A program made the translations under genes and the position numbers. From assembly GCA_024654525.1 (NCBI GenBank), contig JANLHI010000002.1, forward strand, positions 16,496 to 80,495: a stretch of DNA of 64,000 bases. Reading direction: 5' to 3'. Origin of the DNA: Patescibacteria group bacterium (GTDB taxonomy: Bacteria > Patescibacteriota > Minisyncoccia > UBA6257 > 2-01-FULL-56-20). The notes under the pieces were generated by a model that was not told the origin of the DNA, did no database searches, and saw only the letters and a list, made by a program, of their open reading frames with translations. Of the stretch, positions 1 to 64,000 are shown piece by piece. Position 1 is the first letter of the stretch. Every line of letters starts with the position of its first letter.

Positions 1-456
1 GGGTGTATCGGAAATAGGGTATTCAGCCCTAATCGAGCATTTTGCGACCTCAAAGAGAGGGAAGGGCTTTTCGAGTTGATAAAGAAAGTGGATTTACTCA
101 TCATGAATCGCTATGAATATGCCGGATGTGCGGTAAGTACTCCGGCTGAAATTCACAGAATGGGGCCGGCGGTTTTAATAGTAACCGAGGACGCCCAAGG
201 AGGGTTTTACTCCATGAATGGCAGTATCCGGCGATTTGAGGCAATTCATTATCCATGCGAGCGCGCATATCCGACAGGCGCGGGAGATTGGTTCTTGGGC
301 GGTCTTCTCTCTGAATTAATCGCAAAAAACATTCGGGAAGTTTCCGAGTTAACCGAAGGAGCACTCCAAGAATGTCTTTTATTCGCCGCAAAGGTTGCGG
401 GGAAAAAAGTCACTATTCCGGGGAGCAGTCGAGGGCCTTCGCGGTCCGAGATCTAG
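1..456 (+). CDS. PfkB-family carbohydrate kinase, C-terminal part; the 5' end lies upstream of the window
   Basis: The frame is open from position 1. The motif PTGAGDWFLGG matches PfkB signature 2 (DTxGAGD). Confidence 0.6.
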   Translation, partial: GCIGNRVFSPNRAFCDLKEREGLFELIKKVDLLIMNRYEYAGCAVSTPAEIHRMGPAVLIVTEDAQGGFYSMNGSIRRFEAIHYPCERAYPTGAGDWFLGGLLSELIAKNIREVSELTEGALQECLLFAAKVAGKKVTIPGSSRGPSRSEI

Positions 457-513
457 CTCGCGAGAATATCAAAACGAAAAGAGGCGCGCATAATCTTCGC
501 GCCTCTTTGTATT

Positions 514-1149
514 TTAAATGATATCAAGAATATTTCGGAGGTTGTTGATGACCGGGATTGATTTATAAGAAGAAGAGGGAGCATAAGGGGAATCTTTTGG
601 ATTGCTAAAAATAATATAACGCAATAAAGGATGTGCGTGCATAATGCGTTCAGTTTCTATTGCGTGGTCATTAATAAAAAAACTTCCTTCAGGAGGATCT
701 AAATTTTTTAAAATATCTTCCTTAAAGTTTTGAACAATGTGAATCTCATCGAAAAAAGATTCGATGCCTGAATTGCGTATTTTAAAATACTGAAATTGTT
801 CGATTCCTTTTGTAATCAAAATAAGGTGATGCCCTTTTTTACGCAATTCAGCGAGAACTTCTTTAGAGCCACCGACAAGGTGTTTGTCCAAGGAGGATGA
901 AAGGAATGCATATACATTCTCAAGAGAATTGATATAACCACTTTCGAGTAATTCTTTACTGTGTGAAAGTATGTCGTAATTTCCCTCATGGGATTTAATA
1001 AAAGAATCGAAGGATTGCATAATGGTATTCTTATTCCCACCGCATGAATTGAGTACGGAAAATATATCCTTTTTTAATTCAGTAGTGTTAAAAAGAGTAT
1101 GATCAAGATCAAACATGACAAACGGATTTTTGGAGTGGTTGCGAGTCAT
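514..1149 (-). CDS. HAD-superfamily hydrolase
   Basis: N-terminal FDLDHTLF matches HAD motif I (DxDxT). The ORF is 211 aa. Confidence 0.6.
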   Translation of the reverse strand: MTRNHSKNPFVMFDLDHTLFNTTELKKDIFSVLNSCGGNKNTIMQSFDSFIKSHEGNYDILSHSKELLESGYINSLENVYAFLSSSLDKHLVGGSKEVLAELRKKGHHLILITKGIEQFQYFKIRNSGIESFFDEIHIVQNFKEDILKNLDPPEGSFFINDHAIETERIMHAHPLLRYIIFSNPKDSPYAPSSSYKSIPVINNLRNILDII

Positions 1150-1531
1150 GAGGGTATATTTTTCCTGTCATTATAATTGATTCTCTGGGGATTGACACTC
1201 TTTATTTTCTCTATATAATCAAGTCTTGCTATGGGTTCGGTCTGACAGCTCTCCATAGAGTAGTAATGCTATGGGGGGTGGTTCTTGAATCATGGCACAT
1301 GACTGATGCTTGAAAAATTCCTTGCTGGTTCGTGATCTGGAACATGCACGGCAATATAAGAATAAAAAAGAGTTTTTTAGTTGTTCCAATACGGTTTTGG
1401 TAGTTCCGTAAAAACTACATGTATTTCCGGTTTGGATTTTCACCTCGGTGGAATCCGAACTTTTTTTCGAGGATTTGATCCTGGTCCAGGATGAACGCTG
1501 GCGGCGTGGATAAGGCATGCAAGTCGAACGG

Positions 1532-1975
1532 TCAGATATCGGACCTCGGACGTCAGATTTCGGATGGTATACTGGAATAATGGATGTTACCGAATTGAGG
1601 ATATATGGAGATGCAATGAAGTTATTGCCGCAAGTATACACACTCGCAAAACAGCTTCCTAAAAGCGAGTTTGAACTCCGTTCTCAACTCTGTAATTCTG
1701 CAAAAGCTATTTCTGCTCAAATCGCAGAGGGATTCGCAAAAAAGGATTCGCAGGTTGAATTCAAGCGATTCTTGTTAATGGCACTCGGTTCTTCCGATGA
1801 GACAATCACGCATTTAAGACAAATTCAAATCTTAAAATTTGAAGGTGTTGATCTTAAATTGTGTGGGTCTTTAGTCGAAGAATATCAATCCGAGTCAAAA
1901 CAGATCAATTCATTAATTCAGAAGATAAAAAACAATTCGAAATCTGGTATCTGATGTCTGAAGTCCGATATCTGA
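1532..1975 (+). other. Intervening sequence (IVS) inserted in the 16S 5' domain, closed by a long inverted-repeat stem
   Basis: TCAGATATCGGAC at 1532 pairs with GTCCGATATCTGA at 1963. Canonical 16S sequence (GGCGAACGAGTTAGTAACAC) resumes immediately after. Confidence 0.75.
1580..1954 (+). CDS. rRNA intervening-sequence protein (four-helix-bundle family, TIGR02436 / S23-IVP-like)
   Basis: ELRSQLCNSAKAISAQIAEGFAKKD and FLLMALGSSDETITHL match the IVS-protein consensus (SQLrRAaxSIxaNIAEG ... FLxIAxGSxxE). The ORF lies entirely inside the IVS. The track ORF starts at 1517, but the internal ATG at 1580 is more likely. Confidence 0.65.
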   Translation: MDVTELRIYGDAMKLLPQVYTLAKQLPKSEFELRSQLCNSAKAISAQIAEGFAKKDSQVEFKRFLLMALGSSDETITHLRQIQILKFEGVDLKLCGSLVEEYQSESKQINSLIQKIKNNSKSGI

Positions 1976-2815
1976 CAGTGGCGAACGAGTTAGTAACACC
2001 CTAGTACGTACCCCGAAGTCGGACATAGCTCATCGAAAGGTGAGGTAATTTCCGATAGTCCCAGCTTTCGCTTTTCGTTTCACGAAAAGCTATAGCGGGC
2101 AAGTCGCAAAACTTGCCTGTCCGTAGCTCACGTGGAACGCAGAGCGAAGGCTGGGTAAAGTCGCAAGACGCTTTGGGATCGGCTTAGGTCCGATCAGCTA
2201 GTTGGTGGGGTAATGGCCTACCAAGGCGATGACCGGTAGGGGAGGTGAGAGCCTGGCCCCCAACGACGGAACTGAGACACGGTCCGTACTCCTACGGGAG
2301 GCAGCAGTCGAGAATATTCGACAATGGGCGAAAGCCTGATCGAGCGACGCCGCGTGCAGGATGAAGGGCTTCGGTCTGTAAACTGCGGTAGTATGGCAAC
2401 AACGCAAGTGAGTGCCATATGGAAAGAGGTGGGTAACTACGTGCCAGCACCAGCGGTAATACGTAGACCTCAAGCGTTATCCGGATTTATTGGGCGTAAA
2501 GAGCATGTAGGAGGCGCGGTGCGTCTTTGGTTAAATCCCACTGCCTAACGGTGGAAATGCCAGAGATACGGCCGTGCTAGAGGAGGTTAGAGGTGCATGG
2601 AACTCACGGTGTAGGGGTGAAATCCGTTGATATCGTGGGGAACACCAAAGGCGAAGGCAGTGCACTGGGACCTTCCTGACTCTGAGATGCGAAAGCGTGG
2701 GGAGCAAAAAGGATTAGATACCCTTGTAGTCCACGCCCTAAACGATGCCTGCTTGCTGTTTCGAGTATCGACCCTCGGAGTGGCGTAGCTAACGCGTTAA
2801 GCAGGCCGCCTGGGA

Positions 2816-2847
<32 letters not shown>

Positions 2848-2975
2848 AGACGGGGACTCGCACAAGCGGTGGAACATGAGGTTTAATTCGACGATAAGCG
2901 AGAAACCTTACCAGGGCTTGAAATGTTTGTTGAAAGTCTGTGGAAACACGGACCCTCCCTTAAAAAGACAGCAAG

Positions 2976-3007
<32 letters not shown>

Positions 3008-3090
3008 CTTTGAAGTGTTCCCTTAAGTGGGGTAACGAGCGCAACCCCTATCGTGTGTTATATGTGTCACACGAAACTGCCCCCGCTAAA

Positions 3091-3165
3091 GTTCAGATGT
3101 TGGAAATCAGATATCAGATGTCGGATGAAATTCCGAAATCTGATATCCGAAATCTGATATCCGAT
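3091..3165 (+). other. Roughly 75-nt expansion hairpin inserted in the loop of 16S helix 40
   Basis: CCCCGCTAAA and TTTAGCGGGG flank the insert. The insert is built of ATCAGATATCAGAT and CCGAAATCTGATATC repeats. Confidence 0.6.
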
Positions 3166-3687
3166 TTTTAGCGGGGGAGGAAGGAGGGGACGACGTCAAA
3201 TCCGCATGGCCCTCTGATGCCCTGGGCCACACTCGTGTTACAATGAAGCCGACAATGCGTTGCGAACCCGTAAGGGGGAGCTAATCGTATCAAACGGTTT
3301 CTCAGTTCGGATTGAGGGCTGCAACTCGCCCTCATGAAGCTGGAATCGCTAGTAATCGCGGATCAGAACGCCGCGGTGAATACGTTCTCGAGTCCTGTAC
3401 TCACCGCCCGTCACGCCAAGGGAGCCGGGAATGGGTAAAGCCTCGCAAGGGGTTAACTCAAATTCGGTGACATGGGCGAAGTCGTAACAAGGCACGCGTA
3501 GCGGAAGCTGTGCGTGGAACAATTAAACTATACGTCGTAATTTTTAGATTTTAGGTGATAGGTGTTGGATGAAATATTCTAAAACCTAAAACCTTCAACC
3601 TAAAACTTATTTGATTGGAACAACTAAAAAGCTTTTATACTCCAGTGTCCGATATCAAATGTCGGGAAATGTGGTATACTTTTTTAC

Positions 3688-4080
3688 ATGGCTGATTTGC
3701 AAAACACTATTATGGTCATCGAGGATGACCCGTTTCTTTCCTCTATATTAAAGGCTCGATTTGAAAAAGATGGGTTTCAAGTGATTCAAGCATTTAATGG
3801 AGAGGAGGCGCTTGCAAAGCTTCGTGAGTCGACGCCTGGAATTGTTATTTTGGATCTCATTATGCCGAAGATGTCGGGATTTGAGGTGCTTCAAGCAATT
3901 TCCCTTGACCCTCAGTTGAATAAGATTCCTGTGGTAGTGGTTTCAAACCTCGGACAACCGGGCGATATGGAAAAAGCAAAAGGGTTTGGTGCGATAGATT
4001 ATTTTGTTAAAATGAGGATGTCGATTGATGAATTGATTGTAAAAATTCGAGATATTGTGACAAAAAACGGGATGAAGTAG
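3688..4080 (+). CDS. Stand-alone response-regulator receiver (CheY-like) protein
   Basis: IMVIEDD is followed by ILDLIMPKMSGFEV and a conserved Lys region. There is no output domain. Confidence 0.8.
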   Translation: MADLQNTIMVIEDDPFLSSILKARFEKDGFQVIQAFNGEEALAKLRESTPGIVILDLIMPKMSGFEVLQAISLDPQLNKIPVVVVSNLGQPGDMEKAKGFGAIDYFVKMRMSIDELIVKIRDIVTKNGMK

Positions 4081-4153
4081 GTTAAAGGCGGAAAATAAAA
4101 CTGATAGCAAAGAGACTTGCGAGTTATTCAATAATAAGTTATACATTACTCCC

Positions 4154-4453
4154 ATGGATGCAGAAACAATAAAGAAAATAAAACCGGGCGCGCGTGTTCG
4201 CGTTTTCGAGGAAAAAGGCTATTTTGAAGGCCTTGTAATCGCGCGAAAGCATGGTTCGGAAGTGGGATCGACATTTACCGTGCGCACGATTATTGCGGGC
4301 GTAGGTGTGGAAAAGGTATATCCTATTCATTCTCCTGCAATTGCAAAGATCAATATCATTTCTTCTCCGAAGAAAGTGCATACCTCAAAAATCTATTGGG
4401 TAAGAAAAGCATCGGGAGCGAAGATTAGGCAGCGGTTGGGAGTATCTCTATAG
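4154..4453 (+). CDS. rplS: 50S ribosomal protein L19
   Basis: FEGLVIARKHGSEVGSTFTVRTIIAGVGVEKVYPIHSPAI matches the L19 consensus. Confidence 0.85.
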   Translation: MDAETIKKIKPGARVRVFEEKGYFEGLVIARKHGSEVGSTFTVRTIIAGVGVEKVYPIHSPAIAKINIISSPKKVHTSKIYWVRKASGAKIRQRLGVSL

Positions 4454-4460
4454 TGTAGTT

Positions 4461-4540
4461 CAGAAAGGTTCAACCTTGCCATATGGCAAGGTTGAACCTT
4501 TCTGTTTCTGTGAGTAAGCCGCGAGAGCGGCTTTTTTTTG
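4461..4540 (+). terminator. Tandem hairpin rho-independent terminator after rplS
   Basis: A perfect palindrome CAGAAAGGTTCAACCTTGCC/GGCAAGGTTGAACCTTTCTG is followed by GCCGCGAGAGCGGC and a T8 run. Confidence 0.8.
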
Positions 4541-4607
4541 TTTGACATTTTTCACAAAAGTTTTATTATATTCCCCATTGACCTTTAATAACTTAAATTG
4601 TGAAGAT

Positions 4608-5354
4608 ATGAAAAAATTCCTCTTGGTTCAGCTTAACCCTAACGGGGTAGCTGGGCATTTCTGGATGGGAATTGTGGGTTTGGTAATTACTGTAGGGGAG
4701 TCATTCCCCGGGTTTTTTCCAGATCCCCAATCCTTGTTAGTTCTCGCGGGTGTCGTGATTTTCGCGACTCTCCTCATCCCGGCGGGCGGTACTGATCGGG
4801 AAACGGAAGCCGATGTCTTGATTATAATGACGTTCGGTACGAGTGGTGTGTTCGGCGCCACTATAGGCGCGATGCTCACGTCTCTCGAAGGAATTTCTCC
4901 AAAACTCCTCACACCATCCATGATATGGAGTATGACGCTGGTAATTCTGGTATGTAAATCGTACTGGAAATGTGGGTATCTTTCGCGGGAACTTCTCGCG
5001 AGGGTATTTTCGAGTGTCAGGGTGAATGATTCAGTCCTTCACCTTATTGCATTCCTCGAGCGTCATAAGTTTCATGTCCGTGTAAGGAACCTCCGGCGGG
5101 CTATCCTCGACTTTGACGCAGAAGCCGTAGCGAAAACTTTCGATGGGTGGGTCGAGGGTAAGGTAAGATTTGCTTCGCTTGAAGCAATTCTTCGGCAAGA
5201 GGAAGCTTGGACGGAAAACATCGAGAATCTTTTCGTTCGGGCACGTGAGGATATCCTAAAACATATCACCTCGGGTGGGGAGAGCGTATCTCTCTCATCG
5301 GACTCGAAACCCGTTTCACGAGGGCGGGTGAAAATTCACCCCGCCCAGCAGTAA
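4608..5354 (+). CDS. Hypothetical membrane protein
   Basis: Hydrophobic helices are followed by a charged C-terminal domain. The track ORF starts at 4542; the ATG at 4608 (MKKFLL) is more plausible. Confidence 0.4.
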   Translation: MKKFLLVQLNPNGVAGHFWMGIVGLVITVGESFPGFFPDPQSLLVLAGVVIFATLLIPAGGTDRETEADVLIIMTFGTSGVFGATIGAMLTSLEGISPKLLTPSMIWSMTLVILVCKSYWKCGYLSRELLARVFSSVRVNDSVLHLIAFLERHKFHVRVRNLRRAILDFDAEAVAKTFDGWVEGKVRFASLEAILRQEEAWTENIENLFVRAREDILKHITSGGESVSLSSDSKPVSRGRVKIHPAQQ

Positions 5355-5445
5355 AGAATTATTCATTGAAGTTCGCCCGACGCACCAAGCGCCCGGGCGA
5401 CTTCTCTTTTTAGGGGTAATGTGGCATTATTGCACGTAAATAACC

Positions 5446-6576
5446 ATGAGGGAGAAACTACATAATTTTTTCCAGAATCCCACGACGTTTTGGGCAAAAT
5501 TTGTGGAGGTGGTGATTATGGTACTTATCGTGGTTTCCGTCGCGATTGTCGGGACTGAATTTTTTTACCCCGAGATTTTCAAACAGTTTTATACTCCTTT
5601 TATAATTATTGAGCATATTGCATTGGTGGTGTTTACCATAGAGTATGTGTTGCGCGTATTCACTGCGCCGCGAATTTTGCGATTTGCGGCGCGTCCGATG
5701 AGCATTGTGGATTTTCTTGCAGTGTTTCCAAATTACCTTGAGTTTTTCCTTGCGATATTTCCGAACACCACGGCAATTCGGGCAGTCCGGATTATTCGAT
5801 TATTCCGGTTCCTCCGTATTTTGAAGTTCTTCCGGTATAAGAGCTTTTTCGGGAGGATTTTCCGCTATCAAAACACCATCCTTGAACGCATCACACCAGT
5901 CCTTATCTTTTTCATGGCGCTCAAAGGAGCAATATGGCTATTAGAGGTAAAGGGGTGGTGGATTTCCCGCGCAGAACTGGGAGAACTTTTTGCAATTATT
6001 GGTTTTGCACTGGGTATTATTTTGTCCCAGAAAATCGGGGTGAGTTACGACAAATTTATTCAGGTTGAAGAAGCCATAGTGCGCGTATATAGCAAACTTA
6101 CGTCACTCTCAACTCTTCTTGAGCGAAAAAATAAAGGAGGGGGTTCGGGAGAAGCATGTCGGACGTGGGGGAAGTCATTCCTTGACCTTCTTCAAAACGA
6201 ATCCGATGACCATGCCGCATTTTTCCAGGAAAGCCACAATTTATATGAAAAAATTGCCGAAGTAGAACCCAATCCATCGGAACTCGCGATACTTTATACA
6301 GATCTTGAAAGTGATGCATCGTTTGCGTTAAGTAAAAAGCACCGTCTCACTCCCAAGGCATATGATACATTGCTCAACCAAGCAACGGTGCTTTATCTTG
6401 CGTTGGTAGCCGTGTTCATTCCTGCAGGAACCGGCATGATATCGGTGATAGTCGCAACCTATGTGCTCTACGGAATGTACCGCCTCACCCAAGACCTCGA
6501 TTCTATCTTTGGCGGTGAATTTAATTTGATTAATATTGATGTATCTGAGCTCAAACGATTTGTAGGGAATGTGTAA
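5446..6576 (+). CDS. Ion-transport-family protein with an S1-S4 voltage-sensor domain
   Basis: The S4-like segment AVRIIRLFRFLRILKFFRYKSFFGRIFR has Arg at every third position. No GYG/TVGYG selectivity filter is seen downstream. Confidence 0.55.
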   Translation: MREKLHNFFQNPTTFWAKFVEVVIMVLIVVSVAIVGTEFFYPEIFKQFYTPFIIIEHIALVVFTIEYVLRVFTAPRILRFAARPMSIVDFLAVFPNYLEFFLAIFPNTTAIRAVRIIRLFRFLRILKFFRYKSFFGRIFRYQNTILERITPVLIFFMALKGAIWLLEVKGWWISRAELGELFAIIGFALGIILSQKIGVSYDKFIQVEEAIVRVYSKLTSLSTLLERKNKGGGSGEACRTWGKSFLDLLQNESDDHAAFFQESHNLYEKIAEVEPNPSELAILYTDLESDASFALSKKHRLTPKAYDTLLNQATVLYLALVAVFIPAGTGMISVIVATYVLYGMYRLTQDLDSIFGGEFNLINIDVSELKRFVGNV

Positions 6577-6581
6577 TAGCG

Positions 6582-7622
6582 TTGTGTAATATTCTTATGC
6601 CAAAAAAAGAGAAAAAGAAGAATATCCTCATCCTCTTTTGCGGTGGGACGCTTGTAATGGAGGAGAATGAAAAAGGAGCACTTGAGACACCGTTAAAAGA
6701 GAAGGCAATCCGCACGCTTCTCTCGATGGAACCGAAACTCAAGAAAACCGCGAATCTCTTTGTGCATTATGTGGACAATATTGATAGTACGAACATGGAG
6801 CCGCGACATTGGGATACCATGACAAGGGTGATTGCGAAGGAGTATCGCAAGTATGATGGGTTCGTAATCACGCATGGCACGGACACTATGGGATATACCG
6901 CAAGCGCACTTTCGTATTCTTTGCAGAATCTTGGGAAGCCGGTGGTGCTTACTGGCGCGCAGATTCCCGGCGCGAAAGTGGAAACCGATGCGCGCAGGAA
7001 TTTTATCAATGCGGTTTCGGTTGCGTGCATGAATATTGCGGGAGTAATGGTGGTTTTTGACGAAGAGATAATTCTTGGTGCGCGGGCATCAAAAGTATCG
7101 GAATCAAAGTTGAATGCATTTGAAACGATAAACTGGGATTTATTGGGAGAAATTCGGATAGATATTCGTTTAAGTAATGAGGCAAAAAAGCGACATTCCG
7201 GAGTGCTTGCACCAATGCCCGGATTTGAGGAAAATATCACTGTGGTAATGTTGGTGCCGGGAACTCCCGTAGAAATGCTTATGCGCCTTCTTGAAGACGG
7301 CGTGAAGGGGATGGTACTTCGCGGATACGGTCCGGGGAATATCGCCTATACATATCTCCCTGTAATCAAGCGAGCACGACAACTCAATGTGCCGATTGTG
7401 GTGGATAGCCAATGTCTTGAAGGATCAACCTCAATGCACCTTTACGACGTGGGAAAACAGGCACTCGACAAGGGAGTTATTCAGGCATACGACATGAGCA
7501 TTGAGAGCGTAGCAACCAAACTCATGTGGGCGCTCAAGCACGCAAAGAACTACGCCGAGGTGAAAAAAATTATGCATACGAACTACACCGGAGAAATCAA
7601 TAAAGAAGGAAAAATCTATTAG
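6582..7622 (+). CDS. L-asparaginase (type I) / GatD-like
   Basis: ILILFCGGTL and ITHGTDTM are asparaginase active-site motifs. Confidence 0.8.
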   Translation: MCNILMPKKEKKKNILILFCGGTLVMEENEKGALETPLKEKAIRTLLSMEPKLKKTANLFVHYVDNIDSTNMEPRHWDTMTRVIAKEYRKYDGFVITHGTDTMGYTASALSYSLQNLGKPVVLTGAQIPGAKVETDARRNFINAVSVACMNIAGVMVVFDEEIILGARASKVSESKLNAFETINWDLLGEIRIDIRLSNEAKKRHSGVLAPMPGFEENITVVMLVPGTPVEMLMRLLEDGVKGMVLRGYGPGNIAYTYLPVIKRARQLNVPIVVDSQCLEGSTSMHLYDVGKQALDKGVIQAYDMSIESVATKLMWALKHAKNYAEVKKIMHTNYTGEINKEGKIY

Positions 7623-7766
7623 AGAGATATCGCATTTTTAAAACCACCGTTGTATGCGCGGTGTTTTTTGTATTTCCAAAGTCCGATGCGGAAATTTTAT
7701 TTAATTTCGCTTATAATCCAATTGGATTATAAGCGAATTCATATCTACACGAGTTTCTCAAAATGC

Positions 7767-9023
7767 TTACTCGTACCGCAACGCCTCAATCGGACTCTTG
7801 CGGGATGCCTGACTTGCCGGGTATCCACCGAAAACGAGTCCTATAAGTGCAGATACTCCCAATCCAAGGAAAGCGCCGTTCCACGGGAATACAAACTGCC
7901 AATTTACGCCAAGCCCATTAGAAAGACCTATCGCGATGCCAAATGAGAGGAAGGCGCCAAGGATTATACCTATAACGCCGCCAATGGCGGTAAGGAGTAC
8001 CGCTTCAAGAAGGAATTGGGAAAGAATATCTCGGTTTGTGGCGCCGAGTGCTTTCCGAAGTCCTATTTCTCTGGTGCGTTCGGTAACGGACACAAGCATA
8101 ATATTCATAATACCCACACCACCCACAAAAAGTGCGATGGATGCCATAGCCACGAGAAAAAGTGTCAATGCATTGGTGATGGTGGCAATGCGCGCGGAGA
8201 GGTCGACTTGTGTCTGCACGAAAAAGTCGTCTTTTGTCGGGTCATCAATATTATGGTTGTTTCTAAGTGTTGTGGTGATATCGTTGACTGTCTGACTGAC
8301 GGTATTGTCGCTGTCCGCAGTAACAATAATGCGGTCGAAATATGTCCTCCCTAATACATAGCTCTCTGCGGTGGTGTAGGGAATGAGAACCATGTCGTCA
8401 AAATTAAAGAATGATACCTGTCCCTTTGAAGCCAAAATACCGACAATACGAAAACTTTTATTGTTGATTTTAATTTTTTCCCCAAGTGGATTGATTCCGG
8501 GATCAAAAAGTTTATTTTTCACTTTATCTCCAATAACCACGACACTTGCTCTGGATTGGACATCATTGGTTGAAAAGAAATCCCCGATGCTCGGGTAGAT
8601 GTCAAAGATGTTACCTATTATATTGTTTTCATCACTGCTTCCTCCGCCCAAAACGGTGCTTTGATATGTTTGGTTTCCATATGCCAGTCTCACGGGCCCA
8701 AACATAACCGGCATGACATCCGAAGCGTGAGGGAGATTGCTTTTATTTTTCAGGCTTTGAAGGTCGCGCTCTTTGAGTGAGTTAAGAAATACGTTTGCAA
8801 AATCGCTCGGTCCGGTTGGTTGTCTCCCGGGAATGATTGCGATAGTTTTTGAACCGAGTCCTTGAACTTGTCCCAAGATGAATTTTTGTGCTCCCGCGCC
8901 AACCGAGATGACGAGCATAATTGCGGTAATTCCAATAACGATTCCCAGTATGGTCAGCATCGAACGCGAACGGTTTGTAGAGAGTCCCGTAAAAGAAGTT
9001 TTAAGTGTATGTTTCCAGACCAT
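7767..9023 (-). CDS. ABC transporter permease, MacB/FtsX family
   Basis: An N-terminal TM helix and a large extracytoplasmic domain are followed by a C-terminal FtsX-like four-TM domain ending ...SQASRKSPIEALRYE. Confidence 0.8.
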   Translation of the reverse strand: MVWKHTLKTSFTGLSTNRSRSMLTILGIVIGITAIMLVISVGAGAQKFILGQVQGLGSKTIAIIPGRQPTGPSDFANVFLNSLKERDLQSLKNKSNLPHASDVMPVMFGPVRLAYGNQTYQSTVLGGGSSDENNIIGNIFDIYPSIGDFFSTNDVQSRASVVVIGDKVKNKLFDPGINPLGEKIKINNKSFRIVGILASKGQVSFFNFDDMVLIPYTTAESYVLGRTYFDRIIVTADSDNTVSQTVNDITTTLRNNHNIDDPTKDDFFVQTQVDLSARIATITNALTLFLVAMASIALFVGGVGIMNIMLVSVTERTREIGLRKALGATNRDILSQFLLEAVLLTAIGGVIGIILGAFLSFGIAIGLSNGLGVNWQFVFPWNGAFLGLGVSALIGLVFGGYPASQASRKSPIEALRYE

Positions 9024-9094
9024 AGAAAGTTCAGAATTTAAAAATCAAAATTCAAAATAAATGTGTTTGCGAAGCAAGCTCTGTAATGTTGCAT

Positions 9095-9814
9095 TTATTT
9101 CGTATATTCATCTTCAGCAGTAAGGCGTTTAGCGACTTTCTTATCGGATTCGATTGAACCATCCATAAGCCGGATAATGCGTTCCGCGTGTTCGGCGGTA
9201 GAGGTTTCATGGGTAATAAGTATGATTGTTTTTCCGTGTTTCTCATTAAGATTCTGAATGATCGACATAACGTTTTTTCCTGATTTTGAATCCAAATTTC
9301 CCGTCGGTTCGTCGGCAAAAATAATTTCGGGATCGTTCACTAAAGCACGCGCAATGGCGACGCGTTGTTTCTCTCCGCCAGAAAGCTCGGCAGGGCTGTG
9401 TTCCGCACGATGCGTGAGGCCAACCGATTCAACGGCATCTTGTGCACGCGTATTCCATTCGCGTTCGGGGATATTCGAATACATAAGAGGTAGTTTCACA
9501 TTTTCAAGTACCGACGTGCGAGGAAGAAGATTGAACATCTGAAATACGAATCCGATTTTTTCGTTGCGTATTTTTGCGAGTTCTTCCGAAGAATATTCCG
9601 CGATATTTTTTCCTTCAAGAAGATATTCACCGCGTGTAGGTTCATCAAGAAGTCCCAGGAGGTGCAATAACGTTGATTTTCCGCTTCCCGAGGGCCCCAT
9701 AATGGCAAGAAATTCGCCTTTCCGTACGGAAAAATTTACACCGCACAGTGCGTTAGTTTCCGTTTTTCCGTCTCGATATGACTTCGTAAGATCTTTTGCG
9801 TGAATAATATTCAT
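9095..9814 (-). CDS. ABC transporter ATP-binding protein (MacB/LolD-like)
   Basis: Walker [13 protein letters not shown] signature [15 protein letters not shown] and Walker [10 protein letters not shown] are present. Confidence 0.9.
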
Positions 9815-9841
9815 TAGTGGGGATACAACGCTGCAACGTTG

Positions 9842-11404
9842 CTATTGAGAGTACGCGACGATGTTGTCACCCTCGGAGAGTCCGGAGATGATTTCAACGT
9901 TTCCTTCGGATCCGCGAAGCCCCGTGGTTATTTCGCGATCCTCAATCCCTCCATCGGAGAGTATGACACTCACAAATCTTTTCCCATTGATTTCGCGAAC
10001 GGCTCGTTGGGGAATAACAAGAACGTCCTTTTTAATTCCGATTATCAAGTTTACATTTGCGGTCATGCCGGGTTTTATACGCGCGTCTTCCTTGTCGAGC
10101 GAAAATGTCGCTTTGTAGGTGGGGACACCTTCGATAATGGTTGCCGCCGGGTCAATGCTGATGATGATTGCAGAGAATATGATGTCGTTTCCATACGCAT
10201 CAAGAGTTACCATTGCGGAGTTTCCCACTTCCATTTTCGCGATATCCACTTCGGCGACATTCGATTCTATTTGCAATGCACCGTTTGAAATAATAGAAAT
10301 AATGGACTGATTTGCAGTAACAAGTGCTCCCACTTTTGAATCCTGACGAGTCACTATTCCGTTCAGAGGACTACGCAGTACACTTTTTTCAAGCTGTATT
10401 TGTGTGGTACGCAATGCCGCATCAAGCTGGCTTACCGTTGCTTCTTGTGCGGTAATGTCTTGCGGGTCGCTTCCGGCAAGTTTTAAATCAAGCTCGCTCT
10501 TTTTTTGTGCAACGTCTATTTTTTGAGTGGCGATTGATTCCACTTCTCCATTTATGTTGGAAAGAGCGGTGTCGATACTGGTACGTCCGGTGGCAACATA
10601 TGATTTGTAAATGAGTGCGGTAGCGGGATCAAGCGAGGATGCGGCCCCAGTGACTGCTTCCATGGTTTTATCAAGAAGTCTTCGCGTGGTCATGAGATAT
10701 GCGCGACTTTTAAGAAGCATGCTTTCAAGTACCTCATTGGAAGTTGAGGAAGTGATTGACGTAAGTTCACGTCCCCATGCGGTAAGATTATCACCGGTGA
10801 TAGCGCGCAACGACGAGGCATCTGTGGTCGTTTGAGTACTGTTTGCTTCGAAGGATAATGCCGCATTTGTGTGCTCATCGTTTATAAAGAGGGGATCAAG
10901 CTGTTTGCGAACAGTGTCATCCGTTTTGGAATATGCGTCGTGGAGTACATCGGGAACACCATTAAAAATATTAGAAAGATCCTGTTCTTCTTTTTCGAGT
11001 GATGTTTGGGCAATCGTTATGTCTTCGTCGCGAGGACCTCGGTTCAAAGCCTCGAGCCTTGCGAGTGCCACAGTCTTATTCGCTTCGGCTTGGTCGACTG
11101 CCGCAGTAAGTTCTCGAGTATCGAGTGAGACGAGTATGGTTCCCCGTGCAACACGTGTCCCCACATGGGCATATATGTTTGCTACCGTACCACTTTTCTC
11201 AAATCCAAGTTCGATGTCGTCTTTCGGCCTGATTTTCCCGGTTACGATTACTTCTTGCGTGATGGAACCGCGTAACACGGTGATAGTGCGTTCCGGTGCG
11301 TTCCCTCCGCGTTGTGAAAAGAATATCCACGTGCCAGTAATAACAACAACCACCACCACCCCGATCACATATTTCCTCTTTGAACTTTCAGCGGTATATT
11401 TCAT
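9842..11404 (-). CDS. HlyD/MacA-family periplasmic adaptor (membrane-fusion protein)
   Basis: An N-terminal TM anchor is followed by a lipoyl/beta-barrel region flanking a long coiled-coil hairpin. It is co-oriented with the ATPase and permease genes. Confidence 0.75.
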   Translation of the reverse strand: MKYTAESSKRKYVIGVVVVVVITGTWIFFSQRGGNAPERTITVLRGSITQEVIVTGKIRPKDDIELGFEKSGTVANIYAHVGTRVARGTILVSLDTRELTAAVDQAEANKTVALARLEALNRGPRDEDITIAQTSLEKEEQDLSNIFNGVPDVLHDAYSKTDDTVRKQLDPLFINDEHTNAALSFEANSTQTTTDASSLRAITGDNLTAWGRELTSITSSTSNEVLESMLLKSRAYLMTTRRLLDKTMEAVTGAASSLDPATALIYKSYVATGRTSIDTALSNINGEVESIATQKIDVAQKKSELDLKLAGSDPQDITAQEATVSQLDAALRTTQIQLEKSVLRSPLNGIVTRQDSKVGALVTANQSIISIISNGALQIESNVAEVDIAKMEVGNSAMVTLDAYGNDIIFSAIIISIDPAATIIEGVPTYKATFSLDKEDARIKPGMTANVNLIIGIKKDVLVIPQRAVREINGKRFVSVILSDGGIEDREITTGLRGSEGNVEIISGLSEGDNIVAYSQ

Positions 11405-11575
11405 GATATGCTTGAATTTAATCGATTGTTTGGATAATATATCATTGTTGTATCTTTGTGAAATTGCCTTCTGGCGCTTTCCGGGAGTATATTCATAAAG
11501 AGATGTTATATTTTGAGCAGGTGTCCCTCATCTCCTTCAGAGGATAAACTCCACGGCAATCGCAGTTCATTATAT

Positions 11576-11650
11576 GCGCGAGTGGCGAAACGGCAGACCT
11601 GCCTGCCGGCAGAGAGCGGACAACTCGTTCCTATCGACCGTTTCGCCTTA
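11576..11650 (+). ncRNA. tRNA-derived structured element (partial duplicate of the tRNA-Leu 5' half); not a canonical tRNA
   Basis: GCGCGAGTGGCGAAACGGCAGAC matches the tRNA-Leu 5' half. GGCGAAACGG pairs with CCGTTTCGCC 45 nt downstream. No anticodon arm or T arm is recognisable. Confidence 0.3.
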
Positions 11651-11746
11651 TCTGCACTGAGAAGTTTGGGACTCGTAGTGATGCGCGAGTTCGGGAGAAG
11701 TACTTGAAATCCGGTATAGGAAAGGAGTATATTAAGGCAATACTAT

Positions 11747-11829
11747 GCGCGGGTGGCGAAACGGCAGACGCACTACCTTGAGGTGGTAGCGCCCGCAAGG
11801 GCGTGCAGGTTCAACTCCTGTCCCGCGCA
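11747..11829 (+). tRNA. tRNA-Leu (anticodon GAG), type II with a long variable arm
   Basis: Acceptor GCGCGGG/CCCGCGC. Anticodon stem CTACC/GGTAG with loop TTGAGGT. T-arm GGTTCAACTCC. CCA is not encoded. Confidence 0.85.
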
Positions 11830-11954
11830 CAATCTGGCTCTCAAAAAGCCGAAATGTTTTGCCTTAGTGTATTTATACAACCAAGTTCGCACCTATTTCC
11901 AAAACAAATAATGTCGCAATTGAGAATTTATTATAATAATGCCATCATGATTTT

Positions 11955-13268
11955 TTGAACCAAAAAGGATTTGCAAACATAGTAATGCTTATTGTCGCAG
12001 CCCTCGCTATCGCCGGAGTAGGCGGTTATTTCGTTTTGAATCGGCAGGCGCCATTACCGGAACCTACGCCGACACCAACACCGAATCCAATTGAAAATCC
12101 TAGTCCGACCCCAACTCCTATTCAAATTCCCAAACAGCCTGCTCAATTCCAAAATCCTAAAAATATTCCGCAAGCTCATAATACTTTCGGATTTAATTCC
12201 ATCAAGATACTTGTCAAAGAAGAAGGAAATAAAAATGTTTTTATTTCGCCTTCCAGCATCGCTTTGGCGCTGTCTATGGTCTATAACGGCGCAAATGGAG
12301 AGACAAAAAATGCCATGCAGAAAACTTTACAATTTCAAAATTTGGACATCGCTACTGTCAATCAAGAAAGTTTAGGACTTATCAACAGCTTAAAAAATCC
12401 TGATCCGAAAGTAGAACTTTCGGTGGTAAATTCAGTATGGGCAAGAAATGGTGTAGATTTTAAGAAAGATTTTCTAAGTGCGGTTGGAAGTTATTTTAAC
12501 GCCGAGATTTCAACTCTTGATTTTTCCAACTCAAATGCGGCAAACACAATAAACGCTTGGGTTGATAAAAATACTAAAGGAAAAATACCCACCATAGTAA
12601 CTCCTCCTATTCCGTCAGATATGGTGATGTATCTTATCAACGCGGTTTATTTTAAGGGAAGCTGGACTACTGAATTTGATAAGAAATTAACAGAAGACAG
12701 AAATTTTACTACTGCTGATGGTGTTTCTAAAAAACATCCGCTTATGCGACAGTATGGTGATTTGCCATATCTTGAAATGGAGGATTTCCAAAGCGTGAAT
12801 CTTCCATATGGTACAAACAAGCGATTAAGTATGTATGTATTTTTGCCAAAAAATCTCAATAGTTTTGTTCAAACTTTGGATACGAATAAATGGAATGATT
12901 GGATGAAACAATATAAAGAAACAGAAGGCACTATATTGCTTCCGAGATTTAAAATGGAATACGAAAAGGGATTGATACCGATGCTGACACAGCTAGGTAT
13001 GGGAGTTGCATTTCAAGATAACGCTGACTTGACTGGCATTGGTGATAGTCTAAAAATCAGCGAGGTCAAACATAAAACCTATGTTGATGTAAATGAAGAA
13101 GGGACGGAAGCCGCCGCGGTAACAAATGTGGGTGTAGGCACTACATCAGTTATGCCGGCGCAAAAAACATTCTACATGGAAGTCAACCGTCCTTTCTTCT
13201 TTGTGATTAGAGACAATCAAACCCAAGAGGTATTGTTCATGGGAACAATACAAAATCCTTCTAAATAG
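11955..13268 (+). CDS. Serpin (serine protease inhibitor) with an N-terminal membrane anchor and a Pro/Thr-rich linker
   Basis: FISPSSIALALSMVYNGANGETK, NAVYFKGSWTTEFD, the hinge/reactive-centre loop EEGTEAAAVTNVGVGTTSVMP and the C-terminal FFFVIRDNQTQEVLFMGTIQNP are all serpin motifs. Confidence 0.85.
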   Translation: MNQKGFANIVMLIVAALAIAGVGGYFVLNRQAPLPEPTPTPTPNPIENPSPTPTPIQIPKQPAQFQNPKNIPQAHNTFGFNSIKILVKEEGNKNVFISPSSIALALSMVYNGANGETKNAMQKTLQFQNLDIATVNQESLGLINSLKNPDPKVELSVVNSVWARNGVDFKKDFLSAVGSYFNAEISTLDFSNSNAANTINAWVDKNTKGKIPTIVTPPIPSDMVMYLINAVYFKGSWTTEFDKKLTEDRNFTTADGVSKKHPLMRQYGDLPYLEMEDFQSVNLPYGTNKRLSMYVFLPKNLNSFVQTLDTNKWNDWMKQYKETEGTILLPRFKMEYEKGLIPMLTQLGMGVAFQDNADLTGIGDSLKISEVKHKTYVDVNEEGTEAAAVTNVGVGTTSVMPAQKTFYMEVNRPFFFVIRDNQTQEVLFMGTIQNPSK

Positions 13269-13430
13269 GAATAACCGCCCATTTTTTTGAAAGAAACAGA
13301 AGCGAATCCCGCCCGCTTGCGTGGCTAAAGCCACTTCAGCGAGGCGCTGGCGGGCTTTCTCGGAGCGTGCGACTTAGTTTCGCTTCACCACGCGCTCCGC
13401 GCGTGGTAGCTTGAATTATATAATAGCAAC

Positions 13431-14765
13431 ATGTTCAATTCACTTGTTTTTTATCTTGCAATTTATATCGGTTTACTCTTTCTACTCTCTTGGTTTGTTT
13501 CTAGAAAACAACAGGAGGAAGATTTTCTCATTGCGGGAAGAAATAGGAGTGGCTGGCAAATTCTCCTCTCCAAGTTCGCCGCTTCAATCGGTGCGGGTTA
13601 TTTCATAACTTATACAGGTTTCGCATACGAATACGGTGTCGGGGTTTTTGCTATGCTCGCTGGTCTTATCGCCGGTTTTTTATTCTTTGCGTATTGGGCT
13701 GCACCAAGAATTGCGGCTGGTTCACGAGAAGGAAAATTTTATACAATCGGGCATTTTGTGTATAGCAAATTCCAAAATAACAAAGCACGCTTTCTCGCCG
13801 ATATCTTTTCCAGCGCAATCTTGTTTAGTTGGTTATTAGTTGGGATTATTGGTAGTGGAAAAGTTATTGCCGATTTCGGTTTGCTTTCATACAACCTCGC
13901 CGTTGTTGCAACAAGCTTAGTGGTGCTTTGTTATTTACTGCTCGCCGGATATCGTGCGGTTCTTCTGACTGATATAGTGCAATCTGCCGTCATTTTTATT
14001 TTGATGATTGTGGTTACTTTTGGCATAATTGGTACTTCTCGCTTTGGAGAGTTACATTCTTTTTCTACGGCTAATCTTGATATTGGTGTTGCAATAGGGT
14101 TTTTCCTATTTGGCATTTTGAGCGTATTTTCTTACTCGGATCGATATCAACTTTCATATGCCGCCAAGAGCGAAAGAGGGTTAAAACACGGGCTCGGATT
14201 ATCTATCGTTCCAATTATTCTCATCGCGTATTTCCTGCTTCTGATAGGTGTGTTCATGGCTACCAAAGTTTCTGGTTTGGATTCGGGGCTTGTGTTCACG
14301 GAGGCGCTAAAGCAATTTCTCAATCCATCGTTAGTGCCGCTTGCCGTAGTGCTGTTTTTTGCGGGCATAATGAGTTCAGCCGATACTGATATTTACGCGA
14401 TTTCTTCTCACTATGCATTGTCAAAAACAAATAACACTAACTATATTAAAGATGTCCGGAGAGCGATGATTGGTTTAACGATTATTGTCACAATCCTCGC
14501 AATAACATTTCCTGATGTGGTGAAAGCTTCTATTGTTGCCGGAGCAGCATCGCTCCTGCTGTCATGGGCAATGATATATGTAATATCTGGCGGAAAAAAT
14601 CCAAATAGATTTATCGGATCGATTGTTACCTCAACAATAGGATTGGCACTTGCTATCATGTATTTTGGATTAGAACCAACGGTAGCGATTGCCATAGTAG
14701 TATTTGGTCCATTGGGACTACTGTACAAGGGACGCAAAAATAAATCAGAACTTATCGTAAGTTAG
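13431..14765 (+). CDS. Sodium:solute symporter family (SSF) transporter
   Basis: The protein is multi-TM. An N-terminal AGRNRSGW motif and the overall organisation fit SSF/PutP-PanF-like transporters. Confidence 0.65.
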   Translation: MFNSLVFYLAIYIGLLFLLSWFVSRKQQEEDFLIAGRNRSGWQILLSKFAASIGAGYFITYTGFAYEYGVGVFAMLAGLIAGFLFFAYWAAPRIAAGSREGKFYTIGHFVYSKFQNNKARFLADIFSSAILFSWLLVGIIGSGKVIADFGLLSYNLAVVATSLVVLCYLLLAGYRAVLLTDIVQSAVIFILMIVVTFGIIGTSRFGELHSFSTANLDIGVAIGFFLFGILSVFSYSDRYQLSYAAKSERGLKHGLGLSIVPIILIAYFLLLIGVFMATKVSGLDSGLVFTEALKQFLNPSLVPLAVVLFFAGIMSSADTDIYAISSHYALSKTNNTNYIKDVRRAMIGLTIIVTILAITFPDVVKASIVAGAASLLLSWAMIYVISGGKNPNRFIGSIVTSTIGLALAIMYFGLEPTVAIAIVVFGPLGLLYKGRKNKSELIVS

Positions 14766-14863
14766 TTGTTATACGTACTCTCTTCAGATTCGCGGCGGAG
14801 GCGGTGGATGTAACAAAAAATCACCGACGGATCGGTGATTTTTTGTCGCGCTTTCCGAATCAA

Positions 14864-15571
14864 TTATTGATTGGTGCGGAAAAAACTTGGCCATACCATA
14901 CTCATGTTTCCTGCACTATCAACACCTCGGACGAGGTAGTAATAGGTAGTATTTGATTGAAGGTTTGAAACCATAACTGCGTGGTTGGTTTGAAAGCCAC
15001 CCGCATCAATTGCAAGTGTTCCGCTTACATATGGCTGTTGATGAGGCCCTGTCGCCTCACTGAACTGGAGAGGTGTGTTACTCCAGTAGACTTGACCTTG
15101 TGTCGGTTCGTTGCTTGCCCATGTGAAGGTTGCACTTGTATTTGTGTGCTGAACCATAGGATTGCTCAAGCTTGGTGAAGTATCCCACCATACCTGACTT
15201 CCTCCTCCAGAGCCAAGCAAGCTATTGATTCTTGCCATCGTCTGTGGCCCAACACGGCCATACCCGGTTGTCTCTGGCGTTCCTTGGGAAACAATTCCCT
15301 GCGTTGCCTGGAATCTTTCTACTGCCGCTTTGGTAAGCTGACCGAAATATCCAGTAACCAAACCTTCAGGATAGATACTCGTGTTTGTCGCGAGGTATGT
15401 CTGAAGTTCAGTAACTTCTAAGTTGCTATCACCAAAATCCAAATGGCTGGTAATGGCGGCATAAGCACTCTGAGTTCCGAGGAGCGAGAAGGTAAGTATT
15501 GCAATCATCGTTCCACTAAAGAGAAGCCCTATGCGTGACGAGTTTCTTTGTAAATTTATTATTTTGTTCAT
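14864..15571 (-). CDS. Secreted protein with a peptidoglycan-binding domain and a C-terminal Fn3/purple-acid-phosphatase-N-like domain
   Basis: A signal peptide is followed by the PG_binding_1-like segment LQTYLATNTSIYPEGLVTGYFGQLTKAAVERFQATQGI. The C-terminal region contains TFTWASNEPTQGQVYWS...TTYYYLV. Confidence 0.55.
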   Translation of the reverse strand: MNKIINLQRNSSRIGLLFSGTMIAILTFSLLGTQSAYAAITSHLDFGDSNLEVTELQTYLATNTSIYPEGLVTGYFGQLTKAAVERFQATQGIVSQGTPETTGYGRVGPQTMARINSLLGSGGGSQVWWDTSPSLSNPMVQHTNTSATFTWASNEPTQGQVYWSNTPLQFSEATGPHQQPYVSGTLAIDAGGFQTNHAVMVSNLQSNTTYYYLVRGVDSAGNMSMVWPSFFRTNQ

Positions 15572-15707
15572 ATGATTTTTGTTTAGACTAATTTTAGAGA
15601 TTATTGAGACTTTTCACACAATCGACCTTTTATGTTTAATCTCCATACATGATGCCGTTTCCGAACCGTTACTATTACCATTACAGACATCATTACAGTG
15701 ACCTATC

Positions 15708-16289
15708 TTATGAGCTTTGCGTCCTATTTTTGAGTCCGCCCACCATTTCCTCTAATCTTTTAATATAGACTTCTAGTTTTTCTATGCGCTCTCCTGTTTT
15801 TATTTCAAACTGTTTTGTATGGTGAGCAAGCATTTCGGCAACGCCCATAATTTCCGTAACATCTTCGATGGCAAGAAGTATGATTGGCGGGAAAGCAGCA
15901 TCCTCCTTCACATGAATTTGGCGGGCGTTTAAAATCATGGTCTTGTGTCCGATTGAAGGAAAATCATGAGCAACTTCAAATCCTTTGAAAAAAGTGTTTT
16001 TAGGCAGAATATCCTCGAGTAATTTTCGTAGCGCGGGAATATCCCATTGGCCGTTTCCCAGTGCATACACAATTTGTTGTTCTGTATCTTTTGGGTCAAC
16101 CTGAAACACTCGATAGAAAGACTCGTTAGCCGCCATTACGCGAAAATTCTTATCTAAGATAAGGACGGGTTCACGAACAACGTCTACCACGGTCTTAATG
16201 TATGTCCAGCTTTTTTCCCAAAAATGATTTACAAAATCATCTCCGATCGCGATACGTGCCTGTTCCGCAACTTTTTTATTTTTTTCCAT
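15708..16289 (-). CDS. PAS-domain protein
   Basis: REPVLILDKNFRVMAANESFYRVFQV is a PAS core. No kinase domain is attached. Confidence 0.55.
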   Translation of the reverse strand: MEKNKKVAEQARIAIGDDFVNHFWEKSWTYIKTVVDVVREPVLILDKNFRVMAANESFYRVFQVDPKDTEQQIVYALGNGQWDIPALRKLLEDILPKNTFFKGFEVAHDFPSIGHKTMILNARQIHVKEDAAFPPIILLAIEDVTEIMGVAEMLAHHTKQFEIKTGERIEKLEVYIKRLEEMVGGLKNRTQSS

Positions 16290-16379
16290 ATAACGAATGC
16301 CGATAGAAATCCTTTCTTATTACAAGAACTCGCTATAATACGTAGAATGAACGGCTCTATGCTCGGCTTAACTTGTCTG

Positions 16380-16888
16380 ATGACTCCGAAGTAAAAAACA
16401 GAGCAAGAGGGGATTTTGACCGTAGCACACCACGACTATGAGAAAAGAATGAATTCGTATGCTTTTTTCAAGGTAAATAATCACGCAACTGGTCAAGATT
16501 TGGTGCAAGATACCTTCATAAAAACCTGGGACTATCTTGTCAGGGGGGGGAGATCGATTTGATGAAGCCCTTTTTATATCACGTCCTGAATCACCTGATT
16601 ATTAATACCGCAAGCACAAAACTTCTTCCCTCGATGTCCTTCTAGAAAAAGGGTTTGAACCAAGTCTCGACACTTCCGAACGTGTTTTTAATGTCTTTGA
16701 CGGTAAGGATGCGCTACTCCTCATTAAATATTTTCCGGCAAAATAGGAGAAAGTGATGCGTATGAGGCATGCGCAGGATCTCTCACTTAAAGAAATATCG
16801 CTTATTACGGGGCAATCGAGAAATGCTGTCGCCGTGCAAGCATATCGGGGTCTTGTAAAACTTAAAATATTACATAACCGTACCTAGA
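16380..16888 (+). pseudogene. ECF/sigma-70-family sigma factor pseudogene with multiple frameshifts
   Basis: Region 2 (DLVQDTFIKTWDYL, KPFLYHVLNHLIIN) and region 4 (LSLKEISLITGQSRNAVAVQAYRGLVKL) appear in three different frames. One shift falls at a G8 homopolymer near 16540. No ORF of 60 aa or more spans the region. Confidence 0.6.
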
Positions 16889-17006
16889 AATGTTTTTGAC
16901 AATCATAATCGAGGTAAAAGGTTCCCGATATCTTTTTTTGCCACAAAATTAAAACCAGTTCGTCCATATCTCCGCAGTAAAGCTGTCGGAGAATTTTTCG
17001 GATAGA

Positions 17007-18377
17007 TTAAATTCTTGCCAATCTTTTTTCTTTGAAAATTGGGACAACGTAAGCAATGATGGAAATAAGAAGTCCTGGAATAAATGCAAAGTTCACATTG
17101 ATTGGCAAAACAATCAGAGTCGCCAAGAAGCCAAGCAATATGCTCCAATAAGCAGATTTTTCGTTTTTAACTTTCCAAACTAATCCACCCAACAATGCGG
17201 GAGCAAAAATTATTAGAACTTGAACTGATACTATCGCAAGGGTTACAATGTCTTGCACAAAATAGGCGATAGCAAGCCCGACAAGTCCAAAAAGTGAGGC
17301 TGAAATTTTCCCGACCCTTAACACTTCTTCCTCTGAAGCATTTTTGTATTTTGCGAGGAAAAAATCCTTAGTAATAGTGGCGGAACCAACCATAATCCCA
17401 GTATCCACAGTAGACATAATAATCGCCAAAACGCTTGCAAGCCCCAAACCAAGCAGTCCGGACGGAAGAATTTCCGCCATCAATGCAAACATCGCGCCAT
17501 CAGCGTCGGCATTTGGCACAATATGGTAAGCAAGTAATCCAACCAGAATAGCCGCACCAATCACTCCAACTTTTAGTATGCCCGACCAGTAAAAAGCAAT
17601 TTTTGCGGTTCTTTCGTCAGTAGCGGCAAATACTCGTTGCCATGCATCGACTGATGTTAGGATTAATGGGAATCCAAGCAAAACGCCCGCCCAGAAAAAT
17701 ATCGGTCCATTGTAGTTATATAGATTAAAAAATCCTTCAGGGAGAATAAGAAGTTCTTTAATTCCCACCAAAGCAAAACCTTTTATGAAAAGAAAGATAA
17801 AAACAGGAAACATCACAAAAAATTGAAGCGCGTCCGTATAAAAATCTCCCTTTACGCCCGCGAGAGCGGTATACAAAATAGTTATGAGAGCGACTATTAA
17901 GAGAGCGGGCGTAAAAGATAAATTCGTCGTAACATTTATCAATTGAGCGAAAGCTACAAACTGAATTCCTGTTCCAAAAAAATATGCAATTAAAACAACT
18001 AGCCGACCGATTTTTCTTGCTCTATCCGAATATTGGTAAGCAAGATAATCTCCAAATGTATATGCTTTTTGTTCGTCGCCAAATTTTTTTATTCTTGGGG
18101 CAAGGTAGCCCATCAAGGCCCAACCCAAAGCCGAAGCAATCATAAAAAGTACTCCGAAAGAAATCCCTGTTTGAAAACTGGCACTTGCGACGCCAAGCAC
18201 CGTCCCCGCACCGACGCTTGTGGATAACGCGGTAAAAATTAAAAAGAAAAGTGTGGTGTTTCTATTGTTCACAAAATATCCTTCCGCTCCTTCTTTTTTG
18301 CTTAAATAAAAACCCAAGCCGAGAACGACCAACATATAAATAACGAGGACAAAAATATCAAGGGTTGATATATTCAT
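17007..18377 (-). CDS. Sodium:solute symporter family (SSF) transporter
   Basis: 456 aa, multi-TM, with SSF-like architecture. A conserved Gly-rich TM1 and AGR-like region is present. Confidence 0.7.
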   Translation of the reverse strand: MNISTLDIFVLVIYMLVVLGLGFYLSKKEGAEGYFVNNRNTTLFFLIFTALSTSVGAGTVLGVASASFQTGISFGVLFMIASALGWALMGYLAPRIKKFGDEQKAYTFGDYLAYQYSDRARKIGRLVVLIAYFFGTGIQFVAFAQLINVTTNLSFTPALLIVALITILYTALAGVKGDFYTDALQFFVMFPVFIFLFIKGFALVGIKELLILPEGFFNLYNYNGPIFFWAGVLLGFPLILTSVDAWQRVFAATDERTAKIAFYWSGILKVGVIGAAILVGLLAYHIVPNADADGAMFALMAEILPSGLLGLGLASVLAIIMSTVDTGIMVGSATITKDFFLAKYKNASEEEVLRVGKISASLFGLVGLAIAYFVQDIVTLAIVSVQVLIIFAPALLGGLVWKVKNEKSAYWSILLGFLATLIVLPINVNFAFIPGLLISIIAYVVPIFKEKRLARI

Positions 18378-18572
18378 AAAATGATAATGGCATGTTTATA
18401 AAATAAATTCTACTGGCCACTGATTTTTTAAAAGCGAGAATGGCTCGGCAGAAAGATTCGCTATGAGAAAAATTCGCAGAAAATGAAAGGAATTTTTTTA
18501 GGGGGCGCGTGAAGCATTAATCTATTTTGAAAATAGTGCGAGTTTGGTAAAATAAAAACACCAAAACAGAAC

Positions 18573-18598
18573 TCGCGCGCCGTGTGGCGCGTTTTTTG
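18573..18598 (+). terminator. Rho-independent terminator with no obvious upstream + strand CDS
   Basis: GCGCGCCGTGTGGCGCG hairpin followed by a T6 run. Confidence 0.4.
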
Positions 18599-18701
18599 TG
18601 TATATGCCTTGGATTTTTTCAATAGTTGCAAATCAAATACGGATTGCTTTTTATATTACAGTGTTGTGTAATATAACCGTCATCGGGGACTCCGGTGATT
18701 C

Positions 18702-18974
18702 TTGTTGCGGGTGCGCGACAAGAGGGGATTAACAATTGAAAATTGTGAGACTATGAAAAAAGAATGCATTCACACAGAGAGGGATAGGACGATGGCATGG
18801 GATGCGGCGCTGTTTATCATTGGAGTAGTGGGAATTGCGCCTATCGTTGTGGTTACCAAATCTTTTCTGGGAGCAATCATCTGGATGATGGCTCTTTGGG
18901 TTTTCCGCTCATGGGCGTTACGAAAAGAAAAGACAACCTGGAAGTGGCTCACTCGCGGTTATAAGGGCAAATAG
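18702..18974 (+). CDS. Small hypothetical membrane protein
   Basis: Two predicted TM helices (AALFIIGVVGIAPIVVV and AIIWMMALWVF). The start codon is uncertain. Confidence 0.3.
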   Translation: MLRVRDKRGLTIENCETMKKECIHTERDRTMAWDAALFIIGVVGIAPIVVVTKSFLGAIIWMMALWVFRSWALRKEKTTWKWLTRGYKGK

Positions 18975-19076
18975 GAGTGACAAATTTTAAAAGGAGGTGG
19001 CTGGACATTCGCGTTCAACCACCTTTTCCTATTTTAAATCCTCTCCATTTTTCCTTAAAAGAATGGTGCTACATAT

Positions 19077-19793
19077 GTGATGAGTAAAACTAAAAATCCG
19101 AGAGCAAATGCTGATTTTATATTAATTAATAGCGCAATCATGTTCTTTTGCTACCATATACAAGTGACGAAATTTATCATCGGTATTGATGAAGTGGGGC
19201 GCGGAGCGCTTGCGGGCCCGGTTGAAGTGGCGGCGGTATACACAAGGAAGGGAATAAGGATTAAGGAGAAAGGACTGGGTATGTTACGGGATTCGAAGAA
19301 GCTTACTGCAAAAAAACGCGAGCAGTGGGCTGAATATATTAAAAATAATCCAAAAATTATATTTGCAACCGCGCGCGTGTATCCGCGCGGAGTGGAGAAA
19401 ATGAATATTGCTCGGGCAACGAATGAAGCGGCGCTTCGGGCATATGAGAAGCTTGTTGCAAATAACGAATTGCGAATAGCGAATTTCGCAGTGTTTCTGG
19501 ATGGCGGGCTTTACCTTGGGAATGGATGTCAGCCGAAAAATGCGAAGACAGTGGTCCGAGGTGATGAAAAATTCATCGCAGTGAAGCTGGCTTCGATTAT
19601 GGCAAAGGTTTCGAGGGATCGATATATGACAAGGCTTGATATGAGATACCCGCAGTATGGGTTTGCGGTGCATAAAGGATATGGCACGAAAGCGCATATT
19701 GCCGCGTTAAAGAAATACGGGGTGAGTACGACGCACCGATTGACGTTTCTCAAGAAATACCCTACTATGCAACAAGTGATAAGGAAAAAGTAG
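19077..19793 (+). CDS. rnhB: Ribonuclease HII
   Basis: IIGIDEVGRGALAGPV is the RNase HII catalytic motif. An alternative in-frame start lies at 19140. Confidence 0.85.
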   Translation: MMSKTKNPRANADFILINSAIMFFCYHIQVTKFIIGIDEVGRGALAGPVEVAAVYTRKGIRIKEKGLGMLRDSKKLTAKKREQWAEYIKNNPKIIFATARVYPRGVEKMNIARATNEAALRAYEKLVANNELRIANFAVFLDGGLYLGNGCQPKNAKTVVRGDEKFIAVKLASIMAKVSRDRYMTRLDMRYPQYGFAVHKGYGTKAHIAALKKYGVSTTHRLTFLKKYPTMQQVIRKK

Positions 19794-19829
19794 CAGGTTG
19801 TGATTTCTGCTGTATCACTTTTTAACTCT

Positions 19830-19982
19830 ATGGGAGGCGTTCCAACAAAACATCATAGTAAAGGGAAAGTAGGCCGGAGACGGTCTCATTTGGCGCTCAA
19901 GAAAAAGAAGATTCTTGTATGCGCGTCATGCAAAGGCCCCAAGCTTACTCACCGAACGTGCAAGCAGTGTGGAAAGAAATAG
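19830..19982 (+). CDS. rpmF: 50S ribosomal protein L32
   Basis: KGKVGRRRSHLALKKKKILVCASCKGPKLTHRTCKQCG shows the L32 pattern (RRxH...CxxC...HRxCxxCG). The track ORF starts at 19800. Confidence 0.7.
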   Translation: MGGVPTKHHSKGKVGRRRSHLALKKKKILVCASCKGPKLTHRTCKQCGKK

Positions 19983-20081
19983 AAGAAGTTCAAATTTCAA
20001 AATTCAAAAATGAAAATTAAAGTGTTTGCGGAGCACGCTCATCCATTTTGCACTTTGATGTTTCCGTTTTAAACTTTCATT

Positions 20082-20567
20082 ATGGCTACTCGGCACCTTG
20101 TAAGAACAGTGATTCTCCAGTCCCTTTATGAATGGGATTTTTATCATAAAGAGAAGGATATTATTGCGATTCTTGAGAGAAATCTCCAAGAATTCGCGTC
20201 GGGCATAGACGAGCCCGATTTTGCGTGGAGAATTTTAAAAGGTCTCGTGGAGCATTTGCGCGAGATAGACGAAATAATTGTGCGTGTTGCGCCAGAATGG
20301 CCTCTTGATAAAGTTGCCATAATTGACAGGAATATTCTTCGAATAGGGCTTTACGAATTGATGTACGCGAATCCCGAAGAAGTACCTCCCAAAGTCGCTA
20401 TTAATGAAGCGATTGAAGTTGCAAAAAATTACGGCGGTCCAAGCTCTGCGCGATTTGTAAACGGCGTATTGGGTACGGTCTATCGCGAGGTGCAAGCGAA
20501 GCGCGGTGATGTGGTTTCCGAAGTACCTGTCGCGCCGAAACGTAAGAAACGGAAAGATGCAAAATAG
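20082..20567 (+). CDS. nusB: Transcription antitermination factor NusB
   Basis: [26 protein letters not shown] and [19 protein letters not shown] match NusB. Confidence 0.85.
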
Positions 20568-21252
20568 TCCCGATACACAAGCTCTCGAAACAGCAATTGG
20601 CGTTCCAATCGGGAACGTTGATTTATACTACGCGGCGCTCACGCATCGTTCCTATTTAAATGAAGAACCTCATTGGCCTCATGGGCATAACGAACGGCTG
20701 GAGTATCTTGGAGATGCGGTGTTGGAGCTTGTGGTGAGCGAGGATCTCTATTTAAAATTTCCCGATGATCCGGAAGGGAAACTTACACTTCTTCGCGCGG
20801 CGCTCGTAAACTACCAATTTCTTGCACGCGTGGCGGAAGATATCAATCTTAACAGCTTTCTCCTTATGTCGCGTGGTGAAAACAGAGATGTAGGAAAGGC
20901 GCGCGAAGTTATTTTGGCGAACGCGATGGAAGCGCTTATCGGCGCAATTTATCTTGACCAAGGGCTTGGTGAAGCAAAAAAATTCATTGATCGTTTCGTC
21001 ATGGTAAGTCTTGGTGAGATTGTGAGAAATGGAAGTTATAAAGATGCGAAAAGTGAGCTTCAAGAACTGATTCAAGAAAAGAAAAAAGTAACTCCTTCAT
21101 ATCGGGTACTTGATGAAAACGGCCCTGCGCATAAAAGAACATTCCGAATAGGAGTGTATTTTGGTGAAGATCTTATTGCCGAAGGAGAAGGACTGTCAAA
21201 GCAAGAGGGAGAGGTTGAAGCGGCGCGAAAAGCGTTAGAGAAGGTGAGATAG
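20557..21252 (+). CDS. rnc: Ribonuclease III
   Basis: [20 protein letters not shown] is the RNase III signature. A C-terminal dsRBD is present. The start was adjusted to the ATG that overlaps the nusB stop. Confidence 0.9.
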
Positions 21253-21376
21253 TGAGACATTCAAAAAATAAATTCCCAATGGTATATTAGTGCTAAAGTT
21301 CAAATTGTTACGGGTGGTCTTTTGGAGTTTTGAAATTGGTTTAATAGGTAAGCGTTGAAGTTTGGATTTTCCTACC

Positions 21377-23599
21377 ATGCATTTACTTAAGCGTCTTGAA
21401 CTAAATGGTTTTAAATCGTTTGCGGGAAAGACCGTGCTTGATTTTCCGAACGGTATTACTGCGATTGTTGGGCCGAACGGTTCGGGAAAGTCGAATGTGG
21501 TTGATGCAATTCGATGGCTTCTCGGTGAGCGTGACGCAAAACACCTTCGTGGTGGGAAAGTGGAAGATCTGATTTTTGCGGGAACTCCGGATCGCCCGCG
21601 TGCGGGACTTGCACAGGCGAGTCTGCATTTCGATAACGAGAAAAAGTTTTTTCCGCTTGATACTGCGGAAGTCACGGTAAGCCGAGAAGTTGCTCGTGAC
21701 GGAACAAGTAAATATTTTTTGAATAAAGCGGAGGTGTTGTTGCGCGATCTTGTGGATTTTTTTGCACAGGCACGTTTGGGAAGTCGGGGAATCGTGGTGG
21801 TAACGCAGGGGAATAGCGATCTTTTTATACGTGCCGAGCCGAAAGTCCGACGCGAGATGATTGAGGAAATTTTGGGTCTTCGCGAATACCAGATTAAAAA
21901 AGCGGATGCGGAACGCCGTCTTGGACAAAGCGAGGATAATTTACGCAAGGCACACGCGCTTATTGATGAGATTCTTCCTCATCTCCGCTCGTTGCGCAGA
22001 CAGGCAACACGATGGGAAAAGAGAGGTGCGTGTGAAGAAGAACTTCGTACGCTCGAGAATCACTATTTCGGAGAGTCGTGGAAAGACATTGCAGTGCAAT
22101 CGTCTGTGCTCGAGGAAGAGATGAAACAGCATAATGTGCGGGGAGAAACGTTGCAACGCGAGCTTTCTGATGCCGAAAAAAAAGAAAAAGATATCGAGAA
22201 AAGTCAGCCGGAGGAAAGAAAGGAACTCGCTTCATTGCGCGAAGAAATGCGCGCTATTCTCGAGAAGAAAAGCATAATGGAAAAAAATGTGGCGCGTCTT
22301 GAAGCGCAAGCGGAAATTGTGTCTCATGACGAATCGGATGATGAATTTCTTCCTTCCGGGGAGATAATGAAAGTGGTACAGCGAGTGCGTGACATGTTAC
22401 TTGCGGCAGAAGATGCCGATGTAGAGGCATTGCAGACCACAATCCAATCCGCGCTTGATGAATTCGAGACGCTGTTTGCAAGTCATGTAAAGAAGAAAAA
22501 ACCGGCAACAGATGCGCCGTCGAATGTAATGCACGAAGAATTGCAAAAGGTTACGGATGCGCTTTCGGTACTCAGTAAGGAACTCAATGCATTTCGCGCA
22601 AAAGAGCAGGAACTTGAAAAAGGACAAGAGGATTTTTATAAGATATTCACTGCGGCAGTGCGCGAAGTGGAACGTATTCGCAAAGAACTGCATGCATGGG
22701 AGGCGGTGCGTCAGGATAAACTTCTTCGCAAAGAACGCCATACTTTCCAGCGCGAAGAATTGCGCCGTCAGATGTGGCAAGCAGGGAGAAAGCCCGAAGA
22801 GTTTGACGGTGGGGAAAAAGTGGAGAATATGACATATAGCCGAGATGAAGCGGAAAGAAAAATGTTGCGTTTGCGCGGAGAACTTGCGGCAATCGGCGAG
22901 ATTGACGAGGCGGTGATGAAAGAAGCGAAAGAGACGGAATCGCGGTATGAATTTTTGACGCATGAAGCGGAAGATCTGAAAAAAGCGGTGGGCGATTTAA
23001 GGAATCTTATTCGCGAACTTTCGGATAAAATACGAACGGAATTCGGTGGCGCACTCCACACCATCAATGACGAGTTCAAAAAGTTTTTTGGATTAATGTT
23101 TGACGGGGGAAGCGCGAAATTAAAAATCCAAAAACAAAAACTTAAAAGTTATTCTGAGAAAGAAGAGAGTCAGACCGGCAATTCTGAAAGCAAGGAGTCG
23201 GAATCAGGACTTCACCCCGGGGAGTTTATCGAAGAGGATCAGGAAGAGGGAATTGAGATTGAGTTTAAGCTCCCTCGAAAACGGGCAAATTCACTTGATG
23301 TACTCTCGGGCGGTGAGCGAAGTTTGGTGGGACTTGCCGCGCTTTTTGCGCTGATTTCAGTGAGCCCCCCGCCATTTTTAGTGCTCGATGAAATTGATGC
23401 CGCGCTTGATGAGCGAAATGCGCGTCGTTTCGCCGATTTACTCAAGGAGTTTGCACGAAAGACGCAATTTATCGTAGTAACGCACAACCGTGCAACCATG
23501 GAGTCTGCAAACGTACTTTATGGGGTAACACTTGGTCCCGATGGCACCTCGAAAGTGCTTTCGTTATCGCTTGAAAAAGGAGTAGCGCAAGTTTCATGA
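21377..23599 (+). CDS. smc: SMC-like chromosome-segregation ATPase, short form with no recognisable hinge
   Basis: The N-terminal head reads LELNGFKSF...ITAIVGPNGSGKSNVVDAIRWLLGE. The C-terminal head reads LSGGERSLVGLAALFAL...FLVLDEIDAALDERNARRFADLL...FIVVTHNRATMESANVLYGVT. It is only about 740 aa, and the middle is continuous coiled coil. Confidence 0.8.
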   Translation: MHLLKRLELNGFKSFAGKTVLDFPNGITAIVGPNGSGKSNVVDAIRWLLGERDAKHLRGGKVEDLIFAGTPDRPRAGLAQASLHFDNEKKFFPLDTAEVTVSREVARDGTSKYFLNKAEVLLRDLVDFFAQARLGSRGIVVVTQGNSDLFIRAEPKVRREMIEEILGLREYQIKKADAERRLGQSEDNLRKAHALIDEILPHLRSLRRQATRWEKRGACEEELRTLENHYFGESWKDIAVQSSVLEEEMKQHNVRGETLQRELSDAEKKEKDIEKSQPEERKELASLREEMRAILEKKSIMEKNVARLEAQAEIVSHDESDDEFLPSGEIMKVVQRVRDMLLAAEDADVEALQTTIQSALDEFETLFASHVKKKKPATDAPSNVMHEELQKVTDALSVLSKELNAFRAKEQELEKGQEDFYKIFTAAVREVERIRKELHAWEAVRQDKLLRKERHTFQREELRRQMWQAGRKPEEFDGGEKVENMTYSRDEAERKMLRLRGELAAIGEIDEAVMKEAKETESRYEFLTHEAEDLKKAVGDLRNLIRELSDKIRTEFGGALHTINDEFKKFFGLMFDGGSAKLKIQKQKLKSYSEKEESQTGNSESKESESGLHPGEFIEEDQEEGIEIEFKLPRKRANSLDVLSGGERSLVGLAALFALISVSPPPFLVLDEIDAALDERNARRFADLLKEFARKTQFIVVTHNRATMESANVLYGVTLGPDGTSKVLSLSLEKGVAQVS

Positions 23600-24300
23600 A
23601 TATTCCGCGACATATTCTCATTATTCCCGATGGCAATCGTAGATGGGCGCGCGCGAAAAATAAACCCGCGCATATGGGGCATCTTGAGGGCGTGCGAATT
23701 ACCGGCGCGATATTGAAAGAAACGCTGAATCTTGGAGTAACCACAATCACTATATGGGGCGCTTCGGAAAAAAACCTCACCAAACGTTCGCGACAGGAAG
23801 TTGCGTTTCTTGGAAAAATATTCAAAATTTATTTCACAAAACTTCTGAAAGAATCTGATCTGGAAAAATATGATGTACGTATTCGTGCGCTTGGGAAATG
23901 GAAAGAGCTTTTGCCTCAATCGGTTTCTGCCACGGTACAAAAATGCATTGATACCACAAAAACACACAAAACTCGCTCGCTCACATTCCTTCTTGGTTAC
24001 AATGGTAAGGATGAAATGAGAAATGCGATAGCGGATATTGCGGCGGAAAAGCTCAAGAATCCAAAGATAAAAATCAGGGAAGATGACATTAAAAAGTATC
24101 TTTGGACAAAGGATTTACCGCCGGTGGATTTAGTAATTCGTACGGGAGGAGAACCGCATCTTTCCACAGGAGTAATGATGTGGGATATTGCCGATGCGCG
24201 ATTTTATTTCACCGAAACATTTTGGCCCGCATTCACGCCAAAAGAATTAAGAAAAGCGGTGGATGAGTACTCGCGTCTTGAAAAGCGTGATGGCGCGTGA
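23596..24300 (+). CDS. uppS: Isoprenyl transferase (undecaprenyl-diphosphate synthase)
   Basis: HILIIPDGNRRWA is the UPPS motif. The gene overlaps the smc stop by 4 nt. Confidence 0.9.
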   Translation: MNIPRHILIIPDGNRRWARAKNKPAHMGHLEGVRITGAILKETLNLGVTTITIWGASEKNLTKRSRQEVAFLGKIFKIYFTKLLKESDLEKYDVRIRALGKWKELLPQSVSATVQKCIDTTKTHKTRSLTFLLGYNGKDEMRNAIADIAAEKLKNPKIKIREDDIKKYLWTKDLPPVDLVIRTGGEPHLSTGVMMWDIADARFYFTETFWPAFTPKELRKAVDEYSRLEKRDGA

Positions 24301-24345
24301 GTTGCGAAAGTGTTCTTTTTGGCTACAATGTGAGCGGTAGAGAAA

Positions 24346-24419
24346 GGGCCCATAGTTAAGTGGTATAACGGCGCATTCGCATTGCGCAGGCGGGAGTTCG
24401 ATTCTCCCTGGGTCCACCA
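24346..24419 (+). tRNA. tRNA-Ala (anticodon CGC)
   Basis: Acceptor GGGCCCA/TGGGTCC carries the G3:U70 Ala identity pair. Anticodon stem GCGCA/TGCGC with loop TTCGCAT. T-arm GGTTCGATTCC. CCA is encoded. Confidence 0.85.
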
Positions 24420-24603
24420 AATGATAATTTTCGAGAGCGTTGTGCTGATTTAATTCGTAAACTAGGCCTAATTTGGCAGTTCTAATTTGTATCACTACTG
24501 AAAAGCCACGTGTTATCCACACTTCAGGTTTGTTTATATTACTTGACCTGATGTAAGCAAAGGAGTATACTTTGTTTACATTGATAAAAAGATGTAAGCA
24601 AAC

Positions 24604-25746
24604 ATGAAATCACTAGATATCGGCCAGTTAAAAGATCAAAAAGAAGGCTTTAAAGCTTTCGTTCCCAACCCTTTTCCTCCAAAGGGCGGTTTTGAGTTTG
24701 ACCCGAAAATTCTGAAGAAAAGCGACGAGGCGACGCGCCTCTTGGGTAAACTCGACGGTATCACCAAACTCCTTCCCGATGTCGATTTTTTCTTGAGTAT
24801 GTACCTGCGCAAGGACGCCGCATCATCAAGTCAAATCGAAGGGACGATGGCCACGATGATTGACGCCATCGAAGCCGAAGTCCAAGCAAGCGCGAATATT
24901 CCGGAAGATGTTGATGACATTCTGCATTACATCAAGGCGCTGAACTACGGGATGAAGCGCGTACAGCAAGACGACTTTCCGATGGCTCTCCGTTTTGTAA
25001 GAGAGTTACATAAGCAATTGATGGACAAGGCTCGAACGACTCATTATTCCGACCCAGGAGAATTCAGAAAATCACAGAACTGGATTGGTGGTACTCGTCC
25101 TGACAATGCACGCTTCGTGCCTCCCCCTGTCGAAGAAATGCATGTTGCCTTGAATGATCTTGAGAAATTTATGCATTCGAGTGATGACATTCTCACGATC
25201 ATCAAAGCGGCGCTTATACACGCGCAATTCGAAACGATTCACCCATTTCTCGATGGTAACGGTAGAACCGGTCGTATGCTCATAACGTTCTATCTTTGGA
25301 AAGAAGGTTATCTGGAGAAACCGGCATTGTTCCTGTCCTCCTACTTCAAGAAGCATCAAAAAGTCTATTACGAAAGACTGTTCGGCTATCACTTTGGAAG
25401 TGTTTCCGATTGGGTAGATTTCTTTCTTGATGGTGTCATTGAGATCGCCGGTGAGGCAATCGACATTGTCGGAAAGATCACGACACTTCGTGAAAAAGAC
25501 ATGCTCAAAGTACAGACTCTCGGCAAACGCTCGTCAGAGAGCGCGGCTTTGGTATTGCCAAAACTTTACGAACAGCCGATCGTCAACGTTGCGACGGTTC
25601 AAAAATGGACCGGTTTTTCCCGAGTTGGCTCCCAGTCGGTGATCAATCGATTTATCGAGATGGGTATCCTTACTCCCAAGGATAAGGATAAGAAATACGG
25701 GCAATCGTATATCTATAAAAAATACATAGATATATTTGCTGAATAA
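24604..25746 (+). CDS. Fic-family protein (AMPylator-type)
   Basis: Canonical Fic motif HPFLDGNGRTGR. The protein is 380 aa with a C-terminal winged-helix-like region. Confidence 0.85.
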   Translation: MKSLDIGQLKDQKEGFKAFVPNPFPPKGGFEFDPKILKKSDEATRLLGKLDGITKLLPDVDFFLSMYLRKDAASSSQIEGTMATMIDAIEAEVQASANIPEDVDDILHYIKALNYGMKRVQQDDFPMALRFVRELHKQLMDKARTTHYSDPGEFRKSQNWIGGTRPDNARFVPPPVEEMHVALNDLEKFMHSSDDILTIIKAALIHAQFETIHPFLDGNGRTGRMLITFYLWKEGYLEKPALFLSSYFKKHQKVYYERLFGYHFGSVSDWVDFFLDGVIEIAGEAIDIVGKITTLREKDMLKVQTLGKRSSESAALVLPKLYEQPIVNVATVQKWTGFSRVGSQSVINRFIEMGILTPKDKDKKYGQSYIYKKYIDIFAE

Positions 25747-25751
25747 TTCAG

Positions 25752-26207
25752 ATGACACACGACATCATCAAAAACTTAATATTCGTGGATTGCGAGGGAC
25801 ACGGACCGGCACCGACACTGAATGATTCGGTGGGTTTTGAATTTGGCGCGGTTGCGCACCCTTCAAAGCAGACATTCCACGGAATCGGGGCAACAAAAGA
25901 GACATTTGAGGATTTCGACAAATGGATTTCATCCGTGGTAGAGAAAGGATTCAGGCCGCTGTTTGTGAGCGACAATCCGGCCTATGACTGGCAGTTCATA
26001 AACTATTATTTCCACCTGCATCTCGGCAGAAACCCGTTCGGCCATTCGGCAAGAAGGATCGGCGATTTTTACGCCGGACTCGTTGGCAACTTCACTGATG
26101 GGAGTTCATGGAAAAAGCTACGGGTTACGGTGCATGACCACAATCCCGTAAACGATGCGATGGGTAATCTCGAAGCGTTCGAGAGGATATTAAGCGGAGA
26201 AAGATAA
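25752..26207 (+). CDS. Small DEDDh-type 3'-5' exonuclease-like protein
   Basis: Exo I-like FVDCEG, Exo II-like SDNPAYDWQF and Exo III-like HDHNPVNDAMGN (H-x4-D). Only 151 aa. Confidence 0.5.
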   Translation: MTHDIIKNLIFVDCEGHGPAPTLNDSVGFEFGAVAHPSKQTFHGIGATKETFEDFDKWISSVVEKGFRPLFVSDNPAYDWQFINYYFHLHLGRNPFGHSARRIGDFYAGLVGNFTDGSSWKKLRVTVHDHNPVNDAMGNLEAFERILSGER

Positions 26208-26260
26208 AATATATGCCAAAGGAAATCGCCAAGAAAACTAAAGAAGAAGTATAATTACAT

Positions 26261-28216
26261 ATGAAAAATATCTTTGAACAATTAGTAGATTTATTAAAAA
26301 AAGATGAGCGCCTTGTTTCGCAAGACGGCGTGCTTTTGAAAAATCAAGTGCAGGAATTGGCTAGGAAAAATGATCCAGCTTTGATTAAGCTTTTACTTTC
26401 CGACAAGGCGATAAAACAGCACTTCTTTTTTGAAGTAGAAAAAACGCTGATTTTTGATAAAGAAAAGTTTATCCGCTTTGTTTCTAATAAACAATTTTTA
26501 CCGGATTCCTATACTGCGTTTAAAAATAAAATCGGCTTAACTGCTGGCGATGAATATGTGAGCGAAAACAAAGAAGTGGTTTTAACTTGGCCTTATAAGG
26601 ATTGTGTTTTGGAAGGCGGAATGACCAAAGAAGACCAAAAGAGGGATGAGATTTTTTATAATGAAACATTAGCGCCGGACGATATCAATCGCCTACTGGA
26701 CGCCAAAGTTTTTACCAATTTCAAACGGATAGACAAAAAAGGCGAACACAAACTGGACGGCTTCAAGCGCGATGAAAAAGGTACGATTAAAGACAATTTG
26801 ATTATTAAAGGCAACAACTTGCTCGCGCTTGCTTCACTTAAAAAAGAATTCGTCGGAAAAGTGAAGCTGATTTACATTGATCCGCCGTATAACACAGGTG
26901 ATGACGGATTTAATTATAACGATACATTCAACCATTCAACATGGATGACCTTCTTAAAAAATCGATTGGAAATAGCTAGAAAAATGCTGACCAAAGATGG
27001 ATCGATTTTTATCCAAATTAATGATATCGAAGAAGCATATCTAAAGGTGTTATGTGATGAGGTTTTTACTCGGGAAAACTTTCATACGAGCATATGCGTG
27101 CAAATGTCTCATTTGAGCGGAGTAAAAATGGCGCACAAAGATAAGAAATTACCTAAAATTAAAGAGTATGTCTTATTTTATACAAACTCACCAAAGATTA
27201 AATTAAACCCACAATATGTTCCAGCTAGTTGGGATGAAGCACTAGAGCGATATTCTTCATTCGTAGTTAAAGAAAATTATACTGATGATGAGTGTGAAAA
27301 ATGGAAGATTATTCCACTAAACAAAGCGATCAAAGATAGTGGCGTTGATATAAAAGACAAAAAGGCAGTAACTGATTTCAAATTAAAAAATGCAGACTTA
27401 ATATTTAGAACTGCAAGAAATAGAGGGGCAGATTATTCAGCATACAATCCTAATTGTTTTAATAAAGTCACCAACCCCGACGAATCATATTATTTTGTTT
27501 ATAAAGGAGAAGATATAAGTTTTGCAGCGGACAAGGTTATTTCTATAAACGGTAAATTGACTCCAGTTGTTGCTTTGGGGGATATTTGGACCGATATCGG
27601 AATAAATAATCTATCAAATGAAGGTGGTGTGGATTTAAGATTTGGAAAAAAACCTGAAAAGTTGATAGAACGAATAATTAAGCTAATATCTAATTCAGAC
27701 GATGATATTATCGTGGATTTTTTTAGTGGATCAGGAACTACCGGTGCTGTTGCTCATAAATTGAAAAAGCGATATATCCTCATTGAGCAATTAGCTGATC
27801 ATATTAATAAATCTATTGCAAGAATTAAGAATGTAATCAAAGGTGAACAAAGTGGGATAAGTAAAGATAATGATTGGAAAGGTGGCGGAGATTTTGTCTA
27901 TATGGAACTTGCTAAATGGAATGAGGAATGGATAGAAAAAATTGAAAAAGCCAAAACCGGCAAAGAACTCGCTAAACTTTGGGATGAGATGAAAGAAACC
28001 GTCTTTTTGAGCTACAAAGTCGATCCGACAAATGTTGATGCAAATGCCAAAGATTTTGCGGAATTATCTATTGCCGATCAAAAGAAATTTTTGATTGAGT
28101 GCTTGGATAAAAATCAGCTTTATGTAAATTTGAGCGAGATTGAGGATAGAGAGTATGGGGTGAGTAAAGAGGATATAAAGTTAAATAAAGAGTTTTATGA
28201 AAAAGATAGCTTTTAA
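26261..28216 (+). CDS. mod: Type III restriction-modification N6-adenine DNA methyltransferase (Mod)
   Basis: Motif IV (IYIDPPYNTG) precedes motif I (VDFFSGSGTTGAVA), which is beta-class order. The 651-aa length is typical for Mod. Confidence 0.85.
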   Translation: MKNIFEQLVDLLKKDERLVSQDGVLLKNQVQELARKNDPALIKLLLSDKAIKQHFFFEVEKTLIFDKEKFIRFVSNKQFLPDSYTAFKNKIGLTAGDEYVSENKEVVLTWPYKDCVLEGGMTKEDQKRDEIFYNETLAPDDINRLLDAKVFTNFKRIDKKGEHKLDGFKRDEKGTIKDNLIIKGNNLLALASLKKEFVGKVKLIYIDPPYNTGDDGFNYNDTFNHSTWMTFLKNRLEIARKMLTKDGSIFIQINDIEEAYLKVLCDEVFTRENFHTSICVQMSHLSGVKMAHKDKKLPKIKEYVLFYTNSPKIKLNPQYVPASWDEALERYSSFVVKENYTDDECEKWKIIPLNKAIKDSGVDIKDKKAVTDFKLKNADLIFRTARNRGADYSAYNPNCFNKVTNPDESYYFVYKGEDISFAADKVISINGKLTPVVALGDIWTDIGINNLSNEGGVDLRFGKKPEKLIERIIKLISNSDDDIIVDFFSGSGTTGAVAHKLKKRYILIEQLADHINKSIARIKNVIKGEQSGISKDNDWKGGGDFVYMELAKWNEEWIEKIEKAKTGKELAKLWDEMKETVFLSYKVDPTNVDANAKDFAELSIADQKKFLIECLDKNQLYVNLSEIEDREYGVSKEDIKLNKEFYEKDSF

Positions 28217-28826
28217 AACTTACGAACAAATAAAAAATCTACTCCGGATAACAGGGTACTTATTCTGGTGGATCATACCCTTTGCTTTATTTATACTGGC
28301 CACATATTTACCGAAATTTATTTGGAATATTAGTTTTAATGACTATTTAAATTTTATAAAGATTCTAGTCTGGCCCATATCAGCCTTGATTATTTTATTT
28401 TTCTTTAAAAAGGTGATAACTTACCTTTTCTTTTCCATTGATGGCTTTAATTTTTTTGGCGCCAAAGGAGAAATAAAAAATGTATATGACCTAATAACGG
28501 AAAAAGTCAACGAAAGATTTGAAAATGAAAAAAGAGAGGCCGCAAGAGAAACCGAGGTAAATAGACTACAAAGAGAAATTGAAACAAATTCAGGAAGGGC
28601 GGATGAAAATTTAAAGACTGCAAAGGAGATTTTAGCAGAATGGAAAAAATCTAACACGGATAATAAGAGACTTTTGGAGGAAAATAAGCAACTAAGGGAC
28701 GCAATTGAGAGAAAAAATCAATACTCTGGCAATTTTCCGCCTGTTTCTGGAGAGTCAGAACTTGGTACTGGTAATAAGGTTGATAATAGTCAACCCGTGG
28801 CTCCTTCCAATGAAGAAAAAATATGA
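28197..28826 (+). CDS. Hypothetical membrane protein with a C-terminal coiled coil, embedded between mod and res
   Basis: Two or three N-terminal TM helices are followed by a K/E/R-rich coiled coil. The start overlaps the mod 3' end by 20 nt. Confidence 0.5.
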   Translation: MKKIAFKTYEQIKNLLRITGYLFWWIIPFALFILATYLPKFIWNISFNDYLNFIKILVWPISALIILFFFKKVITYLFFSIDGFNFFGAKGEIKNVYDLITEKVNERFENEKREAARETEVNRLQREIETNSGRADENLKTAKEILAEWKKSNTDNKRLLEENKQLRDAIERKNQYSGNFPPVSGESELGTGNKVDNSQPVAPSNEEKI

Positions 28827-29089
28827 ATAAATATTTAATAACTTACGATTTGAAAAATAAGTCCATAAGGGATTACCAATCACTTTTTATTGCCATAAAA
28901 AGTCTTGGCCCATGGTGGCATTATTTAGAGTCAACATGGATTGTTAAAACTAATTTAAATTCCCAACAAATATGGAATACTTTAGGCCAACACTTACTCA
29001 CAAATGACCATATTTTAGTTGTAAAAATTGATAATAGTGATAAGTGGGGATGGTTACCACAAGATGCATGGAATTGGCTAAACACATAA
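28823..29089 (+). CDS. Small Trp-rich hypothetical protein (88 aa), embedded between mod and res
   Basis: ATGA start/stop overlap with the upstream ORF. The stop lies 7 nt before res. The pattern YLITYDL...DHILVVKI suggests an alpha/beta fold. No recognisable family. Confidence 0.45.
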   Translation: MNKYLITYDLKNKSIRDYQSLFIAIKSLGPWWHYLESTWIVKTNLNSQQIWNTLGQHLLTNDHILVVKIDNSDKWGWLPQDAWNWLNT

Positions 29090-29095
29090 TAAATT

Positions 29096-31780
29096 ATGCT
29101 TTACGACGAATTTAACTCATATAAAAACTTTGCCGGCGCTGATGTTTTCAAAAACAAAGCGACAGAAAAATCAGATGTTTTGAAAAATCTCAATCCGGCT
29201 TTTCCGGCGCGCGAATATCAGAAGGAAGCACTGGGGCGGTTTTATTATTATTGTGAGGAATATCACCAAAAACAAAAGCCAATTCATTTGATGTTCAATA
29301 TGGCGACTGGTTCGGGGAAAACGCTCATAATGGCGGCGAATATTTTGTATTTATACCAAAAGGGCTACCGTAATTTTATTTTTTTTACTCGTTTGGGTAA
29401 CATTATTCAAAAAACCAAAGCAAATTTTCTTGATCTAAGTTCTAAAAAATATTTGTTTGCCGACAAAATCACTCTTGGCGGACAGGAAATAAAAATCAAA
29501 GAAGTTGATAATTTTGAAGGTGTAAATGATGATGATATCAATATTATTTTCTCTACCACCGCGCTTTTACACTCTCGTTTCAATTTTGCTCGCGAAAATG
29601 TTTTAACTTACGAAGATTTTGCGGAAAAGAAAATTGTTTTGATTGCTGATGAAGCGCACAACCTATCTGTGGAAACAAATAGCAAGATAAGCAAAACCGA
29701 AGAAGAAGACCGCCGAAACTGGGAAAATACAGTAATGCGGATTTTGAACGCCAACAGCCAAAAGGATAATGTGCTTTTGGAGTTTACGGCAACGGCTCGA
29801 TTAGAACAGGAATATCCTGAGATTTTGGAAAAATACAAAGACAAAGCGATTTATCGTTATGATCTGAAAGAATATCGCTTGGACGGGTTTTCAAAAGATG
29901 TGCGAACTTTGCAGATAAACGCGCCGATTATGGAACGAGCTCTTTCGGCGGTGATTATTTCGCAATATCGCCGTAAGGTGGCAGAAAAGTATAAAATCGC
30001 ACTAAAGCCAGTGGTTATGTTTAAGGCCAACAGAGTAAGTATTCCCAAAGAAGGAATATCCAAGGAACATAATCCGCAAATTGTCGTTTCAAACATTTTC
30101 AAAGACTCTTTTCATAAACTTATTTCTGAACTAGACGAAAAACACCTAAAACAGCAAACAGCAATAAAAAACGCAACATTGCAAAAAGCATTTCAATTTT
30201 TCAATGAGCAAAAAATTACTCTTGTGGATTTAGCGGCAGAAATGAAAAGCGATTTTGCACCGGAAAAATGCTTGACGGTTGATGAAGATAAAGATTTAGA
30301 GCAAAAACAAATTTTACTTAATTCACTAGAAGATCAAAACAATGAAATCCGCGCTATTTTTGCGACAGAAAAATTGAATGAAGGTTGGGATGTTTTGAAT
30401 CTTTTTGATATTGTCCGGATTTACAACAGTCGTGACGAAAAAGGCAATAAACCGGGAAAAACAACTGTGCAAGAGGCGCAACTTATCGGGCGAGGCGCAA
30501 GGTATTATCCTTTTACTCTTGGTGAATTTACTGACCCATATAGAAGAAAATTCGATACTGATATACAAAATGAATTACGGATATTGGAACAACTTTATTA
30601 TCATAGCGTAACGAATTCTAAGTACATTTCTTTACTAGAAGGAGTTTTGGTTCGTGAAGGTATTATGCCATCACGCACAGTGCAAAAAGAGATTAAAATT
30701 AGAAGCGATTTTAAAAACAGCGATTTTTGGAAGAAAGGCTATATTTTCTTAAATTCTCGCAAGGAAAATTTAGGAAAAGATGTTTTTACTCTCTCGGACG
30801 CCAAAGCAGAATTCGACCATAACGCTGAAATAAACATCTTTCAACTACCAACGCGAGAAGCGATAGAAAAAGATTTGTTTGTTGCTGGTGCTGGCGCCGG
30901 AGTAAAGGCAAAAATTAAAATCCGAGATTTTAGAATTGCTGATTTCGGAACACATATTGTCCGCATCGCTTTGGCAAAAATATCATGCGGACAGTTTTGT
31001 GAACTTAAAAAGATTTTCGGTAACATAGAATCCGCAAAAGATTTTATTTCAAATGAAAAATATCTTGGAGGCATAAAAATTAAGGTGAAAGGTACAAACG
31101 AGCAAGTAGAAAATCTTTTGCAGATTGAAAAGTTGAATATTACCGGATTTGTGATTGATAAAGTATTGGAAGTCGCCGGCAAAGAGAAAAAGGAATACTA
31201 CGGAACAAAGGAGTTTAAAGCTCACCTGATCCAAAAAATATTTGAAAATGACAAGGTGTTGCAATTAGATAGCGAAAGTCCGCGAGCGCAAAATATGCGA
31301 GATTTTGATTTTTCTTCTCGGGATTGGTTTGCTCAAAACGAAATCTGGGGAACGAGCGAGGAGGAATCATTTTTGCGTTTTATTGATGAGGCAATAACAA
31401 AGCTAAAAAAGAAATATCAAGATGTTGCACTATTTCGTAATGAGCAGTTTTTCAGAATCTACGGCTTTGAAAACGGTGAGCCGTTTTATCCCGATTTCGT
31501 TTTGTTTTTGACGGAAAAGAAAACAAAGCAAGAAGTTATGTATCAGATTTTTGTTGAGCCAAAGGGCAATCAATTTTTGGATGCACAAAATACTTTTGAG
31601 CATTCAAAAGAGGGTTGGAAGCAAAAACTATTGGTTGAGATAGAAAAAAGTCATATTGTTGAGTTGAGGATAGAAAGTAAGGATTTTCGTTTGGTTGGTT
31701 TGCCTTTCTTTAACGAGGGACAGGTGAATAGTGCCTTGCGTGAAAAGTTTGAAGAGGTGTTTGAAAAAAAATTATTATAA
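29096..31780 (+). CDS. res: Type III restriction endonuclease (Res) subunit
   Basis: A REYQ motif, Walker A MATGSGKT and DEAH box IADEAHN are present. The C-terminal nuclease-like segment reads PDFVLFL...IFVEPKG (PD-(D/E)xK). Confidence 0.85.
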   Translation: MLYDEFNSYKNFAGADVFKNKATEKSDVLKNLNPAFPAREYQKEALGRFYYYCEEYHQKQKPIHLMFNMATGSGKTLIMAANILYLYQKGYRNFIFFTRLGNIIQKTKANFLDLSSKKYLFADKITLGGQEIKIKEVDNFEGVNDDDINIIFSTTALLHSRFNFARENVLTYEDFAEKKIVLIADEAHNLSVETNSKISKTEEEDRRNWENTVMRILNANSQKDNVLLEFTATARLEQEYPEILEKYKDKAIYRYDLKEYRLDGFSKDVRTLQINAPIMERALSAVIISQYRRKVAEKYKIALKPVVMFKANRVSIPKEGISKEHNPQIVVSNIFKDSFHKLISELDEKHLKQQTAIKNATLQKAFQFFNEQKITLVDLAAEMKSDFAPEKCLTVDEDKDLEQKQILLNSLEDQNNEIRAIFATEKLNEGWDVLNLFDIVRIYNSRDEKGNKPGKTTVQEAQLIGRGARYYPFTLGEFTDPYRRKFDTDIQNELRILEQLYYHSVTNSKYISLLEGVLVREGIMPSRTVQKEIKIRSDFKNSDFWKKGYIFLNSRKENLGKDVFTLSDAKAEFDHNAEINIFQLPTREAIEKDLFVAGAGAGVKAKIKIRDFRIADFGTHIVRIALAKISCGQFCELKKIFGNIESAKDFISNEKYLGGIKIKVKGTNEQVENLLQIEKLNITGFVIDKVLEVAGKEKKEYYGTKEFKAHLIQKIFENDKVLQLDSESPRAQNMRDFDFSSRDWFAQNEIWGTSEEESFLRFIDEAITKLKKKYQDVALFRNEQFFRIYGFENGEPFYPDFVLFLTEKKTKQEVMYQIFVEPKGNQFLDAQNTFEHSKEGWKQKLLVEIEKSHIVELRIESKDFRLVGLPFFNEGQVNSALREKFEEVFEKKLL

Positions 31781-31784
31781 ACTT

Positions 31785-32306
31785 ATGAAAATCAACACTT
31801 TGACTGGTTCAACAGGCTCACCGCAAGCAAGCTCAGTGCGAGGCAACACATTCAAACTCATCATCTCGCTTATTATTCCACAATTGGCAGGAGGTCTGGG
31901 GAGCTTCTTTACCATCAGTTCGGTGAAAGATTGGTATCCGATGCTGGAGAAGCCCTTGCTCAATCCGCCAGCATGGATATTTGGTCCGGTCTGGACGACG
32001 TTGTTTCTTTTGATGGGCTACGCGCTGTATCTTGTCTGGAAGGACGAGAGCGGAAAAAGCAAACGCCTGGCCTACTTCGCTTTTGGGATTCAAATGGTTT
32101 TAAATATGCTATGGTCAATTATCTTTTTCGGTCTGCACAGTCCGGGCGGTGCGCTTATTGAGATCGTATTCCTTTGGCTCGCCATTCTTGCCACGTTTGT
32201 TGCTTTTGCGAAAATATCAAAACCGGCGGCGTGGCTCTTGTTGCCCTATATCCTCTGGGTCAGCTTTGCTATGTATTTAAACTATTCAATCTGGATGCTT
32301 AATTAG
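31785..32306 (+). CDS. tspO: TspO/MBR-family (tryptophan-rich sensory) membrane protein
   Basis: WYPMLEKPLLNPPAWIFGPVWTTLFLLMGYALYLVW and LWSIIFFGL are hallmarks of the TspO family. The start ATG follows 2 nt after the res stop. Confidence 0.8.
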   Translation: MKINTLTGSTGSPQASSVRGNTFKLIISLIIPQLAGGLGSFFTISSVKDWYPMLEKPLLNPPAWIFGPVWTTLFLLMGYALYLVWKDESGKSKRLAYFAFGIQMVLNMLWSIIFFGLHSPGGALIEIVFLWLAILATFVAFAKISKPAAWLLLPYILWVSFAMYLNYSIWMLN

Positions 32307-32329
32307 GCAAAAATTGATAAAATAGATTT

Positions 32330-32545
32330 ATGCAAAGAACGCCGGTTTCATCAACAAATATCCGCTCCATAGGCTACGATTCACAATTGGCGACTTTGGA
32401 AGTGGAGTTTACTTCTGGTGATATCTACCAGTATTTTAATGTGCCAGAACATCTGTTCCAGCAGTTTTTACACGCATCATCACACGGGCAATTTCTGAAT
32501 GACAATATCCTCCGTTATAACTACCGATACCAAAAGGTAAGCTAA
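32330..32545 (+). CDS. KTSC-domain protein
   Basis: SSTNIRSIGYDSQLATLEVEFTSGDIYQYFNVPEHLFQQF matches the KTSC-domain pattern. Confidence 0.65.
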   Translation: MQRTPVSSTNIRSIGYDSQLATLEVEFTSGDIYQYFNVPEHLFQQFLHASSHGQFLNDNILRYNYRYQKVS

Positions 32546-32549
32546 TTTT

Positions 32550-33326
32550 ATGTTTACGCCGAAAACACAGAGAATAAAAGATATTGCGAATGATAAACAG
32601 GAAGTCATTAAGCGACTTGAAGGTATTTTTCATACGAACACCCACGTTTATATTGATTACGCAAATGTGCGTCCATGGAGCGAAAAACTTGGGTGGCATA
32701 TTGATTTGAAACGGCTCAAGCAATTTTTGGATTCTTTCAGCACTATAGAGGCAATCAATTTTTATAACGGGTACCTTGCGGGCAACGAACGTTCGGAAAA
32801 AGAAAAATCAGAAGCAGAAAATTATAAATATATTCTTCGGACAAAACCCGTCAAGATACTTAATTTTTCTATCAATGCATCAAGCGTGCCGGCAGATTCA
32901 ACGGTTCTTGTGAAGCAGTTTATTCGTCGCGCGTTACTGAAGAAGTACGAGGTAGGGACTATCGAATACTTGAATCAGCGTTTTGTCGATATGAACAAGA
33001 AGGGCGAGTATTTCATTGAAGACATGAAATGCAATTTTGATGTGGAAATCGGCGTTGATATGCTACTTGATTGCGAACGGAACAGCGCTGAAACATTTAT
33101 ACTATGGAGCGGAGACAGCGATTTTGCCGATCCGATTAGAAAATTAATAGCCGCCGGCAAAAAAGTTTACTTGTTCGCGACGGCTGGCAGAATTTCCAGC
33201 GAATTGAATGAACTTAAGGAAAGCGGTCTCAAGATAGTGGATATTTTTGAGCTCAAAGAGTTTATTTGTTGGCTAAAGGAATCATCCTATAAAAGCACAA
33301 AGGACCCCGTTGCCGAGGCCCTTTAG
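32550..33326 (+). CDS. NYN-domain (LabA-like) putative ribonuclease
   Basis: FDVEIGVDML...ILWSGDSDFADPIRKLIAAGKKVY is the NYN / LabA-like PIN-type core. Confidence 0.7.
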   Translation: MFTPKTQRIKDIANDKQEVIKRLEGIFHTNTHVYIDYANVRPWSEKLGWHIDLKRLKQFLDSFSTIEAINFYNGYLAGNERSEKEKSEAENYKYILRTKPVKILNFSINASSVPADSTVLVKQFIRRALLKKYEVGTIEYLNQRFVDMNKKGEYFIEDMKCNFDVEIGVDMLLDCERNSAETFILWSGDSDFADPIRKLIAAGKKVYLFATAGRISSELNELKESGLKIVDIFELKEFICWLKESSYKSTKDPVAEAL

Positions 33327-33537
33327 CTCTAAAATCAGTGATCTTACGATCGATTGCATTGTAGCATAAGACAAGGAAAGTTGTCCACAGTTTATGGAAA
33401 TCAAATCAAAACAACCCCATACCAGTTCGCGACTGGGCAAGAAAATTAGGAGAGAAAATTAAACATTCCAACATTCTTGCTTCGCCCGTCCGTATCCTCG
33501 TGCGAAGATAAGGGGGTCAGGTACGGGATATACTTTA

Positions 33538-33618
33538 CGATCGGTTCGGTGAAAGATTGGTATCCGATGCTGGTCAAGCTGGTTCTCAATCCGCCGGCGT
33601 GGATATTCGGTCCGGTAC
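33538..33618 (+). pseudogene. TspO gene fragment (remnant duplicate of the 31914-31990 region)
   Basis: About 83% nucleotide identity over about 80 nt to the tspO N-terminal coding region (GGTGAAAGATTGGTATCCGATGCTGG...CAATCCGCC...GGATATT.GGTCCGGT). No intact ORF. Confidence 0.5.
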
Positions 33619-33947
33619 TTGCCCCCACACCAAATTGATATGTTCTACCTCTACGTTTTAAAAAGTAAAAAAGACTCTGCACGGGAAATCAGCCGACTTA
33701 TCCGCCATAGCTGGCTCCAGCGGTGACGCAAGGAGGTAGCGAAGGTGGAGTCCGCATTTCGCCCCGCCACCTACCCGGAAACCGAGCAGAAAAATATCCA
33801 CTTCCTTTTTGAAAGAAAAAATCGGTCACGCGCAAATCCGAAAAGCAAAGAATATTTTTCTTTGGGTGGTGTTTAGGATGTTATGAGGACTTCCTCACTA
33901 CTCGAAGGGGAGCGTAGAATGTTACTATCTATCTATAGTATATTAGG

Positions 33948-35108
33948 ATGAAAATCTCCAGAATAACTTTTTTTATTATTGTAATATTAGCATTGGCTGG
34001 TTTCTATGCATACAAAACCCGAACCGGGCTCCATGTCGAAAATCCATCGGTGCAACCAAGCAACGAAATCGACACATCCACGAATAATAAAGCCGATTTA
34101 CAAGTAAAAAATCTCGATATCAGTCAGAAGAACGATAATTCTTCGGCTTCTTCTGGGTCTTCGAAAATGGCGCTAAGTCCGCCGGCGGAGCGCTGTTTGA
34201 TAACGGGTACCTGTTTTGATGATCGAATATTTTTAATCACCGAGGGTGCGGATGGGAATTTTATCGATTCGGATAACAATTCTATAGATAAGGAAATTAT
34301 CTTACATTATGCCAAAAGTACGCGAAGCGAGGCGGATTTTTTGGTGGTGTTCAAAGACTGGAATGCGCTTTCTGCATTCAGCGCAGCTTATTTTATATCC
34401 GTAAATAGTAGTGATTCCGGAATGGGCATGTTAGAAAATGAAGATCGGACATATGGCTCGCGCGGTAATTTGAAAGGTCTTATTACAATGCCAAATATCA
34501 AAGTTCTTTCTGACCCCGATAGTTTTAATGCAAATATTTTTTCTTTCGCGCATGAATTAGGGCATTACTGGTTGGCGTATTTTTACGATCCATTATTGAT
34601 GATCTCGAATTCGAGTGGACACTATAATTCCTGCATGGTATTCGGGGACGGGGATATTATGACCCATGGATTCTTTAATTTTAAAAGGGTAAGCGACACG
34701 CTATTTGCCTCACCTCCGCCCGATAACGATCCACATAGAATGAAATTTAGCGACTTTTCTTTGTATGTCATGGGTTTGCTACCCGAAGAGGAAGTTGCGC
34801 CGATCGGAATTGTGAAAAGTGGTATGGACTGTGTGCAGAATGGGAAAGTGGAAAACGGGGCCATTAACGTTACGGGAGATTTTGAACAATTTACTCTTTC
34901 CGACTTCATAAAAGTGTATGGCGCTAGAAATCCCCCATACCCCAATGCGAAGAGAAATTTTACTGTGCAAGTGGCACTCCTTGTTCACCGAGATTCGCCA
35001 CTTACGCAAAACGATGCCGATACCTTCAAAAGGTACCTTGATGAAGCCGAAAACTATCTACCTTTTGCAGTCTCGAACAAAGCAACTTTTAAGTTTCTAA
35101 AAAACTGA
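33948..35108 (+). CDS. Secreted hypothetical protein with an HExxH zinc-metallopeptidase motif
   Basis: A signal/anchor segment is followed by FSFAHELGHYWL (HExxH) at about residue 200. Confidence 0.45.
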   Translation: MKISRITFFIIVILALAGFYAYKTRTGLHVENPSVQPSNEIDTSTNNKADLQVKNLDISQKNDNSSASSGSSKMALSPPAERCLITGTCFDDRIFLITEGADGNFIDSDNNSIDKEIILHYAKSTRSEADFLVVFKDWNALSAFSAAYFISVNSSDSGMGMLENEDRTYGSRGNLKGLITMPNIKVLSDPDSFNANIFSFAHELGHYWLAYFYDPLLMISNSSGHYNSCMVFGDGDIMTHGFFNFKRVSDTLFASPPPDNDPHRMKFSDFSLYVMGLLPEEEVAPIGIVKSGMDCVQNGKVENGAINVTGDFEQFTLSDFIKVYGARNPPYPNAKRNFTVQVALLVHRDSPLTQNDADTFKRYLDEAENYLPFAVSNKATFKFLKN

Positions 35109-35231
35109 GCTTAAATGGCGGGGTAAATGATATGCAAGACGAGTAGGGAATTGTAGCTGTTGTTAATCTTGCTTGACTTTAAGGTTAACATTTGTTAATC
35201 TCATCAATATATAGAGTTAACATAAAAAAAT

Positions 35232-35513
35232 ATGAAAAATAAGGGCAAAAAAGCAATATATATATCTGTAGCTGAGCTGGCAAAAATTCTTGGCATTAGT
35301 CGTATTGCTGTATTTAATAAAATAAAGAAAGGACAAATTCAAGCTGAAAAAATTGGACGTTCTTATGCTATTTCGATGGAACATGTTAATGAAATAATTT
35401 CTGGTTCTAGCTCTGGGGTATTAACAGAAGAGAAAAAGGAAGACATAAAAAAAGCTGTAGAAAAAGTTGTAAAAGAATATGGAGAAACTTTAAAACTTCT
35501 CGGTAGAGAATAA
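35232..35513 (+). CDS. Excisionase-family HTH DNA-binding protein (putative antitoxin)
   Basis: ISVAELAKILGISRIAVFNKIKKGQIQAEKIGRSYAI is an excisionase/MerR-like HTH. It lies 3 nt upstream of the Doc gene. Confidence 0.6.
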   Translation: MKNKGKKAIYISVAELAKILGISRIAVFNKIKKGQIQAEKIGRSYAISMEHVNEIISGSSSGVLTEEKKEDIKKAVEKVVKEYGETLKLLGRE

Positions 35514-35515
35514 TT

Positions 35516-35941
35516 ATGAAATTGAAGCAACTTACAATTGTAGATATAGAGTATGCAGCACATCGCTTAGCAAAAGAAACAATGAGTTGGAATAAACCGA
35601 TTCCTGATTTTAGTACTCGATATACTAATACTCTTGAAAGATGTGTTGAGGCACCGTTTCAATCATTCGGAGGAAGACAGCTATACCCCGGACTAATAAA
35701 AAAAGGTGCCATACTTTTTTATTTTATGATTAAAAATCATCCATTTCAAAATGGAAACAAAAGATTGGCTATGACGACATTATTCATATTTCTTTTTCAA
35801 AATAAAAAATGGCTTAAGGTTGATAATCAGGAATTATATAATTTTGCTCGTTGGGTTGCAGAAAGCAACGCAAAATTAAAAGAAGACACTGTTCGCGCTG
35901 TCGAAACATTCCTAATTAATTATATAACTGATATTCATTAA
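35516..35941 (+). CDS. doc: Doc-family toxin (Fic/Doc fold)
   Basis: Doc motif HPFQNGNKRLA. 141 aa. Confidence 0.8.
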   Translation: MKLKQLTIVDIEYAAHRLAKETMSWNKPIPDFSTRYTNTLERCVEAPFQSFGGRQLYPGLIKKGAILFYFMIKNHPFQNGNKRLAMTTLFIFLFQNKKWLKVDNQELYNFARWVAESNAKLKEDTVRAVETFLINYITDIH

Positions 35942-36007
35942 TTTTATGAACGAATCAGAAACGCGAGCCAAATATTTTTGCCCCTTGAAAAACTTTTGAA
36001 ATAATTT

Positions 36008-36379
36008 ATGAAAAAATCATATATATCATCAGAAACAACAGGAGCACCACTATCAGGAGCATACGAGGCAAATAATTTTATATTTGTCTCTGGTCAAATT
36101 CATATGAATTTCTCTCAACAGTTAGAGGGGATCACCATTGAAGAAAAGTTTGATATTGTTATTTCTAATGTAAAGAAAATTTTAGGTGAAGCTGGACTTT
36201 CGCTAAGCGATATTATAAGAGTTCACCTATATCTCACTGATCTAAAAGAATTACCTGCTCTCAATAAGGTCTATCTAAACTATTTTCAACATCCACTTCC
36301 TGCGCGTACCGCAGTAGGTGTTGTTGCGTTACCACTTGGTGCAAGTTTAGAAATGGATGTAATAGCGGTACGAAAATAA
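36008..36379 (+). CDS. ridA: RidA/YjgF-family protein
   Basis: The protein is 123 aa. The C-terminal PARTAVGVVALPLGASLEMDVIA matches the RidA consensus. Confidence 0.85.
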   Translation: MKKSYISSETTGAPLSGAYEANNFIFVSGQIHMNFSQQLEGITIEEKFDIVISNVKKILGEAGLSLSDIIRVHLYLTDLKELPALNKVYLNYFQHPLPARTAVGVVALPLGASLEMDVIAVRK

Positions 36380-36380
36380 T

Positions 36381-36908
36381 ATGAAACTATACCGTTTCAG
36401 CCCAATAAAAAATGAAAAGGAACTGATTGAAGCAATAAAACATACACACTTCGCTTGTTTTGAATTATGCAACAAGGCTTTTGGAAAATATCTTCCCGTT
36501 GCAGGAAATATGGGAATATTTTGCCACTATGATGATGAATATAAATTCCTTACAAAATTACGCCAAGAATTAACAGAGCAATCTGATAACTTTAATCAAA
36601 AATATTTTCGGCTTCATAATCCCATAATTATTTCCGCTCACGAAGATGTGTCGGAAACCACATATACCTATCTTTACATTCGCAGACCAGACCAATACAG
36701 AGCACAGGTTGGAGATGTCGATTTTATTATTGATGATGAAAAATATACTGAACTTAAAAAATCCCTACAGAGTGGCTCACAAATCAACGGAGCAAAAATT
36801 TTTGATCGTCCTGATTTAGACATGGTTGAGTTATCTGACCCGGATACTGATGCCCTTGCCTACATAAGTACGAGGGCAATGACAAAAAAAGTGAGAGTTA
36901 AACAGTAA
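36381..36908 (+). CDS. Hypothetical protein
   Basis: 175-aa ORF directly after ridA. No recognisable motifs. Confidence 0.35.
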   Translation: MKLYRFSPIKNEKELIEAIKHTHFACFELCNKAFGKYLPVAGNMGIFCHYDDEYKFLTKLRQELTEQSDNFNQKYFRLHNPIIISAHEDVSETTYTYLYIRRPDQYRAQVGDVDFIIDDEKYTELKKSLQSGSQINGAKIFDRPDLDMVELSDPDTDALAYISTRAMTKKVRVKQ

Positions 36909-36911
36909 TTT

Positions 36912-37895
36912 ATGGAAGAAATAAAACCAAACTGCATAATAATCCACGGCTGTCCCTCGGACGCGGAAAAGGCGATGAATCCCGCAACGCGGACATACGA
37001 TAAGCATTGGATTCCGTGGCTCAAACTAGCCCTTGTCGCCGCCGGAATAGCGACGGAAACGCCGCGTATGCCCGATCCGTGGGAGCCGAGCTATCAAAAG
37101 TTCAAAACCGAGTTTGAGAAATACGAAGTTAACGAAAACACAATTTTAGTTGGGCATAGTTGTGGCTGTGCCTTTTTGGTTCGTTGGCTTGGCGAAACAA
37201 AGAGGGAAATTTTCAAACTTGTTCTCGTCGCGCCGTGGAAAATTCCCGACAAAGATGATGAGTTTAAAAAGGAATTCTACACTTATCCGATTGACGAGAA
37301 CATAAAATTGAGAGTAAACGAAATTGTGATGTTTACTGCCGATAATGAGGAAAACGAAGGAAAGGAAAGTTTGAAAATTTTTCACCAAGCATTAGGCGGT
37401 ACGATTATCGAATTAAAAGGACGCGGACATTATAAGCTCGGAGACATGGGAACAGAGGAATTTCCAGAATTATTGGAAAAACTTGTTTCGTTCGATAACC
37501 GCAAAGCTCTTATCGTGCCCATCAATTCAAAACATCAAATTTTTATTCAAGATAGGCGCGGATATAAAAAACCGGATTGGGGTTATTTTGGCGGTGAAAT
37601 CGAAAAAGGAGAAACGCCACTACAAGCAATAATCCGCGAGACAAAAGAGGAATTGCAAATTGATGTCCGCGCCGATGAATTGAAGTATCTTGGCACCTCA
37701 ATCACACCTTGGAACGAACGCAAAATTATCCGATATATGTTTTTGTATCGTACCGATCAAGAAAAATTTAATGTTTTGGAAGGCAAGGGTGGACATTGGC
37801 TCGCATTCGAGGAAGTGCGCGAGAGATTGGACAACAAAGACAGGTTTGATGAGATATCTGATCGGATAAGAAAAGCGGAAGAAAAATCCTTATAA
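36912..37895 (+). CDS. Fusion protein: YdeN/RBBP9-like serine hydrolase + NUDIX hydrolase
   Basis: The N-terminal part reads IIIHGCPSDAEK...HWIPWL...ILVGHSCGC (Ser_hydrolase-like). The C-terminal part carries the Nudix box GGEIEKGETPLQAIIRETKEELQI. Confidence 0.65.
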   Translation: MEEIKPNCIIIHGCPSDAEKAMNPATRTYDKHWIPWLKLALVAAGIATETPRMPDPWEPSYQKFKTEFEKYEVNENTILVGHSCGCAFLVRWLGETKREIFKLVLVAPWKIPDKDDEFKKEFYTYPIDENIKLRVNEIVMFTADNEENEGKESLKIFHQALGGTIIELKGRGHYKLGDMGTEEFPELLEKLVSFDNRKALIVPINSKHQIFIQDRRGYKKPDWGYFGGEIEKGETPLQAIIRETKEELQIDVRADELKYLGTSITPWNERKIIRYMFLYRTDQEKFNVLEGKGGHWLAFEEVRERLDNKDRFDEISDRIRKAEEKSL

Positions 37896-38072
37896 TATAT
37901 AAATATGGGAAAATATAAATTTGTTAATCTAACGGTATTCATAATCTTTTTTGGAACGGCACTTTTCGAGGCATTCCAAAAACAAAATTGGATAGAGGTG
38001 ATTATATTTTTAGCCTTGGGCGTATTATCACTTTGGGCTGATTCTAAAAGAAAAACTTGAAATCAAAAAATT

Positions 38073-38600
38073 ATGACCACCTACAAACACACTCAAATTG
38101 GTTACCTGATGCGGGTTATTACGCTGACCGTGTTAGTGTTTTTCGCGTGGCTTCAAATTACGGTCAGGGCTGAACCTCCCTCAATTGACTCCGGTACAAA
38201 TTTTGCCTTTACCGCTATCATGGCGCTGGTCTTATTCATCCTTGCATCTTTCGGCTCACTTACCGTGAGTGTTGACGAACAGCGCGTGGCGATCAAATTT
38301 GGCTTCGGCATTTTTCGCAAAAAATTCACGACGAGTGAGATTGCATCAGTGGCACAAGTAAGAAACCATTGGTATTACGGCTGGGGTATACGGCTGTGGT
38401 TTTGGCCACGTATGTGGATTTTTAATGTTTCCGGATTTGATGCGGTTGAAATTCGAATGAAGAACCCCACCTCCGCCCCACCTTCGCTGAAAGCTCCGGA
38501 CGGACACTGCAAGGCTTCGGCGGGCAGGGAAAAAATCTACCGGATCGGAACGGATGAGCCAGAAAAACTTGAGACCGCAATCAGGCAAGTAATAAATTAA
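38073..38600 (+). CDS. Hypothetical membrane protein
   Basis: Two N-terminal TM helices. No motifs. Confidence 0.35.
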   Translation: MTTYKHTQIGYLMRVITLTVLVFFAWLQITVRAEPPSIDSGTNFAFTAIMALVLFILASFGSLTVSVDEQRVAIKFGFGIFRKKFTTSEIASVAQVRNHWYYGWGIRLWFWPRMWIFNVSGFDAVEIRMKNPTSAPPSLKAPDGHCKASAGREKIYRIGTDEPEKLETAIRQVIN

Positions 38601-38783
38601 GCAAACCGTTGAATAGTGGTGGCAATTGGTGATAAGCGCGAGTTCGTGGAACAAAGCTCTCCTTAAAGTGGTATTCCGACAAAACTGATTATAAAAACAA
38701 GGGAGTCTGCGGTATGGGGATATCCCGCTTTAGAAGTGCAGATTAAATAAGTTTTTTGGCGCATTTTATGATAGAATAGACTT

Positions 38784-39044
38784 ATGGGCATGTTATACGA
38801 ATCGTTGTTGCAGTCTCAAATTTTCTTTTTCATTTCCTCGGTGGGGTTCATTATTCTAGGACTTTTGGCGGTGGTGCTTTTGCTTTATTTTATCCGCGCG
38901 ATGAGCACCTTCAATAGAATTATGGATAATATGGAAAAAAACATAGATAAAATAGGCGACACGACCAAAGAAATGTTCGGTGAGATGAAAGACAGTTTTA
39001 TTTTCAATTTTCTCTTCAAAAAGAAAAAGCGTCGCAAAGATTAA
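38784..39044 (+). CDS. Small hypothetical membrane protein
   Basis: A single TM helix and a KKKKRRKD tail. Confidence 0.3.
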   Translation: MGMLYESLLQSQIFFFISSVGFIILGLLAVVLLLYFIRAMSTFNRIMDNMEKNIDKIGDTTKEMFGEMKDSFIFNFLFKKKKRRKD

Positions 39045-39058
39045 AAGTTATCAATAAT

Positions 39059-39403
39059 ATGACAAACAAAAAAATATCCAAAATGTCTACAGGTAAGAAA
39101 ATGGCAATCGGGGCGGGAATAGTGGCAGTGGGCGCGGCGACCGGAGGCGCGTATTATATATTAGGACCGAATGCCAAAGCGCATCAAAAGAAAGTGGCTG
39201 CGCTTTTGAATAAAATAAAAAAAGAAGTGGAAAAGGAGGCGAAAAAAGCAAAGGAAATATCCGTACCCCTGTATCACAAAGCGGTGGATACTGTTTCCAA
39301 AACTTACGCCAAGCACTACAAAGCTCACGAAAAAGATATAAAAGCTTTCACCAAGAAGCTAAAAAACGAATGGAAGGGGATGAAAAAAATGGGCAAGTCT
39401 TAA
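39059..39403 (+). CDS. Lys-rich hypothetical protein with an N-terminal TM segment
   Basis: A Gly-rich TM segment (AIGAGIVAVGAATGGAYY) is followed by a K/E-rich helical region. Confidence 0.35.
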   Translation: MTNKKISKMSTGKKMAIGAGIVAVGAATGGAYYILGPNAKAHQKKVAALLNKIKKEVEKEAKKAKEISVPLYHKAVDTVSKTYAKHYKAHEKDIKAFTKKLKNEWKGMKKMGKS

Positions 39404-39533
39404 ATTTTGTTTATTGTCTACAGGTGTCCAACACCTGACAATAAGGAAGAGTTGGTGACCGCATGACTTGGGGCGTATCAGGAGTTTTCTTCAAAAAAGG
39501 TTCGAATAAATGCAAAAATAACACCACTACATT

Positions 39534-40196
39534 ATGAAAACGGTTTTGATCACAGGGGGTAGTAGGGGGATTGGAAAAGCTTTGGTACAAAGATTTTTAT
39601 CCGAAGGATATTTTGTTATTGGGACTTCAACGAAGGGCGTTACTGATATTACCCATGAAAATTTGCTCGTGGTGCAGTTGGATTTGATGAGTCCAGAGAG
39701 TATTAGAAACTGCGCGGATAAAATTCTGAATATCAAAAAAACCGTAGATATTTTGATTAATAACGCCGCCGCGCTTTGGACTGAGCGAGTTGGTGATACG
39801 ATGGAGCTTCAAGTGGATATTTTGAGAAAAACTCTAGAGGTCGATTTGATTGGTGTGATAGATTTTACCTTACGCATTGTTCCGATTATGAGTCAGGGTG
39901 GGCATATTATAAATATATCCTCGCGACAGGGATCATTGCATTATGTTCATGAAATGAAAAATCCCTCCTATCAGATTTCGAAGGCGGGATTAAATATGTT
40001 TACCAAGGTTCTTTCTTGTCAGTTGAAAGATACAATTACCGTTTCCTCGGTTCATCCGGGTGCGGTACTTTCGGGTTTAGCTGCGGCAGATGCGAATATG
40101 TTACCAGAAGAATCTGCAAATTATATCTATGACTTGGCGATTTCGAAATCAAAAACCGGTCAGTTTTGGTTTAAGGGAGAGCCTTTTCCTTGGTAA
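39534..40196 (+). CDS. Short-chain dehydrogenase/reductase (SDR)
   Basis: VLITGGSRGIGKAL is the Rossmann motif. A YxxxK-like SYQISK is present. Confidence 0.85.
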   Translation: MKTVLITGGSRGIGKALVQRFLSEGYFVIGTSTKGVTDITHENLLVVQLDLMSPESIRNCADKILNIKKTVDILINNAAALWTERVGDTMELQVDILRKTLEVDLIGVIDFTLRIVPIMSQGGHIINISSRQGSLHYVHEMKNPSYQISKAGLNMFTKVLSCQLKDTITVSSVHPGAVLSGLAAADANMLPEESANYIYDLAISKSKTGQFWFKGEPFPW

Positions 40197-40251
40197 TCAG
40201 GGTTTTTAGCTTTGCTCTCTCGGATCTATTGAAGAGCGATTTTGCGAATTT

Positions 40252-40491
40252 TTGATTATGGAGGATAATTACGGTATGGATATGCTTGCATTGTTATGCG
40301 GTGTTGTGGGGCTTCTTGTTATCTCCCGCGCGGTGTGGTTGCGGAATGAGCGTGCGCAGGATGAATGGTTTATTGTCGGGGGCATACTACTTTTGGTGTA
40401 CAGCGTAAGCATCGGGAGCGCAATATTCACCATTCTTCAGTTGGTATTTATTCTTTCGGCGTTTTGGGAACTGAAAAAGCTACGGAAATGA
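40252..40491 (+). CDS. Small hypothetical membrane protein
   Basis: Two TM helices. It overlaps the tspO2 start by ATGA. Confidence 0.3.
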   Translation: MIMEDNYGMDMLALLCGVVGLLVISRAVWLRNERAQDEWFIVGGILLLVYSVSIGSAIFTILQLVFILSAFWELKKLRK

Positions 40492-40982
40492 GTGCGTTTT
40501 TCAAACTTGTTTTTACGATAGGAATATCCGAACTTGCGGGAGTTTCCGGTTCTATTTTTACCGTGCCGGCGATTTCTTCCGGGTGGTACGCGACGTTGGA
40601 GAAACCCGCACTCACACCGCCTTCGTGGGTGTTTGCTCCCGTGTGGACGATACTTTTTGCGCTCATGGGAATATCACTTTTCCTTGTGTGGCGTGCACAT
40701 TCCAATATTTTGCAAAATATTGGAATGTTGCCGATGTGGCATTTGGCATTCTTTGTATTTGCGTTCCAGCTTTCGCTTAATGTGTTATGGTCAATGATGT
40801 TTTTTGGATTACAGAGCACTGCGGGAGCGTTGGTGATAATTATTTCTCTTTGGTGCGCTATTCTTGCGACTATTTTGGTATTTGGAAAAATTTCCCGTGT
40901 GGCGGCATGGCTTTTAGTGCCGTATATCGTATGGGTGAGCTTTGCGGCATATCTTAATTATTCAATCTGGATTCTTTCTTGA
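40488..40982 (+). CDS. tspO: TspO/MBR-family membrane protein (second paralog)
   Basis: GWYATLEKPALTPPSWVFAPVWTILFALMGISLFLVW. The start was adjusted to the MSAFFKL ATG. Confidence 0.8.
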   Translation: MSAFFKLVFTIGISELAGVSGSIFTVPAISSGWYATLEKPALTPPSWVFAPVWTILFALMGISLFLVWRAHSNILQNIGMLPMWHLAFFVFAFQLSLNVLWSMMFFGLQSTAGALVIIISLWCAILATILVFGKISRVAAWLLVPYIVWVSFAAYLNYSIWILS

Positions 40983-40994
40983 TACGCGGGAACA

Positions 40995-41828
40995 ATGTTT
41001 GGAATTATCCTTGCAGGAATTGGTGCGGCACTTAATGAAGTTGGTTCTTCAATCGGTAAGTGGGAGGTGGAGCATCACAAAGAAACTTTGCCGATTATGG
41101 GTTTTATTCAGCTCTTTTGGGGAGCGGTGTTTTTTGCAATATTCGGGTTAGTGGTCAAAGGATCGTTTGTGTTCAATCTTGCATCGCTTCCCACATTTCT
41201 CCCAAGAGTAATTCTTGAAGTTATTTGTATACATCTCGCATTGCGTGCAACGGCGACTGCGGAGCGAAGCGCAATAGGATTTCTTACGGTTGGTACCATC
41301 CCCTTGGTGCTTATGGCGGACATTGTACTTGGGTACGCAATTTCGCCCATGCAGTTCGGAGGAATATTTGTTGTCGCGGTAGGATTGTTGTTATTATTGA
41401 TTAATCATGGAATCAAAGTAAGAGGCATTCCCTATGTAGTGGGTTTTGTCGTGACAAGCGCCGCTACCATTTCCCTTTATAAATATGACATCACCTATTT
41501 CAATTCGGTAGGAGCGGAACAAGGAATCATCTACGCAATTTTACTTTCCTACTTCACGCTATCTGTGATAGTGCGTAATCGAAAGAATCCTTTTGTATTT
41601 CTTATGCGATATCCGTTCTCACTTCAAAGTATTGCGCATGGGGGAGTGGGTATAGTATCGAGCTTTGCATATACGTTTGCTCCGGCATCGATAATTATTA
41701 CTGCACGCCGTGCATTCGGCATACTCTCCAGCGTGGTATCCGGAAAAATTTATTTCCACGAGAGGCATCTTCTCGCAAAAAGCGCGGCATTCGTATTGGT
41801 AATGGTGGGAATCGTAATGCTGGTCTAG
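40995..41828 (+). CDS. Multi-TM membrane protein, EamA/DMT-like
   Basis: About 10 TM helices with two repeated halves. Confidence 0.45.
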   Translation: MFGIILAGIGAALNEVGSSIGKWEVEHHKETLPIMGFIQLFWGAVFFAIFGLVVKGSFVFNLASLPTFLPRVILEVICIHLALRATATAERSAIGFLTVGTIPLVLMADIVLGYAISPMQFGGIFVVAVGLLLLLINHGIKVRGIPYVVGFVVTSAATISLYKYDITYFNSVGAEQGIIYAILLSYFTLSVIVRNRKNPFVFLMRYPFSLQSIAHGGVGIVSSFAYTFAPASIIITARRAFGILSSVVSGKIYFHERHLLAKSAAFVLVMVGIVMLV

Positions 41829-42051
41829 TTTTCGAGGTGATGTGATTGTGAATAATTTCCTATGGTAAAAATGGTATAATAATTCCATGATTGGACACCT
41901 TAAGGGACACTAATCGTTGTTCCCAAAATCCCTCCGACATGGGTCGGAGGGATTTTGTTTTTATGCGTAGAACTTTCAGCATGACCCTGTTTCAACCATA
42001 ATCATACCAACAAACTCAAGTATGTTGGTATGATGTTCTATATGGTTATTG

Positions 42052-43305
42052 TTATCGGGGAAATATGGTGTCCCACACCGCGCCTGCCGCGTTTTGGATT
42101 TTTCCTTTGAAGGGATAATGGTGGTTGTCCAAAAAGGGAAGACTATTACATTCAATCACTCCGGAGCGTGGTTGTTCTTTCCATGACGTGCCAATGTCGC
42201 GAATTATAAAGTCGATTCCCACAATGGGATCGTCAAAATACGTGCCGATACGATTGAAAAGTGCAATATTCTCCGGATGAGTCGTGTCTGTCGCGTCTTC
42301 CGTGGTGCCTCCGTAACACCAGTTTATTTTTTGATGAAGAGGAATAATGACGCCGTGCGCAGGAATACTTTCCCATGTGAGCCCTTGGCGTTGAAGTTCG
42401 TCTTCCGCTCCATCGCCGGTCGCGAGTTTCGAGAAAATTGGTCCCTGTCGCAGGGGATTTTTATTTTCTTCCACGACAAGTTCTCTAATGGTGTGCGTGC
42501 CGTCCCCGATAACTTGCGCGGAGTCTCGTCGGATAACCCCCACGGTTTTCCTGTCAATGACGGTTGCGCGAAATACCGAACCGAAAAGCTCTTCTTCTAT
42601 GATGACCCACGGAGAAAGTTTGCGTGCAATACGAAATGCATGCACAAACGATTCTTCATCTTCGAGGTGAATGAATGTATGACGGCTTCCCGAGCCAAGC
42701 GACGGTTTTACGATTACGGGCTTATGAAGCGTACGAAATAGTTTTCGCGCTCCTGCAATCGTGGCGCGCGCACCACCCGCGGCAACGGGGAATCCCTGTA
42801 CGAGAAATTTTTTTTTCATGATGCGCTTGTCATCCATCCAAAGAAGAGCGTGAGAAGGACGCCCTTTTCGCGGAAGTCCTTCGAATGCAATTTTTGTGCC
42901 ACGGTATTCCGCAAGGAAAAGCTCTTTTACTTTATTAAAAAGGCGAAATTGACGCATAGTGATACCGCGCCTGATTGCTTCTTCCCACATACATCGCGTA
43001 CGGAGTGAATCGCGTTCATCGGGTGCGTGGGTAACAGTGCCGAGTCGGAGTGCCACAAGAACAGGAACAAGGCGCCACGCAAGGGGAGTCCATATTTTTT
43101 GAAACAGGGGAACAAGGTATCGCCATGTCATATCCACGGAAAAAAATACCGGACGCGTAACGGTTTCGATAAAACCGTTTAACCACTCGGCAAAGTGTAA
43201 AGTAGGGGACCCGCTACAGTGCGGGCAAGTTTCTCGTTTCATTGGTATTAACGATAGCAGTATCGGGAGAAAGGGAAACTTGACATTATAGCACTTTTTA
43301 TGCAA
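42052..43305 (-). CDS. ATP-grasp domain protein (RimK / cyanophycin-synthetase-like)
   Basis: KPVIVKPSLGSGSRHTFIH and surrounding ATP-grasp features are present. The GC content is higher than in neighbouring genes. Confidence 0.55.
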   Translation of the reverse strand: MHKKCYNVKFPFLPILLSLIPMKRETCPHCSGSPTLHFAEWLNGFIETVTRPVFFSVDMTWRYLVPLFQKIWTPLAWRLVPVLVALRLGTVTHAPDERDSLRTRCMWEEAIRRGITMRQFRLFNKVKELFLAEYRGTKIAFEGLPRKGRPSHALLWMDDKRIMKKKFLVQGFPVAAGGARATIAGARKLFRTLHKPVIVKPSLGSGSRHTFIHLEDEESFVHAFRIARKLSPWVIIEEELFGSVFRATVIDRKTVGVIRRDSAQVIGDGTHTIRELVVEENKNPLRQGPIFSKLATGDGAEDELQRQGLTWESIPAHGVIIPLHQKINWCYGGTTEDATDTTHPENIALFNRIGTYFDDPIVGIDFIIRDIGTSWKEQPRSGVIECNSLPFLDNHHYPFKGKIQNAAGAVWDTIFPR

Positions 43306-43345
43306 TAATTTTCCCGTGAACTTGAAAACTTAAAACAAGATACAT

Positions 43346-43564
43346 ATGAATGAAAAAAATAAAGAAAATACAAGGCTATTTTTCCTTGTTATGGTCTCTA
43401 TTCCGATCATCGTATGGTGGTGGGTACGAGTCGTGAATAGTCCTTATGGTCAATATGCCTTTGAAGGGATACCCTTCGGGTGGAAGGGGCTTCTATTCTA
43501 TTGCTTGATCCAGGGAATGGGAGTGTTTTTTCTTACTCGTTGGCTATTAAAGAAATTCTTCTAG
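43346..43564 (+). CDS. Small hypothetical membrane protein
   Basis: Two TM helices, followed by a terminator. Confidence 0.3.
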   Translation: MNEKNKENTRLFFLVMVSIPIIVWWWVRVVNSPYGQYAFEGIPFGWKGLLFYCLIQGMGVFFLTRWLLKKFF

Positions 43565-43587
43565 GAAAGACACGAAAAAAAATAAAA

Positions 43588-43613
43588 AGGGCAGTCATCA
43601 GCTGCCCCTTTTT
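43588..43613 (+). terminator. Rho-independent terminator
   Basis: GGGCAGTCATCAGCTGCCC hairpin followed by T5. Confidence 0.6.
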
Positions 43614-43843
43614 AATACATACAAAGACTTGACTATATAAAAATATTATGCATAATATTTAAGCCTTATCCAAGTGAAAATTATCGCATTGTTGCGAGTG
43701 AGAATGGATGGGATTAGTACATTAATGTTATGAAAAAATCTAAAAAGAAAGTACCGAAGAAAGATTCTTCTTCGGAGGAGTTGTGGGCGAACCGGGAACC
43801 GGTTGCTCAAAAAATGACACCGGAGGAGAGTAAAAACTACAAC

Positions 43844-43900
43844 AAAGGAAGGGAGATTTTGGGCATCTCGCCCAATGAACTCCCCAGTGCGCAGAAGTAA
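43844..43900. repeat. Copy 1 of a roughly 55-nt repeat (GGGAGATTTTGGGCAT.TCGCCCAATGAACTCCCCAG...AAGTAA)
   Basis: About 88% identical to the copy at 45930-45986. Contains nested GGGAG/CTCCC and GGGC/GCCC stems. Confidence 0.7.
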
Positions 43901-43949
43901 GTTATTCGCTCTAACATTCGAGAAAGGAGAAAAATTATGCAAAAAAAGA

Positions 43950-43977
43950 AAAGGCGACCGTAAGGTTCGCCTTTTTT
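43950..43977 (+). terminator. Rho-independent terminator downstream of repeat copy 1
   Basis: AAGGCGA...TCGCCTT hairpin followed by T6. Confidence 0.6.
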
Positions 43978-44154
43978 GATTGGTGAAATAGATAGAGATG
44001 GGCATCTTTAGTGGTCTTGAAAGATGCCTCTCTTACGTTGTGTCCATGAATTTGCAATGGGATATACCAAGGTATAGAGTGTGGTGGGCTGTAAGTAATA
44101 GCCCAAATCGGACAACCTGTCCTTTGATAGGACTAAATATGGAAGGAATCAGTT

Positions 44155-45177
44155 ATGCAGAAATCTAGAAATTTTCGGGCGATGCTCGAGAAGAAATGGG
44201 ACGAGGGGAAACATATCTGTGTCGGGCTTGATCCCGATATGGAGAAAATTCCACAACATATCAAAGATGCGGCGGTAAAGAAAACTACACCGGGACAATC
44301 GTCAATTGGGCGCACGATTATCGGTTTTTGCCGTGCGATTGTGCACGCAACGAAAGACCTCGTGTGTGCCTTCAAGCCAAACATCGCCTTCTTCGAAGCG
44401 TTCGGACCGGAGGGGTTTTGGATATTCGCCGATGTGGTGAAGATGGTGCGGGACGAGGCGCCCGATGTGGTTCTTATCGGTGACATGAAACGGGCTGACA
44501 TCGGCAATACGAACAAGGGGTACGCCACGGGAGCGTTCGAATGGTTAGGCGTGGATGCCATTACCGTGAATCCCTACTTTGGAGGCGGTTCACTCGCTCC
44601 TTTCCTTGATTTCGAAAAGAGGGAAGTGGGAATTAACAGGGGCGATTGCGGTGTTATCGTTCTTTGTCGCACCTCGAATCCTGAGGCGGCGGAATTTCAA
44701 GATCGGCTGACGTTGGTGCTAGCAGAAGATGTTGAAACAGAGCGCGGGATACTTCTTCGATCGGGGGTAACTAACGAAATTTCCAAAGCGTGGAGTACGG
44801 TAACGCTGGATGGAAAATTGTATTGTGCGATGCCGCACTACCAATGGGTGGCCCTTCGGTTTGCAAGCCGTTGGAGTTATAACGGAAACTGCGCGCTCGT
44901 GGTGGGCGCAACGGCACCGCAAGAGCTCGCCGATGTGCGTGCCCTTGTGGGAGATCTTCCGCTCTTAATTCCCGGAATCGGGTTTCAGCAAAAAGGTGTG
45001 CCGATTGAAGATCAGATAGAGCGCGCAGTGAATGCAGGAAGGGACAGTCGCGGTCGCGGGTTTATCCTCAATGACTCGCGAGGGACTCTCTATGCCTCAA
45101 GCGGAGATGACTTCACGGATGCGGCACGGGCAAGAGTCAATAAACTAAACGAATTAGTCAGGCAAAATCTGAAGTGA
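44155..45177 (+). CDS. pyrF: Orotidine 5'-phosphate decarboxylase, long type 2 form
   Basis: ICVGLDPDMEKIP plus a conserved KxxDIGNT region (DMKRADIGNT). 340 aa. GGAAGGAA lies upstream. Confidence 0.85.
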   Translation: MQKSRNFRAMLEKKWDEGKHICVGLDPDMEKIPQHIKDAAVKKTTPGQSSIGRTIIGFCRAIVHATKDLVCAFKPNIAFFEAFGPEGFWIFADVVKMVRDEAPDVVLIGDMKRADIGNTNKGYATGAFEWLGVDAITVNPYFGGGSLAPFLDFEKREVGINRGDCGVIVLCRTSNPEAAEFQDRLTLVLAEDVETERGILLRSGVTNEISKAWSTVTLDGKLYCAMPHYQWVALRFASRWSYNGNCALVVGATAPQELADVRALVGDLPLLIPGIGFQQKGVPIEDQIERAVNAGRDSRGRGFILNDSRGTLYASSGDDFTDAARARVNKLNELVRQNLK

Positions 45178-45190
45178 AAGAGGAAAAAGT

Positions 45191-45925
45191 ATGAAAGATA
45201 TCCTACAGTTGGGACCAAAAGGTATTCTTGCGCTTGACCCCGGGGAAGTGGACCGTCCACTTACCGCACCGGAGGTGGTGTATATTGCAAAAACACTCGG
45301 CGCCTTTTGGGAGTATGACTACGCGGCGGCGAATGTGGGACGAGTCGGTATGCATGCCATACTCAAGTCGAAGCGGCACAGCGACGGATTTTTTGTGTCG
45401 AGGATTCTCCTCGAGTCGGATAATATCTGTCGCATCATGGCGGATCAGATTGTGATGCGCCTCCGGAGTGAGAGCATTCCTTGTCCCGACTGTGTCATTG
45501 GCATACCCGATGGCGCTACCAAATTGGGACGCGATGTCGCCAAGACATTGGGTGTGCGTAAGGTGGAAATGGAGAAACTCGTCGGACGGCTCGTGCTTAA
45601 GGATGCAATTCCCGATGACGCGAGCGTGCTCCTCGTCGAGGACTTTTGCACGCGGGGTACCGGTTTTAAGGAAGCGGTTCTCGAAGTGAAAGGCAAGCAT
45701 CCATCGGTGAAAGTCGTTCCGTATGACCCCGTTATCATCAATCGTGGGGGATTGCGGGATTTCGAAGTCGAGGGAGTCGGACGTTTCACAGTACTCCCTG
45801 TTGTCGAGCGGCGCGTGCAGGACTGGGAAGCGGATGAGTGTCTGTTGTGTCCTCAAGGTTCGACACCCATCAAACCAAAAGAAACAGACGCTAATTGGCG
45901 GCTTATCAACGAATCACAACATTAA
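45191..45925 (+). CDS. pyrE: Orotate phosphoribosyltransferase-like type I PRTase
   Basis: PRPP-binding motif VLLVEDFCTRGTG. It sits 13 nt after pyrF, with GAGGAAA upstream. Confidence 0.65.
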   Translation: MKDILQLGPKGILALDPGEVDRPLTAPEVVYIAKTLGAFWEYDYAAANVGRVGMHAILKSKRHSDGFFVSRILLESDNICRIMADQIVMRLRSESIPCPDCVIGIPDGATKLGRDVAKTLGVRKVEMEKLVGRLVLKDAIPDDASVLLVEDFCTRGTGFKEAVLEVKGKHPSVKVVPYDPVIINRGGLRDFEVEGVGRFTVLPVVERRVQDWEADECLLCPQGSTPIKPKETDANWRLINESQH

Positions 45926-45929
45926 GCTA

Positions 45930-45986
45930 AAGGGAAGGGAGATTTTGGGCATATCGCCCAATGAACTCCCCAGCACCCAAAAGTAA
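45930..45986. repeat. Copy 2 of the roughly 55-nt repeat, immediately after the pyrE stop
   Basis: See copy 1. Differs by a G-run length and a few substitutions. Confidence 0.7.
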
Positions 45987-46006
45987 AAGAAAAAATAAAA
46001 CAAGAA

Positions 46007-46031
46007 AAAGGCATCTGCAAAGATGCCTTTT
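46007..46031 (+). terminator. Rho-independent terminator downstream of repeat copy 2
   Basis: AAAGGCATCTGCAAAGATGCCTTTT. Confidence 0.65.
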
Positions 46032-46150
46032 CTAATTCCATTTTTTCCAAAAGTACCACTTATCCACAAACATCTTATCTCTTGTAGGGTATAATATAAT
46101 CACGATCAAAGGTCGAAGGTGTTATTAGGGGTAATAAAATTTAAATTCAC

Positions 46151-46834
46151 ATGGTAGTACAAGATTGGACGAATGTGGTGGCTAATTCCCTCCAGAACCT
46201 TTGGCTGGGAGTAGCCGGCTTTCTTCCGACGCTCATTGGTGCGCTTGCGGTTCTTTTGGTAGGACTCATTGTTGCATTTGGCGTGGGGACGGCAGTTGAA
46301 AAAATATTTCAGGCATTGAAGCTCGATACGTTTCTTTCGAAACTCGGACTTAGTCATTATTTTGAACGCGCAAACCTTAAACTGCGTGCCTCTTACTTTT
46401 TGGGGCAGTTAGTGTACTGGTTTGTCGCAATCGCGTTTCTCCTTGCGGCGTCGGACATATTGCAGCTCAATGCACTTTCTGAATTTTTGAAAGATGTGCT
46501 TGGGTATCTTCCGAACGTGATTCTTGCGGTGTTGATCATGCTTGCGGCGGTGATTGTGGCGAACTTTGTGCGCCACATCGTACGCGCATCGGTGATGAGC
46601 GCGAAGCTTCACGCAGGACGATTTCTAGGAACGCTTGCATGGTGGTCGGTGGTGGTGTTTGGTTTGTTGACCGCGTTGGTTCAATTGAACGTAGCGGTAA
46701 GCATTATCAATAGCATTGTAACCGGCTTTATTGCAATGCTCGCAATCGCGGGAGGACTTGCCTTCGGATTGGGGGGTCGTGATTATGCGGCGTATCTTAT
46801 CAATAAGCTTCGGGAGCACACGGAATCTCGATAA
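46151..46834 (+). CDS. Membrane protein with repeated 'conserved TM helix'-type segments (small MscS-like N-terminal architecture)
   Basis: Three similar hydrophobic modules, for example LPNVILAVLIMLAAVIVANFVRHIV. Confidence 0.45.
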   Translation: MVVQDWTNVVANSLQNLWLGVAGFLPTLIGALAVLLVGLIVAFGVGTAVEKIFQALKLDTFLSKLGLSHYFERANLKLRASYFLGQLVYWFVAIAFLLAASDILQLNALSEFLKDVLGYLPNVILAVLIMLAAVIVANFVRHIVRASVMSAKLHAGRFLGTLAWWSVVVFGLLTALVQLNVAVSIINSIVTGFIAMLAIAGGLAFGLGGRDYAAYLINKLREHTESR

Positions 46835-47031
46835 TCAATCCTTGTGAGGAGGATTGGTGTCGGTTCCAGGTTCTCGAAACGGTGTGCGACTTCATTTTTC
46901 CGCATAGAGGGGATGAAGTTTGCCCGGTAATGGATTTGCGATTCCCGCCTTTGGCGGATTGAGATTATATCGCGGTTCCATTACCGGGTTTGCATTTTTT
47001 TTGACTCTCGTATACCATTGAACACACAAAT

Positions 47032-47469
47032 ATGTTGGTAATTCGCTTCCAGCGTACAGGGAAAAAACATCAGCCAAGCTACCGTATTGTTGTTGCGGAG
47101 CGTCGTTCGAGTTTGGGTGGTCCTTCCGTGGAGACGCTTGGATCGTATGAAGTAGCGACAAAGAAAGTAATTATCAATAAAGAGCGTGTTTTGCACTGGT
47201 TGAAAATGGGCGCGCAGGCAAGCGATACCGTGTGGAATCTTTTTGTAAGAGAGAAGGTAATAGACGGACCAAAGCGAAAACTTAATATTAAATTTGTAGA
47301 AAAGGAAAATGCAAAGTCTCCTGATCCCGTAGCGCAAGTCGCGGAGCCAAAGAAGGAAGAGGAGTCGGTTTCCCCCGTGGATCAAGCACCGGTAGCATCA
47401 AAAGAAGAGGTTCCTGCTTCAGTAGAAACATCGGATGAAGTTCCCGCAGAAACACCTGCTACACAATAA
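47032..47469 (+). CDS. rpsP: 30S ribosomal protein S16 with a K/E/P-rich C-terminal extension
   Basis: MLVIRFQRTGKKHQPSYRIVVAERRSSLGG...HWLKMGAQASDTV matches the S16 core. Confidence 0.85.
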   Translation: MLVIRFQRTGKKHQPSYRIVVAERRSSLGGPSVETLGSYEVATKKVIINKERVLHWLKMGAQASDTVWNLFVREKVIDGPKRKLNIKFVEKENAKSPDPVAQVAEPKKEEESVSPVDQAPVASKEEVPASVETSDEVPAETPATQ

Positions 47470-47505
47470 AAGAGGAGTATCTTTACGGTTTTGCTCAAGA
47501 AGAGG

Positions 47506-47533
47506 TTGACAACCTCATCGTTTTGTGTATAAT
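47506..47533 (+). promoter_or_regulatory. Near-consensus sigma-70 promoter upstream of the KH-domain gene
   Basis: TTGACA, a 16-nt spacer, then TATAAT. Confidence 0.5.
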
Positions 47534-47601
47534 AAAATTACGCTCGGTCAATGTAAAGAAATGGAGCGAAAGGTCGAAGGAGATAAGTTCTGAATATCAG
47601 T

Positions 47602-47922
47602 ATGGATCAATCAGCTGACAAAGAGTTTCTCGAATATCTGGTTAAGTCATTAGTGGATCATCCTGAAGACGTAAAAGTTGACCGCAAGGTTGACGAAATG
47701 GGAGTGCTTCTCTCACTTCGGGTAAATCCCTTGGATATGGGCCAGGTAGTCGGACGCCAGGGCGCAACCGCGAAAGCGATTCGCTCATTGCTCCGGATTG
47801 TGGGCATTAAGAATAACGCCCGCGTAAATCTCAAGATTGAGGAACCGGAAGGCAGTACGCGTCCCCCGCGCACTCATGGTGGCGAAAGCCGTCGTGATGG
47901 TGCAGGAGAAGGGAATTACTAG
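47602..47922 (+). CDS. KH-domain RNA-binding protein (YlqC/UPF0109-like) with an RG-rich tail
   Basis: The GxxG loop VVGRQGATAKAIRSLL is present. The position after rpsP is conserved. Confidence 0.75.
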   Translation: MDQSADKEFLEYLVKSLVDHPEDVKVDRKVDEMGVLLSLRVNPLDMGQVVGRQGATAKAIRSLLRIVGIKNNARVNLKIEEPEGSTRPPRTHGGESRRDGAGEGNY

Positions 47923-48094
47923 TATAGTTTTGCTCTTAAACCACCTCGCTCCCTTACGGGAGTGAGGTGGTTTTGTTTTTCCGGGAAGAGAATGAGAGAT
48001 TGACTGCGTACATAGAATTTGTTATTTTATATGCCATCTGCGAGTCGGATGGCGCCACTCAGCAATTATTATTTATTAATTATACGGAATCTTT

Positions 48095-48664
48095 ATGCTT
48101 GCCTATACCGATCTCAAAAAAGGAGCATTGTTTGTTATGGATGGAGCGCCCTATGAGGTGCTTGATTCTCATTTTCTGCGTATGCAACAGCGAAAAGCCG
48201 TGGTACAAACAAAAATTAAAAATCTTGTTACGGGAAAAATTGTTGATCGAAATTTTCAGCCGAGTGATAGTTTCGAAGAGGCGGAAGTCGAGAAGAAGTC
48301 TGCAGTGTTTATTTATATGAATCGCGGAGAGTTTTGGTTTCATGAAGAGGGTAATCCAAAAAATCGCTTTATATTAAAAGAGGACGTCCTTGGGGAAAGC
48401 GGAAAATTTTTGAAGCCAAATACTTCAGTGGAGACGGTGCTTTTCGAGGAAAAGGTAATTGGAGTAAAACTTCCGGTAAAAGCCGATTTTAAGGTTGTCG
48501 AAGCGCCACCTGGGGTAAAGGGAAATACGGCGCAAGGCGGTACAAAAGTCGCCACGCTGGAGGGCGGCGCGAAGATTGCGGTACCACTTTTCGTAAATGA
48601 AGGGGATGTGGTGCGTGTGAACACGGAGACCGGAGAGTATGTTGAGCGCGTTGAAAAAAATTAG
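48095..48664 (+). CDS. efp: Elongation factor P
   Basis: The protein is 189 aa with the KOW-like N-terminus; GAPYEVLDSHF...KIKNLVTGK precedes the conserved lysine loop. Confidence 0.9.
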   Translation: MLAYTDLKKGALFVMDGAPYEVLDSHFLRMQQRKAVVQTKIKNLVTGKIVDRNFQPSDSFEEAEVEKKSAVFIYMNRGEFWFHEEGNPKNRFILKEDVLGESGKFLKPNTSVETVLFEEKVIGVKLPVKADFKVVEAPPGVKGNTAQGGTKVATLEGGAKIAVPLFVNEGDVVRVNTETGEYVERVEKN

Positions 48665-48751
48665 AGCGTGATTAGGGAAATCGGGACATTTTTATTTTTT
48701 TGAAAACATTCTGCAGAACGCGAGAAGGTTATCGCAGTGCGATTACATAGC

Positions 48752-50062
48752 ATGAAGCAAGGAACGGCAGTTAAGAAAAAAAGTGTATTCGTAGCAATGT
48801 CCCGCCGTCGCCAACCTGCGCTTCGCGTGCCGCCAGGATATCCTTTGGCGACGCACGGCTGGAGGTTTCGGCAAGGCGAGGGCTATGGCGGGCAAGCCGG
48901 AGGAGCTAAAGATTCAAAATCGAAGCGTGTATTTGTTGCAATGTCTGGTGGTGTTGATTCGAGTGTCGCGGCGTTGCTTCTTAAGCGGCAGGGGTATGAC
49001 GTGACCGGCGTATTTATGCGTTGTTACAACCTCGATGGATGTGCCGTACGTGATGCGGAAGACGCACGGCGTGTGGCAGGGCGTTTGCATATTCCTTTTT
49101 ATGTGTGGGATTTTGAAAAGGAATACAAAAAGCATGTAATGCATTACATGATAGACGGTTACCGTCGCGGTATTACTCCGAATCCGGATGTAATGTGCAA
49201 TAAAGAGATTAAATTCGGGTTATTTTTCGAAAGAGCTATGGCGTTGGGTGCGGATTATGTCGCAACAGGACATTACGTGAAAATTCGGAAATCAAAAATA
49301 AAAGATAAGAATGTGTATAAGCTTTACCGTGCGAAAGATAACCGCAAAGACCAATCGTATTTTCTTTGGACGCTGACTCAGAGACAGCTTGCACATTGCC
49401 TTTTCCCCATAGGGGAGTATCTCAAATCCGAAGTCAGAACGGTTGCGCGTCGTGCGGGGCTTGCAACTGCCACAAAAAAAGATTCACAGGGGATTTGTTT
49501 TCTTGGAAAATTTTCACTGAAGGATTTTCTCAAAAAACACATTCGCGCACGACGAGGGAAAATCGTGAATATATCGGGCGTAGAGATGGGAATACACGAT
49601 GGAGCGGTTTTTTATACGATAGGACAACGACACGGATTTAATCTCAATAACGTAAATCGTGAACTGGGAATTGCGAATCAAGGCGAAACAAAACCCTATT
49701 ATGTTGCGGGAAAAGATATAAAGAATAATCTGATTATTTTGGCGGAAGGGGGGAACAATCAGTCGCTTTATAAAAAAGAAGTGTCGCTTGCCGAAGTTAA
49801 TTATATTCATCCAATTTCTGATTCTCGATTTCCCATTTCCGTACGCGCGCGAGTTCGGTATCGTCAGCCACTTGCAGAAGCGCGGATTATACGCGGTAAA
49901 ACAAAAAATAAACAAAAGGGCGAGAAAATACCTTTGCCCCCCCATTTTTCTTTGCGCTTCACTCAACCTCAAAAGTGTATTGCGGAGGGACAGTCGGCAG
50001 TATGGTATTCGCCACGAGGAGAAATGCTAGGAGGTGGGATAATCGTTTCAGCAGGGAAGTAG
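48752..50062 (+). CDS. mnmA: tRNA-specific 2-thiouridylase MnmA, with a roughly 45-aa in-frame GC-rich insertion at the N-terminus
   Basis: PP-loop VFVAMSGGVDSSVAA. The insert separates a duplicated KxVFVAMS segment from the true PP-loop. Confidence 0.85.
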   Translation: MKQGTAVKKKSVFVAMSRRRQPALRVPPGYPLATHGWRFRQGEGYGGQAGGAKDSKSKRVFVAMSGGVDSSVAALLLKRQGYDVTGVFMRCYNLDGCAVRDAEDARRVAGRLHIPFYVWDFEKEYKKHVMHYMIDGYRRGITPNPDVMCNKEIKFGLFFERAMALGADYVATGHYVKIRKSKIKDKNVYKLYRAKDNRKDQSYFLWTLTQRQLAHCLFPIGEYLKSEVRTVARRAGLATATKKDSQGICFLGKFSLKDFLKKHIRARRGKIVNISGVEMGIHDGAVFYTIGQRHGFNLNNVNRELGIANQGETKPYYVAGKDIKNNLIILAEGGNNQSLYKKEVSLAEVNYIHPISDSRFPISVRARVRYRQPLAEARIIRGKTKNKQKGEKIPLPPHFSLRFTQPQKCIAEGQSAVWYSPRGEMLGGGIIVSAGK

Positions 50063-50086
50063 CCCTCAAAAGATGTTTTACTTTTT

Positions 50087-50926
50087 GTGAATCCACACGA
50101 TTTGACGTTTCCGTATATCGGAGGCATAATAGACCCCTATATGGCAGAAGAAATAAACAATACAGGGTATCCACAACCTGCAGCGGTGGAACTCGATGAT
50201 GCAACCCGCGAAATGATAGAAGCGGGTGTCTTTTACGGAAAAAGGAAAAGTAAGACGCATCCGCGAATGAAGGCGTCGATTCTTGCAAACAGAGGAGGAG
50301 TGGAGATTTTTAATCTTACAAAGACATCGGACGAGCTTGCTCGTGCATTAAAGTTTTTGAAAGAACGGGTTGTAAAGGGAGAATTGGTTCTCTTCGTGGG
50401 TACACAACCTGCGGCACAAGATTCCATTCGAACTCTTGCGGACTCATTCCAAATGCCTTTTGTGGTAAATCGATGGGTTGGTGGAGCGCTCACCAACTTT
50501 AAAGTGGTATCCAAGCGTGTGGAATATATGAAGAAGATAAGAGCCGGACTTTCCTCTCATGCATTCGACAAATATACGAAGAAAGAAAGACTTGGTATTG
50601 AGCGCGAGCTTGAACGCTTGAACGAATTGATGGGGGGATTCGAAAACATGCCCCACGTTCCTGCGGTTCTTATGGCAATCGATCCGTTGGTGCATATGAC
50701 CGCGATTCGCGAAGCTCGTACGTTAAATATTCCCATCATTGCGTTTGCGGATACGGATGCCGATCCAAATCTTCTTACATATGCAGTGCCGGGAAATACA
50801 AAATCAAAAAAGAGTATTGATTGGTTTTTGAGTAAAGTGAAAGACGCTTTCGAAGAAGGCCGTCGTGAGGTACAATCAGTACCAAAGGTGGAATCTTCGG
50901 ATTTGGAACCCGCGAGCGAAGAATAA
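50087..50926 (+). CDS. rpsB: 30S ribosomal protein S2
   Basis: REMIEAGVFYGKRKSKTHPRM and NRWVGGALTNF match S2. The N-terminal start is uncertain; the ATG at 50144 is an alternative. Confidence 0.85.
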   Translation: MNPHDLTFPYIGGIIDPYMAEEINNTGYPQPAAVELDDATREMIEAGVFYGKRKSKTHPRMKASILANRGGVEIFNLTKTSDELARALKFLKERVVKGELVLFVGTQPAAQDSIRTLADSFQMPFVVNRWVGGALTNFKVVSKRVEYMKKIRAGLSSHAFDKYTKKERLGIERELERLNELMGGFENMPHVPAVLMAIDPLVHMTAIREARTLNIPIIAFADTDADPNLLTYAVPGNTKSKKSIDWFLSKVKDAFEEGRREVQSVPKVESSDLEPASEE

Positions 50927-50990
50927 CGCGACGCTTCTTGGTTTGTATAATAAGTGTTCCGAACTTGTTATAATTAATAATATTATTTAT

Positions 50991-51437
50991 ATGAGCTCTG
51001 TTGATGCGGTTCAAAAATTAAGAGAAGCAACGGGTGCAGGTGTGATGGAGTGCCATCGTGCGATTAAAGATGCGAACGGTGATTTTGATAAAGCGGTTGC
51101 GATTATCGGTGAAAGGGGACTCTCTAAAGTGGAAAAACGTTCGGGAAGAGAAACGGGTGCGGGATTGGTGCATTCATATGTGCATAATGAGCGTATTGGC
51201 GTATTACTCGACATTCGCGCGGAGACCGATTTTGTGGTGCGTTCCGAGCCGTTCCGTGCGCTTGCACACGATCTTGCCATGCAACTTGCCGCAGTGGGGG
51301 CGAAAGATGTTGACGAGTTTTTGGGACAGCCATACATCAAAGACGAGAAGAAGACGATAAAAGAGGTGATAGGAGAGGTAATCGCAAAAGTAGGGGAGAA
51401 TGTTCAAATAAAGCAGTTTTATCGTATCGAGGTTTAA
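50991..51437 (+). CDS. tsf: Elongation factor Ts, short form
   Basis: VQKLREATGAGVMECHRAIKDANGDFDKAV matches the EF-Ts N-terminal UBA-like signature. About 148 aa. Confidence 0.8.
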   Translation: MSSVDAVQKLREATGAGVMECHRAIKDANGDFDKAVAIIGERGLSKVEKRSGRETGAGLVHSYVHNERIGVLLDIRAETDFVVRSEPFRALAHDLAMQLAAVGAKDVDEFLGQPYIKDEKKTIKEVIGEVIAKVGENVQIKQFYRIEV

Positions 51438-51443
51438 CGCGCC

Positions 51444-51845
51444 ATGTTCGAATTTATTTTGGGAAATATAGCAATGGTTTCGGCGGGAGTGGTGTTATAC
51501 CTTTTTGCGCATTCATTGCCCCGTATTGGCGAGCCGGAAGCCCAATCCAAAGATATTTTCGAACGATGGGCAACTTCCGAGTTCCCCGAAAAGCTTGATG
51601 GCGCATTTAACGGATTTGCGGGAAAGTTTTTAAGAAAACTCCGTGTAGTGATTTTAAGGTTTGATAATATTATCTCCGAATCGCTCAGGCGGTTCAAACA
51701 GAATAATGGGAATGGAAAATCGCTCGGTGTGTTCGAAAAATTCAACACCGAAATCGAACAGAAAAGAAATGTTGACTTTAAAGAGACGATAGAGGATAAA
51801 GAAGGGGGTAGTGACGGTAAAAGCAAAAAAAAGAAGCACCTATGA
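51444..51845 (+). CDS. Hypothetical protein with an N-terminal TM helix
   Basis: The ORF follows tsf directly. No motifs. Confidence 0.35.
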   Translation: MFEFILGNIAMVSAGVVLYLFAHSLPRIGEPEAQSKDIFERWATSEFPEKLDGAFNGFAGKFLRKLRVVILRFDNIISESLRRFKQNNGNGKSLGVFEKFNTEIEQKRNVDFKETIEDKEGGSDGKSKKKKHL

Positions 51846-51919
51846 ACATATTTACGTATACAACCCCGCTCCGCTGATCGGCGGTAAGCGGGACTTCATA
51901 GAGGTTGCTCTTTATTGAA

Positions 51920-52006
51920 GCTGGGATGGCGGAGCGGTCAATCGCACCTGACTGTAAATCAGGCGCCTCTACGGCTACGCAGGTTCGAATCCTGCTCCCA
52001 GCACCA
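51920..52006 (+). tRNA. tRNA-Tyr (anticodon GUA), type II with a long variable arm
   Basis: Acceptor GCTGGGA/TCCCAGC. Anticodon stem CCTGA/TCAGG with loop CTGTAAA. T-arm GCAGGTTCGAATCCTGC. CCA is encoded. Confidence 0.85.
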
Positions 52007-52009
52007 CGT

Positions 52010-52657
52010 ATGAAAATAAAAGCCGTTGTTTTAGATTTTGATGGAACAATTACCACCGCAGATATTCTGAATATGCTGTGTGATTTAGTTGGTAAAAAAG
52101 AGGAAAGTGAAAAACTAGATACGTTATTTCGAGAAGGTAAAGTAAAAGGTTTGGAAACCCTAGTGCAACGCATTAATTTTTTGAAAGGATTATCTCTTGA
52201 ACAAATCCGTGCAGTGGTTTCAAAAAACGATTACTTGCAAAAAGGGGCTTTAGAATTCTTCACTTTTTTGAGAGAAAATAATATTGTTTCGATTATTGCT
52301 TCGGGTAATATTATGCCTTTGTTGGAAATATATAAAGAAAAACTGGGTGCTGATTATTTAGTTGGCAGTAAACCAATCATTGAAAATGGCGGTATCGTAT
52401 CAATTTCGGAAAAAGAATATTCGGGAGATGGTTTTAAAGTAAGAGATATAAAGTCAATACTGGAGGAATTGGATATTTCTCCTGAGTATGTAGTTGCGAT
52501 AGGAGATTCCCCCGCTGACAGGGGTATGTTTGAATTATCTGCAAAAAGTATTGCTATAAATCCCAAAGGAAACATCGCTCAATGTGCTGATTACGTTATA
52601 GAAAATGATCTTTCAAAAGCCATACCAATATTGAAAGATTTGATGAATTTTTTATGA
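52010..52657 (+). CDS. HAD-family hydrolase (phosphoserine-phosphatase-like)
   Basis: AVVLDFDGTIT is HAD motif I. The C-terminal GDSPAD is motif IV-like. The track ORF start at 51905 (TTG) overlaps the tRNA and was rejected. Confidence 0.7.
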   Translation: MKIKAVVLDFDGTITTADILNMLCDLVGKKEESEKLDTLFREGKVKGLETLVQRINFLKGLSLEQIRAVVSKNDYLQKGALEFFTFLRENNIVSIIASGNIMPLLEIYKEKLGADYLVGSKPIIENGGIVSISEKEYSGDGFKVRDIKSILEELDISPEYVVAIGDSPADRGMFELSAKSIAINPKGNIAQCADYVIENDLSKAIPILKDLMNFL

Positions 52658-53298
52658 TCAAAGCTATTATTTTTGACTTAGATGGATTGCTGATTGATTC
52701 CCAGCATTTGCAATATCAATCAGCCAGTAAGGCTTTTTTAGAGAAAGGAAATATCCTCACAAAAGAAGATTGGCATCATTTTATTCATGGGGATATGGAT
52801 TATAAAAAATGGATAGAATTAAACCACATATTAACAACAGCAGAAGAAGTTCGTGCGAGAAAAAAGGAAATTTATGACCGATTAATTAAAACCGAACTCC
52901 AATTGAAAGCGGGAGCCGATAATTTAGTTCATTTATTGCATGGTAAATTCAAGCTCGCTGTTGCTTCACATTCTAGAATAGAATCCATAGAACCTTGTAT
53001 TAATAAATTTGATTTAAGGTATAAATTTGAACATGTAATTTCAGATCAAGCGGTGGGTAAAAGAAAGCCTCATCCAGAGGTTTTTTTACATGTTGCAAGG
53101 ATAATGAACATAGAACCTGAAGCGTGTCTTGTATTTGAAGATTCTTTAATGGGTGTGAAGGCGGCGAAATCGGCAGGAATGAAATGTATAGTTTGCCCCG
53201 ATAGTTTTAGCAATCTTGACCACAAATTGTTTGCGGGAGCTGACAAAATAGTTTCGTCGCTAAATGATGTTGATTTGGAAATGATTAACGAATTTTAA
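52654..53298 (+). CDS. HAD-IA hydrolase (beta-phosphoglucomutase-like)
   Basis: IIFDLDGLLIDS is motif I. ...FEDSLMGVKAAKSAGMKCI carries motif III/IV. Confidence 0.75.
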   Translation: MIKAIIFDLDGLLIDSQHLQYQSASKAFLEKGNILTKEDWHHFIHGDMDYKKWIELNHILTTAEEVRARKKEIYDRLIKTELQLKAGADNLVHLLHGKFKLAVASHSRIESIEPCINKFDLRYKFEHVISDQAVGKRKPHPEVFLHVARIMNIEPEACLVFEDSLMGVKAAKSAGMKCIVCPDSFSNLDHKLFAGADKIVSSLNDVDLEMINEF

Positions 53299-53670
53299 CT
53301 GATATACTCGCAAAGCCTCGCTTTTTCCCGCAGACAAATTCCTTTGGGCATTAAACCATTTGTTTCATTTTTGCCCCGCCCGCCAAGGCAAATGGCGGGC
53401 AGGTCGGACGCCATGCAAACTAAGAAGTTTGCGTGGCGTTCCTCGCGAGCCGAAATAATAAAGCCCAGGCAATAGTGTCTGGGCTTCCTCTTTAATTCGT
53501 TGAAAGTTTTTTATGTGGGGACTCACAACCCCTTGAAAAGAACAAAACGAAAAGAATGGATTGGTGGAGGAGAGTTGCTATGCTCTCCTCCACCCGACCG
53601 AACCTCACAAGAAGTTTAGTCGTCTCCATTGCCTTTCGGCGTGCCGGATTTACGCAAACCCGACGAAAAC

Positions 53671-54327
53671 TTAGGCGAGTGCCGTAATGGTAGCTCGCGT
53701 TCGGACTGTGTCCGGGTTGAGCGGTTCGCCGTCTCTTGCCAAAGCGTAAATGGCGAATGCCGCCGTGTGCTCGGATGTGCTTTCATGCGTGTGTTTGCCA
53801 GAACGGATGCGTTTGGCAAGCACACGCAACACCCAGTCCATCACATCGTAAGTGTGAAACTCCGACGTGAAATTGTCGGCGTTCCATGTACTGATACTCT
53901 CGTAGCCGTTCCCTTCGATGGTTTTACCATTGAGTGTCCACCCAAACCGGGTGGAACTTCTTTCTGGGATAATCACGGCGGTTCTGCCTCCGTTCCATTT
54001 CAGATTTGGGATTGGGTCATTTAGCACCTCCCGTGCCTCCGCGGGGGACATATCCCGTTGTAAGCCGTCTGTCTCACAGACGGTAGGGATTGCTCCCATT
54101 TCCCGAAACCCGATGGTTCCCGGTATTGGCAGATACCGGTCAAACTTTCCGTCCAACCACTTCTGCGCCTTCTCCTCGGCGTCTTTGGCGAAACGCTCTC
54201 CCTGCCCACAGGCGAGACCAGGATAAAGCCTGTAGTTTTCTGCCTCCTTGAGGCATGCTTCAGCTCTTTCTTGTCGGAATTCTTCTTTATTCATAGCAAT
54301 GGAGTCTGCGCTGTTGCGGTAGCGCAT
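53671..54327 (-). CDS. Hypothetical protein, GC-rich orphan
   Basis: 218-aa ORF with markedly higher GC than its surroundings. No recognisable motif. Confidence 0.4.
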   Translation of the reverse strand: MRYRNSADSIAMNKEEFRQERAEACLKEAENYRLYPGLACGQGERFAKDAEEKAQKWLDGKFDRYLPIPGTIGFREMGAIPTVCETDGLQRDMSPAEAREVLNDPIPNLKWNGGRTAVIIPERSSTRFGWTLNGKTIEGNGYESISTWNADNFTSEFHTYDVMDWVLRVLAKRIRSGKHTHESTSEHTAAFAIYALARDGEPLNPDTVRTRATITALA

Positions 54328-54413
54328 TCCGTCTTCGGTTTTTTGAAAAAGACCAAAGATTAAACTTTACTACGCTCGCACGAGAATAGCTCATTGAAGA
54401 ATTCTCAATCTGC

Positions 54414-54452
54414 CAAGGTTTAACCTTTTTTCAGATTCAAGGTTAAACCTTT
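54414..54452. repeat. AAGGTTTAACCTT / AAGGTTAAACCTT inverted-repeat hairpin
   Basis: 13-bp arms with an 11-nt loop. The same core appears in the rplS terminator at 4461-4505. Confidence 0.6.
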
Positions 54453-54662
54453 GAATTCCCCAAGGAGCTACCCTCATACTTTCAACAGCTCCATTCGTGA
54501 TGTAAAAGAACTACATAAAAATCCTGCTAGTATATTAGCATATTATACGATATTTGTCAATGTTTCGTAATGGTTTAATAGCTCGGAATACTCCACGCTA
54601 TGTACATGGCATAATCGGCACGATAGGAATCTTTGCCGTCTTGAAAGATATCTATATTTTCC

Positions 54663-54893
54663 TTACTTTTTTGATGTACAGAAGCGGCGTATATTTTCGC
54701 TTACATAGGAATCGCTCGTACAGTATTTCGCGCGGAGTTCGCGGTTTATTTCGTCGGCTTGAGCTTGTTTGATTGCGGCGGCCTGCTGAATAGGAACAAC
54801 AAAAACGTAGTACCACGCGACAAATAAGGCAAGCATAAAAAGTATAATCACCAGCGCAACCCCCACCACCTTTCTTATTGAAATAGGTTCCAT
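54663..54893 (-). CDS. Small hypothetical membrane-anchored protein
   Basis: MEPISIRKVVGVALVIILFMLALFVAWYYVF is followed by a helical tail. It is divergent from recO. Confidence 0.3.
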   Translation of the reverse strand: MEPISIRKVVGVALVIILFMLALFVAWYYVFVVPIQQAAAIKQAQADEINRELRAKYCTSDSYVSENIRRFCTSKK

Positions 54894-54939
54894 TTCCTTT
54901 CTTGTAACTATAGCAAACTTTCCCCGCGAAGGGTAAAAT

Positions 54940-55443
54940 ATGCACATGGAGGAATATGCAAGCGAGGCAGTGGTACTCCGTCGAGAACCACAGGGAGAGG
55001 CCGACAGTCGCATTTCTTTTTTTACAAAGAAATACGGAAAACTTGTCGCAAAAGCACGAAGTGCCAGAAAAATTACCTCAAAGCTTTCAGCGCATCTTGA
55101 ACCGGGAATGGTATCCGAAATACGCCTTGTCGAAAAAAACGGCATGCTCATTGTGGATGCATTAAAGCGCAAAAAACTTTCGCTTGCTCCCGCAACATTG
55201 TATTTTCTCGATCGCATACTTGCAGAGGCGGATCCCGATATGGATTTGTGGCAGATGCTTCAAAGCGATAGTTTTTCATGGCACAGTGTTCTGGGGCTTC
55301 TTGGATGGGATCCTAAGAGTGCGGTATGCGGTTCGTGCGCGGCGCTTCCTTCTTCATTTCACATAGGAAGACAGGATTTTCTTTGTGTGTCGTGTTCGCG
55401 ATATGAACCACAGAAAAATTTAATTGTATTAAACAAGGTATAA
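54940..55443 (+). CDS. recO: DNA repair protein RecO, short form
   Basis: An N-terminal OB-fold (EAVVLRREPQGEADSRISFFTKKYGKLVAKARSARK) and a C-terminal CxxC...CxxC zinc finger. Only 167 aa. Confidence 0.65.
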   Translation: MHMEEYASEAVVLRREPQGEADSRISFFTKKYGKLVAKARSARKITSKLSAHLEPGMVSEIRLVEKNGMLIVDALKRKKLSLAPATLYFLDRILAEADPDMDLWQMLQSDSFSWHSVLGLLGWDPKSAVCGSCAALPSSFHIGRQDFLCVSCSRYEPQKNLIVLNKV

Positions 55444-55453
55444 TAATCTTATT

Positions 55454-57244
55454 ATGACGACTACAACTCCGTGGGAGGAGGATAGCAATACTCTTGCAGT
55501 TTCGGAACCACCTCGCCACTCAAAAGTCTTAAAGGTGGTCGTTGTCACGATTTTTCTTATGATTGCGGGAGGAGGAATATATGCATATTTTCTTTCGCAA
55601 CGTCCGACGGGTGTCAATGTGTCCGTCGAATTTGTGACGCCACCACAAACGCTTTTAGGGGAATCCTTTCCCTTGATACTTTCCGCAGCAAATCACTCGG
55701 ATAGCGTATTGCATGATGCAAAGCTTTCGATATTACTCCCCGAGGACGTTTATTTTGTGGGAGAATACAGCGGAGAACGTATTCATGACGAGGTATTGGG
55801 TACAATCGGCCCGGGGAGCGTAACACAACGTGTAGTGAATATAGTGATATTGGGGCAAGCCCAATCAATACGACTCATTGAGGGGAAACTTGCATATAAA
55901 ACATCTGATGACGGAAGAGTGCAGTTTGAACAGGGAGCGCGGGCAAATGTGCAAGTGAGCGATCCTGCGTTGCAACTTTCATTTGAAACTCCAAAACAAG
56001 TGGTAAACGGGGAAACATTTACTACCAAAATCCATTACAAGAACGAAAGTAAGCAGGAGTTCAATAACGTAAAGCTCGTGTTTCGTTCACCTTCCATCTT
56101 TTCTTTCCAGCGTGCTACGCTTGAAGTTTCTGCACGTACGAATGACGTTTGGAATCTCGGCACCTTAAAGGGCGGGAGTGAAGGGGATTTGGAAATTGAC
56201 GGGAAAATAGTAAGTCTGGAAGGTTCATTTTTCACACTATCCGCGGAAATGAGCGCTGATTTTCTCGGCAAGTCGCGCGAACTCGCGGTGCAAACGGTAT
56301 CACTGGGCATTGCCACTTCACCGCTTTCAATATCAATAGTGGCGAATGATGCTTCGGATTATATTGCGAAGATAGGAAGTAGTTTTTCCTACAGGATGAC
56401 TGTCCGTAACAATTCGGATATCGTATTCCGAGGATTGAAAATAAGTGCGCATCTCATCGGAAATCTTTTCAATTACGGTTCGGTGCGTTCAACGGGGTCA
56501 TTCAACTCTCTTGCAAATACGTTAACGTGGATTACCGCGAATCAGGGAGACCTGGAAAATATTGCTCCGGGAGAAACTCGTGCGGTCAATTTCACTATAT
56601 TACTCAAAGACTCGTTTCCGATAAAAAGCGCGACCGATAAAAATTATGAAGTGAGAGTCGAAGCGCATGTTGAGTCTCCGACGGTACCTCCCGATACTGC
56701 AGCCGACAAAACGATTGCAGTAACCGATGTCACTACAAAAGTTGCGGGGGCGGTAGTGCTTCGCGCTTTGGCGCTTTGGCGCGATGCCGCATGGGGAATT
56801 CTCAATGATGGGCCATATCCTCCTCGTGTAAATCAACCTACTCAATACAGTATTCATTGGAGAATCGCCAATTACGCAACCGATATAGGAGCGGTGCATG
56901 TGGAGGCATTTCTTCAGTCAGGTGCTCGGTTTGTGGGGAATGCAAAAAGCAATGTTGCGACGGTACCGCAGTACGATGTATCAACGGGACTTGTGACATG
57001 GGACATTCCTTCAATTGCCGCAACAAAGGGAGTTGCAAGCGTTCCGGTTGAGGGAGTGTTTCAAATAGAGGCAACTCCGGCAACTACTCATATCGGGCAA
57101 AGCATGGTGCTTATGAAGGATTCTTCGTTAAAGGCAAAAGACTTGTTTACGGGCATTGAGCTTCAAAGCGATGCGGGAGCGGTAGACAGCAATATTCCGG
57201 AAGATGCGACTGTTACCGTAGTTGAGAGAAGAGTGGTGCCGTAA
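55454..57244 (+). CDS. Large membrane-anchored surface protein with repeated beta-sandwich (DUF11/CARDB-like) modules
   Basis: An N-terminal TM anchor is followed by about four Ser/Thr/Val-rich modules of roughly 120 aa each. Confidence 0.45.
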   Translation: MTTTTPWEEDSNTLAVSEPPRHSKVLKVVVVTIFLMIAGGGIYAYFLSQRPTGVNVSVEFVTPPQTLLGESFPLILSAANHSDSVLHDAKLSILLPEDVYFVGEYSGERIHDEVLGTIGPGSVTQRVVNIVILGQAQSIRLIEGKLAYKTSDDGRVQFEQGARANVQVSDPALQLSFETPKQVVNGETFTTKIHYKNESKQEFNNVKLVFRSPSIFSFQRATLEVSARTNDVWNLGTLKGGSEGDLEIDGKIVSLEGSFFTLSAEMSADFLGKSRELAVQTVSLGIATSPLSISIVANDASDYIAKIGSSFSYRMTVRNNSDIVFRGLKISAHLIGNLFNYGSVRSTGSFNSLANTLTWITANQGDLENIAPGETRAVNFTILLKDSFPIKSATDKNYEVRVEAHVESPTVPPDTAADKTIAVTDVTTKVAGAVVLRALALWRDAAWGILNDGPYPPRVNQPTQYSIHWRIANYATDIGAVHVEAFLQSGARFVGNAKSNVATVPQYDVSTGLVTWDIPSIAATKGVASVPVEGVFQIEATPATTHIGQSMVLMKDSSLKAKDLFTGIELQSDAGAVDSNIPEDATVTVVERRVVP

Positions 57245-57399
57245 CGTGCCATAAAATCGTGGCGAGGGACACCTTTTATGATTGGTAATGGGAGGTGCAA
57301 GGGGCGTGGGTTGAGAATGTGACATGGAGCATGTAGTATGTAACCCATACGGGGGATAGCGTGTCTTTTGTCGTTTTCCCCATTTTTACCTTTTTCTCT

Positions 57400-58767
57400 A
57401 TGGCCGAATTGATGGATAAAATTGTTTCGCTTTCGAAGCGCAGGGGATTTGTGTTTCCCGGATCCGAAATTTACGGAGGATTTGCATCCACATATGATTT
57501 TGGCCCCCTCGGATTTTTGCTGAAAAAAAATATCGAAAAAGCATGGCGTTATTGGAATGTTGAAAGCCGTACTGATGTGGTGGAGATTGAGGGGGCGATT
57601 TTTCTGCATCCCAAGGTGTGGGAAGCAAGCGGGCATGTCGGCGGATTTGCCGATGTATTGGTGGAGGATATGGTTACCCATAAACGATACCGCGCAGACC
57701 ATCTCATCGAAGAAGCAGGGATTTTGGAAAATGCCGGCGCTTTAAAACCGAAGGAAATAGATGAAATAATTGGCAATCATCACTTGAAAAGTCCTGAAGG
57801 AAATCAGCTTTCATCAGCAAAGCTTTTTAATTTATTAGTGAAGACCCACTTGGGTCCGGTGGAAAGCGATGCCACGGTTGCATATCTTAAAGGGGAAAGT
57901 TGTCAGAATATCTATGTCGACTATAAATCGGTTCAGGAAACGACGCGACGCAAACTTCCGTTTGGCATTGCGCAAATCGGCAAAGCATTTCGGAACGAAA
58001 TCACGGTAAAAAACTTCTTATTCCGTACTCGTGAATTTGAGCAGATGGATATGCAATATTTTGTCCGACCGGAAGATGCGGATAACTATTACGATGAGTG
58101 GAAAAAGAATCGAGATGCATTTTATACGGAATGCATGAGTTTTAAGAAGGAAAATATAAAGTGGAGACAACATGCTCCCGACGAGCGAGCGTTTTATGCC
58201 AAAGACGCGTGGGATGTCCAATATAAATTCGGAGAATTGGGCTTTCAGGAAATTGAAGGAGTCCATAATCGCGGCACGTATGATTTGGATCAGCATGCAA
58301 AGTTCTCCGGCCAAGACCTTTCTTATTTTGATGAAGAAACAAAGAAACGTTTCAATCCCGCGGTAGTGGAATGTTCCGGAGGATTCAATCGGTTGTTTTT
58401 GGCGACACTGTTCGAATTTTATAAAGAAGAAAAGGAGCGTACCGTGTTGGCATTTCCACCTCGTCTCGCGCCCTATAAAGCCGCAGTATTTCCTCTTTTG
58501 GCAAATAAACCTCAATTAGTTGATAAGGCGCGAGAGGTGTATGATGCGTTACGCAAAAATTTCATGATAGCGTGGGATGACAGGGGAAATATCGGCAAGC
58601 GGTATTATTCGCAAGACGAGATAGGAACACCTTATTGCATCACGGTGGATTTTGATTCGCTTGAGAAAGACAACGTTACGGTACGTGACCGCGATACCAC
58701 AACACAAGAGCGTGTTGCGATTAAGGATCTCGATAGCTTTTTAAGAGAAAAGATTTCCATGTCGTAG
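57400..58767 (+). CDS. glyQS: Glycine--tRNA ligase (alpha2 type)
   Basis: FVFPGSEIYGGFASTYDFGPLG and class II motifs are present. The track ORF starts at GTG 57361. Confidence 0.9.
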   Translation: MAELMDKIVSLSKRRGFVFPGSEIYGGFASTYDFGPLGFLLKKNIEKAWRYWNVESRTDVVEIEGAIFLHPKVWEASGHVGGFADVLVEDMVTHKRYRADHLIEEAGILENAGALKPKEIDEIIGNHHLKSPEGNQLSSAKLFNLLVKTHLGPVESDATVAYLKGESCQNIYVDYKSVQETTRRKLPFGIAQIGKAFRNEITVKNFLFRTREFEQMDMQYFVRPEDADNYYDEWKKNRDAFYTECMSFKKENIKWRQHAPDERAFYAKDAWDVQYKFGELGFQEIEGVHNRGTYDLDQHAKFSGQDLSYFDEETKKRFNPAVVECSGGFNRLFLATLFEFYKEEKERTVLAFPPRLAPYKAAVFPLLANKPQLVDKAREVYDALRKNFMIAWDDRGNIGKRYYSQDEIGTPYCITVDFDSLEKDNVTVRDRDTTTQERVAIKDLDSFLREKISMS

Positions 58768-58797
58768 GCAACGCATTATTTTCTATACGTTATTTCT

Positions 58798-60096
58798 ATG
58801 AGTTTTATAGTTCATGGCGGGCGTCCGCTTCAAGGAGAGGTAAAACTTGCAGGGTCAAAAAATGGAACGACAAAACTTATGGTTGCGGCGCTCCTTACCG
58901 ATGAGCCATGCACGTTGCATAATTTCCCTTCCATCGGTGATGTCGCAATCACCGCGGAACTTTGCAGGAAAATAGGAAGTGTCATCACTATACGCGATGG
59001 GAGTGCAACGATACACACGCCGGAAATCAAACAGAATAAAGTGGTAGAGCTTTCAAGAAGAAACCGTATTCCGATTCTTGCGATGGGCCCGCTTCTTGCG
59101 CGCGCAGGAGAGGCGGAAGTACCTATTTTGGGAGGCGATAAAATTGGACCACGTCCCGTCGATTTTCACTTGGATGCGCTTCGGGCGCTTGGCGCGACGG
59201 TGGAAGTTACCAAAACAAGCTATCTTGCTCGTGCGCCACAAGGACTCCGTGGAGCTTCAATCTCGCTTCCTTTTCCAAGCGTGGGAGCAACCGAGACAAG
59301 TATTCTTGCCGCGGTGCTTGCAAAGGGGGAAACGACTATAACGAACGCCGCATTGGAGCCGGAAATTATCAGTATGGTAAAGATGCTCCAAAATATGGGT
59401 GCCATTATTGAGCTTGGTGCAAATCGCGATATCTATATCGAAGGAGTTTCAAAACTTCGTGGTGTGGTGCATGAGATTATTCCAGACAGGAACGAAGCGG
59501 TGTCTTTTGCGTGTCTTGCGATTGCGACCGGAGGAGAAATTCTTGTACGCGGAGCGATACAGGATCATCTCATCACTTTCCTGAATGCGGTGCGTCGCGT
59601 GGGAGCGGAATATCGCGTTGTCTCGGGGGGTATTGTTTTTTTCCGTCCCGGACCGCTTCGCGCAATTACGGTTACTACTGCGCCACATCCGGGATTTATG
59701 ACAGACTGGCAACAACCATTTGCCGTGCTTCTTACGCAGGCACAAGGAATTTCATATATCCATGAAACCATTTATGAAGATCGTTTTGCATACGCTGAAG
59801 ATTTACGAGCGTTTGGAGCGCGTATATCCGTGGCGTATGAATGTCCCGCCGCGCAATGCAGATTTTTTGGAAAGAAATGCAATCACGTTGCGGCAATCGA
59901 AGGCCCCGTTGAACTCAATGCCGATGGAAAAGAATTTCATGTTCGTGATTTGCGTTCGGGAATGATCGATATTATCGCGGCGCTCGTATCCAAAGGAAAA
60001 ATGCGCATTGAAGGTGTTGATGAAATAGATCGCGGCTACGAACGAATTGATGAGCGGTTGCGGAAGCTTGGAGGGGATATCAAAAGAGAGGAATAG
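58798..60096 (+). CDS. murA: UDP-N-acetylglucosamine 1-carboxyvinyltransferase
   Basis: An EPSP-synthase fold begins at KLAGSKNGTTKLMVAALL. The predicted catalytic Cys lies in ...TDEPCTLHN. Confidence 0.9.
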   Translation: MSFIVHGGRPLQGEVKLAGSKNGTTKLMVAALLTDEPCTLHNFPSIGDVAITAELCRKIGSVITIRDGSATIHTPEIKQNKVVELSRRNRIPILAMGPLLARAGEAEVPILGGDKIGPRPVDFHLDALRALGATVEVTKTSYLARAPQGLRGASISLPFPSVGATETSILAAVLAKGETTITNAALEPEIISMVKMLQNMGAIIELGANRDIYIEGVSKLRGVVHEIIPDRNEAVSFACLAIATGGEILVRGAIQDHLITFLNAVRRVGAEYRVVSGGIVFFRPGPLRAITVTTAPHPGFMTDWQQPFAVLLTQAQGISYIHETIYEDRFAYAEDLRAFGARISVAYECPAAQCRFFGKKCNHVAAIEGPVELNADGKEFHVRDLRSGMIDIIAALVSKGKMRIEGVDEIDRGYERIDERLRKLGGDIKREE

Positions 60097-60177
60097 AACC
60101 GGAAGCTCAATTTTAAATAAGCAAGAAGCGTCCGCTTTCAATTGACCAAGAGGTGGTAGCGCGTTACAGTATATGCG

Positions 60178-61185
60178 ATGTTTACCACAAAAATTGGTAT
60201 CGATTTAGGAACTGCAAATACGGTCATTTATGTTCCCGGAAGGGGATTCATAATCAATGAGCCGACTATTGTTGCGCTCTCAAAACCGGACAATACCGTA
60301 CTTGCGGTAGGGGGTGAGGCGAAGGAAATGATAGGAAGAACGCCCGACGAGATCGTGGCATACCGGCCTCTTAAGGATGGCGTCATTGCCGACTATTATA
60401 TTACGAAAGCGATGCTTACCTATTTTATTGCCAAAGCACGCGGTCGTTTTAATATCTTTCGTCCAGATGTGGTAATCTCCGTTCCCGCAGGTATTACTCA
60501 AACGGAAAGGCGTGCGGTGGTGAATGCGGCGAGAGAAGCGGGTGCACGAAATGCATTCGTGGTGCGGGAACCGGTTTTGGCGGCGCTTGGTGCGGGAATC
60601 CCGATTAATGCGCGATCTGGAAACATGGTAATCAACATGGGGGGTGGTACTTCGGAGGTCGCAGTAATTGCGTTGGGAAATATTGTATCATGGACTTCGC
60701 TTCGTATCGCGGGAAACAAGTTTGATGCCGCAATCACCGAATATATCAAGAAAAAATATGCACTTGCAATCGGAGAGCAAAGTGCGGAGGTGGTAAAAAT
60801 CAACATTGGTGCGGCGATGCCGTCAAAAAACAAGATGGATTACAATGTGCGCGGACGCGATCTATTAAGCGGACTTCCGAAAGATGTAAAAATAACATCA
60901 GATGAAATTGCGGAAGCGCTCAATCATCTTCTTTTGGAGATTGCGGCATCGGTGCAGAACGTATTTAACGATACGCCACCCGAGCTTGTGGCGGATATTA
61001 TGGAAAAAGGAGTTATTCTCTCCGGCGGAAGCGTCCAATTACACCACCTCCCCGATTTTTTTGAACGATTTCTTGGCGTGCCGGCATATGTCGCCGAAGA
61101 TCCTTTGTTTTGTGTTGCGCGCGGTACGGGGATTATCCTAAATCATTTGGATACCTATAAACGTACACTTCTCAATAAAAGATAG
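60178..61185 (+). CDS. mreB: Rod shape-determining protein MreB
   Basis: IGIDLGTANTVIYV and NEPTIVAL match the actin-like ATPase motifs. Confidence 0.9.
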   Translation: MFTTKIGIDLGTANTVIYVPGRGFIINEPTIVALSKPDNTVLAVGGEAKEMIGRTPDEIVAYRPLKDGVIADYYITKAMLTYFIAKARGRFNIFRPDVVISVPAGITQTERRAVVNAAREAGARNAFVVREPVLAALGAGIPINARSGNMVINMGGGTSEVAVIALGNIVSWTSLRIAGNKFDAAITEYIKKKYALAIGEQSAEVVKINIGAAMPSKNKMDYNVRGRDLLSGLPKDVKITSDEIAEALNHLLLEIAASVQNVFNDTPPELVADIMEKGVILSGGSVQLHHLPDFFERFLGVPAYVAEDPLFCVARGTGIILNHLDTYKRTLLNKR

Positions 61186-61240
61186 CACAATTATTTTTTT
61201 TGATTGTCATTTTGAGATTTGTATTAAATTTTGAATTTCC

Positions 61241-62065
61241 ATGACCTTCGGTCATTCCCGTATTATAAAAACGTTACGCAGTCTCGCCGATGAAAAACGG
61301 ATTGCTCACGGATATCTTTTTTTCGGTCCCGAAGGAGTAGGGAAAAAGCGTATCGCGGAATCGTTCGCACATCATGTCGAAGGGGGATCTTTTTCTCCCT
61401 CGGAACATATTCTGAGCGATATGTTGATGACGGTGCCGGATGCCGAAGAGAAAATAGGAATTGATGCGGTGCGGCGATTAAAAGGTTTTCTTTATAGTAA
61501 GCCGAATATAAGTGTGTATCGATGTGCAATTATAGATGATGCGCACCGCATGACTCCCGAAGCCCAAAATGCATTGCTGAAAATTGCGGAAGAGCCTCCG
61601 CAGTCCGGAGTAGTGATACTTATTACTTCCGATAGAGATGCGTTAATGACCACACTCCGTTCTCGTATACAACAAATATACTTTGCGCCTTTTCCGCAAG
61701 AAAAAATTGAGACATGGCTTTCCGATGTGCATGGATATACTGCAGAAAAAGCAAAAAAATCGGCTCAAGTTTCGTGTGGTGCGCCGGGGAGAGCATTGCA
61801 TGCAACGCCCGATGAGGAAGACTATGACGCCACACAGTTTCTTTTTTCCTCCTTAAAGAGGAAGGATATTGTGAAGAGAATTATTGCACCCGTGGATTTC
61901 AACCTGGCGGATTTTCTCGATCGTTGTATTGCAATACTTGCGCGAGATATGAGAGAAGGAAAAACAATCGATAAAGGGCTGTGGCATCGTATGCTTTCTT
62001 TGCGACAGCGCGCCGCATATGGTACGCTCAATGCACGGATACAGCTTATGGCGTTGATGACGTGA
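61241..62065 (+). CDS. holB: DNA polymerase III delta' subunit
   Basis: HGYLFFGPEGVGKKRIAESFA is a P-loop-like clamp-loader motif. An SRC-like TLRSRIQ motif is present. Confidence 0.75.
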   Translation: MTFGHSRIIKTLRSLADEKRIAHGYLFFGPEGVGKKRIAESFAHHVEGGSFSPSEHILSDMLMTVPDAEEKIGIDAVRRLKGFLYSKPNISVYRCAIIDDAHRMTPEAQNALLKIAEEPPQSGVVILITSDRDALMTTLRSRIQQIYFAPFPQEKIETWLSDVHGYTAEKAKKSAQVSCGAPGRALHATPDEEDYDATQFLFSSLKRKDIVKRIIAPVDFNLADFLDRCIAILARDMREGKTIDKGLWHRMLSLRQRAAYGTLNARIQLMALMT

Positions 62066-62099
62066 TCGGCGAATTTACTGTAAGAATTTAACGATAATA

Positions 62100-62657
62100 A
62101 TGGATACAGTTCTCTTTTTAAAGACATTTGAGCAGGAGTTAAAATGTATAGAAGATAAAATTCGCGATACCTTGCGACTTATTCGAAGTAATCGTCCGTC
62201 TGCGGATCTTGTGGGAGATTTGCAAGTGAATTATTACGATCAGTGGTTTAGCGTGAAACAATTGGGAACACTTGCGATGCTTCCTCCTCGAGGAGTGCAA
62301 GTTACCGTATGGGATAAGAGTGCAATCGGTCCCATTACAAAAGCAATTGAAGATGCAAAAGTGGGACTTTCCGTTTCTACGGACGGAATGACGGTTCGCG
62401 CTACTCTTTCGGCACTTTCAAGCGAACGACGCGAAGAACTTGCAAAGACTGTGAAGAAGGAAACGGAAGAATCGCGCATTCGTATTCGTGCGGCGCGAGA
62501 TGAAGCCATTAAAAAACTCAAAACATCGGAAAACGAAGGGCATATAAGCGAAGATATATTGTTCAAAACAAAAGAAAAACTTCAAAAGATAGTAGAGGAA
62601 GCCAATCAAAGCGTGGAGGCGACGCTTGATGCGAAGCTTGCAGAACTTCAAGAATAA
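62100..62657 (+). CDS. frr: Ribosome recycling factor
   Basis: The 185-aa length fits RRF. The segment ...VSTDGMTVRATLSALSSERREELAKTVKKETEESRIRIRAARDEA supports the call. Confidence 0.85.
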   Translation: MDTVLFLKTFEQELKCIEDKIRDTLRLIRSNRPSADLVGDLQVNYYDQWFSVKQLGTLAMLPPRGVQVTVWDKSAIGPITKAIEDAKVGLSVSTDGMTVRATLSALSSERREELAKTVKKETEESRIRIRAARDEAIKKLKTSENEGHISEDILFKTKEKLQKIVEEANQSVEATLDAKLAELQE

Positions 62658-62659
62658 TC

Positions 62660-63700
62660 ATGTTTATCGCTTTCATTGTCATTATTGGTCTCTCGGTATT
62701 GATTCTTGGTCATGAACTTGGGCATTTTTTCGTGGCAAAATCATTGGGACTTCGTGTTGATGAGTTTGGGTTTGGTTTCCCTCCGCGTATCGCTGCGATT
62801 AAACGGGGAGAAACCGAATATAGTTTGAACTGGCTTCCGTTTGGTGGATTTGTGAAGATTGCCGGCGAAGATGGAGAAGAGGGTGCTCCTGCGCTTACTC
62901 ACGAAGAGAAGAAAAGACTATTTTCATATCAGAAAGCGCGAAGGCGCATAGCGGTGCTTGTTGCGGGTGTGGCGACCAATTTCATTCTCGGATGGTGGTT
63001 TTTTTCCGCGGCACTCATGATGGGAATTCCTCCTGCAATTGTAATAACGGGGACTGCGCCGGAATCTCCCGCGTCAAAGGCGGAGCTTGTAATGGGGGAT
63101 GTGTTTTTGGGGTTTGGGAGCGCGAAGGAGTTTATCGAATATGTGGGCGCACATAAGGGACAACCTGCCGATTTCAGCGTACTGGGAGCCGGTGGAGAGC
63201 GAAAAGTGAGTATGACACCCCGTAGTGATCCTCCGGAGGGAGAAGGGGCTCTTGGCGTTGCATTTGCCGAATCAGGAGAGCCGGCACATGGATTTTTTTC
63301 CGCTCTTTGGAAGGGATTAAATCGCACAGTTGAGATTACATGGCTCACGCTCGTAGGAATGGGTACTATGCTTTACGGGCTTATTGCACAACATCCTGTT
63401 GAAGGAATGGGAAGTGTTGTGGGACCCGTAGGTATTATTACGATTGCACAGCATACCGGACAAATCGGGTTTGCATATCTTTTGGAACTTGTCGGTTTGA
63501 TTTCTATAAACCTCGCAATCATAAATCTTATTCCGTTCCCGGCGCTTGATGGAGGAAGAATTTTGTTTATCGCAATAGAAAAAATAAAAGGAACCCCGAT
63601 TCCTCGCCATGTGGAGGGGATTGCAAATGGAGTGGGATTTCTTGCGCTTATCGCACTTATGGTGTTTGTCACGGTGAGAGATGTGGCGCGATGGTTTTGA
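62660..63700 (+). CDS. rseP: RIP metalloprotease RseP (site-2 protease)
   Basis: HELGHFFVAK (HExxH) and NLIPFPALDGGR (LDG motif) are present. A PDZ-like middle region is present. Confidence 0.85.
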   Translation: MFIAFIVIIGLSVLILGHELGHFFVAKSLGLRVDEFGFGFPPRIAAIKRGETEYSLNWLPFGGFVKIAGEDGEEGAPALTHEEKKRLFSYQKARRRIAVLVAGVATNFILGWWFFSAALMMGIPPAIVITGTAPESPASKAELVMGDVFLGFGSAKEFIEYVGAHKGQPADFSVLGAGGERKVSMTPRSDPPEGEGALGVAFAESGEPAHGFFSALWKGLNRTVEITWLTLVGMGTMLYGLIAQHPVEGMGSVVGPVGIITIAQHTGQIGFAYLLELVGLISINLAIINLIPFPALDGGRILFIAIEKIKGTPIPRHVEGIANGVGFLALIALMVFVTVRDVARWF

Positions 63701-63765
63701 GTAGGGATACTATTTCGTGTGTATTGGTGACTGTAAGATGAGCGGTAGCTGATATTTTAAATTCT

Positions 63766-64000
63766 TTATATGTGGCATGTCCCTCCACCGTTTTTAAGAA
63801 AGTATTGTTGATGATACTCTTCTGCGCGCCAAAATTTTCCCGCAGAGATTATTTCCGTAACAATATTTTTATCTGCATAGCGAGGCGATTGTTGTAGTCC
63901 CTCTTTGGCTTTACGCGCTGAATTTTCTTGTTCTGATGTATGGAAAAAAATCACCGAACGATATTGGGAGCCGATATCCGGACCTTGTCGATTTGAAGTT
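63766..64000 (-). CDS. msrA: Peptide methionine sulfoxide reductase MsrA, C-terminal part; the 5' end lies beyond the window
   Basis: GSQYRSVIFFHTSEQ...FWRAEEYHQQY matches the MsrA C-terminal consensus. The minus-strand frame is open to the window edge. Confidence 0.7.
   Translation of the reverse strand, partial: TSNRQGPDIGSQYRSVIFFHTSEQENSARKAKEGLQQSPRYADKNIVTEIISAGKFWRAEEYHQQYFLKNGGGTCHI

Follow-up and report, generated by a model that had tools for sequence, protein, structure and literature searches.

A pyrF-phosphoribosyltransferase operon of a Patescibacteria bacterium, probably resident, is bracketed by two copies of a hairpin-terminator module

Introduction

The last two steps of UMP synthesis are encoded by pyrF-pyrE operons, and a comparable gene pair is found in a 64,000-nt stretch of DNA from a Patescibacteria group bacterium (the whole analysed stretch is called the window here). 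The likeness lies in the enzyme pair, in a gap of 13 nt between the two genes, and in the use of one promoter and one terminator. The pair in the window differs in that its phosphoribosyltransferase (PRTase) is of a Patescibacteria type that scores below the PF00156 and TIGR01367 cutoffs, and in that no pyrB, pyrC or pyrD gene lies nearby. As with known intrinsic (Rho-independent) terminators, G+C-rich stem-loops with U-tracts, in which compensatory changes are seen, are predicted to end both this operon and a short transcription unit upstream; here, however, each is preceded by an additional, better-conserved 34-nt two-stem hairpin that is not needed for termination.

This hairpin forms the core of an element, R, that stands on both sides of the gene pair, and other described systems resemble parts of the arrangement. 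Like REP and BIME elements, R is a short, species-specific, imperfect palindrome that is intergenic, past a stop codon and beside a terminator, but it is present as two copies in 64 kb, at one locus, in one orientation and with co-duplicated flanks. The PyrR-dependent attenuators of Bacillus pyr operons have a repeated hairpin-then-terminator layout at pyrimidine genes as well, whereas the window contains no PyrR-site match, no pyrR gene and no antiterminator common to both modules, and its putative promoters lie downstream of the terminators. Genes held between direct repeats that are imperfect palindromes also recall integron cassettes with attC sites and att-flanked islets. Unlike these, the repeats have no GTTRRRY/RYYYAAC core sites at their ends, the 64 kb contain no integrase or recombinase gene, and the interval has its own putative promoter, two genes and an ancestral right junction.

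Results

Table 1. Positions of genes, repeats and predicted RNA signals around the pyrF-PRTase operon (window coordinates).
Feature	Position	Strand	Basis or remark
Promoter-like site, TTGACT-16/18-CATAAT/TAATAT, upstream of the small ORF/transcript ending in R1-T1	43629..43658	+	Consensus match only
orf56, putative 56-aa orphan ORF (NCBI hypothetical protein NUV53_00355)	43730..43900	+	ORF list
R1, repeat copy, 57 nt	43844..43900	+	Hairpin core 43851-43884
Mini-ORF MQKKKRRP*	43937..43963	+	Read from sequence; AAGGAG 7 nt upstream
T1, predicted intrinsic terminator, AAAAGGCGACC-GUAA-GGUUCGCCUUUUUU	43947..43981	+	RNAfold structure
H2, hairpin, GGGCATCTTT...AAAGATGCC, without T-tract	43996..44033	+	Inverted repeat and direct repeat
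Putative pyrF promoter (TTGCAA...TATAGA) and 5' leader	44052..44154	+	Sequence comparison, leader alignment
pyrF, orotidine-5'-phosphate decarboxylase, long type 2 form, 340 aa	44155..45177	+	TIGR02127, PF00215
PRTase, 244 aa	45191..45925	+	Family of Patescibacteria-type sequences; linkage to pyrF
R2, repeat copy, 57 nt	45930..45986	+	Hairpin core 45937-45970; starts 5 nt past the PRTase stop
T2, predicted intrinsic terminator, AAAAAGGCAUCU-GCAA-AGAUGCCUUUU, bidirectional in form	46003..46033	+	Folding and consensus scan
MS-channel-like membrane protein, conserved downstream neighbour	46151..46834	+	PF05552

A first-pass annotation had described the interval of about 2 kb between the repeats as holding only pyrF, in its long type 2 form, and a pyrE-like PRTase gene, and the ORFs, Pfam and TIGR02127 bear this out. 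PyrF scores 193.6 bits against TIGR02127 (pyrF_sub2) over residues 8-324, where the cutoff is 110.6 bits, and is a type 2 OMP decarboxylase by this curated equivalog model; its score against PF00215 is 75.5 bits. It has 7072 homologues at E<=0.001, and all of those with a named source are from Patescibacteria. The PRTase is not recognised by the curated PyrE and PRTase models (17.3 bits against PF00156, cutoff 26.3; 29.6 bits against TIGR01367, cutoff 150.25). Its family, 312 homologues that are about 244 aa long and conserved at the C-terminus, is of Patescibacteria type throughout and is marked by an extended N-terminus and, at the C-terminal end, a CxxC...KPK..NW motif. When the family profile was compared with the PDB, OPRTases came first (4paw_A, E=5.7e-11; 2wns_A, E=3.9e-5), and of the 11 matches only two were not OPRTases or UMP synthase. 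Since this remote homology is joined by a conserved linkage to pyrF, which adjoins the family in 22 of 34 loci taken from species-representative genomes, the PRTase was read as PyrE and is probably a divergent orotate phosphoribosyltransferase. A candidate reading in which a frameshift had cut R2 off from the PRTase as its genuine C-terminus was rejected, the protein having normal length and the conserved ...PIKPKxTDxNWRLIxxSQ tail. Because the PRTase ends at the normal C-terminus of its family, R2 is not part of it.

No domain of PyrB, PyrC, PyrD or CarAB was found by Pfam among about 60 scanned ORFs of the window, and the earlier statement that other genes of de novo pyrimidine synthesis are missing nearby holds across the 64 kb. 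Since no pyrB, pyrC or pyrD gene is nearby, the pair may use imported orotate, and the idea of an OMP salvage shortcut is plausible. The literature on pyrE and pyrF of CPR bacteria yielded nothing specific. The putative pyrF promoter was not called by the consensus scan and is proposed by analogy with TGGTATAAT in L001, the locus of a pyrF relative. The leaders of these two pyrF genes have the 12-mer GGTGGGCTGTAA in common, and a hairpin, GGGCU-N9-AGCCC, lies at 44086-44104 in the leader of the window's gene.

R1 and R2 are direct repeats identical at 51 of 57 positions (89%), close to the first description of them as about 55 nt long and about 88% identical. Each is predicted to fold as GGGAG-AUU-UUGGGC-loop5-GCCCAA-UGAA-CUCCC, and none of the six differences falls within the 29 bases of the stems and internal loops (P about 0.014). 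Since all six spare these bases, and since R is better kept than the rest of the module, the 57-nt hairpin element is probably functional. When both copies are read in the frame closed by a common TAA, five of the six differences affect third codon positions, a bias with P=0.018 for one frame and 0.05 when corrected for three frames; the pattern fits constraint on a peptide as well as constraint on an RNA. A K-turn reading of the palindrome was dropped, tandem G-A pairs being absent, as were dif/Xer, attC and parS readings, for which the arm/spacer geometry and core sites are absent. The sequences adjoining the repeats (GTTATTC after R1, in which purines fail at positions 5-6, and AAGAAAA after R2) are not attC core sites, and the boundary is not that of an integron gene cassette.

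The last 18 codons and the stop codon of orf56 coincide with R1. A search of 5.8 billion proteins found no homologue of orf56, the sole match being the protein itself, and there was no Pfam or NCBIfam match. The mini-ORF MQKKKRRP* crosses the 5' arm of T1 and has its stop codon inside the T1 loop; it is restricted to module 1 and has no counterpart in module 2.

T1 and T2 are predicted intrinsic terminators, each formed by a stable G+C-rich stem-loop with a U-tract directly behind it and each placed where a transcription unit ends. Both appear as a strong hairpin plus U-tract in RNAfold minimum-free-energy structures, and T2 was also called by the consensus scan. A hairpin terminator had been noted 50-60 nt after each repeat; the terminators stand, but the distance does not, as T1 starts about 47 nt past R1 and T2 about 17 nt past R2. 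Beyond R, weaker homology runs on through an A-rich spacer and the terminator (0 of 500 shuffles reached the alignment score), T1 being alignable with T2, A- and T-tracts included, and the pairing of the terminator stems is preserved between the modules by compensatory changes. This module alignment supports the original view of a duplicated repeat/terminator unit, one copy to either side of the pyrF-PRTase pair. Divergence between the copies is 11% within R and far greater over the spacer and terminator, and no homology was found between their left flanks (433 of 500 shuffles scored as well). H2 and T2 have almost identical stem sequences (4 of 500 shuffles reached the alignment score). Because the T2 stem resembles H2 while the T2 flanks resemble T1, it is ambiguous how far exactly the duplicated unit reaches.

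Only these two copies of the repeat were found in the 64-kb window: the 37-nt core of R occurs exactly twice (0 matches in 100 shuffles), and a covariance model of R, run with filters off, identified no third copy. The same model found no copy in 36 related loci, where the best match, in L020, was at chance level (E=0.12), and the pattern GGGAG-N3-TTGGGC-N5-GCCCAA-N4-CTCCC had 0 matches in public genome, metagenome and viral contig collections. An Rfam 15 scan of 43560-46160, which included the PyrR binding site, returned nothing that reached a gathering score. The best match there (31 bits, gathering score 47) was a terminator look-alike, and a relaxed E-value gave terminator look-alikes only. 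Two related loci, L008 (z=10.5) and L024 (z=8.9), have similar duplicated hairpin-plus-terminator modules at their pyr genes, with unrelated sequences.

The G+C content of pyrF is 0.522 and that of the PRTase gene 0.532; 64 ORFs of the window average 0.436 (sd 0.055), which places the two genes about 1.6-1.7 sd higher. The earlier observation of a higher GC is thus correct, though the excess is modest; neighbouring genes are at 0.49-0.51, and the relatives have the same excess. In these, GC exceeds that of the gene's own locus in 21 of 21 cases for pyrF and in 27 of 31 for the PRTase gene, so that composition does not mark the pair as a horizontally acquired islet. Shine-Dalgarno (SD)-like motifs (GGAAGGA, AGAGGA) do precede pyrF and the PRTase gene, as first noted, but they are weak, and they do not indicate a foreign source: the 3' end of this organism's 16S rRNA has no CCUCC anti-SD, and in L008 and L011 pyrF and the PRTase gene have SD-like motifs while the neighbouring genes do not. 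Such motifs are mostly absent before the genes of this genome; the literature on loss of the anti-SD gave nothing specific. Since GC excess and SD-like motifs recur in relatives, the contrast is a trait of the family rather than evidence of recent arrival.

Gene order was compared with that of related loci. In L008 (Liptonbacteria) and L011 (Paceibacterota) the order is that of the window, pyrF, PRTase gene and MS-channel-like gene, the last with 68% and 69% identity, respectively, to its counterpart in the window. Because the PRTase gene is followed by the same channel-like gene in both, the right-hand junction is ancestral, and a neighbor-joining tree places the window's PRTase as sister to that of L011. 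Neither locus is an empty site, and synteny is not interrupted. The closest PyrF relatives (58-62%) adjoin non-orthologous PRTases (about 27% identical), and PRTases of the window's type have as neighbours, elsewhere, pyrF genes that are either of type 1 or of type 2 with no more than 25-47% identity. Because the nearest relatives of PyrF and of the PRTase thus sit at different loci, and because the leader 12-mer is common to L001, pyrF alone was probably swapped in from within Patescibacteria. The relationships of the two proteins speak against a foreign origin of both genes and for a likely replacement of one. A blastx search of 43560-44154 for a remnant of an older pyrF, PRTase gene or orf103 gave nothing below E=1, so neither a tandem duplication followed by decay nor an old pyrF to the left of R1 has direct support. 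The nearest relatives in the searched databases are no closer than about 60% protein identity, and the order of events (duplication, pyrF swap) is for this reason reconstructed rather than observed.

Discussion

On balance, the locus is best read as a resident Patescibacteria pyrF-PRTase operon that has been bracketed by a local, within-lineage duplication of a 3'-end module. A local duplication of hairpin plus terminator is preferred to a foreign cassette because many Patescibacteria (CPR bacteria) carry this UMP-synthesis operon. Under this reading PyrF and the divergent orotate phosphoribosyltransferase would convert orotate to OMP and then to UMP, from an operon with its own promoter, leader and terminator. 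The 3'-end module would consist of the 57-nt hairpin element, the A-rich spacer and the intrinsic terminator. Copy 2 (R2-T2) would terminate the operon, and copy 1 (R1-T1 with H2) would terminate the short upstream transcript and shield the operon from upstream transcription. We infer that the two copies arose by local duplication within the lineage. The PRTase gene and the downstream channel gene would have been inherited vertically, whereas pyrF, with its promoter and leader, probably came from another Patescibacterium, in which case R1-T1-H2 may be the left edge of the replaced segment. The R stem-loop, at the 3' end of both transcripts, might serve stability, processing or protein binding.

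The first-pass annotation had instead proposed that pyrF and pyrE were acquired together by horizontal transfer, as a cassette whose insertion duplicated a pre-existing repeat/terminator unit. Direct repeats that enclose exactly two genes would fit, as would GC values at the top of the window's range, SD-like motifs in a genome mostly without them, and a window devoid of other pyr genes. The proposal is nevertheless very unlikely and is not borne out: every close homologue of both proteins is of Patescibacteria type, the PRTase-MS channel adjacency recurs in L008 and L011, with L011 carrying the sister PRTase, and the GC excess and SD-like motifs are family-wide. No recombinase, att or attC feature was seen in the window, Pfam found no integrase, transposase or recombinase among about 60 scanned ORFs, and neither interrupted synteny nor a mobility gene sets the interval apart as an islet. 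A fresh target duplication is also contradicted by the repeats themselves, since the R copies differ by 11% and the spacer and terminator by much more. Somewhat less improbable, but still unlikely, is that R is a dispersed REP- or MITE-like palindromic repeat that flanks the operon by chance or through an intergenic preference near terminators. An analogous hairpin element in L024 is dispersed (at least six copies within 8.2 kb, with a further one in L012), and species-specific elements would explain the absence of matches elsewhere. Against this, the window has just two copies, 2 kb apart and in the same orientation, and homology reaches into the adjoining spacer and terminator, which argues for one segmental duplication rather than two independent 57-nt insertions.

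Three further readings assign R a specific role. It is quite unlikely that the R-T pairs are PyrR-like cis-regulatory attenuators in which a trans factor or ligand stabilises R and thereby controls termination at T1 (read-through to pyrF-PRTase) and at T2 (read-through to the channel gene). In favour, two transcription units are each preceded by a hairpin and then a terminator, no change has touched the stems and internal loops of R while the terminator stems have drifted, pairing would be possible, as read from the sequence, between GGGCAUCU of R and AGAUGCC in the 3' arm of H2 or T2, and duplicated hairpin modules are also found in the pyr loci of L008 and L024. But neither the PyrR site nor any other Rfam family is matched, no candidate regulator is nearby, and both pyrF and the channel gene seem to be served by a promoter of their own that lies past the terminator. 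In module 2, whose loop is AUAUC, the alternative pairing is weak, and in module 1 the terminator proper, T1, is not complementary to R. A protein-coding role is highly improbable. R would then encode the last 18 residues (KGREILGISPNELPS[A/T]QK) of a small protein, with R1 lying in orf56 and R2 in a +1-frame ORF that overlaps the 3' end of the PRTase gene (45723/45835-45986). In favour, all but one of the six differences fall on a third codon position, four are synonymous and the other two lie in one codon (Ala to Thr), and the block of high identity stops exactly at TAA in both copies. The bias, however, falls to P of about 0.05 after three-frame correction and is explained equally well by hairpin avoidance (P=0.014), orf56 is an orphan among the 5.8 billion proteins, and the two ORFs are dissimilar upstream of R. 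Finally, there is a slim chance that R is a lineage-specific functional RNA, maintained as two copies, through which one trans-acting factor controls 3' ends or read-through of both the upstream and the pyr transcripts. If so, the modules of L008 and L024, duplicated independently, would represent a recurrent, fast-evolving regulatory design around the pyr operon, belonging to organisms dependent on scavenged pyrimidine precursors.

With the locus read as a resident operon, no new kind of system is present here, and one small element, the conserved 57-nt hairpin, matches no known family. A resident gene pair of Patescibacteria can look foreign, with higher GC, SD-like leaders and flanking repeats, and composition alone is a poor test of transfer in this group because the contrast is carried along by the gene family itself. 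The pair of pyrF and PRTase genes is found widely in Patescibacteria, with pyrF types probably exchanged between lineages, a pattern that fits a life style with possible uptake of orotate and its conversion to UMP.

Results

Two direct repeats, R1 and R2 (57 nt, 51 positions identical), bracket pyrF and the adjacent phosphoribosyltransferase (PRTase) gene, and each is followed by a terminator, T1 about 47 nt past R1 and T2 about 17 nt past R2, rather than 50–60 nt in both cases as the first-pass annotation had it. With these small corrections the original observation is sound. Across the 64 kb of the window the 37-nt core of the repeat has exactly two copies, against none in 100 shuffles; a covariance model built from the R1-R2 pair and run with filters off found no third copy in the window. 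Both copies share one two-stem fold (GGGAG-AUU-UUGGGC-(5-nt loop)-GCCCAA-UGAA-CUCCC). Homology runs on beyond the repeat: the A-rich spacer and terminator also align, with a score reached by 0 of 500 shuffles, after an insertion of about 25 nt specific to module 1 (the R1-T1 side, upstream of pyrF). The terminator stems of the two modules differ by compensating changes (GGCGACC/GGUUCGCC vs GGCAUCU/AGAUGCC). The T2 stem is closer in sequence to H2, a further hairpin past T1, so the right-hand limit of the duplicated unit is ambiguous; leftward, homology stops abruptly 4 nt past the PRTase stop codon. Since the window holds just two copies of R, both at a single locus, pointing the same way and with flanks that were duplicated along with them, one local segmental duplication is indicated. 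Upstream of pyrF, an 8-codon mini-ORF (MQKKKRRP and stop), preceded at 7 nt by a canonical AAGGAG, crosses the 5′ arm of T1 and ends in the T1 loop; it has no counterpart in module 2, and its leader-peptide-like layout is odd for an organism without an anti-Shine-Dalgarno (anti-SD) sequence.

The contig is from Patescibacteria (CPR), and its own proteins are recorded at NCBI as 'Patescibacteria group bacterium'. The PRTase belongs to a family of proteins of about 244 aa whose source-named members are Patescibacteria. Among solved structures, the top match to the family profile is to orotate phosphoribosyltransferases (OPRTases; 4paw_A, E=5.7e-11), and 9 of 11 weak-to-strong matches are OPRTases or UMP synthase. 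The window protein is of normal length and closes with the conserved C-terminal motif of the family, which rules out R2 as a frameshifted part of it. As initially noted, no other pyrimidine genes lie nearby; Pfam searches covering about 60 of the window's ORFs yielded none, and neither an integrase nor a transposase. Homologues of PyrF (7072; best 56–62% identity) and of the PRTase (312; best 52–63%) are exclusively of Patescibacteria type.

In 34 species-representative genome loci carrying the window's PRTase family, pyrF adjoins the PRTase in 22, and an intrinsic terminator lies directly 3′ of the PRTase in nearly all; in this phylum the two genes make up a standard operon. In two relatives, L008 (Liptonbacteria) and L011 (Paceibacterota), the order is pyrF, PRTase, mechanosensitive (MS)-channel-like gene, as it is in the window. 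Their channel genes are 68–69% identical to the window's, and a neighbour-joining tree places the window PRTase as sister to that of L011; what looked like a right-hand cassette 'junction' is thus inherited synteny. Upstream of the channel gene lie a TGGTATAAT-type promoter and, in the 5′ UTR, the motif AAAGGTCGRA, kept in the window, L008 and L011. Diverging from the pyr locus, and not beside the operon in the relatives examined, is a gene for an ATP-grasp protein of only 417 aa, similar to the ligase part at the C-terminus of cyanophycin synthetase or of GshAB; its TIGR02068 score, 180 bits, is far under the cutoff of 850.

High GC and SD sequences had been taken as marks of foreign origin. 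The GC contents of pyrF (0.522) and PRTase (0.532) are about 1.6–1.7 sd over the window mean of 0.436; the genes next to them (channel, ATP-grasp, KH) lie at 0.49–0.51. The excess over the host locus recurs in related loci, for pyrF in 21/21 and for PRTase in 27/31, and in L008 and L011 SD-like motifs precede pyrF and PRTase while A/T-rich leaders precede neighbouring genes. The contrast is real, yet not diagnostic of transfer. The window's own motifs are weak (GGAAGGA, AGAGGA) and lack a partner, since the 16S 3′ tail reads GGAACAAUUAAACU instead of the GGAUCACCUCCUUU of the bacterial model and the CCUCC anti-SD is absent; no CCTCC lies within 700 nt. In line with this, any SD-like 4-mer is upstream of only 9 of 59 genes window-wide, and ATAAT, AATAA and TAATT are 5–6 times enriched at −20 to −1 of start codons. 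The 16S gene is 1694 nt long vs a 1533-position model, and near its 5′ end it carries two insertions (about 50 and 72 nt) of a sort frequent in CPR bacteria. Low GC stands out most clearly in two islands of the window (0.31–0.36), which carry a type III restriction-modification system and an HTH_17-Fic pair; these are likelier to have been acquired recently than the pyr genes are. The window also encodes a full-length serpin and two TspO/MBR paralogues, an unusual content for a small CPR genome.

Coordinates of features in the window and in related Patescibacteria loci
Feature	Locus	Position	Remark
16S gene	window	1836-3529	3′ tail 3500-3529
Serpin	window	11955-13268	PF00079, E=7e-112
Mod	window	26261-28216	low-GC island 26261-31780
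Res	window	29096-31780	low-GC island 26261-31780
TspO/MBR paralogues	window	31731-32306, 40365-40982	
HTH_17 plus Fic	window	35232-35941	low-GC island
ATP-grasp	window	42052-43305 (-)	
56-aa ORF	window	43730-43900 (+)	last codons and stop form R1
R1	window	43844-43900	direct repeat
Mini-ORF	window	43924-43963	
T1	window	43947-43981	strong terminator
H2	window	43996-44033	hairpin
pyrF leader	window	44083-44105	
pyrF leader	L001	1650-1705	
pyrF leader	L004	585-640	
pyrF leader	L044	920-965	
pyrF leader	L045	95-150	
pyrF	window	44155-45177	type 2 OMP decarboxylase; TIGR02127 193.6 bits, cutoff 110.6
PRTase	window	45191-45925	under Pfam and NCBIfam PRTase cutoffs
R2	window	45930-45986	direct repeat
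T2	window	46003-46033	terminator
MS-channel upstream region	window	46095-46150	
MS-channel upstream region	L008	10900-10955	
MS-channel upstream region	L011	6940-7030	
MS-channel-like gene	window	46151-46834	
Modules	L008	9773-9845, 10751-10822	past pyrF; past PRTase
Modules	L024	1411-1512, 2269-2297, 6021-6040, 6885-6904, 7095-7124	tandem pair before PRTase, one after; element dispersed
Element common with L024	L012	533-559	

Discussion

Homologues of Patescibacteria type only, a standard operon, an inherited right junction and non-diagnostic composition together argue against a foreign two-gene cassette. What survives of the transfer idea concerns pyrF, which was likely swapped alone, within the phylum, the PRTase being resident. 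The closest PyrF relatives (58–62%) adjoin non-orthologous PRTases, a classical one in L004 and a third type, 26–27% identical to the window's, in L044 and L045. Genomes with the window-type PRTase carry a type 1 pyrF, or a type 2 pyrF at only 25–47% identity, and pyrF types are interleaved across the PRTase tree. A 12-mer, GGTGGGCTGTAA, is common to the pyrF leaders of the window and the related locus L001, and pyrF and PRTase are 13 nt apart in the window vs about 250–320 nt, including a terminator, in L008 and L011. We infer that an older pyrF in the window's lineage gave way to the present one, which came with its promoter and leader; R1-T1-H2 would then lie at the left edge of the replaced segment. 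No remnant of an older gene was found in 43560-44154.

A structured 5′ leader right after a TATAAT-like box is common to the long type 2 pyrF genes; in this leader an inner hairpin sits within an outer stem that covaries among loci (UGAAGC/GCUUCA vs AAGGGG/CCCUUU), with compensatory change in 6 of 15 predicted pairs; the window leader has the inner hairpin only. This structure could represent a pyrF leader RNA not described before.

R is far better conserved than the co-duplicated spacer and terminator, and its six differences all lie outside the 29 bases of the stems and internal loops (P about 0.014). This speaks for selection on the hairpin, and the 57-nt element probably has a function. 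It has no Rfam match, and its stem-only pattern had 0 matches in genome, metagenome and viral collections. In a frame closing at a common TAA, five of the six differences are at third positions of codons (P=0.018 with one frame counted, 0.05 with all three), and for this reason a peptide-coding R (KGREILGISPNELPS[A/T]QK) stays under consideration as a very improbable reading; the 56-aa ORF ending in R1 has no homologue. An attenuator is a weak candidate as well: by sequence, pairing of R's GGGCAUCU is conceivable with the 3′ arm of either H2 or T2 though not with T1, and both units downstream of the modules have apparent promoters of their own. Duplicated hairpin-plus-terminator modules, unrelated in sequence, are found in two more pyr loci, L008 (z=10.5) and L024 (z=8.9). 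The L024 modules show compensatory stem changes, and their element is dispersed (at least 6 copies in 8.2 kb, plus one in the related locus L012); species-specific small palindromic repeats near terminators thus exist in this phylum.

The locus is best read as a resident pyrF-PRTase operon with a copy of a locally duplicated 3′-end module on either side, ordinary in kind apart from a minor repeat that is unexplained.

What the first reader, a model, noticed from the sequence alone, without database searches (positions are those of the whole stretch)
48783..48944. A GC-rich palindromic element inserted in-frame in mnmA, with a flanking 19-bp target duplication
Seen in sequence: GTGTATTCGTAGCAATGTC (48783-48801) and GTGTATTTGTTGCAATGTC (48926-48944) bracket a 124-bp GC-rich insert containing CCCGCC...GGCGGG and GTCGCCAA...TTGGCGAC inverted repeats. 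The insert is a multiple of 3 nt. It adds about 45 aa (RRRQPALRVPPGYPLATHGWRFRQGEGYGGQAGGAK...) before the MnmA PP-loop and duplicates the KxVFVAMS segment. Inference: a MITE-like or REP-like element inserted with target duplication and was tolerated as an N-terminal extension. Alternatively, the true start lies after the insert.
Basis: seen in the sequence. Interest (0 to 1): 0.6.

Follow-up and report, generated by a model that had tools for sequence, protein, structure and literature searches.

The report
Hairpin repeat element inside mnmA
A small GC-rich hairpin-forming repeat sits in frame at the start of the tRNA-thiolation gene mnmA of a Patescibacteria genome, next to a duplicated copy of the enzyme's first strand; the same arrangement recurs in dozens of distant relatives, and the hairpin belongs to an apparently undescribed repeat family found in other genes and even other phyla.

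Summary
The second repeat is at 48927-48945. The repeat period is 144 nt, or 48 codons. The 125 nt between the repeats is not itself a multiple of 3.

The insert is a copy of a roughly 45-nt GC-rich hairpin element. It consists of a 5' arm, a 3' arm and a tail GGGCA(A/G)G(C/T)NGG. This copy also carries an extra 67-nt hairpin nested in its loop.

It is not a private insertion. At least 25 divergent Patescibacteria MnmA genes have the same layout: strand beta1 copy, hairpin, basic linker, second beta1 copy, PP-loop. All are in frame.

Related hairpins occur in several other places:
- twice more in this window, both intergenic, one of them weak
- in the C-terminal domain of other mnmA genes
- in a serine hydrolase and in ribosomal protein S5
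- beside tRNA genes
- as multi-copy intergenic repeats in the PVC phyla (Kiritimatiellia, Verrucomicrobia, Lentisphaerae)

Neither Rfam nor the literature search returned a match.

Flanking duplications of 19-54 nt recur at several unrelated insertion sites. However, the two mnmA copies are saturated at synonymous sites and both are conserved at the protein level. The event is therefore old, and copy 1 is not free to drift.

This is a new variant of a known kind, closest to Rickettsia palindromic elements. The mechanism of duplication is inferred, not shown.

The parts
48752..50062 (+). mnmA ORF (tRNA 2-thiouridine(34) synthase), 436 aa from ATG 48752. An in-frame GTG lies at 48737.
   Evidence: ORF; identical to an NCBI MAG protein named MnmA from a Patescibacteria group bacterium, with Pfam PF03054, PF20259 and PF20258.
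48783..48801 (+). Repeat copy 1. It encodes (S)VFVAMS, an upstream duplicate of strand beta1, and abuts the 5' arm of the hairpin.
   Evidence: Conserved at the amino-acid level across 17 loci.
48802..48814 (+). 5' arm of the type-B hairpin element (CCGCCGTCGCCAA; the stem starts with the C at 48801).
   Evidence: R2 hit 48795-48906, 51.3 bits, E = 7e-11.
48815..48881 (+). Extra 67-nt GC-rich hairpin nested in the loop of the element. It is absent from the otherwise near-identical element of locus L001 and contains TTGGCGACG, which is complementary to the 5' arm.
   Evidence: Its resemblance to an inverted copy of the element is not significant.
48882..48906 (+). 3' arm (GCTATGGCGGG) and conserved tail (CAAGCCGGAGGAGC) of the element. 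It encodes YGGQAGG.
48907..48926 (+). Basic linker (AKDSKSKR region) between the element and copy 2.
   Evidence: Identical to the L001 linker; 80% identical to that of L008.
48927..48945 (+). Repeat copy 2. It encodes (R)VFVAMS, the beta1 strand that is contiguous with the PP-loop.
   Evidence: AlphaFold places strand E59-63 here with pLDDT above 90.
48944..48961 (+). PP-loop codons SGGVDS.
   Evidence: invariant in homologues.
53369..53413 (+). Second member of the same hairpin family in the window (CCCCGCCCGCC-AAGGCAAAT-GGCGGG-CAGGTCGG). It is intergenic, downstream of an ORF whose translation reads like a HAD-family hydrolase (judged from its sequence only; no family scan was run).
   Evidence: (weak R1 hit). 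No flanking duplication.
33687..33754 (-). Weak candidate third member (…AGCTATGGCGGATAAGTCGG), with extra sequence in its loop. Intergenic.
   Evidence: (20.2 bits, E = 0.03).

Best explanation
The feature is a copy of a small (about 45 nt) GC-rich palindromic repeat element. It lies in frame between the first beta strand of MnmA and its PP-loop.

An insertion at this position would normally separate beta1 from the ATP-binding loop. Here the beta1 codons are present twice, so the downstream copy restores the contiguous VFVAMS-SGGVDS unit. Translation starts at the original start codon upstream. It reads through copy 1, the hairpin-encoded peptide (…YGGQAGG…) and a basic linker, which adds 48 residues in front of the catalytic domain. 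The window's copy has additionally acquired a 67-nt hairpin in its loop.

The element belongs to a family with two sequence types that share the tail GGGCA(A/G)G(C/T)NGG:
- Type A: CCCCG…CTTCGGGAT…CGGGG
- Type B: CCCGCC…GCTATGGCGGG

The family is scattered in coding and non-coding DNA of Patescibacteria. Type B also occurs as a multi-copy intergenic repeat in PVC phyla.

Shown:
- family membership
- recurrence of the same architecture in many MnmA lineages
- strict frame conservation
- the age of the duplication
- amino-acid constraint on both copies
- nucleotide-level constraint on the paired positions of the hairpin

Inferred:
- that the element is, or was, mobile
- that the flanking duplication arose at insertion (staggered cuts or template switching giving 19-54 nt duplications)
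- that the patchy distribution reflects repeated precise loss between the direct repeats plus occasional transfer by recombination
For: 1. Recurrence.
- 9 of the 120 best MnmA homologues carry an insert plus a duplicated VFVAMS.
- An exhaustive profile search adds about 11 more.
- A metagenome DNA scan adds 10 more loci.

2. Frame.
- In 18 loci the period from copy 1 to copy 2 is 24, 25, 26, 27, 28, 43, 48 or 57 codons.
- It is never out of frame and never interrupted by a stop.

3. Family.
- R1 and R2 find members in the mnmA C-terminal domain (L071, L085, L109, L129), a Ser_hydrolase (L041), ribosomal protein S5 (L044) and an unnamed ORF (L089, L098).
- They also find members in a 5' UTR (L153), beside tRNA-Met (L004) and tRNA-Leu (L092), and at window 53369-53413.
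- The PVC copies match the window's 5' arm TCCCGCCGTCGCCAA, although that arm was not part of the search pattern.

4. Hairpin.
- 90% of cells are paired, against at most 54% when partners are slid.
- Three pairs show compensatory changes.
- Third codon positions inside the stems are invariant (GGG, ACG/GCG, GAT). Third positions in the unpaired tail vary synonymously (CAA/CAG, GCN, GGN).

5. Flanking duplications abut the element at unrelated targets.
- L121: 54 nt, z = 15.
- L159: 48 nt, z = 12.5.
- L092: 25 nt, z = 7, peptide YTSITTGNI / YTSMTTGRI.
- A tRNA-Leu 5' fragment (z = 2.1, p about 0.06, so marginal) and a tandem duplication of the tRNA-Met 5' end beside the element.
- L157 has copy-E-copy-E-copy, as expected from unequal exchange.

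6. Patchy phylogenetic distribution.

7. Window against L001.
- About 60 of 65 nt are identical from the 3' arm to the end of copy 2, and third positions are 100% identical over the last 36 nt.
- Third-position identity is only 34-40% in the adjoining mnmA codons.

8. Structure and start.
- AlphaFold gives residues 1-53 pLDDT below 50 and places beta1 at copy 2.
- L003 has ATA in place of the only possible internal ATG, and protein P0312 has Ile at that position.
Against: - No transposase, RAYT or other candidate enzyme was identified.
- Copy number is low: 2-3 in 64 kb here, and no other copy in about 190 kb of flanks of the first 12 loci apart from one in L004.
- Many family members have no flanking duplication: mnmA C-terminal copies, Ser_hydrolase, S5, the window's intergenic copies and most PVC copies.
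- In mnmA the two repeat copies are no more similar in DNA within a genome than between genomes. A target-site duplication can no longer be demonstrated there.
- Old selfish copies should decay, yet the hairpin stays conserved and copy 1 stays under purifying selection. This points to some host-level constraint that this explanation does not supply.
- 15 of 24 true type-A hits are in mnmA. That may be search bias, because the pattern was derived from mnmA copies, or it may be a real functional link.
Confidence: 0.6

Rival explanations
1. The hairpin is a host-functional cis-acting RNA or DNA module rather than selfish DNA. It could be a processing, stability or autoregulatory signal for transcripts linked to tRNA metabolism. 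The in-frame peptide would be a by-product.
For: - Paired positions are conserved beyond what the coding needs, in insertions whose flanks are saturated at synonymous sites.
- All examined copies in or next to genes are in the sense orientation.
- It occurs at two different sites of mnmA and directly upstream of tRNA-Leu and tRNA-Met genes.
- One copy sits in a 5' UTR with its tail forming GGAGG 8 nt before a GTG.
Against: - Most MnmA genes of close relatives lack it.
- It also sits in a serine hydrolase, in S5 (in a different reading frame), and in convergent intergenic DNA in this window.
- Types A and B have different loops, so no common ligand or anticodon-like loop is evident.
- There is no Rfam match.
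- The fold energy of the window copy is ordinary for its composition.
Confidence: 0.2
2. The extension is a functional protein feature: an N-terminal module with a second beta1-like strand and a glycine-rich loop. It is maintained for MnmA function, and the DNA hairpin is incidental.
For: - Both copies keep the V-x-V-A/G-M-S pattern despite synonymous saturation.
- Copy 1 and copy 2 co-vary at the amino-acid level within genomes (0.856 against 0.762, permutation p = 0.0008).
- The tail codons vary synonymously while keeping G-Q-A-G-G.
- The frame is always kept.
Against: - The same nucleotide hairpin is found untranslated or in another frame elsewhere.
- Third positions in the stems are frozen, which protein selection does not explain.
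- AlphaFold predicts no structure for residues 1-53. The alignment is shallow for that part, however.
- Most relatives do without the extension.
Confidence: 0.12
3. The true mnmA start lies after the insert. Copy 1 and the hairpin would then be an untranslated leader or a decayed remnant.
For: - Gene callers placed the start inside or after the insert in two relatives (P0022, P0078).
- At another gene (L159) the upstream copy is separated from the real start by a stop codon.
Against: - In the window the only in-frame ATG after the insert is the M of VFVAMS. Starting there would remove beta1.
- L003 has ATA at that codon, and protein P0312 has Ile there.
- All 18 loci keep the frame open from an upstream start.
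- Copy 1 is under amino-acid constraint.
Confidence: 0.06
4. The segment is skipped or removed, either by translational bypassing between matching take-off and landing codons as in T4 gene 60, or by RNA splicing.
For: Matching sequences flank a structured GC-rich gap.
Against: - There is no stop codon after the take-off site.
- The frame is always preserved, which skipping would not require.
- The Ser codon of copy 2 is AGT or AGC in L009 and L165 while copy 1 has TCC. The Met codon is ATA in L003.
- Both copies and the tail are under codon-level constraint.
Confidence: 0.02

Closest known systems
Rickettsia palindromic elements (RPEs)
   Same: Both are short palindromic repeats inserted in frame into unrelated housekeeping genes. 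Both are translated as a conserved peptide that the host protein tolerates (description in PMC10969869). Here the same frame (SLRDxTGQAG) is used at three different coding sites.
   Different: - RPEs are about 100-150 bp and confined to Rickettsia. This element is about 45 nt and occurs in Patescibacteria and PVC phyla.
- No sequence relationship to RPEs was tested.
- The long flanking duplications seen here are, as far as I recall, not an RPE feature. That point was not checked in a paper.
- The copy number per genome looks low.
REP / REPIN sequences mobilised by RAYT (TnpA-REP) transposases
   Same: - Both are imperfect GC-rich palindromes of 20-45 nt.
- Both are multi-copy and mostly intergenic in the PVC genomes.
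- Composite arrangements with neighbouring hairpins are seen in Kiritimatiellia.
   Different: - REPs are extragenic by definition and are not known to create duplications.
- No RAYT gene was looked for or seen.
- REP families are normally species-specific, whereas this sequence is nearly identical across phyla.
[quoted passage not shown]
   Same: The element is non-coding-sized, its arms are inverted repeats, direct repeats flank several copies, and it forms in-frame fusions with host ORFs (for MITE properties).
   Different: - MITEs have target duplications of fixed short length set by the parent transposase. Here the duplications range from 19 to 54 nt and are often absent.
- No parent IS is known.
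- At about 45 nt it would be smaller than described MITEs.
IS1634-type insertion sequences with long, variable direct repeats (from my own knowledge, not checked in a paper here)
   Same: Insertion is accompanied by target duplications of tens of base pairs and variable length.
   Different: Those are full-length IS elements with a transposase gene. No relationship to this hairpin was shown.
T4 gene 60 / yeast-mitochondrial byp translational bypass elements
   Same: A structured insert in a coding region is bracketed by matching sequence.
   Different: The defining features were tested and not met: no stop codon after the take-off site, take-off and landing codons that do not always match, and a frame that is always preserved.

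Membership tests
MITE | Terminal inverted repeats | tested here: inconclusive
   The two arms of the hairpin are inverted repeats. They make up almost the whole element, however, and a 3' tail of about 10 nt lies outside them.
MITE | Target-site duplication of fixed, family-specific length | tested here: not met
   Flanking duplications are 19, 25, 48 and 54 nt where present, and absent at many copies.
MITE | Derived from an autonomous IS with matching ends | not tested
   No transposase gene flanked by the arms was searched for. None was noticed in the loci.
MITE | Multiple dispersed copies per genome | tested here: met
   There are 2-3 copies in this 64-kb window. One Kiritimatiellia MAG has three contigs with copies. 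L004, L006, L042, L050, L092 and L157 have two each.
REP/REPIN | Short imperfect palindrome, extragenic | tested here: not met
   It is a palindrome, but this copy and many others are intragenic and translated.
REP/REPIN | Associated RAYT transposase in the genome | not testable with these tools
Rickettsia palindromic elements | In-frame insertion in unrelated genes, encoding a conserved peptide | tested here: met
   Insertion sites are the mnmA N-terminus, the mnmA C-terminus, Ser_hydrolase and an unnamed ORF. The peptides are SLRDxTGQAG and YGGQAGG.
Rickettsia palindromic elements | Sequence homology to the RPE families, and a Rickettsia host | not tested
   The hosts are Patescibacteria and PVC phyla. 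Homology to RPE families was not tested, and the element is about a third of RPE length, so I treat it as an analogue, not a member.
Programmed translational bypass (gene 60 type) | Matched take-off and landing codons, a stop after take-off, and a gap not constrained in frame | tested here: not met
   Ser codons are TCC against AGT or AGC in L009 and L165. The Met codon is ATG against ATA in L003. There is no stop. All 18 periods are multiples of 3.
MnmA (tRNA 2-thiouridylase), host gene | PP-loop SGGxDS preceded by beta1, and the three Pfam domains | tested here: met
   Precomputed Pfam domains PF03054, PF20259 and PF20258 are listed for the identical protein. SGGVDS is present. The AlphaFold model has pTM 0.82.
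Known RNA families (Rfam 15) | A match to any curated covariance model | tested here: not met
   There are no hits over the hairpins at E up to 1 or at gathering score.

The most novel reading that the evidence does not exclude
The roughly 45-nt hairpin could be an undescribed kind of bacterial mobile or templated-insertion element. Its integration would duplicate 20-55 nt of the target. That is far longer and more variable than classical transposase footprints, and closer to staggered integration or template switching at stalled forks.

Such duplications would let the element survive inside essential genes near their 5' ends, by regenerating the interrupted segment (mnmA beta1, tRNA 5' halves).

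The element's near-identity between Patescibacteria and PVC phyla would imply recent cross-phylum spread, or a conserved host factor that reads it. The unexplained purifying selection on the upstream beta1 copy would then reflect either exchange between occupied and empty alleles or a real function of the duplicated strand.
Probability: 0.25. Interest if true: 0.8.

Novelty: new variant of a known kind. Interest (0 to 1): 0.6.

Why it matters
Small palindromic repeats that become part of proteins are well documented mainly in Rickettsia. Here a comparable phenomenon appears in the Candidate Phyla Radiation, whose reduced genomes are thought to carry little repetitive DNA.

The element sits right beside the ATP-binding loop of an enzyme needed for accurate decoding of Lys, Glu and Gln codons. 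The way the gene survives is by duplicating the strand that must touch the PP-loop. That is a clear example of how an insertion next to a catalytic motif can be rescued.

If the long flanking duplications are made at insertion, they point to an integration mechanism not covered by the known families. The near-identical hairpin in PVC bacteria raises the question of what maintains or spreads a 45-nt sequence across phyla.

On the practical side, these inserts cause wrong start calls and inflated protein lengths in MAG annotation.

Tried and rejected
1. BLASTN of the insert against the window found no other copy. The second member at 53369-53413 was found only later with the covariance models.

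2. Two of the three word-index protein searches were wasted. A short N-terminal profile returned only truncated MnmA fragments without inserts. A doubled insert-peptide profile found no candidates.

3. Homologues annotated as starting at MSGGVDSS were checked for hidden out-of-frame inserts (L010, L011, L012). None was found; the annotated starts are gene-caller choices.

4. The idea that the nested 67 nt is an inverted second copy of the element scored z of about 3.8. It stayed within the range of the shuffles, so it is not claimed.

5. The idea that the duplication extends into the basic linker was tested. There is no within-genome excess of identity.

6. Hits of the type-B 20-mer in viral contigs are, apart from one (L183), read by eye as glycine-rich nucleotide-binding loops of phage terminases encoding YGGQAGGGKS/T. 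No family scan was run on them. I treat them as a coding coincidence.

7. Most GC-rich hits of both DNA patterns lack the 5' arm and were discarded as chance.

8. Translational bypass, splicing, an intein and an assembly artefact were considered and rejected. The reasons are frame conservation, codon mismatches, size, and independent assemblies from many samples.

9. An anticodon-arm mimic for MnmA autoregulation was considered, because the type-A loop contains UUC. It was dropped because UUCG loops are common and type B lacks it.
Full report
**What is in the window**

The ORF 48752-50062 (+) is mnmA. Its product is identical to an NCBI MAG protein named tRNA 2-thiouridine(34) synthase MnmA from a Patescibacteria group bacterium. 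It carries the three MnmA Pfam domains.

GTGTATTCGTAGCAATGTC lies at 48783-48801. The start-to-start spacing is 144 nt, exactly 48 codons. The 125 nt between them is not a multiple of three, but the added length is.

Both inverted repeats are present. The segment is 63% G+C in a 43% window and contains the most GC-rich 125-mer of the 64 kb. The frame stays open: MKQGTAVKKKSVFVAMS-RRRQPALRVPPGYPLATHGWRFRQGEGYGGQAGGAKDSKSKR-VFVAMSGGVDS. Rfam has no match. The fold energy of the 163 nt is ordinary for its composition.

**The same architecture in many relatives**

Among the 120 best MnmA homologues, about 110 begin M-(basic residues)-VFVAMSGGVDSS. Nine carry an insert between two VFVAMS-like segments, or are annotated as starting inside one.

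I fetched DNA for eight of these. Every one has this layout: basic N-terminus, beta1 copy 1 ending ATGTC, a GC-rich hairpin, a basic linker, beta1 copy 2, then SGGVDS.

An exhaustive HMM search with the N-terminal profile found about eleven more at the protein level. A metagenome scan with an internal DNA pattern added ten further mnmA loci.

Across 18 loci with DNA, the period from copy 1 to copy 2 is 24, 25, 26, 27, 28, 43, 48 or 57 codons. It is never out of frame and never interrupted. Eight different lengths, all multiples of three, argue that the segment is translated.

In L003 the only possible internal start (the M of copy 2) is ATA. Protein P0312 likewise has Ile at that position. Translation must therefore begin upstream.

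Homologues annotated as starting at MSGGVDSS hide no out-of-frame inserts.

**Anatomy of the element**

Two sequence types occur.
- Type A (for example L003, L008, L100): ATGTC-CCCG-N3-AAATCC-CTTCG-GGATT-N3-CGGGG-CA(A/G)G(C/T)NGG. It encodes S-P-x-K-S-L-R-D-x-T-G-Q-A-G-G.
- Type B (window, L001, L005): CCCGCC…GCTATGGCGGG-CAAGCCGGAGG. It encodes …YGGQAGG.

They share the G-rich 3' arm and the tail. Each covariance model weakly detects the other type.

The window's copy equals the L001 copy plus a 67-nt GC-rich hairpin (48815-48881) in the loop. L004 similarly has an extra hairpin relative to L003. I could not show that the nested part is an inverted second copy.

For 26 type-A copies, 90% of cells pair in the proposed stem, against at most 54% when partners are slid. 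Three pairs show compensatory changes.

Reading the alignment by codon position, third positions inside stems are frozen: GGG never GGN, ACG/GCG, GAT, CTT. Third positions in the unpaired tail vary freely but synonymously: CAA/CAG, GCN, GGN. The hairpin is thus constrained as nucleic acid, and in mnmA the tail is constrained as protein.

**It is a dispersed family, not an mnmA-only feature**

The type-A model and scan find copies in several contexts:
- in the C-terminal barrel of other mnmA genes, for example NVNWIS-PKQSLRDATGQAG-EEPKLPLKIKAKIRYRHQ in L085, whose N-terminus is uninterrupted
- in an unnamed 490-aa ORF (L089, L098)
- in a 5' UTR, where the tail supplies GGAGG before a GTG (L153)
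- abutting tRNA-Leu(CAG) (L092)
- upstream of tRNA-Met (L004)
- in apparently non-coding DNA (L077, L084, L096)

The type-B scan of species-representative genomes found the hairpin in a Moraniibacteria serine hydrolase, in frame as ALLRQGYGGQAGG. It also found it in the N-terminal extension of Kaiserbacteria ribosomal protein S5, in another frame as AEAMAGKPAA.

Unexpectedly, it also appeared as an intergenic repeat in Kiritimatiellia, Verrucomicrobia, Opitutia and Lentisphaerae. One Kiritimatiellia MAG has copies on three contigs. Those copies match the window's 5' arm TCCCGCCGTCGCCAA even though only the 3' part was in the search pattern.

The window itself holds a second member at 53369-53413. 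It is intergenic, after an ORF that reads like a HAD-family hydrolase by sequence only. A weak third lies at 33687-33754 on the minus strand.

Rfam has no family for any of these. Full-text searches for the sequence, the peptide, or CPR palindromic insertions found nothing relevant.

**The flanking duplication**

Duplications that directly abut the hairpin recur at unrelated targets:
- 54 and 48 nt at the locus shared by L121 and L159 (z = 15 and 12.5). There the read-through frame is closed by a stop.
- 25 nt in L092 (z = 7; peptide YTSITTGNI / YTSMTTGRI).
- A diverged 23-nt copy of the tRNA-Leu 5' end upstream of the hairpin that abuts the intact tRNA. This one is marginal (16 of 23 by eye; z = 2.1, p about 0.06).
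- A tandem 52-nt duplication of the tRNA-Met 5' end beside another copy.
- L157 has copy-E-copy-E-copy.

Other members have no duplication: mnmA C-terminal copies, the hydrolase, S5, the window's intergenic copies and most PVC copies.

Long and variable duplications are therefore a frequent but not universal companion of this element. A natural reading is that insertions in essential genes survive only where a duplication regenerates the interrupted piece. That explains their position near 5' ends. In mnmA it explains why beta1 is doubled, since the PP-loop must follow beta1 directly.

**Age and constraint in mnmA**

Between copy 1 and copy 2 of the same genome, 45 codon pairs differ only synonymously and 18 differ non-synonymously, mostly V/I/F/L, out of 102 pairs. 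At four-fold-type codons encoding the same residue, the third base is identical in only 20 of 58.

Within-genome DNA identity of the copies (0.756) barely exceeds between-genome identity (0.722). Amino-acid identity does exceed it (0.856 against 0.762, permutation p = 0.0008). Examples are VVVAMS/VVVAMS, VFVGMS/VFVGMS and IIMAMS/IIIAMS. The linker shows no residual similarity to the N-terminal tail.

The duplication is therefore old in each lineage, and both copies have been held by protein-level selection. This does not fit a merely tolerated N-terminal extension, and I have no shown explanation for it. Two possibilities remain. One is recombination between occupied and empty alleles, which would keep copy 1 continuous with a working beta1. 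The other is a structural role for the extra strand.

AlphaFold, with an alignment that is shallow for this part, leaves residues 1-53 below pLDDT 50. It builds beta1 from copy 2, residues 59-63.

**Distribution and transfer**

On a neighbour-joining tree of the catalytic body, insert-bearing proteins are scattered among insert-free ones. That fits repeated precise loss between the direct repeats, repeated gain, or both.

The window and L001 proteins are 56% identical. Yet the DNA from the 3' arm to the end of copy 2 is about 60 of 65 nt identical, with every third position identical over the last 36 nt. Third-position identity drops to 34-40% immediately downstream.

That block has therefore been exchanged far more recently than the genes diverged. 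L008 has a type-A hairpin but shares the linker sequence of the window, which suggests that hairpins can be replaced within an existing scaffold.

**Conclusion**

It is wrong in implying a private, recent and neutral event.

The closest described analogue is the Rickettsia palindromic element. This family is shorter, occurs in different phyla, and is often accompanied by 19-54-nt duplications that fit no defined MITE or REP mechanism.

Translational bypass, splicing, a downstream start and an assembly artefact are contradicted by the data.

Three things remain open: which enzyme or process moves the hairpin, what keeps it nearly identical across phyla, and why the upstream beta1 copy is conserved.

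Noticed in passing
window 53369-53413 (+): A second member of the same hairpin family (CCCCGCCCGCC-AAGGCAAAT-GGCGGG-CAGGTCGG). It lies in convergent intergenic DNA and is followed by a separate hairpin (ACGCCATGCAAACT…AGTTTGCGTGGCGT). It has no flanking duplication.
   Followed up: partly
window 33687-33754 (-): A weak candidate third member (AGCTATGGCGGATAAGTCGG tail), with extra sequence in its loop. It is intergenic. R2 scores it 20 bits, E = 0.03.
   Followed up: partly
L157 6562-6703 and L163 21-162: An mnmA with two hairpin elements in tandem and three beta1 copies: IIVAMS-E-VIVAMS-E-IVIAMS-GGVDSS. This is as expected from unequal exchange between the direct repeats.
   Followed up: partly
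L004 2597-2805: A hairpin element lies upstream of tRNA-Met, together with a tandem 52-nt duplication of the tRNA's 5' end and its leader. A third short tRNA-5'-like fragment abuts the element. In the same locus, an ORF with a 23S_rRNA_IVP domain lies between pheS and pheT.
   Followed up: partly
L006 2939-2977 (within mnmA, C-terminal end): A more AT-rich relative of the hairpin encodes ASTFDKSTVDKSED. It is inserted before the conserved MLGGG motif of an mnmA that also has the N-terminal element.
   Followed up: no
L001 10202 onward (protein P0021, 471 aa): This MnmA has a further GC-rich in-frame insertion about 30 codons after the PP-loop (…CWSDDASLGPFDALRVAPR…). It may be another palindromic insert.
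   Followed up: no
proteins P0253, P0288, P0304: Other MnmA N-termini carry different long extensions, for example …KQPFDPAQGKANTPLKRKVFVAMSGG. PFDPAQGK-type peptides look like translations of yet another GC-rich hairpin family.
   Followed up: no
L180-L188 (viral contigs): The 20-mer TATGGCGGGCAAGCCGGCGG also encodes YGGQAGGGKS/T. By eye this looks like the nucleotide-binding loop of phage terminases, and no family scan was run. It is a source of false positives for DNA pattern searches. Only L183 has the full hairpin.
   Followed up: yes
L014, L029, L054 (one Kiritimatiellia MAG): The type-B hairpin is embedded in a composite of several GGCGGA-type hairpins (TTTTCCGCCATAGGCGGATCC on both sides). 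The arrangement resembles mosaic REP clusters.
   Followed up: partly
window 47602-51437 and loci L001, L004, L008, L010, L012: The gene order around mnmA is conserved across these Patescibacteria: rpsP, a KH-domain protein, efp, (a small ORF), mnmA, rpsB, tsf. The window's ORFs in this stretch were named by eye from their translations. Pfam annotation exists for the other loci.
   Followed up: no
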